Below are positions 1 to 64,000 of a stretch of DNA of 64,000 bases, piece after piece. Location of the stretch: NCBI GenBank assembly GCA_047285535.1, contig JBJBDC010000001.1:1312136-1376135 (forward strand), read 5' to 3'. Each line of letters opens with the position of its first letter. The stretch's first letter is position 1. This stretch comes from Synechococcus sp. GTDB taxonomy: Bacteria > Cyanobacteriota > Cyanobacteriia > PCC-6307 > Cyanobiaceae. Under the pieces are notes generated by a model. It did not search any database, was not told where the DNA came from, and saw only the letters and a list, made by a program, of their open reading frames with translations. The position numbers and the translations under genes were made by a program.

Positions 1-1
1 A

Positions 2-649
2 GCAAAGGATCCTGAACATCTTTTCAAGCATGCCAAATACTTATCTATGGCTACTAATAAATCAGAGCTTCAAGAGCAGGGTGTCAAACAGCTCTTGGAT
101 CATCCACAGCTTCAACCTTTGATAGAGGAACGATTTGCCATCCCGTGGCCCTCACTCGACGAGATGAGTGCAATGCCAAAAGGGAGCCTTGGTTTTTGTA
201 TGCAGCAAAGACAGAGAGGCCTGGGCATTGATCAGCTACCAATACCATTGCCAACAACGGACAAGAAGGAGGATTACGTCATGTACAGGACCTCAATATG
301 TCATGACCTCCACCATCTCGTTCTGGGTCTACCAATCTCGGCAGGTGGAGAAGCATCAGACGCTGCTTACACCTTAATTAAAAAAAGGATGCCACTCCAC
401 TTAGGGTTGTTAACGACTTGGTTAACTCACGGACTCATTGAACCCGAAGAACATCGAATGATCTGGGAAGGAATTTGTTTCGGAGCGAGGGTTGGTTTAG
501 ATGGGCCTTTCTTAGATGCTTATCGTTGGGAAGAAGGATGGGAGCGCCCCTTGGAAGACTGGCGAGCGGAACTTGGTCTTCTTCCTCTCCTGGAAAAGTC
601 TCCTTTTCCAGATGAAGTCCATCGCTGGGAGGCACTTCATCCTGACTGA
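2..649 (+). CDS. Coq4-family protein (5' end probably outside the window)
   Basis: The frame of ORF 47..649 stays open back to position 2. Motifs MPKGSLG, HDLHHLVLG, GE and RWEEGWERPL..WRAELG are typical of Coq4-like proteins. Confidence 0.7.
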   Translation, partial: AKDPEHLFKHAKYLSMATNKSELQEQGVKQLLDHPQLQPLIEERFAIPWPSLDEMSAMPKGSLGFCMQQRQRGLGIDQLPIPLPTTDKKEDYVMYRTSICHDLHHLVLGLPISAGGEASDAAYTLIKKRMPLHLGLLTTWLTHGLIEPEEHRMIWEGICFGARVGLDGPFLDAYRWEEGWERPLEDWRAELGLLPLLEKSPFPDEVHRWEALHPD

Positions 650-838
650 TTCACTCGCGTGAAGACCCAGAGTCAAAGAACTTTATTCTCAACTGCAGCC
701 AATATTGATGCACACTTTCATGAGGGCCTTTAACTTGCTTGTGGTCAACAAGCAATAAAAACCCTTGTCATTGCACGGCTAGAGAATACTTTTTGCTAAT
801 TGTAATCATACTAATTCCGCGCCAATTCACAGCTTCCG

Positions 839-2569
839 TCAGAATCTAAAACTAGTTTTCAATACCCCTCCGAAGTTATTAAATGTACTGCCAGGAACAT
901 TAAGGTCTATACCGGTCACGGCGCCAAGAGGGCGACTTAGGTAGTAGATCGCAGGCGTAATCGTGATGTTATCGGACACCTGAAATGCATACCATAATTC
1001 CCATGCATAATTCCCGTCAGCAATAAAATCACTCCCATTAAATTGATCGGATACGTTCTCCCAACTGGTTACGAAAGTTGGCTGCCCGACGGCTATTCCC
1101 AACGTATTACCTTTCAAGAAAGTATCGGCCCATTCCAGGCCGACGTACCATGATTGAGAAACTGCAGTATTAAAAAACTTAGGGCCAGAACCCTCAACCA
1201 ACTGAGATGTATTCTTTGAAATAATATTACTATAGCCCCATCCAAGACTAATGCTGGGGATCCACGAAGGTTCCTTGGGAGTCCACCATGCGCTTAAGCC
1301 AAATGAATTTGAATTGCCAAATTCGGAAAGCGAATATGCAAATGGAGTGGCCGATCCTCCATAGATACCAGCACCATTTTCGCCTGAAGAATAGTTGTAA
1401 GCAGCAGCTACTCCCCAATTATTGGGTGCATATGCAATTTGAACCGTACCGTTGGACGCTGCTCCGTTAGTCGCAATGCCACCGATGCTGGGGTTGGAAT
1501 TTGCACCCCCATCAAAGGCGTTGGAGTAAGCACCATCGAAGGCATCACCACCAGTCACAACATAGTTTGCACTGATACTAAAGGCATCCTTTTCGAACGA
1601 AAGACCAGCACCTTGCCCCAGGGCGAGGTTATAGGCCTGAGGGGCACCGGCATAGGCAAAGAAGGCAAGAATAGACTCAGTGGTGTAAGCACTAGGCCAT
1701 ACCGCCAGCATTTCGTCCTGACGAACTAAGGCACCTAAAGTAATTGTGAGATTGTCCCTGAATGGGAATTGATAAAAGAGGCGATTGACGCTCAATGAGT
1801 TCGACTTAGAAGGCTCTTGGAATGCAACTTCTAATTCATTAAGACCAACATATGTGTCCTCGCCAAATACAGAATTCGAAAAGTTGCCAGCACGCAGCAT
1901 GGTGCGCAGTAGATCCTTACCCGTGAAGCTGGTGTCTATATAGATCCTCTGATCGTAATTAAAGGTGGTGGCACCAGTTAATGCAGCAGCTTCGTCTGCT
2001 TTAGGCGTTTCAGATGTGCCTAATCTCTTCCATACACCACCAATTTTTTCGAAAAGCTCTTCAGTTCTGCCTTGCTTGGCATCGCCACCAAAGCTGTTCG
2101 CACCAATCACGAAGGTGGCTTGACCTTTCAGCTTGGTGGTGGTGGAGAACTGAGTGGCTTCCAGTTCACCAACACGGGCTTCCAGTCCGTCCACACGGCC
2201 CTTGAGGATGGCGAGTTCCTTCTCGAACTCTTTCATCAGGCGCTTGAGTTCGTCGGTCACTTCGGTGACGCGATCGAGACAGGCGTTCAACAGAGCAGCC
2301 GCTTCAAAGCGGGTCATCGCCCTGTTGCCGCGGTAGGTGCCGTTGGGGTATCCAGCGACGCAGCCGTAACGCTCGATCAGGTTGCTCAGGGCCTGATAGG
2401 CCCAATCCGTGGGGTACACATCAGAAAACTGAGTGATGCTGGTGACTTGTTCACCAGTGGCGGTGTAGTCAGATACACCGTTGATGTTGAGCTCAGTGGC
2501 GTTCGCAGCCATAGGGGCCAGAAGGCCAAGAGCTGCTGGAGCCACCAGCAGTTTGTGGAACAGTTTCAT
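839..2569 (-). CDS. som: Cyanobacterial SLH-domain outer-membrane porin (Som/OprB-type)
   Basis: Signal peptide, FSDVYPTDWAYQAL SLH motif, coiled coil, QFSTTTKLKG and a C-terminal ...TSFRF beta-signal. Confidence 0.93.
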   Translation of the reverse strand: MKLFHKLLVAPAALGLLAPMAANATELNINGVSDYTATGEQVTSITQFSDVYPTDWAYQALSNLIERYGCVAGYPNGTYRGNRAMTRFEAAALLNACLDRVTEVTDELKRLMKEFEKELAILKGRVDGLEARVGELEATQFSTTTKLKGQATFVIGANSFGGDAKQGRTEELFEKIGGVWKRLGTSETPKADEAAALTGATTFNYDQRIYIDTSFTGKDLLRTMLRAGNFSNSVFGEDTYVGLNELEVAFQEPSKSNSLSVNRLFYQFPFRDNLTITLGALVRQDEMLAVWPSAYTTESILAFFAYAGAPQAYNLALGQGAGLSFEKDAFSISANYVVTGGDAFDGAYSNAFDGGANSNPSIGGIATNGAASNGTVQIAYAPNNWGVAAAYNYSSGENGAGIYGGSATPFAYSLSEFGNSNSFGLSAWWTPKEPSWIPSISLGWGYSNIISKNTSQLVEGSGPKFFNTAVSQSWYVGLEWADTFLKGNTLGIAVGQPTFVTSWENVSDQFNGSDFIADGNYAWELWYAFQVSDNITITPAIYYLSRPLGAVTGIDLNVPGSTFNNFGGVLKTSFRF

Positions 2570-2575
2570 TTTCGG

Positions 2576-2584
2576 TCCTCACAC
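2576..2584 (-). promoter_or_regulatory. Putative Yfr1 sRNA target site in the porin 5' UTR
   Basis: The mRNA reads GUGUGAGGA, ending 6 nt before the AUG, and is complementary to the conserved Yfr1 motif ACUCCUCACAC. Confidence 0.6.
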
Positions 2585-2704
2585 CAAAAACTTGCGTTAC
2601 TCAGACGCACTGCTTCGATCCTCAACAGTGCCAACGAACCATCCCGTTTACGCATCCTGCGTGCAATCGATTGGGGTCAGTTTCAGCTTTGCTGCTAATC
2701 GGTA

Positions 2705-2734
2705 GGCACTAAAAACCCCGCTCGTGGCGGGGTT
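2705..2734 (-). terminator. Rho-independent terminator
   Basis: Minus strand reads AACCCCGC-CACGA-GCGGGG-TTTTT, downstream of ORF 2799..3062. Confidence 0.65.
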
Positions 2735-2798
2735 CACATCCATAGATTTGAACTAGACATTCAACTATCTTTCTTCTACTCCCATCCAAATTTAAACT

Positions 2799-3062
2799 TT
2801 AAGAATCCTTCTCTTTGGATAAACGTTTTTTATTAGCGTTCCATTTCTTCTTTTTTCCAAACCACTTTAGTTGCCATTGTCTTGCTCCTGCTTGTGCGCC
2901 AGAGGCTCTTTGTAATCCGGAAAAGACGCGATGCTTTTGCCTTGCCAAGGCGTTGTGTTGAACAAATTCTTGAGTTGCACTGACTCCATTAAAGAAACTT
3001 GAGGCAAGAGTCAAAGACAGGAGAGTGAGCATGCCAATTTTTCTGTAATTTTTAAGGTCCAT
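2799..3062 (-). CDS. Small basic exported hypothetical protein
   Basis: 87-aa ORF with a signal-peptide-like N-terminus, followed by a terminator. Confidence 0.45.
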   Translation of the reverse strand: MDLKNYRKIGMLTLLSLTLASSFFNGVSATQEFVQHNALARQKHRVFSGLQRASGAQAGARQWQLKWFGKKKKWNANKKRLSKEKDS

Positions 3063-3230
3063 GATTCAAGGTGCTGTGGAGTCTTTGCCTCCTGTGAACT
3101 CACCTTCTCAGGACTCAACAGATCACTCGATGACCCAGCTCAACCGTGGCTTTGATGTTGCGTACCAAGACCAATCCATTCGCTTCCCTTGCATTCATCT
3201 TTCCTGCCCTAATCAATGGGCATCCAGCAG

Positions 3231-3359
3231 CTTTGAAGTCACCGTGCTGCAGCGTCACCGCTTCCTCGTGCTCGGCGTTGTCGGTTGGATAGAACCTGCC
3301 AAACCATTGTCTAGGCCTCCTTTGAACCACACCCAAACCTTTGTGCGGGCCTAGCTCAT
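3231..3359 (-). pseudogene. Decayed copy of the 78-aa ORF at 17938..18174
   Basis: Near-identical DNA to 18039-18174. Codon 3 is TAC>TAG, there is a 7-bp deletion and the 3' part is missing. Confidence 0.85.
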
Positions 3360-3524
3360 GCTGATCTCCCGAAGCAGCTGACCCAAGGGGCAGCAGGCAG
3401 TGCAGCATGGTGAATCCAACGAAGACCAGTGGCATGGACCCCAGCATGACTCCGGGGCGGAATCAGCACCCCGACTGCACTTCATTGCTCTGTCAGCTCT
3501 GCTTCATCGTTCGGATCATCGGGC

Positions 3525-4310
3525 ATGCCTCTGTCGCGTGATCGCCCCCACCTCCTTAGGTCCTGGCGTGAGTGGTTAAGAGGGACCCTCGATGCTGCCT
3601 TCATGGATCTGTTGCCATGGCTGTTGATGTCATGGATCGGAGGATCCGGCCGTGTGTTGGTGGGTGCTTGCGTTGGTTTACTGCTCACAGCACTGGCTGT
3701 ACTTCTGCGGGGATTGCCCTGGCGCCTGCTACAGCTTGAGGCCCTGGCCACCGTCACCTTTTTCTTGTTTCTGGTGATGGCCTTGCTAGCTCCAGCCAGT
3801 AGTCAGGACTGGCTGGCTGAGCATGCTGATCAACTCAGTGACAGCCTCTTCATGGCCTTTGTACTGGGGGGAAATCTGCTGGGCCGCCCCTTCACCGAGG
3901 ACTATGCCCGCATGGAACTGCCGGAGCATCTGCTTAGACAGGCTCCTTATCGCAAAACCATGATGGTGTTGGCCTGGGTCTGGTTTGCGGCTTTCGCACT
4001 CCAAAGTGCCATGGGGCTTGTGGCTGATCTGGTCTTTGATCAGCCCGATGAACTCTGGTGGGGATGGCTGCTGCCCCTGGCGGTGATCATGGCCGCAATG
4101 ACGTTCACCGAGCAGTTCACAGCATCGAAACGTCAGCAGAGTCGCTTGTCATGGCGAGCCTGTCTGATCTGGTTTCCGACCTATCTGATCCTTTGTAGCG
4201 TCATGGTCCTGACCACGGGAGCTGGGATCTGGCTGGGAGTTCTGTTACTGGGGTTGGGACTGATCGGCACAGGTCTGCGGTGGCGAAAACCCCAAACAAG
4301 TCAGCACTAA
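3525..4310 (+). CDS. Multi-pass membrane protein
   Basis: About 8 hydrophobic segments and a GRPFTEDYAR motif; true start may be downstream. Confidence 0.75.
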   Translation: MPLSRDRPHLLRSWREWLRGTLDAAFMDLLPWLLMSWIGGSGRVLVGACVGLLLTALAVLLRGLPWRLLQLEALATVTFFLFLVMALLAPASSQDWLAEHADQLSDSLFMAFVLGGNLLGRPFTEDYARMELPEHLLRQAPYRKTMMVLAWVWFAAFALQSAMGLVADLVFDQPDELWWGWLLPLAVIMAAMTFTEQFTASKRQQSRLSWRACLIWFPTYLILCSVMVLTTGAGIWLGVLLLGLGLIGTGLRWRKPQTSQH

Positions 4311-4567
4311 ATCGTCTTAACGGTGTTTTGGTCGGGACTGTTTTTTCAGACCTGCAGATGTGCGGAACTCTCACCCGATCAGCAGGGCTTCACAGAAGCC
4401 AGCCAGCGGGTCAAGCGCTGCACGCCCAAGTGGTGAACTGGCTTCTCGGGTGTAATCAAGATCACATGCTGTGATGATTTAGCGCATCACAAAAGACATA
4501 CATTGCTGCAAAAGTAAAAAAGTCAAAGCAGCAGTGCTTTAAAAATCAACCCATCTCAATTAACATC

Positions 4568-4903
4568 ATGAAATCTTATTCACTAGCAAGCATGCTTTCC
4601 CAGCTCGCAGTTTTGGTGCCTGTGATTGGATCTGGATTCATATTTGCTGCTCCAGTCCAGGTAAATGCTAAAACATATTCGTGTATTTACGGAGAGGCTT
4701 TAAATGATCCGAATTGCACAATATTTGCATTGATTTGCAATGCTAGTGATAAAAATACCGGCACTTCTTTTCCGGGAGGTCAAACTTGCGATATTCCAGA
4801 CAAAGCCAAAGGTCGTGAGATAAATAAGTTGCGCAAGTATTCTCGGCCAACACGTCGAAACACAAGGAGGCTAAAAACCACTGCAAGTACGAGATCTCGA
4901 TAA
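4568..4903 (+). CDS. Small secreted Cys-containing hypothetical protein
   Basis: Signal peptide (VNA-K), 4 Cys, basic tail, followed by a hairpin at ~4932-4948. Confidence 0.55.
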   Translation: MKSYSLASMLSQLAVLVPVIGSGFIFAAPVQVNAKTYSCIYGEALNDPNCTIFALICNASDKNTGTSFPGGQTCDIPDKAKGREINKLRKYSRPTRRNTRRLKTTASTRSR

Positions 4904-5082
4904 GAATTTAAACTGGCATTTTTTACACATACCCCGCTAAATGCGGGGCATGTCTATTGCCTACCTCTAAAAGGGTGGTGAAGGCGCATCCAACATACGA
5001 GTGAAAGTGCATTTGCAGCAGATAGCCATAGGCTCAGACTGATTCGATGGGAACAAAATCTTCTTCGGTGCCATTGTTTAAC

Positions 5083-5106
5083 ACCCCGCAAAAAGCGGGG
5101 TTTTTT
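5083..5106 (+). terminator. Rho-independent terminator
   Basis: CCCCGC-AAAAA-GCGGGG-TTTTTT. Confidence 0.7.
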
Positions 5107-5162
5107 ATTGCCTGCTGAAGAGCAGCAAAGCTGAAACTGCCTTACGTAAACGTGAACGTTTT

Positions 5163-5696
5163 TTACCGGCAGAGCTGAAAGCGAACAATGCTGCGGGTCA
5201 GGCCTTTTTCGGACCAGTTGGGCATCACCCTCCAAGGGGTGTGCACCGTGAGCACGTCGCCGTCGATCGCGAAAAAGCGGGTTTGTTCGGTACCAACCCA
5301 CTCGGGATTCCAAGCTACATCCACCTGTGTGATCCAGCGGTCACTCTCGAGGCGGTAGATGCCGGTGTAGGCGATCATGCTGCTCAGCAGGGCCGAGCGC
5401 TCTTCGGCGTTAGAAGCCGGTTTGCGCACCTCTGCCGAGAGCATGAAGGAGAGACGGCCTTCCGGAGTGAAGATCACATAACCAGTGGGCTGATTGCCCA
5501 TCGGCGCAAACGTGTAGCCGTTGGACTGTTGCTCGACGTCGTAGCTCAACAGCTGCCAGGCGCCAAGAACGGAGGGGGACGTAATGGCTTGAGCGGACTG
5601 AACCGTACTGACGATCACAACTGAACCTATTTCTGTGCGGCAACCTAACGATCGTGGTCCAGCTTCGACAGCCTTAATCGAGGCAATCCTGTGCAA
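5163..5696 (-). CDS. Lipocalin-like domain protein (Lipocalin_5 type)
   Basis: Motifs LGAWQLLSY, G..P.GY..FT.EG, IAYTG.Y and WNPEWVG.EQ.R; start uncertain. Confidence 0.8.
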   Translation of the reverse strand: MHRIASIKAVEAGPRSLGCRTEIGSVVIVSTVQSAQAITSPSVLGAWQLLSYDVEQQSNGYTFAPMGNQPTGYVIFTPEGRLSFMLSAEVRKPASNAEERSALLSSMIAYTGIYRLESDRWITQVDVAWNPEWVGTEQTRFFAIDGDVLTVHTPWRVMPNWSEKGLTRSIVRFQLCR

Positions 5697-5706
5697 TTGA
5701 TGCCAT

Positions 5707-5835
5707 GGAATGGCGATCCGGTAACAACAACAACGAAATCAATCAGCGGGCCCGAGCCCGGAAGGGCGTTGATGTATAGCTATCGATCTCCCGACAAAAC
5801 ATTCACTAGCCTCGCCACTAGAGCGGTTTTTTTAT
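5707..5835 (+). ncRNA. Candidate structured small RNA followed by a terminator
   Basis: Nested pairings GGCGATC/GATCTCC and ATCAA/TTGAT, a GCCC-GGAA-GGGC GNRA hairpin, then a hairpin with a T-run; no ORF. Confidence 0.35.
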
Positions 5836-5841
5836 TGCAGC

Positions 5842-5880
5842 GGGGAATGCTTTAAGCAGTTACCTCTGATCAATGACCCT
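5842..5880 (+). repeat. 39-bp direct repeat, copy 1
   Basis: GGGGAATGCTTTAAGCAGTTACCTCTGATCAATGACCCT, identical to 14172-14210. Confidence 0.95.
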
Positions 5881-6094
5881 CGAAGCACAGATGATGCTGG
5901 CTCTACATCAGGAGCTACTGATAGCGCGACGGGCTAATGACGCTGAGTGCTACAAGGCTTGGTTAGCCCTTAGCAATTAAGAGCTTGGAGGAGATGCGGC
6001 TGGCGAGGTCGAGTCAAATTGGATGGTGCCACTTTTAGTACTAAGGCAGAACAGACGTTTGTTTTCAGAACTGAACAACTCGCGCAGCCTATGA
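5873..6094 (+). pseudogene. Small island hypothetical gene with an in-frame stop
   Basis: Reads MTLEAQMMLALHQELLIARRANDAECYKAWLALSN*ELGGDAAGEVESNWMVPLL...; TAA at 5978-5980. Confidence 0.6.
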
Positions 6095-6124
6095 GCGGGT
6101 CACCTAACAAGCCGCACAACCATC

Positions 6125-6454
6125 ATGCGTGATCGTTACGCCGTCGAACCTGGCAACGAACTCCAAACCGTCACAGTTGGAGCAACCTACATCGGTGATC
6201 TGACCTGTTCTCACAGTCAGCACAAGTTGATCTGCATCAGGCGCACTGCCAAGAGTGTGTAGATGAGCGTTGTCGATGCGCCCTACATCAACGGCAATGG
6301 ATTAATTCAAAGCGACGAAGCATGGCGCGTTCCTCGTCGCTCAAAGATCAAGTGGTCTGAATACAACGGCAAGCTGCAAGAAAGCACGGTTACTGACGGC
6401 TGAATATTCGATGCAGACGGCATTGATAACAGCAACGAGCCAAAGAGCTATTGA
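6125..6454 (+). pseudogene. Phage-like hypothetical gene with two in-frame stops
   Basis: A 110-codon frame MRDRYAVE...RRTAKSV*MSVV...TDG*IFDAD...Y with TAG at 6260 and TGA at 6401, followed by a hairpin at ~6474-6490. Confidence 0.6.
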
Positions 6455-6499
6455 TCAGCCGATAACCATCACCGCCCCCTTCGCGGGGGCTTAATCACC

Positions 6500-6661
6500 A
6501 TGACTGTTACTTCACCGCGCACAATGAAAATAGATGCTCATCTCTGGGCAGAAGTTAAACGAATCGCTGCATTTGGAGATCGATCATCATCGTATGTCGT
6601 GAATCGAATGATTGAAGCCAGCCTGAGTGATGACGCAGACGAATTAACACCTAAAACCTAA
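6500..6661 (+). CDS. Ribbon-helix-helix (Arc/CopG-like) DNA-binding protein, 53 aa
   Basis: MTVTSPRTMKIDAHLWAEVKRIAAFGDRSSSYVVNRMIEASL...: beta-strand, helix, RS, helix pattern; below the ORF-track cutoff. Confidence 0.6.
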   Translation: MTVTSPRTMKIDAHLWAEVKRIAAFGDRSSSYVVNRMIEASLSDDADELTPKT

Positions 6662-6684
6662 AAACCATTCAAGGAATCAGTATC

Positions 6685-6908
6685 ATGGCACGTAAGAAAA
6701 TATCACCAGAAACACTGCATCAATTCATTAGGAGCACTTAATTCCTGATACTGCTCAGGGTTACGAAACTGTTTGTCAATTCACTGAAGAATATGAATTA
6801 AGTGCAGGCGCAATTTCTAATCTATTAGCAGCAAAGAAACATCTTCAAAACGCAATGGCATACGCCAAAGCTTGTGAAGTCATCGTAGATTATGAGGTAG
6901 AAGACTGA
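6685..6908 (+). pseudogene. Frameshifted small hypothetical gene
   Basis: MARKKISPETLHQFI continues in another frame as EHLIPDTAQGYE...DYEVED*. Confidence 0.45.
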
Positions 6909-7273
6909 TGAATCTACAACGGCATCTGTTCTAGTAGGCATCTGAGGGGTATCCTGATGGGGCCCCTGAAGGAATCAACCGCTATTGATTTTGGCATCAA
7001 GTGATTCAACCGTAATGCCGTTGAATTACGCACATTTCAAACGCATGGCTTGAGCAAGACATTGTTGATGAATCATGCTTTGAACTGGGATTCACTTAGG
7101 AAGGTGTTGTCCTTGTAAGCAGGCATGATTGCTCCACAAGAAAGGCGATGACCTAAAAGGAAATAGCTAGGGATAGGCAAAGCCCAACACAAACATACAA
7201 GATAAACTTTTGTAACAGCTACCTGATGCCCATCAACTTAATGCCAAAAGTATAAGCACTTAAGTTCAACAAC

Positions 7274-10200
7274 ATGGAGAAATTAAAATCTCATCAATTT
7301 CTCAGCAGATTCCAAAGACGTCAAGCAGATCAAGGATATAAGGAGTCTAAGTTTCTTCAATCGACATTTTTTTTCAGCCTGTTATTTCTGTTGGCATACA
7401 GTGCTGATGCGACTGCATTAAGCGCAAAAGCTGAAACCGAAGAGTCATCTCAATACACAATAAAAATCATCAATAATAGCGGCAAAACAATGTATATTCA
7501 AAGCAGGAGTCAAGATGGTTTTTATCTATTCCCAACACCTTTTACTGATCTGCCCATTTTAGAGCCTAATAGATTATCGTACCTTAAAGGGAAAAAGACT
7601 CAATGGCTTCCACTGGACAGCAAAACCCCATACTTCATAGATATAAAGGCTACTAATTCAACCACTGCTAAATATAATTCTGTAATAATAAATTTTGCTG
7701 CAACAACAGGAGGGGAGCCGAAAACGAATGAAACCTGGTCAGGTACGTCGGGATTATTCGATGGATATTATGCAAATGCAGAATTCACTGCCACGACAAG
7801 CAATCTAGATTTTGATACAACAAATGTTGACGCATTCAGTATCCCTTCCAGGTGGACCTGTAAAAAAGGAACGGAGACTTGCGACATACAAATTGGGGCA
7901 AAAACTCAGCCACAGAACCCCATGGGCAACCCTATTAAGAACCCTATTAAGATAGATAAGACTAGCAAAAGAAATAGCAATGGCGCTAAAGTTACTTACG
8001 AGTATACGAGAGATGGTATTTTTCGTGGATATCAGAATTACGTCAAAAAACACAGTATAAACAGTGTCAAAACATGGCAAAAAGCAATAATCAAGGATAA
8101 AACATTGAGTCAATACAAGGTCTTACTCAACCCAAACCATCTAACATCTAATAGCAGCTATAACCAATACAAAATCATAGGGATCCATCCTTTTGATACT
8201 GGATTAAAGCAAAACCTCAAGACGGCGATGACTAGTAAGTTTATTATCTCCGGTGCAGCAGGTGGTATCGAGAAAAAGATACCTTCCTATAATTACATAG
8301 CAAGTAAAACACCGTTGTCTCCTCAAGTATTAGGATTTTCTAGCATATCCAACATATCCAATAAAGGAAGTAAAGTAATTGATTTTGGTAATACTGTTGG
8401 GCTGGGGAGAATGTATGACAATGGTAGTGTTATGGGACTGAAATTCACTCAATGTACTGAAAAAGGTAGCAGTACAACAGGTTGCACACTACCTAAAGAT
8501 GTAGCGATGCCGACATCATATTTGGCGAATCCTTACACTCTTAACACAGTCATTACCGGCAACAGTGAAACGAAAGTAACGAAATCCAATCCGCCTACAG
8601 GGGCAGGATCAAATAAATGGCAAGGTTACAAGAGTGGAAAGATTATTCTCAAAAAACAAGACGCCAAAAATGTTAAACCAGGAATGTTTCTCGTATCTGC
8701 AGGTACAGCAGGTGGCTATGCAATTGATCCAAAAAAGAACCTGCCTTACAGCGCTATTTACGTTTCATCCAAAGAACCAACTAGCGGCTCAGAGACAACA
8801 ACAACAGTAAATCTGAAATCTGAGAAATGGACCAAAAATAATATTTGTCCTTCAGGACAGAAATGCAGTGATTGGGGGTACATTCAGCAAGGGCCTGCAC
8901 TGCTGAACCAACCTATCGTATTTTCATGGGCAAATGATGTTAATTACAACACAAGTCCTGCCAACCAAATCTTTGGCAACTCTGGAGTATTTGCAATAAA
9001 TAGAAATGATAAGAAAAAGTACTGTGGCGACAAAGGAATGGACGATTGTGATCAATCCACCATCATTGGCAACTTAAGGAATCAAGTGGTTACGGCACTA
9101 AACAGAGGGTCAGTTACACAAGGATTGATTCCTTCTGGTAAACCTGTTAATTCTGTTAAACCTGTTAATGAAGAATGGGGGAACGTAGCTAACTGGTATA
9201 AAGATAACCACAAAAATCCAAATAATTATAATCTTTATGCTGGGTATTTGCATACAAGCGGTGCAACACTTGAAGCCAACACAGATTCAAACGTTACTAC
9301 TTTCACGGGTGCTGCTTATGCCTTTGGCTTTGATGAAAACGCAAATCTTGTACCGAATAAATTTCAGGCCCAAGTACCCGCTGAAAATGGAAATATTGAG
9401 CCAGGATCGGTAATTACTCTTACATTAAATCCTTGGGGAGATTCTTCTGAAAATGCTCTTTCGAACTGTTCTTCTGCGTGTTGGAGAGGAGGGAGTGGTC
9501 AATGGAGTTCACCGAAATCTTGGAGTGATCAGCAACTGCCAAATTCATCATCAATCGTAGAATTTAATTCCGCGTATGCATCAGATAAAGGTGGCGTTGT
9601 GAATATAGATACAAAACTAGTTTCCGTCGAGGCTCTTGACCTCAGTGATGGGCCAGGAGCATTTCTTTTTGATGGCAATGCAATAACTTTATCGGGTACT
9701 TCCGGAATATACCCCTATGCGATTAGTAATAGTAGTGGCAACAAATTAGCTTTCAATAATGCTATTCAACTTAAATCCACTCAACCTCTGGATATTAATA
9801 CATTTTCAGGTGATATTATTATCAATAAAGACTTGGGTGGAGATTCTGGATGGATCAAAACGGGTGCAGATAAAATTCGCTTCAATCAAGTCAACGCATC
9901 TGGAAAAGGTCCCATACACATTTGGGATGGCACATTAGTTTTAGATCAATCTGATCTGACAAAAGCGCAATCAATTTCATCTAAAGAAGCTGGAAGCATC
10001 ATTGGCTCTGGTTCATTACCAGGTACCGCGGAAACTGGATCTATTCAAGGAATGATAAGCCCTGGTGGTCATGGAGTTGATTATGGGCAAATTGATTTCA
10101 AGGGGAATCTTAGCCTTGGTGATGGTGCTTATGTTTCTATGCGTACATTAAATGAAGACTTGTCTTTTTCTGATTTAATTCGAGTTGGTGGTGATCTATC

Positions 10201-12457
10201 AATTTCAACTATAAATACTGAGATTGATGCAGTTGCACCCGATAATTTCCAGGTTGGCGATGCCTATGAACTAATAAAATATGAAGGCAACCTGTCTGGG
10301 CAATTTGCCGATGAATTGCTTTCTGAAGATGCAAAGATTATATATGACTTAAGCGCAAAGTCGATTAAAATTGTCCATGCTGACGATCCCAATCCAACTG
10401 GATGTTTAAAATATGGCATCATAGAAAACCTAAATAATAGTACAAGTAGTACCTTGTGTGGAGGAGAGTTTCTAACTTTGCAATCTGGGAATTACGAGCA
10501 AGACTTAAAACTTGACATCACACCAAGTAATCGAGAAAATCGAATCAATAATTTGGGAAATTATGTAAAGCTTGATGGGATCATTAGTGGTGAAGGAAAT
10601 GTTGTTTTTGAAAATACCAGTCAATTGCCCGGTATTGTAGAACTGGCGAATAACAACACTTACACAGGATCTACAACAGTTAGAGGAAATACCGGCTTAA
10701 TCGTGAACGGTGACATCTCTAGTTCATCTCAGCTCACTGCTACAACTGGCAGCACTATCTCTGGAATTGGCTACCTGCCTAAAACAATATTAAATGAAGA
10801 TTCAACAATTTCTCCTGGAAATTCAATTGGTACGTTGACGGCAGAAGGATTAGATTTAGATAACGCCACGATTCAAGCAGAAATCCAAGGGCCTCAAAAT
10901 GATCGGATAGAAGTTACTGGAAACGTATCTAGATTTAAGGGTAATGCGAACTTGATTGCTTTTGGTGGTGGTCAACCTTGGCCGAATTTCAATTACACAA
11001 TTATCAATGCGCCCAACAGCACAAATTTTGCGGATTCAAATAGTCTCAAACTTGAACCGATAGGAGTTCAAAGCGCTCTATTGCAAGCTGGCGCCAATTT
11101 AACCCAGAATGCTGATGGAAATCCTAAAACATTTGATGTGCAGTGGAAGGCAAAGGATGATGTTGGAGTTACTACAGCAGCCATGAAATATTTGAACAAC
11201 GATGGGGCTAATCAGCTTGCAACTGCAGGAGTGTTTGACCGCGTTTTCGATTCTATCTCTAGAGCTTCGAATAACAATATGAATGATTATGGAGAACTGA
11301 TCGAGGACACTGGATTTACTACTGGTCAAGCCATAAAGGCTGGTATTACACCAAATTTTCTAAAGGCTACATCGAAATTACTAGGACTTAATTCAACAAC
11401 TCAGCTTTCAGCCGCAGTGAATTCATTATCTGCTCAGACCTATGCCTCATTCCAAAACGTTGCTTTGCAAACGATGAAGCGTCAACGTGAGATTTTGATG
11501 GCGCAATCGGGTAACTGCCTAAATGTTGGATGGGTAGTTAATGCTCCCTCTGACAAAAAGGAAATCCAAACGAACTCTCCGTTATGTGTTTTTGGTGATG
11601 TTGCCAATACTACCAGTACCGTTAACAATTCAAATGGATTGTCTGGCTATGATTTCGGTATTTTTAGTAGTTATTATGGTTTGGAATATTTCCCATCTGA
11701 AAACTGGGTGATTGGTGCTTCCTACGGATATGGAAATTCATATTTGAACAATATGTCTAATGTTTCAGGTTCCATTACTGCAGATGTCAAGAGTGGATCA
11801 ATATACGCTATGTATCAACCTTCAGATAGGTTGAAGATACGTGGTTTTGCTGGGTATGGAAATTTCCAGTCTTCAGCCAAGAGAAGTATTCCTTTTCTTG
11901 CCGATGATTCATCCATCGATAGTTCGCCTGAAGGAAACGGATATACCTTTGCCATTAATGCAGATTATATTTTCAAGCTCAATAAGTTATCAAAAAGCCC
12001 TCAAATCTATTTGAAACCAATGGCTGGCTTTGCGTGGACAGGTTATCAGCAAAATTCTTTTAGTGAATCTTCTACCGGGGCACTGGCGCTTAATGTGCAA
12101 TCAAATACTTCGAACAGTCTTCTTGGCACTCTTGGAGCTGAGGTCTTTTCTGACCCAATCCCGCTTAATAGTAAACAAACTGCATTCATTATTCCTCGGT
12201 TAGCTGTTGCTTATCAAGTTGACGCACTTGCAAACTCATCAGAACAAAAATCACTGCAATCTTCCTTCCAGTCAGCTCCTGTAGCTGGCACATTTACTAG
12301 CGAAGGTCAGAATTTAGGTGTTAATTCAGTCCTTGTTGATGCTGGCGTCGACCTAATAATTTCAAAAAACATATCTTTATACGCAAACTTGAGCTACGAA
12401 GCCTTTTCAAATGGTTCTCAAATTGGCTATGGAGGTGGCATGAGATATACTTTTTAA
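7274..12457 (+). CDS. Autotransporter (type Va) with a GH64-like beta-1,3-glucanase passenger
   Basis: Extended signal region; AEFT..D.TNVDAFSIP, ALNRG, N.YAGYLH and AYAFGFDE motifs; autotransporter beta-strand repeats (NTYTGSTTV); C-terminal barrel ending YTF. Confidence 0.85.
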   Translation: MEKLKSHQFLSRFQRRQADQGYKESKFLQSTFFFSLLFLLAYSADATALSAKAETEESSQYTIKIINNSGKTMYIQSRSQDGFYLFPTPFTDLPILEPNRLSYLKGKKTQWLPLDSKTPYFIDIKATNSTTAKYNSVIINFAATTGGEPKTNETWSGTSGLFDGYYANAEFTATTSNLDFDTTNVDAFSIPSRWTCKKGTETCDIQIGAKTQPQNPMGNPIKNPIKIDKTSKRNSNGAKVTYEYTRDGIFRGYQNYVKKHSINSVKTWQKAIIKDKTLSQYKVLLNPNHLTSNSSYNQYKIIGIHPFDTGLKQNLKTAMTSKFIISGAAGGIEKKIPSYNYIASKTPLSPQVLGFSSISNISNKGSKVIDFGNTVGLGRMYDNGSVMGLKFTQCTEKGSSTTGCTLPKDVAMPTSYLANPYTLNTVITGNSETKVTKSNPPTGAGSNKWQGYKSGKIILKKQDAKNVKPGMFLVSAGTAGGYAIDPKKNLPYSAIYVSSKEPTSGSETTTTVNLKSEKWTKNNICPSGQKCSDWGYIQQGPALLNQPIVFSWANDVNYNTSPANQIFGNSGVFAINRNDKKKYCGDKGMDDCDQSTIIGNLRNQVVTALNRGSVTQGLIPSGKPVNSVKPVNEEWGNVANWYKDNHKNPNNYNLYAGYLHTSGATLEANTDSNVTTFTGAAYAFGFDENANLVPNKFQAQVPAENGNIEPGSVITLTLNPWGDSSENALSNCSSACWRGGSGQWSSPKSWSDQQLPNSSSIVEFNSAYASDKGGVVNIDTKLVSVEALDLSDGPGAFLFDGNAITLSGTSGIYPYAISNSSGNKLAFNNAIQLKSTQPLDINTFSGDIIINKDLGGDSGWIKTGADKIRFNQVNASGKGPIHIWDGTLVLDQSDLTKAQSISSKEAGSIIGSGSLPGTAETGSIQGMISPGGHGVDYGQIDFKGNLSLGDGAYVSMRTLNEDLSFSDLIRVGGDLSISTINTEIDAVAPDNFQVGDAYELIKYEGNLSGQFADELLSEDAKIIYDLSAKSIKIVHADDPNPTGCLKYGIIENLNNSTSSTLCGGEFLTLQSGNYEQDLKLDITPSNRENRINNLGNYVKLDGIISGEGNVVFENTSQLPGIVELANNNTYTGSTTVRGNTGLIVNGDISSSSQLTATTGSTISGIGYLPKTILNEDSTISPGNSIGTLTAEGLDLDNATIQAEIQGPQNDRIEVTGNVSRFKGNANLIAFGGGQPWPNFNYTIINAPNSTNFADSNSLKLEPIGVQSALLQAGANLTQNADGNPKTFDVQWKAKDDVGVTTAAMKYLNNDGANQLATAGVFDRVFDSISRASNNNMNDYGELIEDTGFTTGQAIKAGITPNFLKATSKLLGLNSTTQLSAAVNSLSAQTYASFQNVALQTMKRQREILMAQSGNCLNVGWVVNAPSDKKEIQTNSPLCVFGDVANTTSTVNNSNGLSGYDFGIFSSYYGLEYFPSENWVIGASYGYGNSYLNNMSNVSGSITADVKSGSIYAMYQPSDRLKIRGFAGYGNFQSSAKRSIPFLADDSSIDSSPEGNGYTFAINADYIFKLNKLSKSPQIYLKPMAGFAWTGYQQNSFSESSTGALALNVQSNTSNSLLGTLGAEVFSDPIPLNSKQTAFIIPRLAVAYQVDALANSSEQKSLQSSFQSAPVAGTFTSEGQNLGVNSVLVDAGVDLIISKNISLYANLSYEAFSNGSQIGYGGGMRYTF

Positions 12458-12924
12458 TTGCAGCTATTACTACTTTATTGATATAGAAAGCAATCTTGGC
12501 TAATCAAATTTGATAAATAGATTTTGTCTATCTTTTTAAAATATTGGATTGTTGTTCCAAGGCTTTACCTCGATGGTGCTTTAAGGTCATTCGCATACAA
12601 CCGAAGGTCTAGTGATACAGGCAAAGAAGTAAGTGTTCAGCAGTGGGGAGAGTGGGGCAAATACTAAATACTGATGCAATATCTATACACCAAACCCACC
12701 GAAAGAAACCAAAAAATGCCAAAGACTAACGGTGCAATTAGGATTTATTTTGACGAATTAGGTGACTCACTAAATATCCCAATCACAATAAAAAGGATGT
12801 TGAGTATTCCTATCAAACCGTACTACTCACCACCTGGGCAGACACTAAAAAATGACTTTGGCACGTTTTGGGGTTGCGCCTTCACCACTTTTTCAGCGAT
12901 GGTGCCAACTGGAGCAATCAATCA

Positions 12925-13373
12925 ATGAAAAGTCTCGGGCGTGTTGTTATTGGTACTGCTGTTGGCGGTCTTCTGGCTGCGGCGGCGTTCTTTGCAGTTG
13001 ATGGGCTGATTCCATAATCGTCTGAAGCTCAAATGGATAAGCAGTGGTGGCAACAAGAGATAGGAGAAACAGAGTGCAATCAGCGATGGAAAATGCTCAA
13101 TATATAGACAAAGAATATCTCAATGAAGCGAGATATTTTGTCAGCAACTTAAACACAGTATGGGAGATGACAAAGGACATAAACGACCTCTGCAGTCAAA
13201 CAGCTAAAGGCAGTATCAATCGTGAGCGAAAAATGATTTACCCAGGGTCCTTTGATTCAGCCGAAGTTCTCATTAAGACTAAAGGCAAGAAGTTGATTAT
13301 GTATAGCAAAGATAATTGCTTTGGAGATAACACAAGAAGAAGACGACTAGTTCTGGGTTTATCACGAAAATGA
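12925..13373 (+). pseudogene. Degraded hypothetical exported protein
   Basis: Signal-like MKSLGRVVIGTAVGGLLAAAAFF.. is stopped by TAA, and ORF 13044..13373 follows in another frame. Confidence 0.3.
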
Positions 13374-13438
13374 GCTGTCGCCATCACCACTGAGGCGTGC
13401 AACGCTTCCACCCGCCAATGCCAAGCTAAAGCCAAGTC

Positions 13439-13912
13439 ATGACCTATTCAATGAAACTGTTCACAGCACTTGCTACAGGTTCAATCTTTATTGCTGCTCT
13501 GCCCGCTTTTGCGGATGATAATTATGGCGGGTTCACTACGCCCTCTAAGAATATTTGGTGTGCTAAAAGGGTTGATCTTCAACCAAGTATTCCCATATCC
13601 GTCGAATGCGATGTTGCCAATCATGCTTGGAAAGAGTGGATTCAAGATGGTGACCTGAATGGTTATCATGGGAATAGATTTATGATCCCAGGCACTGGCC
13701 CTGCAGAAGCAATAGAGAGTTCAGATACAATGGTTGGTAGTGCAGCTCCTGTTTTGCAATATGGACAGAAGGTTACCTTTGGACATCGTCCTGAAGACGG
13801 AACTATTACCTGCATCTCCGAAAAGATCGGGCTTACATGCACTAATAAAAGTGGTGGTTTGATGCATTTAAATCGTGAGTTCTATGTTCTTAACAAGCCA
13901 GTACCTAGGTAA
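13439..13912 (+). CDS. Secreted Cys-containing protein (DUF6636-like)
   Basis: Signal peptide (AFA-D) and motifs FTTPSKNIWC, LQYG and ITCISEKIGLTCTN. Confidence 0.7.
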   Translation: MTYSMKLFTALATGSIFIAALPAFADDNYGGFTTPSKNIWCAKRVDLQPSIPISVECDVANHAWKEWIQDGDLNGYHGNRFMIPGTGPAEAIESSDTMVGSAAPVLQYGQKVTFGHRPEDGTITCISEKIGLTCTNKSGGLMHLNREFYVLNKPVPR

Positions 13913-14171
13913 GTATCTGGGCTTTTAAGATTTAATCAGACACCTTAGGCAAGTCTTCTGCGACTAACCGAATTCGGTTAGTTTGACTCTTTTCTATCTG
14001 CACTTAGAGATGTTCACGTCAATCTGAAATCAGAATAGCGCAGTCTGTACTTATTAGGCAGTAGCGTTTTCATTGCTCTTAGCGCGCAATTAGCCAAACG
14101 ATTGCTCACAACATGGGCATCATCCGACCATTGTTTGTAGGAGGCTTGCCTGCTGTTGGTTGCATCACAAA

Positions 14172-14210
14172 GGGGAATGCTTTAAGCAGTTACCTCTGAT
14201 CAATGACCCT
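14172..14210 (+). repeat. 39-bp direct repeat, copy 2
   Basis: Identical to 5842-5880. Confidence 0.95.
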
Positions 14211-14305
14211 TGATATCCAGATGAGGTTCTGCAGTTTCCTCAAAAAGTGGAATCCGCCTCCATACAGAAAGTACGTAAGGGAGAAGGAGTTGGCAAAGAA
14301 GCACT

Positions 14306-14620
14306 TTATTCCGCTAGACCCTTGAACTCTTCCAAGAGAACTCTGTTGAGTCGGTCATCACATCCAACAACCAGTTGCGGGTAAATCGTTCCTTGCAAAT
14401 AAGGTCGATACGCAGCAGAGCACACCACCATGGTTGCCTCTCTCCATTGCTTCAGGGCCTCTGGTGAGAGTTTCTTTTCAAGTGCTGCTTTGGACTCATC
14501 CAAACTTTTGGAGGCGCACCACCTCATCTCAACGGTGTTGTTCCCCGGGCACTTGACGTCTGGTTGCTCTGCCTTCGCTGGCATCAGCGGCAGCAATATC
14601 AGCAGCAGAAGTGCTCTCAT
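14306..14620 (-). CDS. Secreted LprI/DUF1311-like protein
   Basis: MRALLLLILLPLMPAKA signal peptide and C..NTVEMRWCA, QW......C, C...L pattern. It is in frame with an upstream 59-codon segment (to 14797). Confidence 0.6.
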   Translation of the reverse strand: MRALLLLILLPLMPAKAEQPDVKCPGNNTVEMRWCASKSLDESKAALEKKLSPEALKQWREATMVVCSAAYRPYLQGTIYPQLVVGCDDRLNRVLLEEFKGLAE

Positions 14621-14790
14621 TTTTTCTAGGACTTGCTCAAGCACAGCATCCTGCACTCGGTCTTGGAATGCTTTGGCTTCTTGCTCTGGCGCAAGCGCAT
14701 CAGCAGCGGCACGCAGTGCATCAGCAGTTATCTGACGGGCACCTGGACTGGTGAAGAGCAAATCCCCCAGACCAACGCCAACTAGAACTT

Positions 14791-14968
14791 TCAGCACCGT
14801 GCTGCCTCCTGTTCAGCAATGATTCGTCGAATCGTTGAGAGCGCGAGTCCCGTCTGCTCACGAATGGAGCGATAGGAGCATCCTTCATCCCTAAGGCGAA
14901 GCCCCAAGCGTTCCTTGGCTTCGTTGGTTTTCGGGCGACCGCCCAAGTTCCCGCCTGCTGACCTTCGT
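14791..14968 (-). pseudogene. C-terminal remnant of a small serine recombinase (resolvase HTH)
   Basis: GGNLGGRPK...LRDEGCSYRSIREQTGLALSTIRRII matches the GGRP linker plus HTH of resolvases; the catalytic N-terminal domain is absent. Confidence 0.8.
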
Positions 14969-14972
14969 CCGT

Positions 14973-15013
14973 ATAACCCGAAGGTCGGAAGTTTCAATCT
15001 CCCCCCCCCACCA
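14973..15013 (+). other. Degenerate tRNA-Met-like 3' fragment (probable att relic)
   Basis: ATAACCCGAAGGTCGGAAGTTTCAATCTCCCCCCCCCACCA resembles the anticodon-to-CCA half of an initiator tRNA-Met. Confidence 0.65.
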
Positions 15014-15020
15014 CCAATTG

Positions 15021-15046
15021 CCCCCCCGCCACGGAGGGGGTTTTTT
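15021..15046 (+). terminator. Rho-independent terminator
   Basis: CCCCCCCG-CCA-CGGAGGGGG-TTTTTT. Confidence 0.65.
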
Positions 15047-15079
15047 AATGCCTTACAGGGTTGGTTGGAACCAACGCCC

Positions 15080-15946
15080 CTATATGGCATCAGCCTCAGC
15101 GAGGAAACCATTCACCGCATCGAGATAGGCCTGATGGGCGTCGATGTAGGTCTTGTGGCCAGCATTGGCCAGCACCACCAGAGCAGCATGGGCACCAATG
15201 CATTGCCTGGCCTGATCCAGGGTGTGCGGTGTTGCTGTGTCGTGCTCACCGCAGAGCAGCAGGGTGGAGACCTGGAGCGAAGCGAGCTGGGGGAACAGAT
15301 CCACATCGGCCAACAAACCACTGGCCCTGAATTCAGTCTCCCCCCACATCGTGCGGTAGAGATGGCCATTGCTGCGCTGTCGCTCGCGACGTAACAGCTC
15401 AGGGGGAGTGGGCAGTCGACAGAAATGGTGGCGATCAAACACCGCTTCCACCTCAGCCGGGGGCTGGCCTTCCGTCTTCAGGGCAGCCAGCAGCAGCGTG
15501 GAGTCAGCGAGCCACCGCACTGTGGAGAGCAGTGGCGATGACAACACCAAGCGTGAAACCCGATGGGGATGCTGCAAGGCGAACTGCGCCATCACTGTTC
15601 CGCCCCAGGAATGGCCCAACAGGTGAACCGTGCCCAGCTCCAGCGCATCAAGCAGCCTGAGGGGTTCAACAGCAAAGCGACTGAGCGTCATCTGATCAGC
15701 CGATAGGTCTGCTGGTGAACAACAGGAACCGAGTTGGTCGTAACAAATCAGGGGGCGCTGATCTGCAATGGAATGCAGTGCGTCATAGAGGCCGATGCTG
15801 CTGCCCCCGGGGCCGCCATGGGTGATTAGTAAGGGCGTGCGTGCAGCGGCTTCATCGTTGTGGGGCCGGTAGGAGCGGTACTGGATGTCTCCACCTGGCA
15901 CAGCCACCATCGCGACCGTTTCAAGCGAGTGTTGATGCCATGCCAT
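15080..15946 (-). CDS. Alpha/beta hydrolase, proline iminopeptidase-like
   Basis: Motifs HGGPG, YDQLG, GHSWGG (nucleophile), GEHD and AGH. Confidence 0.88.
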   Translation of the reverse strand: MAWHQHSLETVAMVAVPGGDIQYRSYRPHNDEAAARTPLLITHGGPGGSSIGLYDALHSIADQRPLICYDQLGSCCSPADLSADQMTLSRFAVEPLRLLDALELGTVHLLGHSWGGTVMAQFALQHPHRVSRLVLSSPLLSTVRWLADSTLLLAALKTEGQPPAEVEAVFDRHHFCRLPTPPELLRRERQRSNGHLYRTMWGETEFRASGLLADVDLFPQLASLQVSTLLLCGEHDTATPHTLDQARQCIGAHAALVVLANAGHKTYIDAHQAYLDAVNGFLAEADAI

Positions 15947-16046
15947 GCGGAACGCATCCCGCCACTGGATTCAGCATGGATGATGGCGTGGCCCCCTTGC
16001 GCAGCAGGACGGCTGAACTGCACTCGCGAATCCCGGCATCTGTGCC

Positions 16047-16241
16047 ATGCGGCCGGATTTCTTGGACGTGGTGGCGGTCAAGCCGCCCAGTGAGAAGGCC
16101 TACCTGGCGCAAGTTCTCTTTGTGGAAAGCGGAGCCAGAACCGCTGAACCCAACTTCCTGCAGGTCTGCCGCGAGCCCGACTGCGCGGTGATGAGCATTT
16201 GCCCGAGCCAGATCACCCAACCACTAACGCGCGGTCCCTAG
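16047..16241 (+). CDS. Small DUF3104-like protein
   Basis: AQVLFVESGAR...FLQV resembles the cyanobacterial DUF3104 pattern. Confidence 0.45.
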   Translation: MRPDFLDVVAVKPPSEKAYLAQVLFVESGARTAEPNFLQVCREPDCAVMSICPSQITQPLTRGP

Positions 16242-16299
16242 CCAGAACAGCAAGACCTCAGAAGACATCGCTGGTGACAGCACTAAATATGGTCCACAA

Positions 16300-16740
16300 T
16301 GGCTGCTCCTGGGCCATGGTCTTGCTGCCGATTTCGGTGCCATTGGCCTCGCGGTCCCTGTAGTGGGCCTCGGAAATCGCTTTCCAGTTGATGCCACCGG
16401 TAAGGGTTGGCACGCCTGGGGCTTGTTCGTCTTCGGCTTCCTCGGGGTGAAGCTCGCGCTACGCTTCGCTCGATAATTTGGGCTTATCGCCGCTGGTGGC
16501 CGCGACCAACGCCTTCAGCGTTTTGATCAGTTCACCAATGCAGCCGACCTCCCACTGAATGGGCAGCGTTTTGGTCCATTGGGCCTTTTGGCCATCGGTG
16601 CCAAAGCGAACCCGCAGCTTGACCTTCCCTGTTTGCTCCATCACCGACCACCCGCGTGGGATGCCGGCCTTCTTCATGTCTTCTTTGAGGTGAGGGCGGC
16701 AATCGAGGGCCACCGATGGTTGCTTGCTTTGACCATGCAC
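16300..16740 (-). pseudogene. Truncated tyrosine integrase, paralog of 26742..28007
   Basis: AGIPRGWSV..GKVKLRVR..WTKTLP..WEVGCIG, then TAG where the intact gene has Trp, then GVPTLTGGINWKAI..YRDR..NG..KTMA; the catalytic domain is missing. Confidence 0.92.
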
Positions 16741-16779
16741 CCTTCTGAGCAGGCCTTGATGCCGCGATTCTGCCCGGAA

Positions 16780-16801
16780 AATGGTCTAGCAATGGTCTAA
16801 G
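16780..16801 (+). repeat. Putative arm-type binding sites of the older integrase
   Basis: AATGGTCTAGC AATGGTCTAAG tandem between the int pseudogene and the att core, mirroring 28051-28072. Confidence 0.6.
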
Positions 16802-16860
16802 TGACCAAAACCAGGCTTTGCAGGCTTCCACGGAAACCCCAAAACCCTTCATATAACTAA

Positions 16861-16905
16861 CGCCCCCTGTTGGATTCGAACCAACGACCGGCTGCTTAGA
16901 AGGCA
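16861..16905 (-). repeat. att core: 45-bp duplication of the tRNA-Arg 3' part
   Basis: CGCCCCCTGTTGGATTCGAACCAACGACCGGCTGCTTAGAAGGCA, identical to 28155-28199. Confidence 0.97.
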
Positions 16906-16995
16906 AGAAAATTCACAATTGGAGCCTCGGTTTTTCAAGCTATTACTGGGATCTCTGATTTAGGGGCGCCCTTGGGACCCCTTGAAAATGCCGAT

Positions 16996-17027
16996 AGTGG
17001 TCCCGTTTTCAGGGGGGTGGGACCACT
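16996..17027. repeat. Putative integrase arm-type sites at the distal att end
   Basis: AGTGGTCCCG (16996) and inverted GGGACCACT (17019), the same motif as 28051-28072. Confidence 0.7.
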
Positions 17028-17166
17028 TTTTGGGGCCCGTTTCTGCTCCAAGTCATCTATGTCGAAGGCGGTGCCAGGTTCAGCGGTCCGAACTTTTCAC
17101 GAGTGCATGCCCTACTAAACCGTGACGCTTGCCATAGCTAAGACGTAGTTGTTCGCGCGGGGCACC

Positions 17167-17622
17167 ATGGCTCACGCAAAGCTCACTAATCGGGCTGCTC
17201 GCCTTATCCGTCCTGCAGAGCGCTCTGAGGCTTTGCATTTAGCGGGCGTCGACATCACTCCATTGGTTTCAGCTGACCAATCTGCTGATTACGAGGTCGC
17301 GGTCATCTCTGGTAAGGAGGGGCATGGACCACCACCGCATTCACATCCTTGGGATGAAACCTATTTCGTCTTGCGTGGTGAAGTCGTTTTTGGAGTTGGT
17401 CGGGATGAGCAGGCCTTTGCTCCTGGAGCCTTAGTTCACGTACCAGCTGGAGAACGTCACTGGTTCCGATTTGACCAGCCTGGCGAAACAGTCGTTGTAA
17501 CAGGCGGCCATAGCGCTTTTGCCATGTTCAAAGGGCTTGCTGATGTCCCCGATGGTTCCCCTGCTGAGGACTACCTGGCAGTAGCCCTGCGCTATGGAGA
17601 AGAGGATCGGCGCGACGGGTGA
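17167..17622 (+). CDS. Cupin domain protein
   Basis: Motifs PPPHSHPWDETYFVLRGE and VPAGERHWF; followed by a terminator. Confidence 0.88.
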   Translation: MAHAKLTNRAARLIRPAERSEALHLAGVDITPLVSADQSADYEVAVISGKEGHGPPPHSHPWDETYFVLRGEVVFGVGRDEQAFAPGALVHVPAGERHWFRFDQPGETVVVTGGHSAFAMFKGLADVPDGSPAEDYLAVALRYGEEDRRDG

Positions 17623-17638
17623 AATTGCTGGTTGCTTG

Positions 17639-17664
17639 GCCCCTGCTTCGGCGGGGGCTTTTTG
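17639..17664 (+). terminator. Rho-independent terminator
   Basis: GCCCCTGC-TTCG-GCGGGGGC-TTTTT. Confidence 0.75.
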
Positions 17665-17796
17665 ATGCTCAAAACCCAGTGCTGATGTGCTCACCCGCTT
17701 TTCACCAGAACTGTTCTGGCTTCTGACCAGAGGATGACCAGAGCCTCAAAAAGTCAGCGGACATTGTGCAAGAAATCTCACACCCGACCCCAGACA

Positions 17797-17934
17797 ATGA
17801 ACCGCTACCAAAAGACTCTTGCTGCCACCTTTGCTTTTGTGGGGGCCCTTTTTTATGTGGCTGCCATGCCCCCTGCCACCTCTGAACCTTCTCCTGTAGG
17901 CCCTAGTTACTTTCACGGTTATCGAGTGGGCTAG
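17797..17934 (+). CDS. Small hydrophobic or exported peptide, 45 aa
   Basis: MNRYQKTLAATFAFVGALFYVAAMP... Confidence 0.4.
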   Translation: MNRYQKTLAATFAFVGALFYVAAMPPATSEPSPVGPSYFHGYRVG

Positions 17935-17937
17935 TTC

Positions 17938-18174
17938 TCAAACGCTGAACTTCCACTTGGCGTCTGCAGGAATGGCAGGGCCTTTCTTCAGGTCGGCCGG
18001 GTCCTTGTCGCTGATGCGCCTGGTCGGAACCACGCAGTCTTTGAAGTCACCGTGCTGCAGCGTCACTGCTTCCGCGTGCTCAGCGTTGTCGGTTGCGTAG
18101 AAGCCGCCGCGCCATTCACCACCGTCTAGGCCCCCTTTGAACCAGACCCAAACCTTTGTGCGGGCGTAGCTCAT
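17938..18174 (-). CDS. Small hypothetical protein, 78 aa
   Basis: Intact Trp/Gly-rich ORF; a decayed second copy at 3231-3359 supports it being a real gene. Confidence 0.7.
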   Translation of the reverse strand: MSYARTKVWVWFKGGLDGGEWRGGFYATDNAEHAEAVTLQHGDFKDCVVPTRRISDKDPADLKKGPAIPADAKWKFSV

Positions 18175-18177
18175 AGA

Positions 18178-21100
18178 TCAGAACAAAAACCTCAATCCCC
18201 CTGAATACCCGAATTGTGATCCTGCACTCTCAACCTCGTAGTTAGCTGTCGCGTAGAGAGAAGCGTTCTGAAAAATCTGCAGATCGCCTCCAGCAGCAAT
18301 AGTCAATGAATTTGCGCCGCCATTTTGCCCCTGGGATGTGATTTCACCTGTTCCTGGAGCATCAACAAAGCTAGCTGTCAGCTCTTTGGTCTGCCTGGAA
18401 TTTGCCAGTGCATCAACTTGATATATAAGGGCAAATTTTGGAGAAAAGCTTTGATTGCCACTCTTGGTAAATTTGATCGGAGTTGTAGCAACCTCGAGCC
18501 CAATAGTTCCGATAAGGCTGTTGGCATTATGGCTATTGATTTGTAAGTCAGTGGCGTTACCGCCTGACTCTTCAAATCCTTTCTGTTGATAGCTACTCAA
18601 TGCAACCCCGACCATTGGAGAGATGATAAGCCAATCATTTTTGGATTTAGTGTTGATGGGAAGGTCGTATTTGGCGTCAATACTTGTCGTATAGCCTCGA
18701 GCCGAAGTATTACCATCAATTGGTTGTTGATTGCCAATGAATCGAACCCTCCTCGTGCCCTCTACATCAAATTGCGTATACCCAATGGATGCTTGAATTT
18801 TAAGTCGATCAATGGGTTTGAAAGTCCCATAAATTGCAGCACTATTATTTGTAGAGCTAACCTCTGCAGAAGTTAGGCTCATCCCATAGAGATTTGAATT
18901 GCCATAGCCATAAGCTGCTCCAATACTCCATTGGCTTGTGGGGAAGTATTCAACACCCCAGAGTGCAATATCTGAATTGGAGAGATAAGAGGAAAGACCT
19001 TCTGTTCCATTGATGTCTGAATTCAACCTTGCTGCATCGGCAAAAATACATAAGGGAAGTTTCCGGTTTCTGTTCTCAGCTAGTGAGGAATCATCACTGG
19101 GTAATGAAACAACCCAACCCGTTTTTTTGCAGTTGCCTGCATGAGTGGCAAGCAACTCTCGTTGTTGCTTAAGTGAGTTCAAGCCTACCGCTTGAAATGC
19201 CGCATATGGCTCAGGTGATAGAGAGTTAATCGCAGCAGAAAGTTGATTGGCTGAGGTCAGTTGAACCAAATCATCCAGCAAACTGATGTATTCACTTGAA
19301 TAACCAGCTGCTTCTGCCTGCCCAGTCGTGAAGCCAGTATCTCCAATTGCATGGCCGGTTGCGTTGCTTCCTAACGTCCCTGTGTTGTTGCCAGCGATCA
19401 CAGCAAGATTTTGATATGAGGTGTCGAGCACATGTGCCGTTGACTTCTGGTTAAAGCCGGCATTTTTTTGAAAAATCAAGGCTGACCCAACAACACCAAC
19501 ACCATTTCTGGGCTTCCAAGCAATGTCCAATGTAGTTCCATCGCCATCACTGCCAACGACTAAATTTGCTCCACTTGAAAGAAGAATACTTTTGACTGCA
19601 TCTTGGTTCAGGCTTCCACTGTATGCAATGTTAGAGCTTGAGCTAATTAGTTGGTAATTAAAGAATGGGAATGGAGAACCTTGGTCATACGGAAGAATCA
19701 TTATTTCTCCATTAACAATGGCATCCCCATTGATAGAGATCTTGTCATTTTGAGGACCCTTGATTTCGATTTGAAGTTTGGCACCAGGCTTCTGATTGAA
19801 CTCACCAGAGACTGTCAGCGCACCAATCGAGCTTCCTGGAGTCATGAGTGCTCCAGATCTAAGCGTTGTTGGCCCAAGCTCTCCACTTCCGCCAACGGCA
19901 CCACCAGAGTTCACGGTCAAGTTTGAACTGGCAATCGAACCATCGACTTGCAGCAGCCCACCTAAGATTGTAGTTTCACCCGTATAAGTGTTTTGGCCAG
20001 TAAGTCTTAGAATTCCGTTGCCAGCTTTACTAAAACCACCAGTGCCAGAAATATCATTACTCCAAACTGAATTAAAGCCCTTGGTGTTGATTGCAAATAT
20101 AGGTGCAAAAATTGATTCGTTGCCTGGGATTAATGATGGATGGCCAAATTGAATTGGTCCTCTGACAGCACGCCCAGCATTGACTAATCCATGCCCAGCA
20201 TCTATCGCGGATAAGTTTGGTATTTCAGTTGCAGTTGTCAAAATAACTTCTATGACTTGGCGAGCTGTCATGTAGGGGAATGCCTGACGCACTAATGCGG
20301 CAACCCCAGCAACCAAAGGTGCTGCTTGAGATGTACCGCTTGAGTTCTCATAGTTGTTGATAGGTACTGTGGAATATATGTCCAATCCTGGCGCCCCAAT
20401 ACACCAATCAGCAGCAAGGCCGCAACGGTTAGTGAATTCGGTTAAAGCCCAGTCTTCACCATCTCGTTGGAGAGCTGTTACTCCTATGAGTGTGCCTGCT
20501 AGGTCAGAAAAGTCATACAGTTCTGCGGTCGACTTAGGAAGTTGGTTCCCTAGCCAGGTATTCACATCTTGGCTGTCAGCCAAATCGTTGAAAATTCGAT
20601 ACAAGGCATTAGTTGGTGCCGTTGGATCTGTAAATGGATAGCCTTCCTTTGTTTTTTTGGGTGTAATAAGAGGCAATGTTGGCATTCCATAGGGCTCTTT
20701 AGAAGCATTGGGTTGAAAATCATATCCATTGCCATTTGCTACAATTAATACAACATCTGCTTCTGCAAGTTTTCTCACGTCCTGCTCGTCGCGCAATAGC
20801 ATTCCTTCGGTAAAAAATTGGAAATATACCTGTGGCGCGCCCGGATTATCAAAGGGATCAGGTGCAAGTTGTGGCCCAAAGCTCGCATTCACAACTGAAG
20901 CACCGGAGTTGATAACTGCTTGAGCCCAATCTGGATCTAATGGCGGGTAAGCATTGTTTGGCTCGTTTCCCTTAATGGCTGCAATGGCTGCAATCGATGC
21001 GTCAAATGCAACGCCCATCATCTCAATCCCGTCCCGTTCAGCAGCTGCAATTCCTGCTACGTGAGTTCCATGGTCAGGAAATTGCCCTTCCTTTGAAAAG

Positions 21101-21402
21101 CCTGGTACTGGGAATTGGTAGCGTGGATGAGGCCAATAGATTCGTTGCTTTAACTGAGGGTGCGACCATTGAAGCTGTGTATCAGCGATTGCAATTTTAA
21201 TCCCCTTGCCTGTGAACCCAAGCGCGTACGCTTCCGCTGCATTTGTATATTGCAGGCCCCAGTTCTTGTAATATTCAGGCGTCTTAAAGCTAGATGTATT
21301 GGGTTGTGCATTTCCTACAGAACCTAGTGTGAATAATGTAAGTAGGCATGCGCCCGCACAAGCCTGCTGCAGTAATCCACTAGTGGCTTCATTCCATTTC
21401 AT
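18178..21402 (-). CDS. Subtilisin-like (S8) serine protease autotransporter
   Basis: Catalytic motifs IAIADT, HGTHVAGI and SGTSQAAPLVAG; linker WSNDISG.GG..KAG.G.L.LTG.NTYTG.T; barrel ending FLF. Confidence 0.93.
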   Translation of the reverse strand: MKWNEATSGLLQQACAGACLLTLFTLGSVGNAQPNTSSFKTPEYYKNWGLQYTNAAEAYALGFTGKGIKIAIADTQLQWSHPQLKQRIYWPHPRYQFPVPGFSKEGQFPDHGTHVAGIAAAERDGIEMMGVAFDASIAAIAAIKGNEPNNAYPPLDPDWAQAVINSGASVVNASFGPQLAPDPFDNPGAPQVYFQFFTEGMLLRDEQDVRKLAEADVVLIVANGNGYDFQPNASKEPYGMPTLPLITPKKTKEGYPFTDPTAPTNALYRIFNDLADSQDVNTWLGNQLPKSTAELYDFSDLAGTLIGVTALQRDGEDWALTEFTNRCGLAADWCIGAPGLDIYSTVPINNYENSSGTSQAAPLVAGVAALVRQAFPYMTARQVIEVILTTATEIPNLSAIDAGHGLVNAGRAVRGPIQFGHPSLIPGNESIFAPIFAINTKGFNSVWSNDISGTGGFSKAGNGILRLTGQNTYTGETTILGGLLQVDGSIASSNLTVNSGGAVGGSGELGPTTLRSGALMTPGSSIGALTVSGEFNQKPGAKLQIEIKGPQNDKISINGDAIVNGEIMILPYDQGSPFPFFNYQLISSSSNIAYSGSLNQDAVKSILLSSGANLVVGSDGDGTTLDIAWKPRNGVGVVGSALIFQKNAGFNQKSTAHVLDTSYQNLAVIAGNNTGTLGSNATGHAIGDTGFTTGQAEAAGYSSEYISLLDDLVQLTSANQLSAAINSLSPEPYAAFQAVGLNSLKQQRELLATHAGNCKKTGWVVSLPSDDSSLAENRNRKLPLCIFADAARLNSDINGTEGLSSYLSNSDIALWGVEYFPTSQWSIGAAYGYGNSNLYGMSLTSAEVSSTNNSAAIYGTFKPIDRLKIQASIGYTQFDVEGTRRVRFIGNQQPIDGNTSARGYTTSIDAKYDLPINTKSKNDWLIISPMVGVALSSYQQKGFEESGGNATDLQINSHNANSLIGTIGLEVATTPIKFTKSGNQSFSPKFALIYQVDALANSRQTKELTASFVDAPGTGEITSQGQNGGANSLTIAAGGDLQIFQNASLYATANYEVESAGSQFGYSGGLRFLF

Positions 21403-21685
21403 CCTTTGGGCGGATTCATTTTCGCAGATTAGGCACTACTTCCCATTTTTCAACTAATTTTTTCAGAAGATCCCATTTGGGTTCGCCGTCTCAGGGCAAT
21501 TGCCTTGCTTTTCTTGTTCTGTATTTTCATGCGCTTGCCTGTATCTGATGGCTGACTAGTAATAGTCTTGTTTCTGTTTTTGATGAATCAATTCTTGGGT
21601 AGCAAGCTCCTGGCCTGAGAAACTGTCCACAATCCATAGACGCTCAGTAAAGGGCAGTCAAACTACGTAATATCTATGAAAAATA

Positions 21686-23245
21686 ATGACGTCAGATTCG
21701 CCTGGATACTTCTTCGATGAAACAAGCTGGAGAAATAATCCACAGTTTAAGAAAGATATCGCCTTGATGGCAACGTTGGACCCCAAAGCTAGGGCAAATC
21801 TGACATCAAGCCCTGAAAATTATGTCGTTGGAATGACATCTGAAATAGCCAATACACCAGGCGACCAGGGAGATACAAAGGCCTACCAATACTAGGACAA
21901 GGGCTGGAAACTAAGCAAGGCACTGATTCAGAGCTGGGATCCCCAAACTAAATCCGCGAAGAGTCTCGCCAACGAAATACTAAGCAATTTATACCTTTAT
22001 CCTGCCAATCAAATCCAGCCAAGTGAGGGGCAATCATCCAAGAAAAAGGGATTTGCTTTCTGGTGCCAAGACCTAGAAGTTAATGCTGAATTACCTGCTA
22101 ATGGACCTGATATACAAGCGCAATTTGCTGGGATTCTTGCGGCCATGTGGGCGGGGCACCAAGTTTTAAAAGGGTCGAACGTTAAAAAAATACCCATAGT
22201 GTCTAGAAGTATCATGACTAATCTACATGTTGACCCGGCAACACAGCAGTTTGATCAAACAGAATTGGTTGATTTGACTGATGTAATCCCAATGCTTAAG
22301 AAGCTAGGAATAAGCAATATTCAAGGGACCCCGCCACCTGACTATTCGCGAGTCAAGCAAGGCAGAAAATCATGGAACTTGATGTCCGTCCTTAAGCAAA
22401 ACGGTTTGATTGATGGATTTATCTATGAAGAGTATTCGCAAGTGGATGCCAGCTCAAAGACCCCTCTCCGCATAACAAGCTTTCACGCTCCATTCGATGT
22501 AAAGCAAGATCTTCCATATGCGCTCATGGGCCACTATTACGGGAAAGGTAGCAACCTCCCAACGGCTAGCAGTTCCAAAGGGGTGGCTTTTGATTTTTAT
22601 GATAAGAACGGTGTTATGCCAATCAATGCTGCTGCCTATTTCGCGGCTGGATCAAAAGACATTTCGGAAGCGCTAGCGATTGACCCTGCGACCTATTTTT
22701 TGCCAACACCATCACCACTTGCAAATTCAACAGCAAGCAATCTTCAGTATTCAGAATCTGGCGGTAAAAGAATCATTGACCTGTCGATGCTTTCTTCTGG
22801 CTATCAAGCAATTATTAACATTGATGTAAGCCGAGAGGCTGACTATTCATCATTTTCTGGTTTCTATCGACTCGCCGATTCCGATGGGTCAGTCAGGGAT
22901 CCAATCAGTGGTCAACTCATTGCACCAGGTCAGTTTGGCTACAAAGAGGCAGCTCTTTCGGCGTCTAATCGAATCTCTAGTATCGATAATCTCTACCTTT
23001 CGTCTGACGGATCAGGTAGCTTTTCTGCATCTTTACATGGAGGAATGATGTTTGCTCCATTCACAGAGGTCACTGAGCCTGGCCATGAAAATACTTTTTT
23101 CAGTTTTGCCGCCGCGAATTCGGATGGATTTCAACACTTTAAACAAATAGCACCTAATTCTTTCGGTATGGAAGACATGCACAATGGAGGGGACAAAGAT
23201 TTTAATGACTTAGTTATTGATTTGAGCATCACGGAAATAATATAA
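21686..23245 (+). pseudogene. DUF4114-domain protein interrupted by one in-frame TAG (21893-21895)
   Basis: ORFs 21686..21895 and 22145..23245 share a frame with no other stop between them. The C-terminus has VSREADY..GFY, AANSDG..H and FGMED..GGDKDFNDL. Confidence 0.8.
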
Positions 23246-23481
23246 GTTCGCTTCGTCTCTGGAGTGGTGTCGAGTAGATATCGCTTAAATTTCTCTTTTA
23301 TCATGTCTGTTTTCACCAAGAGTGCCGTTTTCTTCGTTGCTTTAAGTTCAGATTTGATAGGTCTGATTTTTAGCGGCCTCTTCCATCTCCATAGCACGAC
23401 TAACGGACTCCTCCGTTCAAGCTGCCTCCTGCACTGGCGAGTCTCTCCTGAGGTCCACTCCGGAGAGCTTTTGTGGGGTTG

Positions 23482-23900
23482 CTATTTCCCGGTAAGCCCA
23501 GTGATCTTCATCAGTTGCACTGCAGCGCCCACTGCTGCGCCGTATTGCCGATCATTCATGGACTGCTCAACAACGGTCTCCATCTGCGAAATCAACTGCA
23601 CGGCATAGTCCTTCCGGTCGAGTTCGTACTGCTGCTTCAGCTGTTCATTTCATAGGCCCTGGCTCGCAACGTCTCGATCTGACGGTGGGTCAGCCCCCAT
23701 TGAGCTGAAGCGTGCTGCAGAACTGAGAGGCGTCCATGACCATCGGCTACCCACAGGCAGATTTGATTGATTCGCTGATCAGTGACTTCTTTTGAGGCTT
23801 TACCGGCCACTGCACGATGGAGTGGATGATCTAATGCCCATTGTTCCCAAGCCGGTGAATCTTTGGGCGGTGGCTTGATTGATTCAATTCTTGGTTTCAT
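23482..23900 (-). pseudogene. Terminase small subunit-like gene frameshifted by a 5-bp duplication
   Basis: HTH-like ...GHGRLSVLQHASAQWGLTHRQIE... Removing one TTCAT (23644-23653) gives a 137-aa ORF ending ...YELDRKDY...YGAAVGAAVQLMKITGLTGK. Confidence 0.7.
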
Positions 23901-23962
23901 TTGCTATCCCAGCAACGGCTCGTGTTAGTCGCTAACTGTGGTTTGATCGCTTTCCATCGTGT

Positions 23963-23985
23963 GCGGGACCACTAGCGGGACCACT
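23963..23985 (-). repeat. Internal pair of arm-type motifs, inverted relative to 28051-28072
   Basis: GCGGGACCACT A GCGGGACCACT is the reverse complement of AGTGGTCCCGC twice. Confidence 0.85.
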
Positions 23986-24053
23986 TCAGTCCTGTTGATA
24001 ATCTAGCGACGACTTGATGCCCTCTTCATCGAAAAAGAGAGTAACAAGATGAG

Positions 24054-24190
24054 CTTGGGAAGCTTGGAAGCTTGTTATACCAATTGATTTCAGTCTTGTT
24101 GTCACTACTTGGCAAGCCTTGGCAAGTCTTGGAAAGAATGACTCCCAAGTGTCTAATCCATTGCGGTGGAAGGGGGTCAAGTCTCCCAAG
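24054..24190. other. Putative replication origin with iterons
   Basis: Five CTTGG(N)AAG copies and two inverted CTCCCAAG copies around an AT-richer spacer, directly downstream of the helicase gene. Confidence 0.6.
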
Positions 24191-24198
24191 ATGGTTGG

Positions 24199-25890
24199 TT
24201 AGTCACTCCTGATTTGGAACCGCTCAGATCGCCCATCTTTTGAGCTTCGCAGGATGTCTTTGCGGACCAATGACTTCAGCCGCTGACGCATCGACTCAAT
24301 GGCTGAGTTGTCAGGCTGGCTTTTGTCGCCGCACTCCAGTGATGCAACCTCGATGGCAGTAGCACCTTTGGGGCTCTTCCCCATGCTGCAAGCAGCACTA
24401 ACCAGCTCAATCGCCTTGCGTTGTTGCTCCGTCAGTCCATCGATCACAGCAGCCTTCCGGTCGTCAGCGGTTAGTGATGCCAGCTCCTTTTGGAACTCGC
24501 CCAGCACCTTGAAAGTGCCTTGGGGCCAATCACCACGGATCAGCAGGTCTTGGTAGGGACCTCGGCCTTCCACAACCATCCGGCGATGAGGGTTGTCTTT
24601 ATCGGCGATCCTCTTGCCGGTCTGAGGGTCTTTTGTCTGGAGGAAGTGCAGAGAGATGCCTGCTGATGGGACACCCTTGGCAGAGCCATGCCCGCGAATG
24701 GCAGCAATGCCAACCTGCGATGTGTCAGCTGAACTATGGAAAGCGCAGATATGGGCTTTCAGCGCAGCTCCAATCGTGCTCTGCAACTCAATCAGCGCAC
24801 CCCCTGCGCCAGGGTCCTGGTCATCGCCATAGATCGGCTGGATGTTCCGGAAAAAGCTGTCTGAGAGCAGAACCGCTCCAGGGTGCTGAGTGGTGAGCTT
24901 GATCAGTTCGTCGTGGCCTTCCTCATCCCAGCAAAGGCCGTCTTCCTCGGTGAAGACTTTGACGATCGCGTGGTGGTATTTGCCCTCTGCATCAATCAGA
25001 CCAACAGCGCGTAGATAGGCGTTGGTGTCGACTGCAGGCTGGTCAGTCCACCAAAGGATCAACTTGTGGGGACCGGGAGCTGGCTGCCATGCCGGGTTGC
25101 CCATGAATGGGCGTTGAAAGACCAGCGAGGCCGCGAGGTCGCAAAGCAGCTTGGTTTTGCCGACCTTGGCAAAGGCAGCGACTGCAGTCAGGCAGTTTTG
25201 AGCGATGAGGTCGTTGATTAGCCATTGCTTTTGCAAATTCCGGACCTGGCACCCACCCGAAACGCCACGCTCGGCAGTGCCGCGAATGCGATGACGCTGC
25301 AGCTCTCGAATCCTTTTGGTGACCTGATCTGGAGTGACTCTGATCCTGAGCTTGTTGGCAGCTGTGGCAGCTCTGATGTGCCGCCGTACGGGATTGCGCT
25401 CAAAAGCTAGGTGCTCTGGATCAACCAGCTGCTGCAATAGCTGCTCCCACTGATCAAGCGGCGCTAGCTGCTCTTGAGCCTTGGCATCAGTCGCGAACTG
25501 CGGAGCTTGCGCTTGAACGCCCGCAAGAATCGTCCCAAGGTTGACTCCTTTGGTTGCAATCCAATCGGCAATGTCTCTGCCACCGTCGGCTGGACAACTC
25601 GGATCGTCAGGGAAAGGGATGAACCATCGGCAACCGGGATGGGCTTGGGCGACGTTTCTGGCGTAAGCAAGACCTGGTTGGTCCCTGTCTGGGGAGACCA
25701 CGAGCCGCTCAGCAGGTATGTGGTCACCATCGCGCTCCGGTCGGAACCCCTTAGAACCGCCAAGGCTGGTGACGGCAGGGATGCCCACGGACCAGCACGC
25801 GTCGAAGGTCATCAGCAGACCTCCAGCAAGCGGATATGGAAATCGTTCAGGCTCATTCGACGAGCCTCCGCTTGGCGGCGATGGCCTCAT
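24199..25890 (-). CDS. TOPRIM primase fused to an AAA (RepA/AAA_25-like) helicase; 5' end uncertain
   Basis: Motifs GIPAVT..GG, VVSPDRDQPG and GRDIADWI; Walker A AFAKVGKT; IRGHGS; C-terminal wHTH-like end. Confidence 0.8.
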   Translation of the reverse strand: MRPSPPSGGSSNEPERFPYPLAGGLLMTFDACWSVGIPAVTSLGGSKGFRPERDGDHIPAERLVVSPDRDQPGLAYARNVAQAHPGCRWFIPFPDDPSCPADGGRDIADWIATKGVNLGTILAGVQAQAPQFATDAKAQEQLAPLDQWEQLLQQLVDPEHLAFERNPVRRHIRAATAANKLRIRVTPDQVTKRIRELQRHRIRGTAERGVSGGCQVRNLQKQWLINDLIAQNCLTAVAAFAKVGKTKLLCDLAASLVFQRPFMGNPAWQPAPGPHKLILWWTDQPAVDTNAYLRAVGLIDAEGKYHHAIVKVFTEEDGLCWDEEGHDELIKLTTQHPGAVLLSDSFFRNIQPIYGDDQDPGAGGALIELQSTIGAALKAHICAFHSSADTSQVGIAAIRGHGSAKGVPSAGISLHFLQTKDPQTGKRIADKDNPHRRMVVEGRGPYQDLLIRGDWPQGTFKVLGEFQKELASLTADDRKAAVIDGLTEQQRKAIELVSAACSMGKSPKGATAIEVASLECGDKSQPDNSAIESMRQRLKSLVRKDILRSSKDGRSERFQIRSD

Positions 25891-26095
25891 CCCATGCGCG
25901 CAGGGTGGCCTCTAGATCCCAGACGATCTGGCAGCAGTTGGGTGATTTACGGCGGTAGTGAATGCCGTGTTTGAGGAACTGATCGCAGGGGCGAACGTCT
26001 TTGTCTTGGTAGTCCTCGCGGCGGCGATGAAGGGTCTTGGGATCACTGAAGCCAAGCTCCCCGATCACCTGCCGCGTTGTTGCGTTGAAAGTCAC
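25853..26095 (-). CDS. Excisionase-like small DNA-binding protein
   Basis: 80 aa, ELG.S..TL.RRR...LK.G.HYRR...WD winged-helix-like pattern, located between int and rep. Confidence 0.6.
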   Translation of the reverse strand: MTFNATTRQVIGELGFSDPKTLHRRREDYQDKDVRPCDQFLKHGIHYRRKSPNCCQIVWDLEATLRAWDEAIAAKRRLVE

Positions 26096-26102
26096 GTGCT
26101 GG

Positions 26103-26543
26103 TCACATCAGATGGATGTGGCCGACCAAACGCTTAGCTCTGTGTTGGATCCTCTTTGACGAACACCACTCCCCCTTGCAGTAAGGCAATGGTGTGTTCC
26201 ACCGTGTCGCGCTCAACGATCCGCATGGGCGGGAGGTTGATTGCATTCGGGTGAGCTTGTCGGCCTGCTGGTAAGCACGCATCACTGCTGGAGGCATAGA
26301 AACCTCAAGAAATGAGGGCAAGCCAGAAATCGAGTGCGGCGGGGGCACCGGAAGGTCAAACCCAATGGCAGCATCAGCCTCAATCATCTTTTTGACGAGG
26401 GAAGCTGAGTACGGCGCGCCTTTCGGCAGCAGCATTTTTTGGGAACGACGACGTGACAAGGCTGTCTCAATGAACAGAGAAAGCGGCTGGTCACAGTTCC
26501 GATTGCCCGCTGGAAGCCATCCCAGGGGTTCAGGCGAGATCAA
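26103..26543 (-). CDS. Hypothetical protein
   Basis: Co-oriented ORF between int and the xis-like gene; no recognised motif. Confidence 0.35.
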   Translation of the reverse strand: MISPEPLGWLPAGNRNCDQPLSLFIETALSRRRSQKMLLPKGAPYSASLVKKMIEADAAIGFDLPVPPPHSISGLPSFLEVSMPPAVMRAYQQADKLTRMQSTSRPCGSLSATRWNTPLPYCKGEWCSSKRIQHRAKRLVGHIHLM

Positions 26544-26741
26544 GGAGACCCTCGAAAGGATGGCCTTGATAACTGATGCCTACATTTTAGTCAGGGTTGG
26601 TGGCCCTTCTCCGCCCTCGGTGCACCTAACGGCTCAAATAATCAGGAAGTCTTTCTCGAAGATGTCGATGCTCAGAAGTAATACCGCGACGTCAGCCTGT
26701 TTAGTGATGAATGCATGCCAGTGTGCATTCCCTCGGGCTAG

Positions 26742-28007
26742 TTATTTCACTTCTGTCGTTTGGGAATTAAGGATCCGCTCAAACACTTCTGCGGTTGTTT
26801 CCTCGGTCGCTGTGACGTAGTTCTCGCTGTGGGTTTTTTCGCTGTGGCCCATGGCCATCGCCACGCTGGCTCCAGTTAGTCCGCGTAGGTGGGCGCGCAC
26901 GCTGTAGGCGTTCCTAAAGCTGTAAGGACGCAACCATTGCCCTTGCGCCTCGTAGTGCTCAGACCATTGCTTCCATAGCGGCAGCCTGCGCAGGTACTGG
27001 GAGACGGCTTCTCCCCTGGTGTTCAAAGGTGGGAATGGCAGTAACCCTGCTTTCAGTTCACCGGCGAGGTCGTTGGCTGGAACGACGCCATCAGGGCCTT
27101 GCAACGGCACGGCCTGTAGCCAGCGGGGTTTGGTGGCCGTCTTCGTCGTACGACCACCGGCGGCTTTGCGGTAACTGCACCAGATCTGCAGCTTCCCTGT
27201 TGTTGGGTTGGTCTTTGCCGTTAGGTGCAGCAACTCCTCTGGCCTCAAGCCAAAAACCGCCATCACGAACAGCACGTTCTGCCACTCCTGGCTGGGGCAG
27301 CTGTTGATCAGTTCAAGGATTTGAGCGTCACGGAGGATTGCCGTTTCCCTGGGTTCAGCGGGCTTCCCGTTCCCGGCAAGGCTGAGCTTGTGATGTTGGG
27401 GAAGAATCCATTCCGGGCTTAAGCCTTCATGGGCCACGGCGAAGGTGAGCATCCGCGTGATTGCTCCAACGCACTGCTGGCGTGACCGTGGTTTGTTGCT
27501 CCAGCCGCCACTGCTGATGGCCGCATCAATCAGCTTGTAAGGAGAGCTGGGTGGCTTCGCGGAGGTCAGAAGTGCAATGGCTTGGTCGCAGTAGCTGCGT
27601 TCCAGGGCCATCGTTTTATCGCTGATGCGTTTCCCGTTCTCCTGCCGGTCTCTGTAGAAGGCTTTGGCGATTGCTCTCCATTTGATTCCGCCAGTGAGGG
27701 TTGGCACGCCGAGTGCTGGTTCTTCGGTGGTGTCTTCGGGGTGACGCTCAAGCCAGGCTTCGCTCAGCGACTTGGGTGGGTTGCCTGCTGTCGCTTTGTG
27801 CAGGGCTTTCAGTTCATTGGTGACTGGCCCGATGCAGCCGATTTCCCAGGCATAGGGAAGTGTCTTGCTCCATTGACCTGCAGCGCCACCTGCTCCCTGC
27901 CTGACGCGCAATTTGACCCGACCACGGTGTTCGCTCACCGACCAGCCACGTGGGATGCCGGCTTCCTTGATTGATTCCTTCAGCGCAGGGCGGAAATCGA
28001 AGCCCAT
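26742..28007 (-). CDS. int: Tyrosine recombinase/integrase
   Basis: Catalytic motifs FGLRPEE, RPYSFRNAY, AMGHS..H...Y; adjacent to the tRNA att site. Confidence 0.93.
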   Translation of the reverse strand: MGFDFRPALKESIKEAGIPRGWSVSEHRGRVKLRVRQGAGGAAGQWSKTLPYAWEIGCIGPVTNELKALHKATAGNPPKSLSEAWLERHPEDTTEEPALGVPTLTGGIKWRAIAKAFYRDRQENGKRISDKTMALERSYCDQAIALLTSAKPPSSPYKLIDAAISSGGWSNKPRSRQQCVGAITRMLTFAVAHEGLSPEWILPQHHKLSLAGNGKPAEPRETAILRDAQILELINSCPSQEWQNVLFVMAVFGLRPEELLHLTAKTNPTTGKLQIWCSYRKAAGGRTTKTATKPRWLQAVPLQGPDGVVPANDLAGELKAGLLPFPPLNTRGEAVSQYLRRLPLWKQWSEHYEAQGQWLRPYSFRNAYSVRAHLRGLTGASVAMAMGHSEKTHSENYVTATEETTAEVFERILNSQTTEVK

Positions 28008-28050
28008 GGGCTCTATTCGGCCAGTTCAGCTGGGTTCAGTTTGAGGTGAA

Positions 28051-28072
28051 AGTGGTCCCGCAGTGGTCCCGC
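28051..28072 (+). repeat. Putative integrase arm-type sites at the tRNA-proximal end
   Basis: AGTGGTCCCGC repeated perfectly in tandem between int and the att core. Confidence 0.75.
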
Positions 28073-28154
28073 TAGCTCAAAAGCAGGCTTATTAGGCTTT
28101 TCCGGGTTCCAGGGTGATTCCCTAGATCCATTGCCCTGTCTTGTTTTTTAGAGA

Positions 28155-28228
28155 CGCCCCCTGTTGGATTCGAACCAACGACCGGCTGCTTAGAAGGCAG
28201 CTGCTCTATCCAGCTGAGCTAAGGGAGC
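28155..28228 (-). tRNA. tRNA-Arg(UCU)
   Basis: Reverse complement GCTCCCTTAGCTCAGCTGGATAGAGCAGCTGCCTTCTAAGCAGCCGGTCGTTGGTTCGAATCCAACAGGGGGCG folds as a cloverleaf with anticodon TCT. Confidence 0.97.
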
Positions 28229-28290
28229 ATCTCTGCATTTTGTCAGTTCATGGACAGCACCCTCTTAAACTTGAAAACTGTGTGGTGATA

Positions 28291-29103
28291 ATGATGGCTC
28301 CCAGCCGGCTCAAAGACAGCCACAAACAGGAAATCTTGGTGCGGTACCGCGCTGGAGAAACCAGCGCCCTCATCGCTTCAGCATTCGGCTGCAGTGCCAA
28401 TACGGTGAGTCGCACCGTTCGGTCCTTGCTTAGTGCAGAGGAGTACGCCGAACTCAAAGTCCAGCGCGCCTCAAAGAACACTGTCCCAGAGATCGGTCTC
28501 ACCGTCATCAATAGCCATGAGGTGACTGCCTCCAAACCTTCAGACAGTAATGACCTCAATCAAATCCAGAAAGACTTGCCCTCTCAAACGGTGGAAGTCT
28601 CTTCAGGAGACTTCACTGACAGCGAGTCAATAGACAAAGGAGATGATGGCAAAACTCTCGCCCTGGATGATGCGGATGATTTTGGTGCCGAAGATCGCGA
28701 TGAAAGCGACGGATTTGACTTCGAAGAAGAGGAAGTTTTTCAAGAAATAGCGGTTCTCCCTGTAGACCTTCCTCAAGTCACCACTCAGGAGGTGCCTTGC
28801 AGGCAATTCGCATCTGAGCTCTTACCAGAAAGCGTCTACATGCTTGTAGATAAAACCGTTGAGCTCGAACCTCGACCTCTCAGTGACTTTCCTGAGTTAG
28901 GACTCCGTGATCCATCAGAACAGCAACGTCAGGCACTATGCCTCTATACAACTCCGCGTGCTGCAAAACGCCAATGTGGTCGTAGTCAGCGTGTGATCAA
29001 AGTTCCAGATACCCAGGTGTTTGAACAGACATCGTCCTATCTACTCGCCCGTGGCATCACGCACTTGGTTGTTGAGGGATCCCTTTTTGCACTGACCACC
29101 TAA
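28291..29103 (+). CDS. Conserved hypothetical protein with an N-terminal HTH and acidic linker
   Basis: YRAGETSALIASAFGCSANTVSR HTH; start placed after the tRNA. Confidence 0.75.
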   Translation: MMAPSRLKDSHKQEILVRYRAGETSALIASAFGCSANTVSRTVRSLLSAEEYAELKVQRASKNTVPEIGLTVINSHEVTASKPSDSNDLNQIQKDLPSQTVEVSSGDFTDSESIDKGDDGKTLALDDADDFGAEDRDESDGFDFEEEEVFQEIAVLPVDLPQVTTQEVPCRQFASELLPESVYMLVDKTVELEPRPLSDFPELGLRDPSEQQRQALCLYTTPRAAKRQCGRSQRVIKVPDTQVFEQTSSYLLARGITHLVVEGSLFALTT

Positions 29104-29104
29104 T

Positions 29105-29332
29105 TCAGCGATCTGGATCAGGAGCCAATAACGCTGCCAAACTGCCGCCGCTGACAATTCCCAAAGCCAAGCTCACGCCCACAATGAATCCAGATGGAAG
29201 GGGTGCCGACTGACCAATGCCAAGGTTGAGGCGATGGCGATCGTTCAGATTCTGAGCACCCAGGCAGAGAACCAGCAGCAGTGTCAAACCACTCCCAAGG
29301 CTTAAAAGAAGCAGTCTCAGACGGAGAAGCAT
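29105..29332 (-). CDS. Small membrane protein (LapA-like)
   Basis: Two hydrophobic segments with a GAQN motif. Confidence 0.65.
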   Translation of the reverse strand: MLLRLRLLLLSLGSGLTLLLVLCLGAQNLNDRHRLNLGIGQSAPLPSGFIVGVSLALGIVSGGSLAALLAPDPDR

Positions 29333-29349
29333 CGCAATCTCTTTGGACC

Positions 29350-30231
29350 TCATTCAGTCTGCCTGCAGTCTGCTTGTTGGCTCGCCGCATGAAAAAGGGC
29401 ATACAACTCACGTTTTGAGCGCCCAAGACGTCTAGCCAACGTCTTGGCGGCATCGCTCGCACTCATACCCTCCATGGTGAGTTCCAGCATCTGATCGCAG
29501 CATTGGGTATCCGTCAGTGCTTCAAGCTTTAAGGGAGCAGCTCCCCCCAACACCAGCGTGCATTCCCCCTGAGGGCTGTGCTGTTGAAAAAAAATCCGAG
29601 CAGCGGCAACTGTTGGGCCCACCTGTTGCTCGTGCCGCTTGGTCAGTTCTCGAGCCACCTGCAACGGACGATCGTCACCACAAAGGTCCGTCAACTCTTC
29701 AAGGAGTTGACACAAACGGTGAGGGGCTTCGTAAATCACGCTTGTGCGCTGCTCACAAGCAATCAGGGCCAATCGATCCTGTCGTTGCCGGCCTTTTGCA
29801 GGAAGAAAACCCTCAAAACAAAAGCGATCTGTGGGAAGCCCGCTGCTGACCAGTGCAGTGGTCGCCGCGCAGGGGCCAGGGATGCAAACCACCTCAAAGC
29901 CCGAAGACCGCGCTGCAGCAACGAGCTCCTGGCCAGGATCACTGATCCCTGGCAACCCTGCATCACTGATAACCGCAACGCTACGACCATCCTCTAATGC
30001 CATTAGCAATTGTGGAATCCTGGTACGGGTGTTGTGCTGATGGAAAGAGCAGCGTCGAGCGGTCGAGCCCATTCGGCTGAGCAACTGACCGCTATGGCGT
30101 GTGTCTTCACAAGCAATCGTATCGACGTCGATCAGCAGAGCATGCGCTCTGGGAGAGAGGTCACCGAGATTGCCAATCGGTGTGCCAACGACGTAGAGGA
30201 CTCCTGCAGCAGGTTCAGCGCGTTGCTTCAA
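29350..30231 (-). CDS. rsmI: 16S rRNA (cytidine1402-2'-O)-methyltransferase
   Basis: Motifs LYVVGTPIGNL.D, CEDTR, SDAG.PGISDPG and RELTK. Confidence 0.95.
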   Translation of the reverse strand: MKQRAEPAAGVLYVVGTPIGNLGDLSPRAHALLIDVDTIACEDTRHSGQLLSRMGSTARRCSFHQHNTRTRIPQLLMALEDGRSVAVISDAGLPGISDPGQELVAAARSSGFEVVCIPGPCAATTALVSSGLPTDRFCFEGFLPAKGRQRQDRLALIACEQRTSVIYEAPHRLCQLLEELTDLCGDDRPLQVARELTKRHEQQVGPTVAAARIFFQQHSPQGECTLVLGGAAPLKLEALTDTQCCDQMLELTMEGMSASDAAKTLARRLGRSKRELYALFHAASQQADCRQTE

Positions 30232-30254
30232 AATGGCTCCGCCCAGATCAAACC

Positions 30255-31172
30255 ATGATGCCGAGCTCGTCGCCCCTTCTTGCTGGTCTTGACCTGGAAG
30301 CCGTCTTAAAAGTCCTTCGCCCTCTCAGCTGGGGAGCTGCGGACATCCTGCGCGCCTATGCCCGTGGGCAACAACCCCCTCATGGGTTCCCTAGAGCCCT
30401 CAGCGTTGACCATGGGGGGGAAGGCCCGGTATCCGCAGCTGATCTCGCAGTGAATCAATGGCTCCTGGATGGATTAAGAGATTCATTCCCTCAGGCCAAT
30501 TGGACCCTTCTCAGTGAAGAAACTGCCAAAGAGCAACTGACTGATGGTCAACCCTTGGTTGCGGATTGGCTATGGATTTTGGATCCGCTCGATGGCACAA
30601 AAGATTTCCTGCAAGGCACGGGTGAATATGCCGTTCATCTGGCCTTAGTCCATCAGCAACGGCCCGTACTCGGGGTGGTACTGATCCCAGAAGCCGAAGA
30701 GCTTTGGATAGGTGCAATGGGTCATGGCACGTGGTGTGAGAACCGTTTGGGAGCGCGAAAACCAGTTCAGTTCAGTCAGCGAACAGTTAGCAATGACCTC
30801 ATTTTGGTTGCGAGCCGAAGTCACAGAGATCAAAGGCTTGAGCACCTGATTACAGCTCTGGATCTTGGTGATTCCCATGCCGTCGGGAGTGTCGGCTGCA
30901 AAGTGGCCACGATTCTTCGCGGCGAAACTGATCTCTACATTTCCTTGTCTGGGAAAAGTGCACCCAAAGACTGGGATATGGCCGCTCCAGAGGCAGTACT
31001 GCTTGCCGCAGGTGGCGCCTTCACCCATGCAGATGGAAGAGAACTTACTTACAACACTGGCGATGTAGGCCAGGCAGGTTGCTTAATCGCAAGCCATGGA
31101 AAAACCCATGCCGCCTTGTGTGAAAAGGCAACACGGGCAATGGAGACGATTGATCCCGGCTTTATGGTCTGA
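30255..31172 (+). CDS. cysQ: 3'(2'),5'-bisphosphate nucleotidase, inositol monophosphatase family
   Basis: Motifs LSEE, WILDPLDGTKDF, SRSH and WDMAA. Confidence 0.9.
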   Translation: MMPSSSPLLAGLDLEAVLKVLRPLSWGAADILRAYARGQQPPHGFPRALSVDHGGEGPVSAADLAVNQWLLDGLRDSFPQANWTLLSEETAKEQLTDGQPLVADWLWILDPLDGTKDFLQGTGEYAVHLALVHQQRPVLGVVLIPEAEELWIGAMGHGTWCENRLGARKPVQFSQRTVSNDLILVASRSHRDQRLEHLITALDLGDSHAVGSVGCKVATILRGETDLYISLSGKSAPKDWDMAAPEAVLLAAGGAFTHADGRELTYNTGDVGQAGCLIASHGKTHAALCEKATRAMETIDPGFMV

Positions 31173-31189
31173 AGTTGGGCTCACGCCCC

Positions 31190-33355
31190 TCAGGAGAGGG
31201 GGGCCACTGGGGTTGGAGCAGGCTCTTGGTTAGGGGATTCGCCGCTCTGGGGGACACCTCGCAAGGTGAGATTAATTCGCCCTCGATTGTCGATTTCACG
31301 CACGCGCACCGTCACCTCATCACCGACCTTCACCACATCTTCAACCTTCTCGACCCGAGCCTCCGAAAGTTGTGAGATGTGAATCATCCCTTCCTTACCC
31401 GGAAGAATTTCAACAAAGGCTCCGATGGGAATGATGCGGGTGATGGAGCCCGTAAAGACTTCTCCCTCATGCACCTTTCGGGTGAGGCCTTCGATGATCT
31501 TCTGAGCTTCTTCTGCAGCGGCGCCATCATGAGAGGCAATGGTGACAATTCCACTGTCCTCAATATCGATCTTGGTATTCGTGCGCTCAGTGATGTTTTT
31601 GATGGTGCGACCTCCAGGTCCAATCACAGTGCCAATCAGCTCTGGGTCAATCCGGAAACTCAACAAGCGTGGCGCGTGAGGAGACAGCCCCTCCCGCGGC
31701 GTCTCGATCGCCTCCATCATCTTTTCAAGGATGTGCAACCGCGCGGGACGAGCTTGATTCACGGCCTCTGCGACGGTGCTGACTGAAAGACCAGTGATCT
31801 TCATGTCCATCTGCAAAGCGGTAATACCCTTATCCGTTCCAGCAACCTTGAAGTCCATATCGCCAAGGAAGTCCTCAATACCTTGTATGTCGGTGAGGAT
31901 TTTCACTTCATCTCCTTCCTTGATGAGGCCCATTGCAGCACCGCTTACAGGAGCCTTAAGGGGAACACCTGCATCCATCAAAGCCAAAGTGCTGCCACAA
32001 ACTGATCCCATAGAAGTGGAACCATTAGAGCTCAGCACTTCGCTCACAACACGTACCACATAAGGGAAGGTGTCCTTCGCCGGAAGTACGGGAAGGATTG
32101 CCCTTTCGGCCAACGCGCCATGACCAATCTCCCGGCGTCCAGGAGAGCGCAGGGGACGCGTCTCTCCAACGGAATAAGCCGGGAAATTGTAGTGATGCAG
32201 GTAGGTTTTTTCGTTGCTGGGGTTGAGATCATCCATCTCTTGGGCATCACTCGGCGTGCCGAGAGTGGCCGTCGACAACACCTGGGTTAATCCGCGTTGA
32301 AACAAGCCTGAGCCGTGCACTCGTTTTGGAAGCACACCAGCAGCTGCACTGATCACTCGAACCTGATCAAGGTTGCGACCGTCGACCCTTTTCCCATCCT
32401 TAAGAATCTGCTGACGCATCAAGGTTTTAGTCAGCGCCTTAAAACTGTTAGGAAGGGCCTTGCTGTTTGCACTGACCGCAAGACGGACAGGATCAGATTC
32501 CTTCAACGCCTGAATGGCCTCCGCTGTCGTGTTGCGGATTGCATCCAACTTGTCGTCTCGCTCACCCTTCGTTTGCTCGAACTGACCAAGGACCTCACCA
32601 ATCTTCTTGCTACAGGATTTCTCGAGGTACACAGGCAAAGTTTTGTCTTGCTCAGGCTCCTCAGGGATGACTTGTTCAATCCCAGCATCCTTAAGGATGG
32701 ATTCTTGGGCTTTGATTAACTCAGAAACCGCTTCATATCCAAAGTCAATCGCTTCGATGACATCTCCTTCAGGAAGCTGATTGGCTCCCGCTTCAACCAT
32801 GACGACACCTTGCGGAGTTCCGGCGACGACAAGGTCAAGATCACCACGCTCAATTTCCCGGTAGCTGGGATTGAGGACAAAGTCATCACCCAACAGTCCG
32901 ACGCGCACAGCTGCCATCGGCCCATAGAAGGGAATCTTCGCAAGGAGAGTGGCCATAGATGCGCCTGTTATGGCAAGCACATCAGCGGGGACTCTTTCAT
33001 CAAGCGACATGCAAGTCGCAACAATCTGCAAATCGTCTCGGAGCCAGCTCGGAAACAGCGGACGCATTGGCCTATCAATGAGACGGCATATCAGCGTTGC
33101 GCGTTCGGGAGGACGTCCTTCTCGGCGAAGGAAGCTTCCTGGAATTCTCCCTGCGGCGTAGAGGCGCTCTTCGTAATCACAGATCAGTGGAAGAAAGTCA
33201 ACGCCATCTCGACCTGTGGAACGGGTTGCAGTGACCAATACGGAGGTGTCTCCGCACTCAATCATCACCGAGCCGCCGGCTTGGGGGGCATAACGCCCTG
33301 TAGTCAGTCGAATCTCCCGACCGTCAAAGGAGATCGACTGCGTCTGACCTTGCAC
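31190..33355 (-). CDS. pnp: Polyribonucleotide nucleotidyltransferase
   Basis: Two RNase PH domains ([16 protein letters not shown]) plus KH and S1 domains. Confidence 0.98.
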
Positions 33356-33456
33356 GTTGGTTTATGTCTTTCTATCAACCATGATTCTTACATTTTGGGG
33401 GGCCGTTGTCGGCATCATCGGGTGTGATACAAAAAATACTGATGATGCATGGCCAT

Positions 33457-33481
33457 AAAAAAAGAGGTGAATCCTCACCTC
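33457..33481 (-). terminator. Terminator downstream of rpsN
   Basis: Minus strand reads GAGGTGA-GGAT-TCACCTC followed by TTTTTTT. Confidence 0.7.
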
Positions 33482-33515
33482 ATGATTCGTGGAGTCGGAT
33501 CAAAAGTTCGTGCCG

Positions 33516-33818
33516 CTACCAGCTGGACTTGACCACACCGGGAAGTTCACCTTTGTGGGCACGTTCGCGAAGCTGATTGCGACATAAGCCGAAGGCGCGA
33601 TAAACGCCACGGGGCTTACCCGTTGCCCAACAGCGATTACGAACCCGATTTGGGGCACTGTTACGAGGCAAATCTTGAATCTTGCGATGGATCTCCAATC
33701 GCTCCATCGGATCCTTTGCTGAATGGAACGCTGCCATTAAGGCCTTGCGCTTCGCCGAAAAGCGTTCAACCATCTTTTTCCGCTTCACATCACGGGCAAT
33801 CATTGACTTCTTAGCCAT
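33516..33818 (-). CDS. rpsN: 30S ribosomal protein S14
   Basis: MAKKSMIAR...[12 protein letters not shown]...LPGVVKSSW. Confidence 0.98.
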
Positions 33819-33859
33819 TCAGCGAGCGGATTAGACGAGTTGATGGCCATCCTATCGGT

Positions 33860-34942
33860 TCATTGACCAAGGAAGCGCTGAATCACCGCGAGTTGACTTG
33901 TATCCCGAACGATGAGAAGAACACTCAATCCCACCACCAGCAAAAAGCTGGATTGCATCACGATCAACTGAAAGCGTTCTGGCATTGGCCGTCCGCGAAT
34001 CCCCTCAAGGAGAATCATCACCAACTGCCCTCCATCAAGAAGAGGTAATGGGAGCGCATTGAGAACGGCAAGGTTGATAGAGATCAAGGCCATGAAGAGG
34101 GCGAGACCATTGCCTCCCTGACTGGAGAGCTGCGCGCCCATCTCAACAATCTTGACCGGACCACTCACCTGCTGGGCTGTTGTTCCGAAATCGGTGAACA
34201 GAGCCCCATAACCAGACACAGTGCGTTGAAGCAACCCACTGAATTGCTGCGATCCACTCCCTATCGCTTCAGCCAAGCCATGAACAGCTCGAGTATTTCC
34301 ACTGAAATTGGCTTGAAGCTGAGCACCAATTCGCCCCTGCCCTTGATGATCTTCTGGAGTGAGCTCGATCATGCGAACCAATCCATTTCTCTGGACTTCT
34401 AAAGACAGGGGATGCGATGGGCTATCACGCACCGGAGTCACGGCCTGTTTCACGGCGTTCTCTCCACGCCCCAGGGACAACCCTTCAATTTTCAGGATTT
34501 GATCACCAGGTCTCAAGCCGGCGTTCTCGGCTGGTTCACCCTGCTGAACTGCCATCACCATGACGCCGGGCTCTGGGTCACCTGGAACACCGACAAAAGC
34601 CGTATGCCCTACTAAGACCAACCAAGCGAGAAGCAAATTTGCAAGGACCCCTGCGCTGATCACCAAAGCTCTCTGAGGGATCGGACGATTACGAAGAAGA
34701 TCAGGGTCATCTGCCGGAATGAGACTGTCTTGATCATCATCAGGAAACGAAACGAATCCCCCAAAAGGAAGAATCCGCAAGGCGTAGGTCACTCCTCCCC
34801 GTTCCAGTTTCCAAATGGAGGGTCCAAATCCAATGGAAAATCCATTGACGCGTATTCCCTGACATCTGGCCGCCAGAAAGTGACCAGCCTCGTGGATCAC
34901 GATCAGCAGCCCCAGGACCAAGAGTGCTGCCAGAACGTTCAT
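33860..34942 (-). CDS. rseP: RIP metalloprotease RseP (M50 with PDZ)
   Basis: Motifs HEAGH and NALPLPLLDGG. Confidence 0.93.
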   Translation of the reverse strand: MNVLAALLVLGLLIVIHEAGHFLAARCQGIRVNGFSIGFGPSIWKLERGGVTYALRILPFGGFVSFPDDDQDSLIPADDPDLLRNRPIPQRALVISAGVLANLLLAWLVLVGHTAFVGVPGDPEPGVMVMAVQQGEPAENAGLRPGDQILKIEGLSLGRGENAVKQAVTPVRDSPSHPLSLEVQRNGLVRMIELTPEDHQGQGRIGAQLQANFSGNTRAVHGLAEAIGSGSQQFSGLLQRTVSGYGALFTDFGTTAQQVSGPVKIVEMGAQLSSQGGNGLALFMALISINLAVLNALPLPLLDGGQLVMILLEGIRGRPMPERFQLIVMQSSFLLVVGLSVLLIVRDTSQLAVIQRFLGQ

Positions 34943-34961
34943 GCCGAGTCCTTTAATCCCT

Positions 34962-36239
34962 TCATTCTGACTGGAGACGATCGCTGCCGAAGTAAGGAAC
35001 CAAAGCCTTGGGTAGCCTCACGCTCCCGTCAGACTGCTGCCCATTCTCCAGCAAAGCGGCCATCGTGCGACCGATCGCCAGACCACTCCCATTGAGAGTG
35101 TGAACCAACCGAGTCGTATTGCCCTCTTTCGTGCGAATAGAAGAGCGGCGGGCCTGGAAATCTGAGCAAACACTACAACTGGAGATTTCCCTGTAAGCAC
35201 CTGCTCCTGCCAACCAGACCTCGAGGTCATAGGTCCTGGCAGCTGAGAAGCCAAGATCACCTGTGCAAAGCTCCAAGACTCGATAAGGCAGCTCCAGGGC
35301 TTGAAGCACGGCTTCAGCATCGGCCGTGATCTGAACAAAGGCTTCCTTCGAGCGATCTGGATGCACAAACCAATAGAGCTCAACCTTGTTGAACTGGTGC
35401 AGACGAATGAGGCCCCGCGTATCTCGTCCATAGCTGCCTGCCTCCCGCCGAAAACAAGGGCTGTAGGCCACGTAGCGAAGTGGCAATTCATCAGCTGGGA
35501 TGATTTCGTCGCGATGCAGGGAGGTAAGAGGGACTTCAGCAGTTGGCGTCATCCAAAGGTCATCGTCCGCGCAGCGGAAGCTTTCCTCAGCAAATTTAGG
35601 GAGTTGACCTGATCCCATCAAACTTGCACTGTTGACTAGAGCCGGAGGGAGAACTTCGCGGTATCCCTTGCCTGTATGAAGATCGAGCATGAAATTAATC
35701 AGCGCTCGTTCCAACCGCGCACCTTGTCCAAACAACGTGACAAAGCGGCTCTGGGCAATTCTCACTGAACGTTCCGTATCAAGCAAACACAACCGTTCAG
35801 CGATTTGCCAATGCTCCAAGAGTCCGTCTTGGACAAGGGGGTCACCCCAGCGACGAATTTCTACGTTGTCCGATTCGTTTCGGCCATCCGGACAAACATC
35901 TGATGGCAAGTTGGGATAGCTGAGAAGCTCGTCACGCAGACGAGTGGTCAGTTGCTTCTCCTCATCCTCGAGAACAGCAACCTTTTGCTTGATCTGATTG
36001 CCTTGCTGACGAAGCTCAGCAACTTCAGAGCCCTTTGGATCGGCCCCACCTTGAATCAACTGACCAACCTGCTTCCCGATGCGATTGCCTTCGGCTTGCA
36101 TGCTGCTTCGACGTTCCTCTAGGTCGCGTTGTGCTTGAGCAATTAGTTGGAGACCAGTGAGATCAACATCAATCCCCCGTCGAAGCAGCTCACGGGAAAT
36201 CATTTGGGGATTGTCACGCACCAGGCGCTGGTCAAGCAC
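34962..36239 (-). CDS. serS: Serine--tRNA ligase
   Basis: Motifs PTAEVP, FRREAGSYGRDTRG, EISSCS and HTLNGSGLA. Confidence 0.98.
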   Translation of the reverse strand: MLDQRLVRDNPQMISRELLRRGIDVDLTGLQLIAQAQRDLEERRSSMQAEGNRIGKQVGQLIQGGADPKGSEVAELRQQGNQIKQKVAVLEDEEKQLTTRLRDELLSYPNLPSDVCPDGRNESDNVEIRRWGDPLVQDGLLEHWQIAERLCLLDTERSVRIAQSRFVTLFGQGARLERALINFMLDLHTGKGYREVLPPALVNSASLMGSGQLPKFAEESFRCADDDLWMTPTAEVPLTSLHRDEIIPADELPLRYVAYSPCFRREAGSYGRDTRGLIRLHQFNKVELYWFVHPDRSKEAFVQITADAEAVLQALELPYRVLELCTGDLGFSAARTYDLEVWLAGAGAYREISSCSVCSDFQARRSSIRTKEGNTTRLVHTLNGSGLAIGRTMAALLENGQQSDGSVRLPKALVPYFGSDRLQSE

Positions 36240-36301
36240 GGCGTTTATTAAGGGGAGCTGCGCAGCCTACGTGTCGATTCAAAACGAGAGTTGAATTGCC
36301 T

Positions 36302-36463
36302 TTAAATAACTTGGCCAACCATCACTGCTGCCACAGCAGAGAACAATGTGATGCCAAGCGCGGTAACAGGGCTCTGCCCCTGGACAACCGCAACTGTTGT
36401 GATCACACCTGCTCCAAGACATGCCGCAGCGAGTTGAGTGGTGAGATCAGAAGAACGATTCAC
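36302..36463 (-). CDS. Small two-helix membrane protein, 53 aa
   Basis: GTG start; MNRSSDLTTQLAAACLGAGVITTVAVVQGQSPVTALGITLFSAVAAVMVGQVI; co-oriented in the gap between two genes; missed by the ORF track. Confidence 0.65.
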   Translation of the reverse strand: MNRSSDLTTQLAAACLGAGVITTVAVVQGQSPVTALGITLFSAVAAVMVGQVI

Positions 36464-36533
36464 AAACAAGTTGACGTGATTCAGGAAACATAAGGAGGTA
36501 GCAAACGATGGCCTGAACCACAGAACTGATTTG

Positions 36534-38033
36534 TTACGCCCTGTCAGGGTTCGTTACTACTCGCAATGAAGCAGGTCGTGCTCTGCCGCTGCTAGCCCAT
36601 TGTTTGAGGCTTTCCAGTTGTTCTTTAGCGGTGCGTGAAAGGGGAACCAACTGAGCTGCCGCTTGAATGAGGTCGGACTCAGCCAATTCGCGACCCTCGG
36701 CGAAGGCAAGGTGCATCGCTTCGATCACTGTTTGCTCTAGCTCAGCTCCGGAGTAGCCATCCGTACGGTCGATCACGGTATTCACGGGAAGGGTGAGACC
36801 CGGACGTCTGCGACTGATATGCAATTCCATGATGCTTTGACGCTCAGATCGCGCTGGCATGTCAAGCAAAAAGATCTCATCAAAGCGGCCCTTTCTTAAG
36901 AGTTCAGCGGGCAGGCGATCAACGCCATTCGCCGTAGCCACAACGAAAACAGGAGACGTTTTCTCTGCCATCCAGGTCAGAACCGTGGCTAAGACCCTCT
37001 GACTGGTTCCGCCATCACTACGGCCATCACTGCCAAAACCCTTATCGATCTCATCGATCCAAAGCACGCAGGGAGCCATCGCTTCAGCGCGTTGAATCAT
37101 TTCACGCGTGCGTGCTTCGCTAGCTCCCACGAGGCCAGCAAATAGCCGTCCCACATCCAAACGCAGGAGTGGCATCGACCAACTGTGAGCAATGACCCGT
37201 GCCGTTAGAGATTTGCCAGTCCCCTGCGGCCCCACCAAAAGCACGCCTCTAGGGAGAGGCAAGCCAAATCTTCGAGCTTCGTCACTAAAGGCACGGTGAC
37301 GCTGTTCTAACCATTGCTTGAGAGCCTCTAGGCCACCGATATCCGCGGGCGTGGCCTCTGTCCGACAGAACTCCAATACCTCACTACGAGCAAGGGCTAA
37401 ACGCTTCTCCTCCAGAACATCAGCCAGATCTTCACGACCGAGCTCGCCGCGCTGGGCTAGCGCCTTCGCAGCCACATGACGTACTCGTGATTCGCTCAGT
37501 CCGCAACAAGCATGCGTTAGCTCCTCAAGCACCTCGCTGTTGAGGGGAGAGCCTGCTGCCTTGGAGATATTCCCAAGCAGGGTCATCAGCTCCTCTTCTT
37601 GCGGAAGTGGCAAGTCGAGCAGGGTGAGGGCCTCTTCTAAATCTGGCGGTGGCGTCCAGCTACCACAGCCAAGAACGAGCGTATGAGCGTGCCCCCTCAA
37701 CTGGCTTGTGAGATTGCGAAGCATGCGTGCGATACCCGGGTCATCGCAGAAGCGGTGAACGTCTTTGAGGAGAAGCAGAGTCGGACTATTGCTATCCAGA
37801 TCCTGTAACCACTGCAAAACCACCATGGGCTGACGAGCTCCGAGTCCTTCACTGCCAAGAACACCAGAAAGGCCACTCACGAAATCCCAGGATGCAAGTC
37901 GACGGCCTGATAATCGTTCGGCCGCTTGACTCAAGAGGGATTCAACGCGTTCCTCCTCATGGCTTCGAATCCAGATCAGAGGGGTACCAGCGCGAATCAA
38001 CAGATCGAGTTGTTGCGCCCACTGTTCAGACAC
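36534..38033 (-). CDS. AAA+ ATPase, Ycf46-like
   Basis: Motifs GPQGTGKS, WIDEIDK and RKGRFDE. Confidence 0.9.
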   Translation of the reverse strand: MSEQWAQQLDLLIRAGTPLIWIRSHEEERVESLLSQAAERLSGRRLASWDFVSGLSGVLGSEGLGARQPMVVLQWLQDLDSNSPTLLLLKDVHRFCDDPGIARMLRNLTSQLRGHAHTLVLGCGSWTPPPDLEEALTLLDLPLPQEEELMTLLGNISKAAGSPLNSEVLEELTHACCGLSESRVRHVAAKALAQRGELGREDLADVLEEKRLALARSEVLEFCRTEATPADIGGLEALKQWLEQRHRAFSDEARRFGLPLPRGVLLVGPQGTGKSLTARVIAHSWSMPLLRLDVGRLFAGLVGASEARTREMIQRAEAMAPCVLWIDEIDKGFGSDGRSDGGTSQRVLATVLTWMAEKTSPVFVVATANGVDRLPAELLRKGRFDEIFLLDMPARSERQSIMELHISRRRPGLTLPVNTVIDRTDGYSGAELEQTVIEAMHLAFAEGRELAESDLIQAAAQLVPLSRTAKEQLESLKQWASSGRARPASLRVVTNPDRA

Positions 38034-38043
38034 TGTCCACCAC

Positions 38044-38577
38044 CTACGTCTCTCCTGAATCAGAGCGCAAGGGCAGTAGAGCCTCCCAACGCGGATCCGT
38101 ATCTGGCAACGCTGAAAGAGAGGCCTCTTGGTTAGCCGGCTGAGGCATGCCAGGGCAACCATCGCCACAGGTGTTGACTGCTGGCAACTGAAGACTTAAT
38201 TGTTCGAAAACCCATCGTTCTGGCTCGAAACTCCCTTTGGGATCTAGGCAATCCACAAGCCCATCGACTCCTAAGGGATCAATCCCCTCTTCAGCCATAG
38301 CAACGGAAGCTTCCATGTCGCCGAGCCAGATCAACTCATTCTCAAGGGTGGAAAGTGTCTGATTAAACTGATTAAGACAGCGATCACAGCAAAGACAAAC
38401 AATGGTGTTCGCCATCCCCTTCACTTCAAGAATGTTCCCTCGGTGCTCAGCATGAATGGTTCCGCGAACCGGTGTGAGAGTCTTTAATTCATCAAGATAG
38501 CCCTCAAATTCCCAATCACGAACGGAACCAAGCGCTTGCAGCTCGAGAAGTGGAACGGGCTCAAGCCCAGGAATCAT
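38044..38577 (-). CDS. YceD/DUF177 metal-binding protein
   Basis: Motifs CDRCL, C...C.G and DPRW..L. Confidence 0.88.
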
Positions 38578-39725
38578 TTGTTTCCACCTTTGGGTTCAAA
38601 AGGCATGCGCCCTGAGGACGATCCACCACCTGCGGAGGCTGAAGCAGGAGTCTGAGACTTCTGAAGAAGCTGGTTGTCAAGAATGGATTGGAGGTTGTCT
38701 GGGAGGGCCTCGCGAGTCAAAAGAAAAGTTTGAAAGGCCTGGAAGATATTGGCGATCACCATGTAAAGCAACACACCGGCAGGCAGCGGGAAGAATAAGA
38801 ACATCCCTGTGATCATCAGTGGAGTGATCTTATTTGCGGTGGACTGCTGAGGATTCACAGGCATGCCCATCCCAGACAGAAGCTGCGAGACAAACAAGCT
38901 CAAACCAAAAGCACCGACCAGAATCGCAATATCCCAATTGATCGCTCCCTCTGTGTAGAAGCCAACTTGGCCAAGAGCTTTGATAAACAAAAATCCACTG
39001 CGTGCAGCCAGGCCAGGGATCTTTCCCTCCACGGTTGCATCACCGGTCGTCAGAGCCTCAATCTTGCCGTTCGGACTCACTTTGACGACACCCTCACCTT
39101 TAGTGACTGTCCAAGCCGGGAGGAAGCGTTCTCCGTTATCAACTCCAGAAATTACATCACGGAAACTCTGTCCGCTGCGTGTCTCAAGCTGAATCGCCAC
39201 AGAGTCTCCTGTTCCGAGTTTCGATCCACCAGGAAGGCTTGCGACAACAGGCACATGGTTTGTTTCCGTAATAAAAATTGAGTGGCTAGCACTCGTGAAA
39301 GGCTTGGGCTCAACAGCTGCTATTTGATCTGCAGGCAACACTTTGAGATTGAGCGTGTAGGGCACATCAGCGAAGGGTGAACCCCGCAATGTTGCAAATA
39401 ACGCGAACAGAATTGGCATTTGGACCAGTAGGGGCAGGCAACCAGCCAATGGACTACCGAACTCCTTCATCAACTTCCCCAGTTCAGCTTGCTGTTTTTG
39501 GGGATCGCTTGCATAGCGAGCTTTGATTTCCGCCTGACGTTTCTGCATGACGGGCTGTGCAATGCGCATGCGCCTCGCACTTCGAATGGATCCGGCACTG
39601 AGCGGAAACAACGCCAGGCGGATCACCACCGTGAGGGCCACGATTGCGAGGCCATAGCTAGGGACCAATCCATAGAAAAAATCCAGGATTGGAAGCAACA
39701 GATTGTCGGAGATGTACCCGATCAC
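38574..39725 (-). CDS. yidC: Membrane protein insertase YidC
   Basis: Motifs YGLAI..LT..IR, GCLP.LVQMPI and PAGVLLY. Confidence 0.96.
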
Positions 39726-39815
39726 GATGATGTTCCGAGTGATTGATGAATGTTGTTGCCAGTGTGCAACAGCACAGGGGCTTCTGCGGAAATTCGCTTA
39801 GAGAAGATCAAGGGT

Positions 39816-40232
39816 TCAGGCGGCGAAGCCTTTGCTTGCAACTGACTTCGAACCGGAGCTTTCCCGCCCCGTAGGGATGCGCTCCTCGATAAAAGCCTGA
39901 ATCTCTCGGAAACGCGGTACAGAGCGAAGTTCCAAGCGTGATCCATCTGTCAGGACAAGAACCATATCGCCCCAGGCGCCGAATCCACGAGAGACACTTC
40001 GGACCTCCCGCACCTGACTGAACACCACCTGACTGCGATCTCTTCCCATCCAGCCACCAGTAACGGAAATACGCCGACTAGTGATGTTGAAGCGCAACCA
40101 AACGGCACGAACAATCGCTCCGACCGCAAAGGGCAATCCAATCAAGGTCAGTCCCAGCAACAAGTTGAAAATCAAGTCACCCCGAGCTGGGCCACCCTCG
40201 TAGAAGGTTTCTTCATGAATAGGAGTTGGCAT
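39816..40232 (-). CDS. Bacterial PH domain membrane protein
   Basis: Position between rnpA and yidC; ITSRRISV.GG and GDMVL motifs. Confidence 0.82.
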   Translation of the reverse strand: MPTPIHEETFYEGGPARGDLIFNLLLGLTLIGLPFAVGAIVRAVWLRFNITSRRISVTGGWMGRDRSQVVFSQVREVRSVSRGFGAWGDMVLVLTDGSRLELRSVPRFREIQAFIEERIPTGRESSGSKSVASKGFAA

Positions 40233-40234
40233 CG

Positions 40235-40624
40235 TTAATACCCAGCTTGATGGAGCAATCTGTCGCATTCTTCCAGGACTCGGGCTTTTGAGGCCTCCGC
40301 ACCGGGTTTAAGGCTGATCAAAACCCATGTGTTTGCGTGCTGGAAAGACTGCTCAAAGTGTCGACGCAAATGGTCGTGGAGGCAGCGTCTGAGCTGATTA
40401 CGGATCACAGCCCGCTTGCTGACTTTGCCACTAATCACAACGGCACAACGGCAAACGGCAAATTCGCTCTGATTGTCAGTAGGGCGGCAATCCGAACGCA
40501 AAAGTTGCGGCATCGCCGCGGCTTTACGCAAGGTCATCAATGTTCCGTGGAAGCGCTGTCCTTTGCGATGCAAATAATGAAAACAGCGGTGACCCCGCAA
40601 TCTCATCGCAGTAGGAAGAACCAT
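40235..40624 (-). CDS. rnpA: Ribonuclease P protein component
   Basis: ISGKVSKRAVIRN motif; synteny with rpmH and yidC. Confidence 0.93.
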   Translation of the reverse strand: MVLPTAMRLRGHRCFHYLHRKGQRFHGTLMTLRKAAAMPQLLRSDCRPTDNQSEFAVCRCAVVISGKVSKRAVIRNQLRRCLHDHLRRHFEQSFQHANTWVLISLKPGAEASKARVLEECDRLLHQAGY

Positions 40625-40676
40625 CGAAATTCATCCAGGGATCGAGCCAAAGCGAATCAGTTGTGACTGAACACAC

Positions 40677-40814
40677 TCAGGAGGCAAGACGAGCACGTCC
40701 TCTTTTTCGACGTGATCGAATCACGCGGCGTCCTGTGTGAGATCGCATGCGCACACGAAAACCAGAAACGCGCTTGCGTTTACGGCTTGTGCCACCAAGA
40801 GTTCTTTTTGTCAT
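40677..40814 (-). CDS. rpmH: 50S ribosomal protein L34
   Basis: [45 protein letters not shown], read manually. Confidence 0.97.
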
Positions 40815-40869
40815 GGATTTACTAGGGCGCCCAGCCTTTATTCAGAGTGACGAGTTTATCAGCCAATGC

Positions 40870-41460
40870 TTAATCGATACTGAAGTTCCAGGTGCCTAAG
40901 TAGCCAGCCACTGGAACATCTCCAGGAGCCTGTGCCAGGGCATTGAACATAAACATTCCACCTTGACTGGGATTGAAGATCGTCATGGAAACGGCATAGG
41001 TGTCTTCCGTTGGGATGGGTGTTTCTGGAAAAACCTCGATGACCCTTTGATTCTCACTGACCTCAAAAACGGCGGGAATGACTTCTTCACAACGGCTTCT
41101 CGCCAGCATTCCACCCTTCTTCATTTTGCAGAGTTTCAACTTATTGGGGCGGATTTTGGCGTTGAAATGCTTAGGGATTTCAATACTCAATTTCAAGATT
41201 GCGGTTTTGCGATCTTTAGGACGGATCATGAAAAAGTATTCAGCCCGCTCGCGTCGTCGATCGCTGGTTTGTACGTAATAAAGCTTTCTGTAGGCTTGAT
41301 CCTGGTCCCATCGAAACTCCAGCAAAGCAGGAGTGTTCTGAGCCTGAACAGCCACTGGTCGAGACATCTCGATGACAGAGGCAGAGCCAATCACTCCACA
41401 ACCGATGAGCCCCGCAGTAAAAGCTAGGCGGCGAATCGGGGTCTTAGGCAGGAGGTTCAT
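40870..41460 (-). CDS. DUF2808-like exported protein
   Basis: Signal peptide; NP..GGMF.FNA and Y.G.W motifs. Confidence 0.75.
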   Translation of the reverse strand: MNLLPKTPIRRLAFTAGLIGCGVIGSASVIEMSRPVAVQAQNTPALLEFRWDQDQAYRKLYYVQTSDRRRERAEYFFMIRPKDRKTAILKLSIEIPKHFNAKIRPNKLKLCKMKKGGMLARSRCEEVIPAVFEVSENQRVIEVFPETPIPTEDTYAVSMTIFNPSQGGMFMFNALAQAPGDVPVAGYLGTWNFSID

Positions 41461-41556
41461 TGCTTGGGTTGGTGAGAACTTTCACCATCGTTAGATCTAC
41501 TGATTGTCCTAACGACATCCTGCAACAGGGAGCTGCGAGGGCCGGCGCTCCATCTG

Positions 41557-41943
41557 TCAGTTGTGACCGGATCTATCTGGCCTGAGACGACTGGCTTCTC
41601 CCAGGTAGGCATGGCGAAGGTCGTGATCATCTGGCATCCATGCATGGGCCAGAAGACGAATGCACCTCGGAAGGTCACCCTCGACAGCCATTTGCTGACA
41701 GTCGATGAGGGCCACACCATCCCAACCTTCGCGACGACGAGCGATGGCAGCCGGGAAACAAGCATCAAGATCAGTTGTCACAGAAAATGTGATTGACACG
41801 ATGCACTCAGGCTGCAATGCATTGTGCTCAACCAGGGCATCCATCAGTTCAGAGACCGCCTTCTCAATGGCAAAAACAGTATTTGCGCTGCAGGTGGTCG
41901 CACCACGTAGACCTCGCAAAACCATTCCACTGCCTAAGTTCAT
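41557..41943 (-). CDS. aroH: Chorismate mutase, AroH type
   Basis: Motifs RGLRGATT, DLDACFPA, CIR and LRPD. Confidence 0.93.
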   Translation of the reverse strand: MNLGSGMVLRGLRGATTCSANTVFAIEKAVSELMDALVEHNALQPECIVSITFSVTTDLDACFPAAIARRREGWDGVALIDCQQMAVEGDLPRCIRLLAHAWMPDDHDLRHAYLGEASRLRPDRSGHN

Positions 41944-42752
41944 GGCCGAAACAGCCAAAGAGGTTGGCCGCTGAGCTCAAGTTCCACCATGACTAGCTCC
42001 TGAATTCGCGCAACAACCTTCGATCCCGACAACCCTTGCAACAACGTCTTACGGGGTTTGCCAAGGGTCACCACCCGACAGCGTTCCTCATCCAGATCAG
42101 CCATCTTTGCCGCAAGAACCCTTGCACATTCCTCATCTCCCAGCTCATCCACCAGGCCAAGATCCTTAGCTTGCGCACCACTGAACACGCGACCATCAGC
42201 AAACTCCCGAACGCAGTTGGCGTCGAGCTTCCGCCCCTCAGCAACGGCAGCTACAAATTGTTCATAACTGCTATCGATCAGAGCTTGCAGAAGATGACGT
42301 TCCTCTGGGCTGAGTGCACGATCAGGAGAAAGAATGTCTTTGAAGGCGCCACTTTTTACTGTTTCAAATTTAACGCCAACACGTTCAAGCAATTTGGAAA
42401 GATTGTTGCCGCGAAGAATCACACCGATAGATCCCGTAATCGTGCCTGGATTCGACACGATCGTTTCAGCGGCAACACCTACGTAAACCCCACCGGATGC
42501 TGAGATGTTTCCGAAGCTGGCGACAACGCGACAACCCTTTTCTCGCAATCTCATCAGAGCAGCGTGAATCTCCTGACTATCACCAACAGTCCCTCCAGGA
42601 CTATCAATTCTCAGCAACAATGCGGGGAACTCCCGCTCCTGCACCTCCTTCAACGCTTTCAGGACGCGGCGGCGTGTAGAGCCCGTAATTGCTCCCTCAA
42701 TGGCGATCCTCGCCATCCTTCGCCTGGATTTGCGGCGCCAGGGCCAGAGCAT
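41940..42752 (-). CDS. sppA: Signal peptide peptidase SppA
   Basis: Motifs RIDSPGG, ASGGVY, TGSIGV and DGRVFSG. Confidence 0.93.
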   Translation of the reverse strand: MLWPWRRKSRRRMARIAIEGAITGSTRRRVLKALKEVQEREFPALLLRIDSPGGTVGDSQEIHAALMRLREKGCRVVASFGNISASGGVYVGVAAETIVSNPGTITGSIGVILRGNNLSKLLERVGVKFETVKSGAFKDILSPDRALSPEERHLLQALIDSSYEQFVAAVAEGRKLDANCVREFADGRVFSGAQAKDLGLVDELGDEECARVLAAKMADLDEERCRVVTLGKPRKTLLQGLSGSKVVARIQELVMVELELSGQPLWLFRP

Positions 42753-42806
42753 GACGTTCAATCGAAAACCATTTGATCTTAAAAAGGAACCTGTTCGCGG
42801 CATCCC

Positions 42807-43769
42807 ATGGGATTTCTCCGCCGAGGGCTGCTGATGATCCTCCCTTTCGTCCTCTGGGGAACAGCCATGACTGCGATGGCACCGCTCGTCATGACTGGTG
42901 GGCCCATTCTTGTGGCCTGTTTGAGATTGCTTCCTGCAGGGATCGTAGTGATCGCAAGCGTTCCGCTTCTCGGACGCTCCTTAGCAATTGATTCCGCCGA
43001 TCGAGGATGGTTTCTCCTGTTCACCCTGATTGATGCCTTGCTGTTCCAGATTTGTCTAGCCCGTGGACTTGAAGGCACAGGAGCCGGCCTTGGGTCGGTC
43101 TTGATTGATTCCCAGCCTCTGATGGTGGCGCTCCTGGCCCGCTGGATTTTTTCCGAATCAATTAATCCCGTGGGTTGGCTGGGTTTAGTACTCGGTCTGG
43201 GGGGAATTGTTTGCCTTGGTGTTCCTCAACCGCTGCTTCAGCACTGGTGGCTATTAGGTGAGAGCGTTTCATTTAACTCTGATTGGCAGGCTGGAACTGG
43301 ATGGATGTTGGTCGCTGCCATTGCGATGGCGATCGGCACCGTGCTGAGTCGATACGCCTGCCGTCACAGTGATCCAGTTGCCGTCACGGGTTGGCACATG
43401 CTGCTGGGAGGGCTTCCACTTTTGGTTTGGCATGGCATCGACGAAGCATTCCCCTTCATTCCGCCTTGGTCCGCCCTTGCCTGGACGCAAATGGCTTATG
43501 CATCCCTGATGGGAAGCGCCTTGGCCTACGCACTATTTTTTTGGTTCGCAAGTCGTGAGGATCTCACCGGATTCACCACACTTGGATTTCTAACACCAGT
43601 TTTTGCACTTGCTTCTGGGGGTCTGCTGTTGGAGGAACGACTGAAAACCCTTCAATGGTTCGCTGTCGTTTTGGTCCTCCTATCGGTGGTGCTGGTCAGC
43701 CAGCGCAAGCGACTCTGGGAGCCACTTGCTTTCGTCAACGATCCTCAACAAAGCGATATCGGCGCATGA
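42807..43769 (+). CDS. DMT/EamA family transporter
   Basis: About 10 transmembrane segments in two EamA-like repeats. Confidence 0.88.
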   Translation: MGFLRRGLLMILPFVLWGTAMTAMAPLVMTGGPILVACLRLLPAGIVVIASVPLLGRSLAIDSADRGWFLLFTLIDALLFQICLARGLEGTGAGLGSVLIDSQPLMVALLARWIFSESINPVGWLGLVLGLGGIVCLGVPQPLLQHWWLLGESVSFNSDWQAGTGWMLVAAIAMAIGTVLSRYACRHSDPVAVTGWHMLLGGLPLLVWHGIDEAFPFIPPWSALAWTQMAYASLMGSALAYALFFWFASREDLTGFTTLGFLTPVFALASGGLLLEERLKTLQWFAVVLVLLSVVLVSQRKRLWEPLAFVNDPQQSDIGA

Positions 43770-44878
43770 GCAAAGCTCCCCTTGATTTAATTCTGGTGAG
43801 TACACCCATCGGTCACCTAGGCAGCGGCCGCGGTGGAGGAGTTGAACTGACTCTCAATTCATTATTAAAAGGCCTTGTCACAAGGGGGCATCGGATCACC
43901 CTCGTCGCCCCGGATGAATCAGTTATTCCCCATGACTGCGATGGCCTCAAAGTGCACACCGCCAGGGGTGACGATCAACCCAGCTGGCAGCATGCGGATT
44001 TTGATGCTTCCATCCAAATCCCTTTTGATGGAGTCCTTCCCCGTCTCTGGGATCTTGCGCTGACTTTGGGAGAAGGAGCAGATGCTGTTATCAACTTCAG
44101 CTACGACTGGTTGCCTCTCTGGCTCACCCCCCATGTGAAGGCATCGGTATTTCATTTAGTGAGTATGGGTTCTGTATCTCGAGCGATGGACGATGCCGTC
44201 TCACAATTGGCTAGCTGGGACCAGAGACGACTGTGTTTCCATACCCATCGGCAGGCCGAAGATTTTTCATTGCCCAATGAGCCTTCAATTGTTGGGAATG
44301 GCTTTGACTTAAGCCGTTACCAGCTGCAGCTGAACCCCCTAGGCCCTTTGGGTTGGGTCGGGCGCGTCGCGCCAGAAAAGGGGCTCGAAGATGCTGCTGC
44401 GGTCGCTGCAGCAATGGGTGAGTCACTCTTGGTTTGGGGTCTAGTGGAAGATCCTCGGTATGCCGAAGAGGTTGAGGCTTCCGTCCCTGCAGGCACCCTT
44501 GAATGGCGTGGTTTCCAGCCCACAGATTCACTTCAAAAAGAACTGGGAGGCTGCCGCGCCCTGCTGAACACTCCGAAGTGGAATGAGGCTTATGGGAATG
44601 TGGTGATGGAAGCGATGGCCTGTGGTGTACCAGTGGTGGCCTATGACCGTGGGGGTCCAGGCGAACTGATTCAAAATGGTGTAACTGGTTGGCTGGTGCC
44701 ACCAGACGATGTTGAAGCCTTAACGGAGGCCAGTCGCAAGATCGAGCAGATTGATCGTCGTGCTTGCCGCAATTGGGTGGAACAGTCTGCGAGCCATCAA
44801 GTGTTTGCACAACGCATTGAACACTGGCTCAGACAGGGACTCACAGCAGGTGATAGCACGATCGCCCCATGCCGATGA
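43766..44878 (+). CDS. Glycosyltransferase family 4
   Basis: Motifs GRVAPEKG and EAYG.V.MEAMACGVPVV. Confidence 0.9.
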   Translation: MSKAPLDLILVSTPIGHLGSGRGGGVELTLNSLLKGLVTRGHRITLVAPDESVIPHDCDGLKVHTARGDDQPSWQHADFDASIQIPFDGVLPRLWDLALTLGEGADAVINFSYDWLPLWLTPHVKASVFHLVSMGSVSRAMDDAVSQLASWDQRRLCFHTHRQAEDFSLPNEPSIVGNGFDLSRYQLQLNPLGPLGWVGRVAPEKGLEDAAAVAAAMGESLLVWGLVEDPRYAEEVEASVPAGTLEWRGFQPTDSLQKELGGCRALLNTPKWNEAYGNVVMEAMACGVPVVAYDRGGPGELIQNGVTGWLVPPDDVEALTEASRKIEQIDRRACRNWVEQSASHQVFAQRIEHWLRQGLTAGDSTIAPCR

Positions 44879-46719
44879 TCACTGTCCCCACGACGAAACT
44901 CATGTCAACAAGACAGCGAATCCGAGGGCTCTTGTTGATTTTCACCCTTGGTATTGCCTTGTGCTGCTGGCAACTTGGCGCTACTGGCTTAGTGGATGAG
45001 ACACCACCGTTATTTGCGGCAGCTGGTCGTGCCATGGCTAGCACCGGTGACTGGTTAACCCCTCGAGTGAACGGATTGCCCAGATTCGACAAACCTCCAC
45101 TGGTGTATTGGCTGATGGGCCTGGGCTATGCCCTTCCAGGCAACGAGCTCTGGGATCCACTCGGAACATGGGCCGGCAGGCTGCCCTCCGCCTTGGCGAG
45201 TGTGGCGACAATGCTGATGCTCGGAGACACCTTGATGGTTCACCCGGCAGCAAATGACAATTACCCTCGCCGTACTGGAGTTGCAGCCGCACTGGCCTTC
45301 TCGCTGTCCCCCTTGGTACAGCTATGGAGTCGTACGGCTGTAAGCGATGCCTTGCTCAGCGGCACCCTAGCCCTGAGCCTTCTTTGCCAATGGCGGTGCT
45401 ATGCCAGCGGCAATTCTCGGCGTTGGTGGCTCGCCTGGCTGCTTCTCGCATTTGCCGTTCTGACCAAAGGACCAGTCGCGGTTGTCCTGAGCGGCATGAC
45501 CCTCTTTCTTTTTTCATTACTCCGACGAGATTTCACTGGAGTTTGGCGATGCATCAAACCAGTTCGTGGATTAGCTCTCACAGCACTCGTGAGTCTTCCT
45601 TGGTATGTCGCAGAGTTGTTGGTCGAAGGACAACCTTTTTGGGACAGCTTTTTTGGGTATCACAATCTGCAACGCTTCACTTCTGTTGTGAACAGCCACC
45701 TACAGCCATGGTGGTTTTTTGGAGTGATTCTGGTTGTGGCATCACTACCATTCACACCTTTTTTACTTCTTGGACTGGGGCAAACCCTGAACTCAATCGA
45801 TGTGAAAACTCAGTTGAAAACGTTCAAACAAAAGGAAGTTTTTTCTTTGCAGAGTTTTGCCAGCTGCTGGCTTTTGTCGGTCCTTCTGCTCTTCACCACT
45901 GCTGCCACAAAACTTCCTAGCTACTGGCTGCCTGCGACGCCAGCAGCTGCCATCCTCATTGCATTAGCCGCAGGTCCAAACTCACGACGAGGACTCCTCT
46001 CAACATGGACGTGGGGCACAACAGTTTTACTCACTCTGCTTTTATCCATTGGTTTCTGGAGTTCTTCGATCTGGATCCCTCTGATCAATGACCCCGAAAT
46101 GCCATCACTGCCAGGAGAGCTCTTGGCAAGCCGACTGGTCTTGAGGGCTGCCGTTTGTTTTTCGACTGCTGGCGCTTTAGGGCTTTGGCTGATCAGGAGG
46201 CCTGCACCAGGTCGCTTATTGGCCATGCAGGGGCCGTTGGTGGTTTTCCAGCTGGTTGCCCTAATTCCGATGATTGATTTGGGCGATCGGGTTCGCCATC
46301 TTCCCGTTCGTAACGCTGCAGCAACCATGTTGCATGTCCAAAAACCATCAGAGCCATTGGCAATGGTGGGAGCAATGAAACCTTCTCTTCACTTCTATAC
46401 GAAGCAAGTGATTGTCTATGAAGGACGCTCTGATTCAGCCCTCGTCAACCTTTCTGATCGGTTGCAGAACGAACAGCGTCGTGGTTGGCAGGGCCATCCC
46501 ATCGATAGCAAGGAAGGATCTCCCACAGTTCTGATCGTGATTGATTCCGGCACATTGCAACGCTCTTACTGGCAAGGACTCGATCCAGAAGTACTTGGCC
46601 AATTCGGTATCTACAACGTTTTGCGGATTAAAAGAGCCCGTCTGAAGCAGCGAGCTGCCGAGCTCCAAGCCGATGGAGTCACGCTGACTTGGAAGACCCC
46701 TCGACCAGAGCGTTTTTAA
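44869..46719 (+). CDS. ArnT/PMT-family membrane glycosyltransferase
   Basis: Motifs DE, FDKPPL.YW, LTKGP and TKLPSY.LP. Confidence 0.88.
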   Translation: MPMITVPTTKLMSTRQRIRGLLLIFTLGIALCCWQLGATGLVDETPPLFAAAGRAMASTGDWLTPRVNGLPRFDKPPLVYWLMGLGYALPGNELWDPLGTWAGRLPSALASVATMLMLGDTLMVHPAANDNYPRRTGVAAALAFSLSPLVQLWSRTAVSDALLSGTLALSLLCQWRCYASGNSRRWWLAWLLLAFAVLTKGPVAVVLSGMTLFLFSLLRRDFTGVWRCIKPVRGLALTALVSLPWYVAELLVEGQPFWDSFFGYHNLQRFTSVVNSHLQPWWFFGVILVVASLPFTPFLLLGLGQTLNSIDVKTQLKTFKQKEVFSLQSFASCWLLSVLLLFTTAATKLPSYWLPATPAAAILIALAAGPNSRRGLLSTWTWGTTVLLTLLLSIGFWSSSIWIPLINDPEMPSLPGELLASRLVLRAAVCFSTAGALGLWLIRRPAPGRLLAMQGPLVVFQLVALIPMIDLGDRVRHLPVRNAAATMLHVQKPSEPLAMVGAMKPSLHFYTKQVIVYEGRSDSALVNLSDRLQNEQRRGWQGHPIDSKEGSPTVLIVIDSGTLQRSYWQGLDPEVLGQFGIYNVLRIKRARLKQRAAELQADGVTLTWKTPRPERF

Positions 46720-47257
46720 CTGACTGATTCTTCTCGGCTGGCAAGGAAAGTTGCACCCTGCGACAAAAGCCGCAGTACCCCCAGAGAGCCATTTCACCGG
46801 CCGGAGCTGGACTTTTGCAACGTGGACATGAAGCCATCCCATGAACATCAGTCCGGCTCGGATGCCGAGCCCAGACACTCTCTTCAGTTTCCAACTGCGA
46901 AGAGGAAGAGGGATAGTGCCGCTGGATCCGCAGATCCCGAACGACATGACCAGCACTTCGTATGGCCGCCAACAGCTGAGGCTTGCTGTACTGCAAAGCC
47001 TGACGCCATTGCGGATGGCGCGCCCCCACCGTGAGCACGCCATGACTCAAATTCAAGGGTCTGCAGTGATCAGATAATGGACTGCCCGCCAGTTGAGCCC
47101 AGTCCTGCCATAACGCAGCCAGTGATCCCTCCCTCCGCCACGTACTCCGTAGAGATTGAAGACACTCAAAAAGAGGCTGCGCCTGAGCAGGCTTGGGCTG
47201 CAGCAACACCTCACCCCGTCCAAAACGGCGCCTTTGAGATCGAGGTGCTCTACCCAT
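46679..47257 (-). CDS. DUF721/DciA-like protein with a Zn ribbon
   Basis: W..LAG..L..HCRP motif and two CxxC pairs. Confidence 0.78.
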   Translation of the reverse strand: MGRAPRSQRRRFGRGEVLLQPKPAQAQPLFECLQSLRSTWRREGSLAALWQDWAQLAGSPLSDHCRPLNLSHGVLTVGARHPQWRQALQYSKPQLLAAIRSAGHVVRDLRIQRHYPSSSSQLETEESVWARHPSRTDVHGMASCPRCKSPAPAGEMALWGYCGFCRRVQLSLPAEKNQSVKNALVEGSSKSA

Positions 47258-47335
47258 CACATCACCCAATTGTTTGAACACTAGTTGGGGAAGTCCGTTC
47301 CTCTCGCTAATCTCTGGCTCTGCTCACCCCGATCC

Positions 47336-48103
47336 ATGGGTTTCTTCGACCGGCTCAGCCGTCTACTGCGCGCCAATCTCAATGATCTGGTTAGCAAAGC
47401 GGAGGATCCAGTCAAGATCCTCGATCAGGCTGTCGCCGACATGCAGGACGACCTGGTCAAGCTCCGACAGGCCGTTGCCATGGCCATTGCCAGTCAGAAA
47501 AGGTTGAAAAATCAAGCCGAGCAAGCTGAGTCGCAAGCCCGTACTTGGTACGAGCGCGCGGAATTGGCACTCAAGAAAAACGAAGATGATCTAGCGCGGG
47601 AAGCCCTCACCCGTCGCAAGACTTTTCAAGAAACGGCGACTGCTCTCGGCAAGCAAGTTCAGAATCAGGACGCTCAGGTTGAGACACTTAAGAAAAGCTT
47701 GGTAGCACTTGAAGGCAAAATTGCCGAAGCTCGCACCAAAAAAGACATGCTCAAGGCCAGGGCTCAAGCGGCCCAGGCCCAACAGCAACTTCAGAATGCC
47801 GTTGGCAGCATGGGCACTAATTCAGCCATGTCTGCCTTTGAGCGAATGGAAGACAAGGTTCAATCTCTGGAGGCCAGTAGCCAAGCAGCAGCTGAACTTG
47901 CAGGTGCTGACCTCGACAGTCAATTCGCAGCGCTTGAGGGTAGCGATGATGTGGACGATGAGTTAGCAGCTCTCAGGAAGCAAGTCGAGGGAAGTGCAGA
48001 CAAGGCAGCCCTTCCTGCAGCTGATTCGGAGGTCAAACCAGTCAAGGTGGAAGAAGTAGATGCTGACCTTGAGGAGCTGCGGCGATCCATCGACAAACTG
48101 TGA
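47336..48103 (+). CDS. vipp1: PspA/IM30 family protein Vipp1
   Basis: MGFFDRLSRLLRAN..AEDP.KIL, coiled coil and C-terminal extension. Confidence 0.92.
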   Translation: MGFFDRLSRLLRANLNDLVSKAEDPVKILDQAVADMQDDLVKLRQAVAMAIASQKRLKNQAEQAESQARTWYERAELALKKNEDDLAREALTRRKTFQETATALGKQVQNQDAQVETLKKSLVALEGKIAEARTKKDMLKARAQAAQAQQQLQNAVGSMGTNSAMSAFERMEDKVQSLEASSQAAAELAGADLDSQFAALEGSDDVDDELAALRKQVEGSADKAALPAADSEVKPVKVEEVDADLEELRRSIDKL

Positions 48104-48160
48104 TGAAAGACCCCCTAGAGCAGACGAGTCCATAGGATTCATTGAGTTCAAAAACTTTCC

Positions 48161-48487
48161 GTGTCTTCAGCTGTTTCCGACTTCACAGATGCAGCTTTCG
48201 AGCAGGAGGTACTGCATGCATCCACAACCGTTTTGGTTGATTTCTGGGCTCCGTGGTGTGGTCCTTGTCGACTGATGTCGCCGTTGATGGACTGGGCCTC
48301 TGAGACCTACTCAGGACGTTTATTGGTTGGCAAGGTTGAAGTGGATAGCAATCCCATAACCCGTGACAATTTCAAAGTTCAAGGCATCCCGACCCTGATC
48401 TTGTTCCGCAACGGAAAAGAATTAAGCCGGCATGAAGGGGCTATCGCCCGCCCTCAGCTGCAAGCCTTCTTGGATGCTCACTTCTAA
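48161..48487 (+). CDS. Thioredoxin
   Basis: WCGPC active site and GIPTL. Confidence 0.93.
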   Translation: MSSAVSDFTDAAFEQEVLHASTTVLVDFWAPWCGPCRLMSPLMDWASETYSGRLLVGKVEVDSNPITRDNFKVQGIPTLILFRNGKELSRHEGAIARPQLQAFLDAHF

Positions 48488-49667
48488 GCGCCTTGCTCGA
48501 CTAGGGAGCGGAATTTTTGATCGCAACGATCAGCGCAAGCAGCTGTACAAACTTGGGGCTTCGCACCAGCACCAACCTCTGATCGACCTCTCCCTTGGAT
48601 GCACAGATCTGCTTCCCCCCCCAGCGGCAATAAAAGCAATGGGGAACCTCCTAGAAGAGCCAAGAAGTGCGTCTTACTGCTTGCATGCAGCTACAGCTTC
48701 ATTTCGGGACGCGGCCTCTGCCTGGTGTGAACATCGTCTTGGTGTGACAGTGGATCCTGAACGCGAAGTGCTTCTCCTCATTGGATCTCAAGAAGGCACC
48801 GCCCATTTCCCGATGGCCGTTTTAGATCCTGGGGATTCTGCTCTGATATTTGATCCCTCGTACCCATCCCATCGTGGAGGCCTTGAACTGGCTGATGCAT
48901 CAATTCAAACGCTGCCTCTGGAATTGCATCGAAATTGGGCTCCTGATTTCAACGCCATCACCCCTGCTCAATGGGACCAACTACGGCTCTTGATGTTTGG
49001 TTTCCCCCATAACCCCACAGCCTCTGTTGGTCAACAAGATTGGCTTGATGAGGCAATGAGTCGTGCCCAACACCATGATCTGGTGGTCGCCCATGACAAC
49101 CCTTATTTGGATCTAGCTCTTGAGGGAGAGGCTCCAGCACTGCTTCGATCTCCCCACTGGCGCGAACGCGGGATCGAGTTCTTTTCTCTCTCCAAGGGAT
49201 GGTGTCTCGGTGGGTTTCGCCTGGGATTCGCGATCGGCGCTGAATCACTGATCAATGCACTGCGACAACTCAAGAACGTCATTGATTTCAATCAATGCCA
49301 GGCCCTGCAGCAGGGTGCTGTTTGTGCTCTTTCCCAACATGCTGATTGGCCTGCCAGTCTTTTGCCTATTTATCGTGAGCGGCGGGATCGGACGCGCAAA
49401 GCGCTGTCGTGCCTTGGATGGTCTATCCCTTCTCCGTCAATGGCTCTTTATCTCTGGATGCCTCTTCCTCCCTGGGCTCAAGCCAAAGGATGGGGGGACG
49501 AGCAGATGGCCGCTGAGCTTCTCCAACAATGTGGGGTTGCCTTGACTCCGGGATCTGGATTTGGAGAGGCTGCAAGTCATTGGCTTCGCCTTGCCTTGGT
49601 CCGGCCAGTTGCTGAACTTGAAGATGCCGTGAAGCGACTTTCGCCTTGGTGGCACCAACAGTGCTGA
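48474..49667 (+). CDS. PLP-dependent aminotransferase class I/II
   Basis: Motifs GSQEG, PHNPT, D..Y and SLSK.....G.RLG. Confidence 0.9.
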   Translation: MLTSKRLARLGSGIFDRNDQRKQLYKLGASHQHQPLIDLSLGCTDLLPPPAAIKAMGNLLEEPRSASYCLHAATASFRDAASAWCEHRLGVTVDPEREVLLLIGSQEGTAHFPMAVLDPGDSALIFDPSYPSHRGGLELADASIQTLPLELHRNWAPDFNAITPAQWDQLRLLMFGFPHNPTASVGQQDWLDEAMSRAQHHDLVVAHDNPYLDLALEGEAPALLRSPHWRERGIEFFSLSKGWCLGGFRLGFAIGAESLINALRQLKNVIDFNQCQALQQGAVCALSQHADWPASLLPIYRERRDRTRKALSCLGWSIPSPSMALYLWMPLPPWAQAKGWGDEQMAAELLQQCGVALTPGSGFGEAASHWLRLALVRPVAELEDAVKRLSPWWHQQC

Positions 49668-50431
49668 GGCGGCGACACGGCGCAGGATCATTGGTCCATA
49701 GCCTTCGTCGACAGAATGCTGGTCTTTGGAGACTTCAACACAAGACCGTTTGCTCCAGTACAGAATTGGAGCTGAATCATTGGCTGAACGTTGTTCCTTG
49801 GAAGGGGGATTATCCAAGGGCCGTATTCGCTGATCATCAGATCAGAGGTCAGGGTCAGCGCGGACGATGTTGGGAATCGCCCCATGGTGGGGTCTGGCTC
49901 AGCGCTGCTCTTCCGTGGGACCAACGCAATGGTCATGCCGACATGCTTGGCTTGATGGTGGCTTTGGCCCTAACTGAACGCTTGGAAAAGGAGGGGCTGG
50001 ACGTGCGGATCAAGTGGCCCAACGATCTACTCATTCATTCCTTCAAAGTGGCTGGACTATTACCTCGCCTGATCTTTCGTGGAGATCGATTGCGCATGGT
50101 GCGCATTGGTATCGGCATGAATGTTGCCAATCCCGTCCCGATTGGTGCGATTTCACTTCGCCGTCTGCTGCCCCGAGGACAAGCCCGTCGCGATGTTTGG
50201 ACTGTGGAGGTGTTGCAAGCTTTAGAAAGAGTTTCTCAACTGGCAGAGCAGCCAGACTTTGTGCGCCTTGCAATAGAAAATCGCCTTTGGGCCCGTCAAG
50301 TGCAGGACCCTAAGAGTGGAGAAATTTGGGATATCAAAGGGTTAGGGACAAATGGTGCTCTTCAACTCTGCCAAGGAACCCGGACTACCAGCTGGACCCG
50401 CTCAGCTGATCTCAAGAGTGAGCATCTTTAA
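49646..50431 (+). CDS. birA: Biotin--protein ligase
   Basis: Motifs Q..GQGQRGR.W.SP, IKWPND, KVAG and GIGMN. Confidence 0.9.
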   Translation: MVAPTVLRRRHGAGSLVHSLRRQNAGLWRLQHKTVCSSTELELNHWLNVVPWKGDYPRAVFADHQIRGQGQRGRCWESPHGGVWLSAALPWDQRNGHADMLGLMVALALTERLEKEGLDVRIKWPNDLLIHSFKVAGLLPRLIFRGDRLRMVRIGIGMNVANPVPIGAISLRRLLPRGQARRDVWTVEVLQALERVSQLAEQPDFVRLAIENRLWARQVQDPKSGEIWDIKGLGTNGALQLCQGTRTTSWTRSADLKSEHL

Positions 50432-50460
50432 AGTTCGATGATCAAAATTCTTAAGATCAA

Positions 50461-51408
50461 GTGGCTCTGCGCTTGCTTGTTGCATCAATACTGCTGACCC
50501 TACCGTCTGCTCCTCGTAGCCCTGAAGATGTTCTTGCTCCGCAAGCCCCGTTACTGCCGCCAGCTCAACTGAAGCTCAAGCCACCCCAAACTTTCGATCG
50601 GTCGCTCGAATCCCTGGAGCGCAATCGAATCATCACACCGCAGGAGCGTCGAACACTCGAAAGTGGATCAGCCGCTCGGCCCATTGATTTAAAGCGTTTA
50701 AACCAGGCTTGCAGAAGTGGCGCTCTGTCAAAGAGGGAATGTGCAACTGGCGTTGCATTTCGAGGACGTTCCAATCGATCAACTTCATCTCCATCCATTC
50801 GACGTCTCGCGCCCATTTCAGTTCCTGTGTCCGCTCTTCTTGCGGGAGCCGGCAGAGGCTTTCGCTTGGAGTCTGTCTTCTCCGTCACACCGAGACCCCT
50901 TGCAATTTCAGGCAATGGTGATCAACGATTGCTCTTCCCAATCATCGGCTCTGCGATCACAACCAGTGAATTCGGAATGCGACAGCATCCTGTAATTGGT
51001 CGTTGGTTAATGCACGCCGGGAAAGATCTAGCCGCTCCTGAAGGAACTCCAGTCGTTGCAGCTTTATCAGGAACGGTCATGAGTAGTGGCCTGGCAGGTG
51101 GTTATGGCATTGCTGTTGAACTAGAACACAACCCACCTCAACGACGCACGTTGTATGGCCATCTCTCAGAGATCTATGTGAAACCTGGACAGTACGTCCA
51201 ACAGGGCGAAGTAATAGGACGGGTGGGCAGTACTGGACTAAGTACTGGACCTCATCTACATTTTGAGCTGAGGGTTAAACAAGGTACAGGATGGGTTGCG
51301 AAAGATCCAGGAGAATTAGACCTGATTCCTTTAGCAAACTCTGGTACTGACGCAGTTTCTTTACTGATTGGGCAACTGATGAACAGCTTTGAACGCAAAC
51401 AAACCTAA
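50461..51408 (+). CDS. M23 family metallopeptidase
   Basis: Motifs H.G.D, YGH and STGPHLHFE. Confidence 0.9.
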   Translation: MALRLLVASILLTLPSAPRSPEDVLAPQAPLLPPAQLKLKPPQTFDRSLESLERNRIITPQERRTLESGSAARPIDLKRLNQACRSGALSKRECATGVAFRGRSNRSTSSPSIRRLAPISVPVSALLAGAGRGFRLESVFSVTPRPLAISGNGDQRLLFPIIGSAITTSEFGMRQHPVIGRWLMHAGKDLAAPEGTPVVAALSGTVMSSGLAGGYGIAVELEHNPPQRRTLYGHLSEIYVKPGQYVQQGEVIGRVGSTGLSTGPHLHFELRVKQGTGWVAKDPGELDLIPLANSGTDAVSLLIGQLMNSFERKQT

Positions 51409-51414
51409 ATTCAC

Positions 51415-52158
51415 TCAAGAGCCTGAAGGCACGCTTTCATCCCTAAAGATAAAACCAACTCCGCGAACAGTATGAATTAAATTAGGTTGATCATTGAGTT
51501 CTATTTTTTGCCTTAAGTAACGTATATACACATCAAGCAAATTATCATCTCCATAAAAGTCTTCCCCCCAGACACCCTTCATAATTTCTGCTCGCTCAAG
51601 CACTTTCCCGCTTCCGCTCATAAGGAAATACAGCAGTTCATATTCTTTGACAGAGAGTTGGATCTTCTTTCCAAAGCGATGGACATCTCGCGTATTGGCA
51701 TCCAGAGTCAACCCACCCACTTCAAGAAATGTTCTCTCTGCGCCTTGCCCTTCCCCTGATCCTACAAATGAATGAGCTCGACGTTGCATGGCCCGCAACC
51801 GAGCCATTAATTCTTCAATAGAGAAAGGCTTAACCAAATAGTCGTCGACACCTGCATCAAGAGCCTTGACACGATCTGCAATGTCATCGTGACCAGTCAG
51901 CATCAGAATCGGAGTGTTGATGCCACTACTGCGAATTCTCTGGCAAATGTCTACGCCTGAGAAATCCGGAAGGTTCCAATCCAAAACAATCAAATCGGGC
52001 TCTGGATGACTTCTCGCTTTGATTAATCCGGTTGCCCCGTCAGAAGCGACCTCCACTTCATAGCCCTCAACGTCCAGCTCAAGACGCAACAGCTCTATCA
52101 AGCGGACTTCATCATCCACAAGAAGAATGCGCTTCTTTTGATCAGAGGTTTGGCTCAA
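51415..52158 (-). CDS. OmpR-family response regulator
   Basis: Receiver domain (DD, LDW.LP, KPF) and winged helix ending TVRGVG. Confidence 0.93.
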   Translation of the reverse strand: MSQTSDQKKRILLVDDEVRLIELLRLELDVEGYEVEVASDGATGLIKARSHPEPDLIVLDWNLPDFSGVDICQRIRSSGINTPILMLTGHDDIADRVKALDAGVDDYLVKPFSIEELMARLRAMQRRAHSFVGSGEGQGAERTFLEVGGLTLDANTRDVHRFGKKIQLSVKEYELLYFLMSGSGKVLERAEIMKGVWGEDFYGDDNLLDVYIRYLRQKIELNDQPNLIHTVRGVGFIFRDESVPSGS

Positions 52159-52216
52159 GGGGCCATTGACAGCCTGCGTCTATTTTACGAGGGAGAGGAA
52201 CCCTCAGTCCTCATGT

Positions 52217-52927
52217 TCAATCGTTTTGTTCCACTCTCTCAACCTTGCCGTCGCGAAAGTGGATCACTCGCTGGGCACGAGCTGCCACATCATCTTCATG
52301 AGTCACCAGAACCAGAGTGATGCCTTGTGCGTGAAGCTCATCAAAAAGGTTGAGAACATCGGTTGTCGTTCGTGAATCCAGGGCTCCAGTGGGTTCATCA
52401 GCCAGGAGAAGTGCTGGCTTGTTAATAATCGCTCTAGCAATCGCCACCCGCTGCTGCTGCCCACCAGAAAGCTGGTTAGGCCGATTATCCATCCTGTTTT
52501 CGAGACCAACCTGTTCAAGGGCCTCAGTCGCCCTTTGCACGCGTGCTGAAGCAGGAAGACCTGCATAGACCATGGGCAACATCACATTCTCCAGTGCCGT
52601 TGCATGTGGGAGGAGATGGAACTGCTGAAAGACAAAACCAAGCTCTTGATTGCGCAGATCCGCCAAGGCATCGTCATCAAGCCGTTCAACTGCGATGCCA
52701 TTCAGGCGATAGGAGCCACTGGTGGGTCGGTCCAAACAACCGAGAACATTCATGGCTGTGCTTTTGCCTGATCCACTTGCACCCATCACAGCCAGATAAT
52801 CACCCTGGAAAACATCAAGATCGAGCCCATCAAGAGCTTTGACCTCAGCCTCCCCTACCCCATAGATCTTGCTGACATCACAAAGATGAGCCACAGAATG
52901 AGGACTTTCATGAAAGCGATCAGCCAA
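52217..52927 (-). CDS. ABC transporter ATP-binding protein (LolD/MacB-like)
   Basis: Motifs [16 protein letters not shown] and ADEPTGALD. Confidence 0.93.
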
Positions 52928-54491
52928 GAGACGCGCCTGCGGAATCAGCAATCACTTGTTGAAGCAAAGGAGTACCAGCAACAGTGCTGCTGGCCCACTG
53001 AAAGAGTGGATTGGAAAGGATTCCCCCCACTGCGGTCACTACAACGCAAAGCACTAGAGCCACTCTCAGCGGCGGTAGACCCATCGTGCCCCAGCTGATG
53101 GGGGGATAGGCCTTCACGACATCCGAAGCCTCCTGGGGCTCCTTCACGACCATCATCTTGATCACTCCGATGTAGTAATAAATCGAAATAACCGAGGTCA
53201 CGAGTCCAACGACGACAAGGACGTATTGCTGGTCTGCCCAGCCAGCAAAAAATAAATATATTTTGCCGAAGAAACCGAGCATGGGTGGAATGCCACCCAG
53301 AGAAAGCAGGCAAAGACTGAGTCCGAGAGTGATTAAGGGGTCTTTCTGATAAAGGCCGGCATAATCAGAAATTCTGTCACTTCCTGTTCTGATCGAAAAT
53401 AAGATAATGCAGGCAAAAGCACCAAGATTCATAAATAAATAGGTGGCCATATAAAGCACCATTGCTGCAAATCCATCTTCCGTTCCACAAACAAGACCGA
53501 TCATCACGAATCCAGCCTGTCCGATAGAGCTATAAGCGAGCATTCTCTTCATCGATGTCTGAGCCAGGGCCACAACATTGCCCAGCGTCATGCTGAGAAT
53601 GGCCAAGACTGTGAAAAGAAGTTTCCATTGAGTATCAAAACTTCCAAAACACCCGACCAGAAGACGCAAGGCCAGAGCAAACCCTGCTGCTTTAGAACCT
53701 ACCGATAAAAACGCTACAACTGGAGTGGGTGATCCTTCGTAAACATCGGGAGTCCACTGATGGAAAGGAACCGCCGCAATTTTGAAAGCCACCGTTGCGA
53801 GAACGAAAACAAGCGCCAAAGCAGCCAAAGGAGTAGGGCTTGCAATAAGAGCATTCCCAATCACTTCCAAACTTGTAGAACCACTCAAGCCGTAGAGAAG
53901 AGAAGCTCCATAAAGAAAAACTGCTGCTGCTGCTGAACCAACCAGTAGGTATTTAAGAGCGGCCTCAGAGCTTCTGGCATCACGTTTCATGTATCCCGAT
54001 AACAAATAACTGGCTACGGAAAGAGTCTCGAGAGAAACGAAAACGCTCACCAAATCAGTTGCTCCGCAAAGCATCATTCCGCCGAGGGTGGCAGCAAGAA
54101 GAATGGCGGCATATTCCCCTACCGGAGTGCCACTTTGTTCGGCGTATCGCCAACTAATGAGAAGCGACAAAAGGGTGGAGAGAGCCACGACAGCGCGGAA
54201 AGCAATCGCCAGATGATCTGAAAGAAATGCACCTAAAAATGATGGCTCTAAAGGAGCATTCCATTGCAAGGCCAACAACACCAAAGCCGTTCCCAAGCCC
54301 ACATAGCAGATGGGTGGAACCCAGCGAACTGAGACTTTTTCACCGGCCAAGTCCACCAACAGCGTGGCGATCATGGCCACAAGAACAGCAGCTTCAGGCC
54401 CAACACTGCCTGAATGCAGGGCAAGGTTGAGCAGCTCACCAGGAGCTGCCATGGCCTGGGTGGAGAGAAGCAGAGCACCCAACTCGGGCAT
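52920..54491 (-). CDS. ndhB: NAD(P)H-quinone oxidoreductase subunit 2
   Basis: Motifs [23 protein letters not shown] and KRMLAYSSI. Confidence 0.96.
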
Positions 54492-54627
54492 GGCGAGTCT
54501 GGTCAAACCAATTGGGCTGGACTTTAGCTGCGCTCATGCTCGTTCCTGAGTGAATTCCCTGATTTCGCTGCACAAAGGTCGGCGGTGCGATAAAGAAGGG
54601 AACGGTTACCGACCCCCCTTGGCGAAC

Positions 54628-57351
54628 TTGGCGAACACCCTGGTCATCGTTGAGAGCCCGACAAAGGCACGCACCATCCGTGGATTCCTTCCCAAGGGCT
54701 ATCGGGTGGAAGCTTCGATGGGCCATGTGCGTGATCTACCAAACAACGCAAGTGAGATCCCTGCCGCACAAAAAGGTCAGAAGTGGGCGAACCTTGGCGT
54801 CAATACCGAAGCGGACTTCGAACCGCTTTACGTGGTTCCGAAGGACAAGAAAAAAATTGTGCGTGAGCTCAAAGATGCCCTGAAGGGTGTTGATGAACTT
54901 CTGCTGGCGACTGATGAAGATCGCGAAGGAGAGAGCATCAGTTGGCATCTACTCCAGCTGCTGTCACCGAAGGTGCCTGTGAAACGCATGGTGTTTCACG
55001 AGATCACGAAAGAAGCGATCTCACGTGCGCTGGATGACACGCGTGAGCTCGACATGGAGCTAGTGCATGCCCAGGAGACCCGCAGAATCCTTGACCGATT
55101 GGTCGGCTACACCCTCTCTCCCTTGTTGTGGAAGAAAGTCGCCTGGGGCCTCTCAGCTGGTCGCGTTCAATCGGTGGCAGTCCGTCTTTTGGTTCAACGG
55201 GAACGGGCTAGACGTGCCTTCCGGAGCGGGAGCTACTGGGATCTGAAGGCTGCACTGGAGCAAAAGAGCATTCGCTTTGATGCCAAGCTCACGCATCTCG
55301 GGGGGACCAAAATTGCCACCGGAAATGACTTTGACGAAAGCACTGGAGATCTCAAGCAGGGCAGCCAAGTTCGCCTTCTCAGCGAAGACGATGCCCGCTC
55401 TCTTGCTCTAGCGATTAGGTCATCGAATTGGACCGTCTCCTCCGTGGAGGAAAAACCTGCTGTGCGGAGGCCGGTTCCACCCTTTACCACCAGCACTCTC
55501 CAGCAGGAATCAAATCGCAAATTGCGTCTTTCGGCACGGGAAACGATGCGGTGTGCCCAGGGGCTGTACGAGCGTGGTTACATCACCTACATGCGCACCG
55601 ATTCGGTGCATCTCTCCGATCAAGCGATCACCGCAGCCCGCAGCTGTGTGGAATCGCGCTACGGGACGGAGTATCTGAGCAAAGGTCCTAGGCAATTCAG
55701 CACGAAGTCACGCAATGCTCAGGAAGCTCATGAAGCGATCCGCCCCTCGGGTGAATCCTTTCGAGCCCCCTCCGAGACAGGTTTAGAAGGGCGTGATCTT
55801 TCTCTCTATGAGCTGATTTGGAAACGCACAGTTGCCAGCCAAATGGCAGACGCTCGCCTCACCATGCTTACGGTTGACCTCACGGTGGAAGAGGCGGTCT
55901 TCCGCGCCCATGGAAAGCGAATTGATTTCGCTGGTTTCTTCCGTGCCTATGTGGAGGGTAGTGATGACCCTGATGCTGCTCTCGAAGGCCAGGAAGTGCT
56001 ACTTCCCGCACTCGTGGTGGGGGATGCTCCCAATGTTCACGATGTCGAGGCACTCGGACACCAGACCCAGCCGCCTGCCCGATTCAGCGAAGCCTCACTT
56101 GTGAAAATGTTGGAGAAAGAGGGAATTGGTCGTCCCTCCACCTACGCCAGCATTATCGGAACCATCGTGGATCGAGGCTATGCCTCTCTGAATAACAACT
56201 CACTGACTCCAAGCTTCACGGCCTTTGCCGTAACGGCCCTGCTTGAGGAACACTTCCCGGATCTTGTGGATACAGGGTTTACAGCCCGTATGGAATCCAC
56301 TCTTGATGAAATTTCTACAGGGAAAGTGCCATGGCTCCCCTACCTGGATCGGTTTTTCAAGGGTGATGAAGGCCTTGAATCCATGGTTCAGAAACGAGAG
56401 GGCGACATCGACCCTGGAGCCTCTCGGACCATTGATCTGGAGGGCTTGCCCTGTGTGGTCAGGATCGGACGATTCGGGGCCTATCTCGAATCCAAACGAA
56501 TTGGCGATGATGGAGAGGAAGAACTGATCAAAGCAAGCCTGCCAAGGGAGATCACTCCAGGCGAACTGGACCAGGAACAAGCCGAATTAATTCTGAAGCA
56601 CAAAGCCGATGGACCTGAGGCGCTGGGCGAGGATCCAGAAACCGGGGATCTTGTCTACCTGCTCTTCGGCCAGTACGGCCCTTATGTGCAGAGAGGCCAG
56701 GTCAGCGACGACAACCCCAAGCCCAAACGAGCCTCATTACCGAAAGGGGTGAAGCCCGAAGATTTAAAACTTGATGATGCACTCGGGCTGCTGCGATTAC
56801 CTCGTCTCCTTGGCGAACATCCTGAAAGCGGAAAGGTACAAGCAGGTTTAGGGCGCTTTGGCCCTTACGTGGTTTGGGACAAGGGGAAAGGAGAAAAGGA
56901 CTATCGATCCCTAAAGGGAGACGACAACGTTCTCGCGATTGGTCTAAGCAGAGCCCTAGAACTTCTAGCGATGCCCAAGCGTGGACGAGGAGGTAGAACT
57001 GCGCTCAAGGATCTAGGAAAGCCTGAAGGAAGCGAAGAAACCGTTCAGGTCTTCGATGGTCCCTATGGCCTCTATGTCAAACAAGGAAAAGTGAATGCTT
57101 CATTGCCTGAAGGCAAAGGGGCCGATGACATCACCTTGAGCGAAGCCATCGCGTTACTCGAGGCGAAAGCCGCTACAAAGAAAACATCACGACGCAAAAC
57201 ATCTACAACCAAAGCCTCCAGCAAAACCAAAAGCTCGACCAAAGGCGCATCCACAACCTCCAAACCTGCGGCCCGCAAAGCTCCTAGAACGACCAAAACC
57301 GGGCGTCTTCGGGCTAGTGCTGTACGAGTCATCCGCCCTGGTAACGCTTAA
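54628..57351 (+). CDS. topA: DNA topoisomerase I
   Basis: Motifs [24 protein letters not shown] and ITYMRTDS; C-terminal repeats and basic tail. Confidence 0.98.
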
Positions 57352-57833
57352 TGCGCTGGCAGTGGTTACCGATACCGCTGCTACTTGCCTTGCAGGCCTG
57401 CTCAGGGACCCCTTTTGGACAAAAGCTGGCCGATAGCTTCGATTCACCTCCACCACCACCCTCCTCGGCACCTGAGAAGTCGAAGTCAACAGAGAAGAAA
57501 GAATCAACCACTCAATTAAGCCAATCCACGAAGCCTGAAGACCGACTCCCCTCTGATCACTCAGAGAAGGACATACCGGTTGAAGAATCAACAACAAACC
57601 AGACAACAAAAAAAGAATCAGAAGTTCCCGTTCGCCTGATGCCAGCCAAACCTCGTCCTTATCGGATCACGATCCGTTTGGCTGCTGCAGATCCAGCCGC
57701 ACCGGCAGAAGGTGTCACGGATGCTCTACGCCGAGCAGGAATTGGCTTTGAAGTCGAAACGATTGAGAAAATTTCTTTGCCTGAAGCCTCAAAAGAAACC
57801 GTCAACGGCTCCTCAGGACAACCTGACATGTGA
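57351..57833 (+). CDS. Putative lipoprotein
   Basis: Lipobox-like LQAC followed by a Pro/Ser-rich linker. Confidence 0.7.
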   Translation: MRWQWLPIPLLLALQACSGTPFGQKLADSFDSPPPPPSSAPEKSKSTEKKESTTQLSQSTKPEDRLPSDHSEKDIPVEESTTNQTTKKESEVPVRLMPAKPRPYRITIRLAAADPAAPAEGVTDALRRAGIGFEVETIEKISLPEASKETVNGSSGQPDM

Positions 57834-58477
57834 TGGAACACCCTCTGAGTCGGCAACAAGCATTAAGAATGATGGAAGCCTCCTACCTGGCGGCTGCCGC
57901 AGCCTTGATTTGGCTTGCTCTCTATTACTTGCCTGTGGGTGGAGCTTTGTTCAGGCTTGCCCTACCTCTGCCCTTGGCTTTGCTTCTGGTGCGTCGAGGC
58001 AGTCGCGCCGGCGTGGAGGGCGTAGCTGTGTCCATTTTGCTTTTGATCGTGCTCATGGGTCCGCTGCGTGGACCTTTGATGCTGTTTCCCTACGGTTTGC
58101 TATCGCTCTGGCTGGGATGGTGCTGGCAAATGAACGTGAGCTGGTGGTTCAGCTGGGGGCTGGGTGTTGTCATTGGATCTGTCGGATTCCTGGTGAGGTT
58201 GGTGGCGCTTTCCTTGATGGTCGGCGAAAACCTCTGGGTGGTGCTCACAAGAGTTGGCGCTGGAGCCCTAGATCGGGTCCTTGACTTGATGCAACTCCCC
58301 CTGGCGCCTGATCTGCTGTTGGTTCAGGCCATGGCAATAACTCTCGTTGTATTGCAACAGCTCATTTATGTTCTGGCCCTCCACGCGTTGGCCTACTGGA
58401 TCTTTCCCCGCCTCAAGGCGCCGATTCCCGAACCTCCTCACCTACTCCATGGCCTGGTCGCCCTCGACCCTCTTTGA
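57830..58477 (+). CDS. DUF2232-like membrane protein
   Basis: Hydrophobic multi-pass protein upstream of cobT. Confidence 0.75.
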   Translation: MMEHPLSRQQALRMMEASYLAAAAALIWLALYYLPVGGALFRLALPLPLALLLVRRGSRAGVEGVAVSILLLIVLMGPLRGPLMLFPYGLLSLWLGWCWQMNVSWWFSWGLGVVIGSVGFLVRLVALSLMVGENLWVVLTRVGAGALDRVLDLMQLPLAPDLLLVQAMAITLVVLQQLIYVLALHALAYWIFPRLKAPIPEPPHLLHGLVALDPL

Positions 58478-59675
58478 ACTACCACCGGGATGCACGAAAC
58501 TCGCCGGCCCATCGTCGGACTTTTGGAAGGGTTCCATACGACGCTTTTGGTCTGATACGAATCAGGCCCCCAATCTTTTATTGATACTCTCCTCCACTCT
58601 GACCGCCGAAGTTAATGGCATCTCAGCAGCTGGTGCTAACGCATTTTCGCGGCGATACACGGCGATTGCCGACGCTGAGTTGCTTCTCTATGGACCCTCC
58701 CATCAACCCTTGTGGCCATTGCCTCCGCTCCCAGCTGGTGTCTCGCCAGCTTTGATCAGTTGGGTTGCAGCTGAAGCAATCAAAATTCGCCCATGGGTGG
58801 GTTCTCTCGGGCTCACCAAGATGCCTCCCTTCCCGCATCTGCGCTTCGAAGATCCGCAACTCGGTCCAGCCGCTTGCCTCAGCACAGGTCAGGCGATGAC
58901 TTCTGTGCGGGTCCAACAGCTCTTCAAAAAAGGCAAACGGGTTGGTGAGCGTTTGCATCACCCCCTTGTTCTTGCTGAATGCGTACCTGGTGGAACAACG
59001 ACCGCGTTAGCCATTCTTCGAGGACTCGGACTAGCCGCGAATCACTTGATCAGCGGCAGTGCCATCAATCCCCCGATGGCCTTAAAACGAGAACTCGTTA
59101 GTAAGGGACTGCAATCGGCAGAGTTAAGAGCAAATCCTTCGGCTCAAGAACTGTTGGCCGCCGTAGGGGATCCCTTTCAAGCCTTTGCGACAGGGTTATT
59201 GATTGGATCACTAGCCAGCGGTCAGCCCCTCCTCTTAGCAGGAGGCAGTCAGATGGCAGCGGTTCTGGCACTCAGCCTCACCATGGTCTCGAAAAGAGAA
59301 CGGCAATCGCTTTCAAATCAAGTGCTGATTGGAACAACGTCCTGGTTAGCAGGAGAAGTCCTGATGCCTAATGGGATGCGTCAATCGCAACAGTCCTCCA
59401 AACAGTCATCCCTCGCTGAGCTGCTTTCGTTGCTTGAAAATCATTTCGATGTTGCCATCTCGGCTCTGGCGACTGGTCTTCAGTTTCGCCACAGTCGACA
59501 TCTCTCGCTCCGTGACTACGAACTAGGTCATGTCAAGGAAGGCGTCGGTGCCGGTGGACTCGCCTTGCTTGCTCAACTCCATGGGGTGTCCTTGGAACAC
59601 TTAAACCAGGCCTGCGACAACGCCATGGACCAACTGCTCAAATCCCAGGCATCGGCTTTGGATCCAGCCAATTAA
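58449..59675 (+). CDS. cobT: Nicotinate-nucleotide phosphoribosyltransferase, CobT-like
   Basis: Motifs GISAAG, ECVPGGTTTA, AGGSQM and KEGVGAGG. Confidence 0.85.
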   Translation: MAWSPSTLFELPPGCTKLAGPSSDFWKGSIRRFWSDTNQAPNLLLILSSTLTAEVNGISAAGANAFSRRYTAIADAELLLYGPSHQPLWPLPPLPAGVSPALISWVAAEAIKIRPWVGSLGLTKMPPFPHLRFEDPQLGPAACLSTGQAMTSVRVQQLFKKGKRVGERLHHPLVLAECVPGGTTTALAILRGLGLAANHLISGSAINPPMALKRELVSKGLQSAELRANPSAQELLAAVGDPFQAFATGLLIGSLASGQPLLLAGGSQMAAVLALSLTMVSKRERQSLSNQVLIGTTSWLAGEVLMPNGMRQSQQSSKQSSLAELLSLLENHFDVAISALATGLQFRHSRHLSLRDYELGHVKEGVGAGGLALLAQLHGVSLEHLNQACDNAMDQLLKSQASALDPAN

Positions 59676-59684
59676 GGTCAGTGG

Positions 59685-60698
59685 ATGATCGGCCCTTCTG
59701 CACAGCGTGTTTCGTTTCGCCGTCGACAGCTACTTCAAAGCGGCTTAATTACCGGAATCTCTTGGCTCACAACAGGTTGTGCGCGAACCAACCATTCGCC
59801 AATTGTGCGGGCTACTTCCAAGACCCTCCCGACTCTCTGGCAACAAAAAATTTCAACTCCCTGGCGCTTCGAAGAGCTGAAAGCCATCAACATTGACCAG
59901 CCCAGATGGCTGAACTCAACTGATCTGCTTGCGCTTGGTGATGGTTGGTTATCAACCCTTAATGCTGCATCCTTTCAAGCCATTGATGCCGCTTCTCTTC
60001 AAGGGCAACTAGGGCCTCTGGCAATCAGATTTTTGTCAGAACTACCTAACCCCTGGAAAGGCAAAATCCTTCCGGTGGGCATGAGCCCTTGGGTGATGCT
60101 GTTTCGGGGAGGGCCATCGTTAAAAAACCAAGCGATGCAAAGCTGGGATGTCCTTCTGGATCCTGCACTAAGGACGAAGGTTGTCTTACCAGCAAGTCCG
60201 CGCCTTGTGATCTCGTTGGCAGCGCAGATGCAAGCTTCTGATGCATTGCGGCGCCTGAGGGCAGCTGCAATCAGTTTTGATGATCGACATGCCCTCAATT
60301 GGTTGCTACAAGGCGATGCAGAAGTGGCTGTTCTGCCTGTTGAGCGATGCATGGCAGCTCTACTTCGAGATCCAAGGCTGACCGCTGTGCTACCTCCCCA
60401 GGGAGCGCCTCTGCATTGGACAGTCATGCTTCGTCCCAGTCCCACAAAAGAGCCCCTTCCTCAGGCCTGGGTGAATCAATCCTGGGAGGAGCCCCTCCTC
60501 AGTCGTTTGCTCTCTGCAGGATGGGTGCCTCCTATTGACAGGACTCGCCTGAGCACCGCCTTGTCTCGGGTGCCTAACCGCCTTAGGGATCTCGTTCTTC
60601 CCCCAGAAGAGCTCTGGCAACGTTGCTGGAGCCTGGCGCCTCTGGATCCATCGATGCAAGAAACACTGAAAAAAAGATGGGAAGCCTCAGCCCCATAG
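59685..60698 (+). CDS. Putative ABC substrate-binding lipoprotein (Tat-like signal)
   Basis: RRRQLL...TGC signal and SWDVLLDPAL motif (PotD-like). Confidence 0.65.
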   Translation: MIGPSAQRVSFRRRQLLQSGLITGISWLTTGCARTNHSPIVRATSKTLPTLWQQKISTPWRFEELKAINIDQPRWLNSTDLLALGDGWLSTLNAASFQAIDAASLQGQLGPLAIRFLSELPNPWKGKILPVGMSPWVMLFRGGPSLKNQAMQSWDVLLDPALRTKVVLPASPRLVISLAAQMQASDALRRLRAAAISFDDRHALNWLLQGDAEVAVLPVERCMAALLRDPRLTAVLPPQGAPLHWTVMLRPSPTKEPLPQAWVNQSWEEPLLSRLLSAGWVPPIDRTRLSTALSRVPNRLRDLVLPPEELWQRCWSLAPLDPSMQETLKKRWEASAP

Positions 60699-61844
60699 GC
60701 GTCGTCTTGGCGCCGCGGCCAACAACTGATGGGTCTCCTCCAACAGTTCTGGGATCTCCAATTGGTGAGGACATCGAGGAAGACAATCACCACAGTGCTG
60801 GCAAGCATCAGCGTTGACCTCTTCCCACCAGTGGCCTGCCCGCCCAATGAGGTTGTAACGCTCTTCTGTGAACTCCTTGAGGTCATGAGCGAGTCTCAGG
60901 TTGCGGAGTCGCAACAACTCAGGAATGGGAACTTCCATCGGACAAGGAAGACAGGCTCTGCACTGGTTGCAAAGGGTTTCACCGAGCCGATGTTGGCGCA
61001 AATTTTCCAGACGCTTCAATGCGGTCTGTTCTGCATGAGTCAGAGCCCCATCACTCATGGCCATTGCAGCAGCAAGCGTGAGGTCTGATGGATGACTGGC
61101 GCCGACCGTGAGCGTGCTAATTCCAGCTGCCAGTAGATACCGATAGGCGAGAGCTAACGGTTCCCATGGCTGACAATCAGCCTTCAACAACTGGCTTGGT
61201 GCTTGCAAGCGTCCACCTTTATCAGCAGGGGAGATCGCCATAACTCCCATTTGGGCCCTGAGCGCACTTAACGCCAAAGGGAGTCGTCCTGGATCTAGTA
61301 AATGGAGATGCAGGCTGCAAAAGCCAAAACGACCACTTGAGATCGCACGAGCAATCAATTGATTGGAACCATGACTGCTGAATCCCACCTGCCCCACAAG
61401 CCCCAGACTCAGCGCCCAGTCCAAAAGCCTTGCCCCATCACCTTCTAAGGCCCAATGCAGATGGTCATCACGATTGAGTCCATGAATGGCTAACCCATTC
61501 AGGAAGGGACGTCCAATCCGTTCAAGGCACGCATACAAAGCGTGTTGCCCCTGTTCAAAAGACACACCTGGAAGAAGCTTGCTGGTAATCAACCAGCCAC
61601 CTTCAGGGACCACACCTTCCTGAGTCAGCTGCTTGAGGGCCTGGCCTAGAAACATTTCTGCGGGCCCATAGGCAGGTGCCGTCTCCAAGTGATTAATCCC
61701 AGCGGCATGGGCTGCCCGCACGACAGAAACCATTTGCTCGAGATCTGTTAGAGCACGCATGGTTCCGAGGGTGAACAAGCTCACCGAAGGCCCGTGACCA
61801 AAGACGCGGCGAACCGCAGGAGTAGTCAAAGGCTTTGTTTTCAT
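60687..61844 (-). CDS. Aldo/keto reductase with a C-terminal 4Fe-4S dicluster
   Basis: Motifs LGTMR, ETA..YG and GFSSH; two CxxCxxC..CP motifs. Confidence 0.9.
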   Translation of the reverse strand: MKTKPLTTPAVRRVFGHGPSVSLFTLGTMRALTDLEQMVSVVRAAHAAGINHLETAPAYGPAEMFLGQALKQLTQEGVVPEGGWLITSKLLPGVSFEQGQHALYACLERIGRPFLNGLAIHGLNRDDHLHWALEGDGARLLDWALSLGLVGQVGFSSHGSNQLIARAISSGRFGFCSLHLHLLDPGRLPLALSALRAQMGVMAISPADKGGRLQAPSQLLKADCQPWEPLALAYRYLLAAGISTLTVGASHPSDLTLAAAMAMSDGALTHAEQTALKRLENLRQHRLGETLCNQCRACLPCPMEVPIPELLRLRNLRLAHDLKEFTEERYNLIGRAGHWWEEVNADACQHCGDCLPRCPHQLEIPELLEETHQLLAAAPRRRLWG

Positions 61845-62437
61845 CCCAAAAGGTTGTCGTCGTCATTTCCGACATCTTCAGAATGTCTTGACTGAAGGTG
61901 CCGCACCATGGATGCAGGACTCAGCTGATCTAAGAACCGACGAAACTCGTCTCGATCCTCTGCATCCGCTTCGGCATCAACAGCAATCGAGGCTTCCGCG
62001 ACGACTTCCTCCAACATCCAGATGCTGCTGCCAGTTCGGATTGCCAGTGCAATCGCATCACTAGGCCTCGCATCAACATTGATCAGCTCGTCTCTGGACT
62101 CCTCCCCATCGATCTGGACCTTCTCTGCATTGCCCTCTATTTGAAGATCTGGGGCTTCATGGCTGAGTTTCAGCACAGCACGAAAAGTACTGTCTTCGAT
62201 GGCGTGAATGATCACGCGTTCAAGACGAAGTTCACCTGCAGATAACAAGGCCACCATCAAGTCATGGCTTAAAGGACGAGGAGATGGCTCTCCATTCAGC
62301 CCAGCCATGATGTTGTGTGCCTGAGCCTGATCGATCCAGATCGGCACCTGACGTCTCCTAGAGGGATCTCGAAGCAAAACAATTGGACTTCGAGTGGCAG
62401 CATCCAGAGCGATACCAATAACACTCATTTCCACCAT
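61841..62437 (-). CDS. Bifunctional nuclease family protein (DUF151)
   Basis: Motifs PIWI, RPLSHDL and DARPSDAIALA. Confidence 0.9.
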   Translation of the reverse strand: MVEMSVIGIALDAATRSPIVLLRDPSRRRQVPIWIDQAQAHNIMAGLNGEPSPRPLSHDLMVALLSAGELRLERVIIHAIEDSTFRAVLKLSHEAPDLQIEGNAEKVQIDGEESRDELINVDARPSDAIALAIRTGSSIWMLEEVVAEASIAVDAEADAEDRDEFRRFLDQLSPASMVRHLQSRHSEDVGNDDDNLLG

Positions 62438-62495
62438 CGCCTGCTCTCTCCCCCTTCTTCGATTATGACCAGTGAACTCGCTTTGGATGCAAGGC

Positions 62496-63158
62496 ATGTT
62501 CACAGGACTGGTGCGAGCCGTTGGTCGTATTGAAAGAAGAAGCAGTGGATTGATGATCAGCGGATGCTCACCTTTTGCTCCTCTTGAGCTTGGAGACAGC
62601 GTTGCAGTTGATGGCGTCTGCCTGACTGTGGCAGCGCTTGTCGGTGATGGATTTCTCGCCAATGTCAGCGAGGAAACGCTGCAACGCAGCACGCTCGGAC
62701 GGAAAGCATCAATAGGTGGTTCTGTCAACCTAGAGCCTGCCCTCCGCTTGTCCGATCGGCTTGGAGGACATCTCGTCAGTGGTCACGTCGACAGCATCGG
62801 CGAGGTGGTGGCTATTGAATCCCTCAGCCAGTCCTGGCATTTGGAGCTGCGCTGGCGGGATGCCACTTATGGCCGCTACATCTGCGAGAAAGCAAGTGTT
62901 GCGGTGAATGGCATTAGCCTCACGGTGGCAGGCTGTGCAGAGGCTGGGAGCCGATTTTGGATCGCCGTCATTCCCCACACTTGGATGGCCACAGCCTTAC
63001 GCGATCTGAGCAAAGGTGATGAGGTGAATTTGGAAATCGATCTTCTCGCCCGCTACACAGAGCAATTATTGGTCGGCACGACAAAAAGGCCACCACCACC
63101 ATCGGAGATGCCCAAACCTCTCAGCTCCGAATGGCTCTCGGCGCAGGGTTGGAGCTGA
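62496..63158 (+). CDS. ribE: Riboflavin synthase alpha chain
   Basis: Motifs MFTG, SVAVDGVCLTV, GGH.VSGHVD and VNLE.D. Confidence 0.95.
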   Translation: MFTGLVRAVGRIERRSSGLMISGCSPFAPLELGDSVAVDGVCLTVAALVGDGFLANVSEETLQRSTLGRKASIGGSVNLEPALRLSDRLGGHLVSGHVDSIGEVVAIESLSQSWHLELRWRDATYGRYICEKASVAVNGISLTVAGCAEAGSRFWIAVIPHTWMATALRDLSKGDEVNLEIDLLARYTEQLLVGTTKRPPPPSEMPKPLSSEWLSAQGWS

Positions 63159-63231
63159 GGGAACATCACAGAAACTGGTCAGTTCATCATGAACTCAATA
63201 CGTTTCAGGAGTTGTTCCTTGAAAAGGTTTC

Positions 63232-63822
63232 ATGACTGCTGAAGATCGATCCGATTCCCTCGGAACGTTTAAAGCCTTCGCCATCGCTGAAGGAATTCTG
63301 TTGATTGTTCTAGGTCTTTTAGCCCTGGTCTTTCCCGTGATTGCCTCGGTTTGGGTCACGGGAGTCATTGCCGTTTTGTTTTTGATTGGCGGAGTAGTGG
63401 GTTGGATTAGCAACTTGGCTCGTTCGCGCCGCATGGGGCGTTGGATCTGTTTTTGGCGTCTCGTCGTGTCGACATTGTTCATCGTGGCGGGTGCTTCGAT
63501 GATGAGTAATTTCAACAGTGCGGCAGGGCTCAAGGAGCAAGTCATGGCTCTATCCCTAGCGATCGGGATTGTTTTTCTGGTGGAGGGTGTGGTGGCCTTC
63601 TTCAATGGCTTGGCCAACAGCAAACGCCCAGGAGCGGGATGGGCCGTTGCCAATGGACTGATCACCTTCATCCTTGGTCTCCTGATCGTGACACTCAAGG
63701 CAGGGGGACTTTTTTGGGTTCTCGGTGTACTGGTTGGAATCAGCTTCCTGTTCAGCGGAATCGATCTAATCGCTTTGAGCTCAACAATCCATGATGACCA
63801 GGAGCCACCAGCTGCGGCGTAA
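63232..63822 (+). CDS. HdeD/DUF308 membrane protein
   Basis: Six transmembrane segments with a repeated G..LI.LG pattern. Confidence 0.8.
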   Translation: MTAEDRSDSLGTFKAFAIAEGILLIVLGLLALVFPVIASVWVTGVIAVLFLIGGVVGWISNLARSRRMGRWICFWRLVVSTLFIVAGASMMSNFNSAAGLKEQVMALSLAIGIVFLVEGVVAFFNGLANSKRPGAGWAVANGLITFILGLLIVTLKAGGLFWVLGVLVGISFLFSGIDLIALSSTIHDDQEPPAAA

Positions 63823-64000
63823 AGACATCACATTCAAAGTTCAAACGACCCACAGCCAGAGCCAGCCTAATGGCCAGGTTCTGGCTTTTATGTTGATGAT
63901 GCTGTTGATCGAGACTGGGAAGTCTTCAGTTCCGTTCGCTTTTGTCCATGGGCAGAAGCCAGATTGATCGTGAGTCTTGACGCAGTTCAATACGAAACTC

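Follow-up and report, generated by a model that had tools for sequence, protein, structure and literature searches.

A probable tycheposon-type island with autotransporter cargo and a frameshifted terS-like gene at tRNA-Arg(TCT) of a Synechococcus strain

Boundaries and integration site

The window (the whole stretch of DNA that was analysed, 64,000 nt of a Synechococcus sp. contig) contains an intact tRNA-Arg(TCT) gene and, 11.3 kb away, a partial copy of it. The ends of the element are marked by the following features:

28153..28229, minus strand: tRNA-Arg(TCT), the intact integration target (ARAGORN; Rfam tRNA, 66.7 bits)
28154..28199, no strand: proximal att core, 46-nt perfect repeat corresponding to the 3' part of the tRNA (repeat search, 100%)
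16860..16905, no strand: distal att core, the partial tRNA copy (repeat search)

The direct repeats at 16860-16905 and 28154-28199 are identical at 46/46 positions, and a 31-nt portion of them occurs exactly twice in the window, versus 0 occurrences expected (100 shuffles). An earlier note on this DNA had described perfect 45-bp att repeats from tRNA-Arg(UCU); perfection and tRNA origin stand, and the length is corrected to 46 nt. The interval 16860-28199 is probably a single integrated, site-specific island, tycheposon-type and PICI-like, and the most recent one to have integrated at the tRNA-Arg(TCT) end. Pfam and PHROGs scans of its 13 ORFs revealed no capsid, tail or conjugation genes. Sequencing depth of the element (k=31 contigs) equalled that of its flanks in two runs of the source strain (run 1: 199.9 vs 182.2 and 204.1; run 2: 390.6 vs 352.8 and 386.4). 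The contigs of all runs end within the 46-nt repeat, so that attB/attP junctions look the same as attL/attR in them.

Integrase and candidate arm-type sites

26742..28007, minus strand: tyrosine recombinase (integrase), 421 aa, open (phrog_1, 1.6e-11; conserved R..YxxR..H..H..Y)
28051..28072, plus strand: candidate P-arm, a direct pair of exact AGTGGTCCCGC copies in the stretch from integrase start to tRNA (motif search; predicted binding)
16996..17027, no strand: candidate P'-arm, inverted motif pair, each copy with one mismatch, located 91-122 nt inward of the distal att (motif search)

That the integrase is intact, as proposed before, was confirmed by its open frame, the phrog_1 match and the catalytic residues: R255, Y362-x-x-R365, H393 and Y397 are invariant in 30 aligned family members and H388 is present in 29/30. 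The Pfam Phage_integrase match (E 0.059) was below threshold. The family was found in 179 of the 401 genomes of the host family, where it adjoins tRNA-Pro(TGG), tRNA-Val, tRNA-Thr or tmRNA in relatives; among loci from small-genome relatives, 2/7 had the integrase next to tRNA-Pro(TGG).

The 11-nt motif AGTGGTCCCGC forms pairs at both element ends, which are candidate arm-type sites. All four exact copies in the 3.03-Mb genome lie within the element (1.5 expected in the genome), and allowing up to one mismatch gave 6 matches in the window versus 0.93 expected. The layout of two direct plus inverted copies recurs in L035 (integrase 53% identical, tRNA target Val-tac), in which the inverted pair at 9874-9920 adjoins the distal att, and the direct pair recurs in L033 (integrase 72% identical). 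Since the layout is common to these relatives, the cargo-side end is tied to this integrase. Both the motif and its layout are new here, and the sites are predicted to be bound by Int. The arm-type sites at both ends had been overlooked in the earlier note.

A simple arm-site model leaves a further direct AGTGGTCCCGC pair, at 23963-23985, unaccounted for. Direct pairs or triples of the motif also occur 3' of the replication genes, where the core module gives way to the downstream genes, both in the window (the same pair) and in L033 (9497-9531). Speculatively, and with low probability, the role of the AGTGGTCCCGC sites may go beyond positioning of the integrase: the internal ones could link Int/Xis binding with regulation of the terS-like gene, or be a secondary recombination site for swaps of cargo modules.

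Xis-like gene and replication module

25853..26095, minus strand: xis-like winged-helix protein, 80 aa, adjoining the integrase in relatives (AF2 pLDDT 91.1; ESM Atlas lead)
24199..25890, minus strand: replication helicase (AAA_25, RepA/DnaB-like), 563 aa (Pfam AAA_25, 8.5e-08; phrog_30286)
23963..24136, no strand: ori-like region 3' of the helicase gene, three short tandem repeats including the AGTGGTCCCGC pair 23963-23985 on the minus strand (TRF)
26103..26543, minus strand: ORF of 146 aa without recognisable family, a possible regulator or spurious ORF

A xis-like gene had been proposed as well and was recovered: the model is a winged helix, and the family is found within 1.5 kb of an integrase in 18/29 related loci. 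Weak fold and profile matches of the model were obtained to excisionases and to terS DNA-binding domains. The best fold rows include the putative excisionase 2kvv, Pukovnik Xis and Tn916 Xis (E 0.4-3.2), and the profile comparison with 2kvv gave E 0.024. By its small size, predicted MerR-like winged-helix fold and place beside the integrase, the protein would fit the excisionase or recombination directionality factor type.

With the AAA_25 helicase, the element has a replication module of its own. Its N-terminal 135 aa are a swappable domain of their own, with matches of residues 29-134 to other proteins. Four other genomes encode counterparts with 50-53% identity over residues 136-562, and homologues were found in 73/401 genomes. 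Of the primase-helicase described previously, the helicase part holds, but Pfam, PHROGs and NCBIfam searches matched only the AAA_25 domain and no primase domain. Likewise, the reported iterons are real repeats but modest ones, each of the three comprising 1.9-2.9 copies (TRF); their position suggests a putative origin of replication. Neither a match for the 146-aa ORF nor a recognisable repressor in the element was found in Pfam, PHROGs or NCBIfam.

terS-like gene

23637..23900, minus strand: 5' part, 87 codons followed by a premature TGA (99% identity to the intact 137-aa P0001)
23644..23653, minus strand: 5-nt tandem duplication, two ATGAA copies, shifting the frame (sequence vs P0001)
23482..23649, minus strand: 3' part, 55 codons and a stop in the shifted frame (aligns with P0001 residues 84-137, 2 substitutions)

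A dead terS-like gene is indeed present, its frame being split by the 5-nt tandem duplication. The intact metagenome allele P0001 differs from the product at only 3/137 residues, hence the break is recent; one marine metagenome contig (run X6) lacks the 5 nt at 23644. No other packaging gene was found in the element using Pfam and PHROGs. The terS-like gene thus frameshifted, the integrase open and the att repeats perfect, the earlier statement that the packaging gene is dead while int and both att sites are intact agrees with the data.

It is gene order in a single phage lineage that gives the name 'terS', which neither a curated family nor a solved fold confirms. PHROG 34910, annotated as 'unknown function', matches 56/60 family members; one of the 60 touches a PHROG named terminase small subunit (phrog_24579), and the protein has no match in Pfam or NCBIfam. 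In its model (pLDDT 94.9), a helical, DNA-binding-like N-terminal part precedes long helices, which is compatible with the architecture of small terminases. Foldseek listed the P74-26 and G20c terS at E about 3 (TM 0.35-0.38), and VIA-align returned generic helical hairpins (Z 7.2 or less). In phage P-HS2, a family member with 28% identity to the element's protein, annotated only as hypothetical, abuts terL and portal, its gene lying directly upstream of terL and overlapping the terL start. A terL homologue directly follows the terS-like relative in 80/80 IMG/VR contigs (53-99% identity; one related phage lineage). Given this place upstream of terL in P-HS2-like cyanosiphoviruses, the protein is considered terS by position only. 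The family is present in 186/401 genomes; its gene is often located right beside a tRNA without a nearby integrase (L114-L116) or in att-bounded segments without an integrase (L117, L124).

Cargo

17149..17622, plus strand: cupin-domain protein, 157 aa, backbone-like GC (Cupin_2, 2.1e-12)
17938..18174, minus strand: small ORF, 78 aa, recurring in other tycheposon-like regions (tblastn matches in L051 and L086)
18178..21402, minus strand: S8 subtilase autotransporter, 1074 aa, open (Peptidase_S8, 1.7e-38; Autotransporter, 2.1e-33; PATR)
22145..23245, plus strand: DUF4114-domain protein, 366 aa (Pfam DUF4114, 1.9e-10)

All three cargo genes named before, for the S8 autotransporter, the DUF4114 protein and the cupin, were found between the att sites using Pfam. 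The autotransporter matches the EprS-like NCBIfam at 7.9e-73, which is under the cut-off of that family, and such subtilase autotransporters are rare in the genus (4/41 genomes). A 735-aa DUF4114 protein is carried as cargo by the related element L086. The 78-aa ORF had no family match in Pfam searches, and the cupin gene is followed 3' by a hairpin and a T-run. A low-GC cargo block extends from about 18.2 to 23.4 kb (38-53% GC per 200 nt), whereas the core has 54-59% GC per kb and the cupin-side stretch 55-58% per 200 nt.

Immediately 3' of the terS-like gene is the usual slot for cargo, and here it is filled by the autotransporter and DUF4114 genes. In L119 and L121, the cores are 88-91% identical and differing cargo begins at the 3' end of the terS-like gene. 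In each of the annotated related att-bounded, integrase-bearing elements (6/6), the terS-like gene is unbroken and further genes take up at least 3 kb; in 4/6, these include Pfam-recognisable non-mobility genes.

Surrounding island

16291..16740, minus strand: N-terminal stump of an older related integrase, outside the element (58% identity to integrase residues 3-141, one TAG)
7274..12457: second autotransporter, outside the element

The integrase stump, located just beyond the distal repeat and overlooked in the earlier note, as was the second autotransporter, has its own variant repeat pair, AATGGTCTA, which occurs twice at about 16770-16795. Its presence there shows serial integration. A block of 39% GC lies at 7-14 kb of the window, and the left flank is mosaic among 41 congeners. 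The element lies at the tRNA-proximal end of a larger additive island with remnants of earlier elements.

Comparison with known systems

The element is probably a typical member of the tycheposon family, a kind already known. According to the available portion of the Prochlorococcus survey (Hackl et al., 10.1101/2020.12.28.424599), tRNA-Arg-tct is among the seven island tRNAs of tycheposons, which share with the element a partial-tRNA repeat (about 40 nt there), a tyrosine recombinase adjoining the tRNA, an excisionase, a helicase-type replication module, cargo (up to 10 kb there) and a place at the tRNA-proximal end of an additive island with older integrase fragments. In contrast, the host genome has 3.03 Mb and 50.6% GC and is therefore not a streamlined Prochlorococcus. 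A second difference is the combination of a terS-like gene with cargo, although the 'terS' profile of the preprint, as far as its available text goes, may differ from phrog_34910.

In agreement with the gene order claimed earlier (int, xis, helicase, ori, terS as in PICIs and tycheposons), the element resembles PICIs/SaPIs, whose features are in part summarised in section 4 of that preprint: a size of about 11 kb, int, xis, a replication gene, ori repeats and terS, with accessory genes after the packaging module. At 11.3 kb it fits the PICI size range of about 10-15 kb. Unlike PICIs/SaPIs, it has no identifiable master repressor, capsid-remodelling or interference genes, its packaging-like gene is broken, and no helper phage is known for it. 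In Pfam and PHROGs searches, the core genes showed no sequence relationship with PICI families.

In marine Synechococcus, the tRNA-Phe(GAA) insertions at the head of an adaptive island (Synechococcus/Cyanobium; Grebert et al. 2022, PMC8995045, available portion) are likewise tRNA-anchored and have tyrosine recombinases and partial tRNA remnants, but the tRNA is another one and the recombinase is reportedly distal there, whereas it abuts the tRNA here. The available portion of that paper does not mention a terS-like gene. The cyanosiphoviruses P-HS2, MED4-184 and MED4-117 (MT490303; PMC7852597, available portion) have a gene for the phrog_34910 protein just before terL and portal, the only phage homologue found of the terS-like gene. 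Unlike the element, they are complete phages that infect Prochlorococcus MED4 lytically; identity to the element's terS-like protein is 28%, and P-HS2-type cyanosiphoviruses are candidate helper types by inference only.

Proposed mechanism and alternative explanations

In the preferred reading, the tyrosine recombinase would recombine the 46-bp core common to the element and the tRNA 3' end, positioned by the AGTGGTCCCGC arm-type sites, of which two direct ones flank the core at the integrase end and an inverted pair is found at the opposite end. The excisionase would be the small winged-helix protein encoded beside the recombinase, and the excised circle would be copied from the repeat region 3' of the AAA_25 helicase gene. 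An intact terS-like protein would normally direct this circle into helper capsids; in the present copy, the gene has been broken by the recent 5-nt duplication. This copy could probably still excise and replicate, and its spread would need vesicles or mispackaging.

It is unlikely, though worth some weight, that the terS-like protein is a helix-turn-helix regulator or other DNA-binding factor and the element a plain cargo tycheposon without a satellite lifestyle, in which case the frameshift says nothing on packaging. The missing Pfam and NCBIfam family, the 'unknown function' of PHROG 34910, the high frequency of the family (186/401 genomes) and its occurrence beside tRNAs or in att segments without an integrase would fit such a role. 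However, the phage homologue overlaps the terL start, the canonical terS position, as in 80/80 viral contigs, the confident model is compatible with small terminases, and the gene comes after the replication module, which is also the place of terS in PICIs. The proposal that satellite (terS) and cargo features are combined holds in that a terS-like gene and cargo lie in one element, with terS identity given by synteny only. Rather improbable is that the element is an immobile relic, the broken terS-like gene being the first decay step and the segment now a mere part of the island. One of the hallmark genes has already turned into a pseudogene, only an integrase stump is left of the older element next to it, element depth shows no excess in the source runs, and degenerated fragments are common in islands (10.1101/2020.12.28.424599, available portion). 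Against this, the att repeats match at 46/46 positions, the integrase, xis-like and helicase ORFs are open, motif pairs are conserved at both ends, and the terS-like break is very young (3 substitutions vs the intact allele).

The earlier note had suggested a satellite turned into a cargo carrier. In the strong form of this explanation, to which we assign a very low probability, a cargo-less PICI-like satellite (int-xis-helicase-terS-cupin) gained the 5.2-kb low-GC block later, and loss of terS marked a shift from phage parasite to cargo shuttle. It would account for the GC contrast between the cargo block (38-53%) and the core (54-59%), and two low-depth marine contigs of X6 join about 17661/17668 to 23458, so that the cupin terminator meets the 3' flank of terS and the cargo is left out; in addition, terS or MCP elements with cargo were never seen in Prochlorococcus according to the survey (10.1101/2020.12.28.424599). 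Yet the sides of these joints measure only 22-28 nt at depth 2-2.8 and were flagged as unreliable. Since extra genes go along with an unbroken terS-like gene in 6/6 annotated relatives, cargo does not require the loss of terS, and the break is too recent to be a marker of a lifestyle change. The suggested conversion is therefore not upheld, and the preferred reading remains that of a tycheposon-type island with cargo, the terS-like gene of which was recently broken.

Biological significance

In this genus, single att-bounded elements contain both a terS-like gene and cargo, a combination that the Prochlorococcus survey states it never observed (10.1101/2020.12.28.424599). AGTGGTCCCGC gives a tycheposon integrase subfamily a concrete candidate for its arm-site motif, common to different tRNA targets, and could serve in binding assays and help to delimit elements. 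The broken and intact terS-like alleles form a natural pair for testing packaging into cyanosiphovirus capsids, and the subtilase autotransporter illustrates the transfer of cell-surface proteins via these islands. More speculatively, and at present a long shot, 'satellite' and 'cargo shuttle' tycheposons may be the same in Synechococcus-type picocyanobacteria, with cargo in a fixed slot 3' of a cyanosiphovirus-derived terS-like gene and conserved AGTGGTCCCGC sites perhaps having extra roles. If this were true, capsid hijacking would be the usual way in which niche genes are exported.

Element borders and core genes

The att repeats enclose an integrative element of 11.3 kb, which is of the tycheposon type and ordinary in build; its terS-like gene was broken recently. 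Its borders and core module comprise the following features:

16860-16905 and 28154-28199: perfect direct repeat, 46 nt; the second copy coincides with the tRNA 3' part
28153-28229, minus strand: tRNA-Arg(TCT), the sole tRNA in the window (ARAGORN); Rfam agrees
26742-28007, minus strand: integrase, 421 aa, open; PHROG 1 integrase at 1.6e-11
25853-26095, minus strand: xis-like gene, 80 aa, downstream of the integrase
24199-25890, minus strand: helicase, 563 aa, AAA_25 domain
23963-24136: three short tandem repeats, 1.9-2.9 copies, downstream of the helicase gene
23637-23900, minus strand: terS-like ORF, 5' part, stops after 87 codons; another frame continues to 23482
23644-23653: 5-base tandem duplication at the junction of the two terS-like frames

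A 31-nt portion of the att repeat occurs exactly twice in the window, with 0 occurrences expected. The earlier note had described perfect att repeats derived from the tRNA-Arg gene; they were found with this origin, at a length of 46 bp instead of 45 bp. Its gene list and anatomy were essentially right, apart from this length and the term 'primase-helicase'.

The element integrase stayed below the threshold of Pfam Phage_integrase (E 0.059), and its relatives likewise. Among 30 aligned members of the family, R255, Y362-x-x-R365, H393 and Y397 were invariant and H388 was present in 29. All these residues are found in the element copy and the ORF is open, as expected for the intact tyrosine integrase proposed previously. 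Scans of the genome-contig collection found no relative of either the integrase or the helicase, and neither protein gave a sequence match to solved structures.

The xis-like protein had no match in the Pfam, PHROG or NCBIfam libraries. Of 29 related loci, 18 have a member of its family ≤ 1.5 kb from the integrase. The model is a winged helix (pLDDT 91.1), the best neighbours of which are excisionases and terminase DNA-binding domains (statistically weak); ESM Atlas likewise hints at an excisionase.

The C-terminal 430 residues of the helicase are 50-53% identical to proteins of four other genomes, and the N-terminal 135 residues travel separately from this part. A Toprim/primase domain was sought by comparison with a DUF3854+AAA_25 protein of the related locus L119. 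The two proteins share only the Walker region; neither this comparison nor the searches of PHROG, NCBIfam and solved structures revealed a primase domain in the 563-aa protein. Of the supposed primase-helicase, the helicase (AAA_25) was thus recovered. The tandem repeats 3' of the helicase gene sit at the same position as the origin of PICIs.

The terS-like gene and its break

The packaging gene had been called dead, and its frame is indeed broken by the 5-base duplication at 23644-23653. The intact metagenome protein P0001 (137 aa) aligns collinearly with the two parts and carries three substitutions; a second metagenome protein (P0003) is 79% identical. One contig of the marine metagenome X6 lacks exactly five bases at the junction. 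The duplication, the near-identical intact protein and this contig together indicate a break that is real and recent.

No Pfam or NCBIfam model matches the terS-like family. In PHROG, 56 of 60 members matched phrog_34910, annotated as 'unknown function', and 1 of 60 matched a PHROG named terminase small subunit. The sole phage homologues found were those of the Prochlorococcus siphoviruses P-HS2, MED4-184 and MED4-117. In P-HS2, this gene runs into the beginning of a terL homologue (phrog_2, 1.2e-39), and the portal gene comes next. IMG/VR was searched with the P-HS2 protein as the only query, and in 80/80 contigs that encode a relative at 53-99% identity, a terL homologue started directly downstream; these contigs represent one phage lineage and are not independent cases. 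Scans of the viral-contig and metagenome-contig collections with P0001 found no relative. The AF2 model is all-helical (pLDDT 94.9). Foldseek found nothing at E ≤ 0.001 in either PDB or BFVD, and VIA-align wide returned generic helical hairpins only. Because of the synteny with terL in phages, the lack of a curated family and the indecisive fold searches, the gene is designated terS-like by position and is a putative packaging gene. A function other than packaging is considered unlikely.

Repeated motif at the element ends

The 11-mer AGTGGTCCCGC has 4 exact copies in the 3.03-Mb genome (1.5 expected), all within the element. It is arranged as follows:

28051-28072: two direct copies, between the integrase start and the tRNA
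23963-23985: two direct copies, downstream of the helicase gene
16996-17027: inverted pair, one mismatch each, 91-122 nt inside the distal repeat

The direct pair on the integrase side recurs in the elements of genome G358 (integrase 72% identical, tRNA-Arg) and genome G248 (integrase 53% identical, tRNA-Val); in G248, an inverted motif group is again located ~100 nt inside the distal repeat. A different repeated word occupies the place of the pair in the more distant element of G268 (integrase 49%). Arm-type binding sites would be expected to show this layout, and the copies are putative sites of integrase binding. The layout links the cargo-side end of the 11.3 kb to this integrase, and the cargo is therefore inside the mobile unit. 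The earlier note did not include arm-type sites; the motif is a small addition worth following.

Internal copies of the motif (the direct pair at 23963-23985 and a triple in G358, locus L033, 9497-9531) are located 3' of the replication genes, where the core module meets the downstream genes. An old att junction was considered for the internal pair and rejected, since the window shows no tRNA-like fragment next to it. In G358, the triple is followed at a distance of 13.4 kb by the distal 47-nt att, which has no motif copy adjoining it.

Cargo and base composition

The genome has a GC content of 50.6% and the core module 54-59% per kb. In the block at ~18.2-23.4 kb the GC content is 38-53% per 200 nt, and it is back at 55-58% in the stretch of cupin, orf66 and orf78. 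The low-GC block encodes an S8 subtilase autotransporter (1074 aa, open ORF) and a DUF4114 protein. Matches to the autotransporter, which is rare, were found in 4/41 genomes of the genus. A paralogue of 1727 aa (7274-12457, plus strand) is encoded in the older island part of 39% GC; it shares 42% identity with the element autotransporter over its C-terminal 619 residues and has a different passenger domain.

In X6, the summed contig depth was 400-825 at 17368-18301 (cupin 3' end, orf66, orf78) and 3-27 over the rest of the element (cargo block 4-27). In this run, near relatives of these small genes are thus abundant irrespective of the element. DUF6636 proteins are encoded in the older island (13439-13912) and in the cargo of a tmRNA element of a congener (L090, 6584-7054); this protein is a recurrent island passenger.

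Mobility and island context

The sequencing-run sets X1, X2, X4 and X6 consist of Logan k=31 contigs, which end 30 nt into the 46-nt repeat. In runs of the source strain, contig depth over the element equalled that over the flanks. The X4 joint 16859>28154 (side 22, both 46) was discarded as a junction because it is the repeat itself. The X6 joints 17661/17668>23458 and 23506>28153, with 21-28 nt per side and a depth of 2-2.8, are weak hints. We infer mobility of this copy from its intact parts only.

A related integrase is represented left of the distal repeat by its N-terminal 141 residues, which are 58% identical and contain one stop:

16291-16800: integrase N-terminal stump with variant repeat; matches residues 3-141; one TAG

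The stump has a direct-repeat pair of its own, two copies of AATGGTCTA, at the place taken by AGTGGTCCCGC in the live element. The stump is what an earlier integration at this tRNA left behind. Beyond it lie unrelated genes, pieces of which are scattered among congeners. According to passages of the tycheposon preprint by Hackl et al. (10.1101/2020.12.28.424599), newly arriving elements push older ones into the island; the stump and the scattered genes fit this additive-island model. The preprint also found induction of tycheposon genes by mitomycin C. Fragments of the left flank (14300-16859) were present in 39 of 41 congeners (best 88% over 642 nt), and the whole flank adjoining tRNA-Arg was found in none of the 41. 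No conspecific empty site was found in the collection, which holds one genome per species.

The terS-like gene and cargo in related elements

Several loci show further arrangements. One congener has at its tRNA-Arg(TCT) a 9.1-kb segment (L124, G236:C1:2055100-2075099, 2507-11642) flanked by a perfect att repeat of 41 nt; the segment contains a terS-like gene and encodes a 2134-aa S8 subtilase carrying RTX repeats and a DDE transposase, but no integrase. In three species of the genus (L114, L115, L116), tRNA-Ala(GGC) has a terS-like gene at a distance of ~200 nt, and no integrase lies closer than 10 kb. Here the gene could be a remnant that became fixed, or it could have a function of its own. 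The cargo of a tRNA-Pro element (L121, G135:C1:993300-1013299, 2654-9528) consists of five tandem paralogues of ~366-429 aa, which belong to no Pfam family and have many internal repeated 10-mers. A 15.7-kb att-bounded tRNA-Val element (L034, G230:C1:28500-48499; integrase 67% identical) encodes a terminase large-subunit-like protein (14251-15678; Terminase_3, phrog_2) adjoining a D5_N primase and an SF1 helicase.

The terS-like family is present in 186/401 genomes of the host family, mostly near island tRNAs. Among 43 fetched loci, which were chosen by hit proximity or high score and are no random sample, eight (L053, L086, L087, L090, L092, L097, L119, L121) are att-bounded and combine a full integrase with a terS-like gene. 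Six of these were annotated (L086, L087, L090, L097, L119, L121), and in all six the further genes amount to at least 3 kb. Pfam-recognisable non-mobility genes occur in four (transporters, ferritin, a 735-aa DUF4114 protein, sulfotransferase, hydrolase); in the remaining two, the further genes are solely unknown ORFs or an ORF with a DnaJ domain. The cores of L119 and L121 are 88-91% identical, and their differing cargo starts at the 3' end of the terS-like gene, as in the window. This fixed cargo slot is a small addition worth following.

The island had previously been read as a satellite turned cargo carrier. Such a transition is unsupported, because relatives combine cargo with an unbroken terS-like gene. 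Passages of the preprint (10.1101/2020.12.28.424599) state that terS and cargo were never seen together in Prochlorococcus; its 'terS' profile may differ from the family studied here. As the six annotated relatives have both the terS-like gene and further genes, the combination is the local norm.
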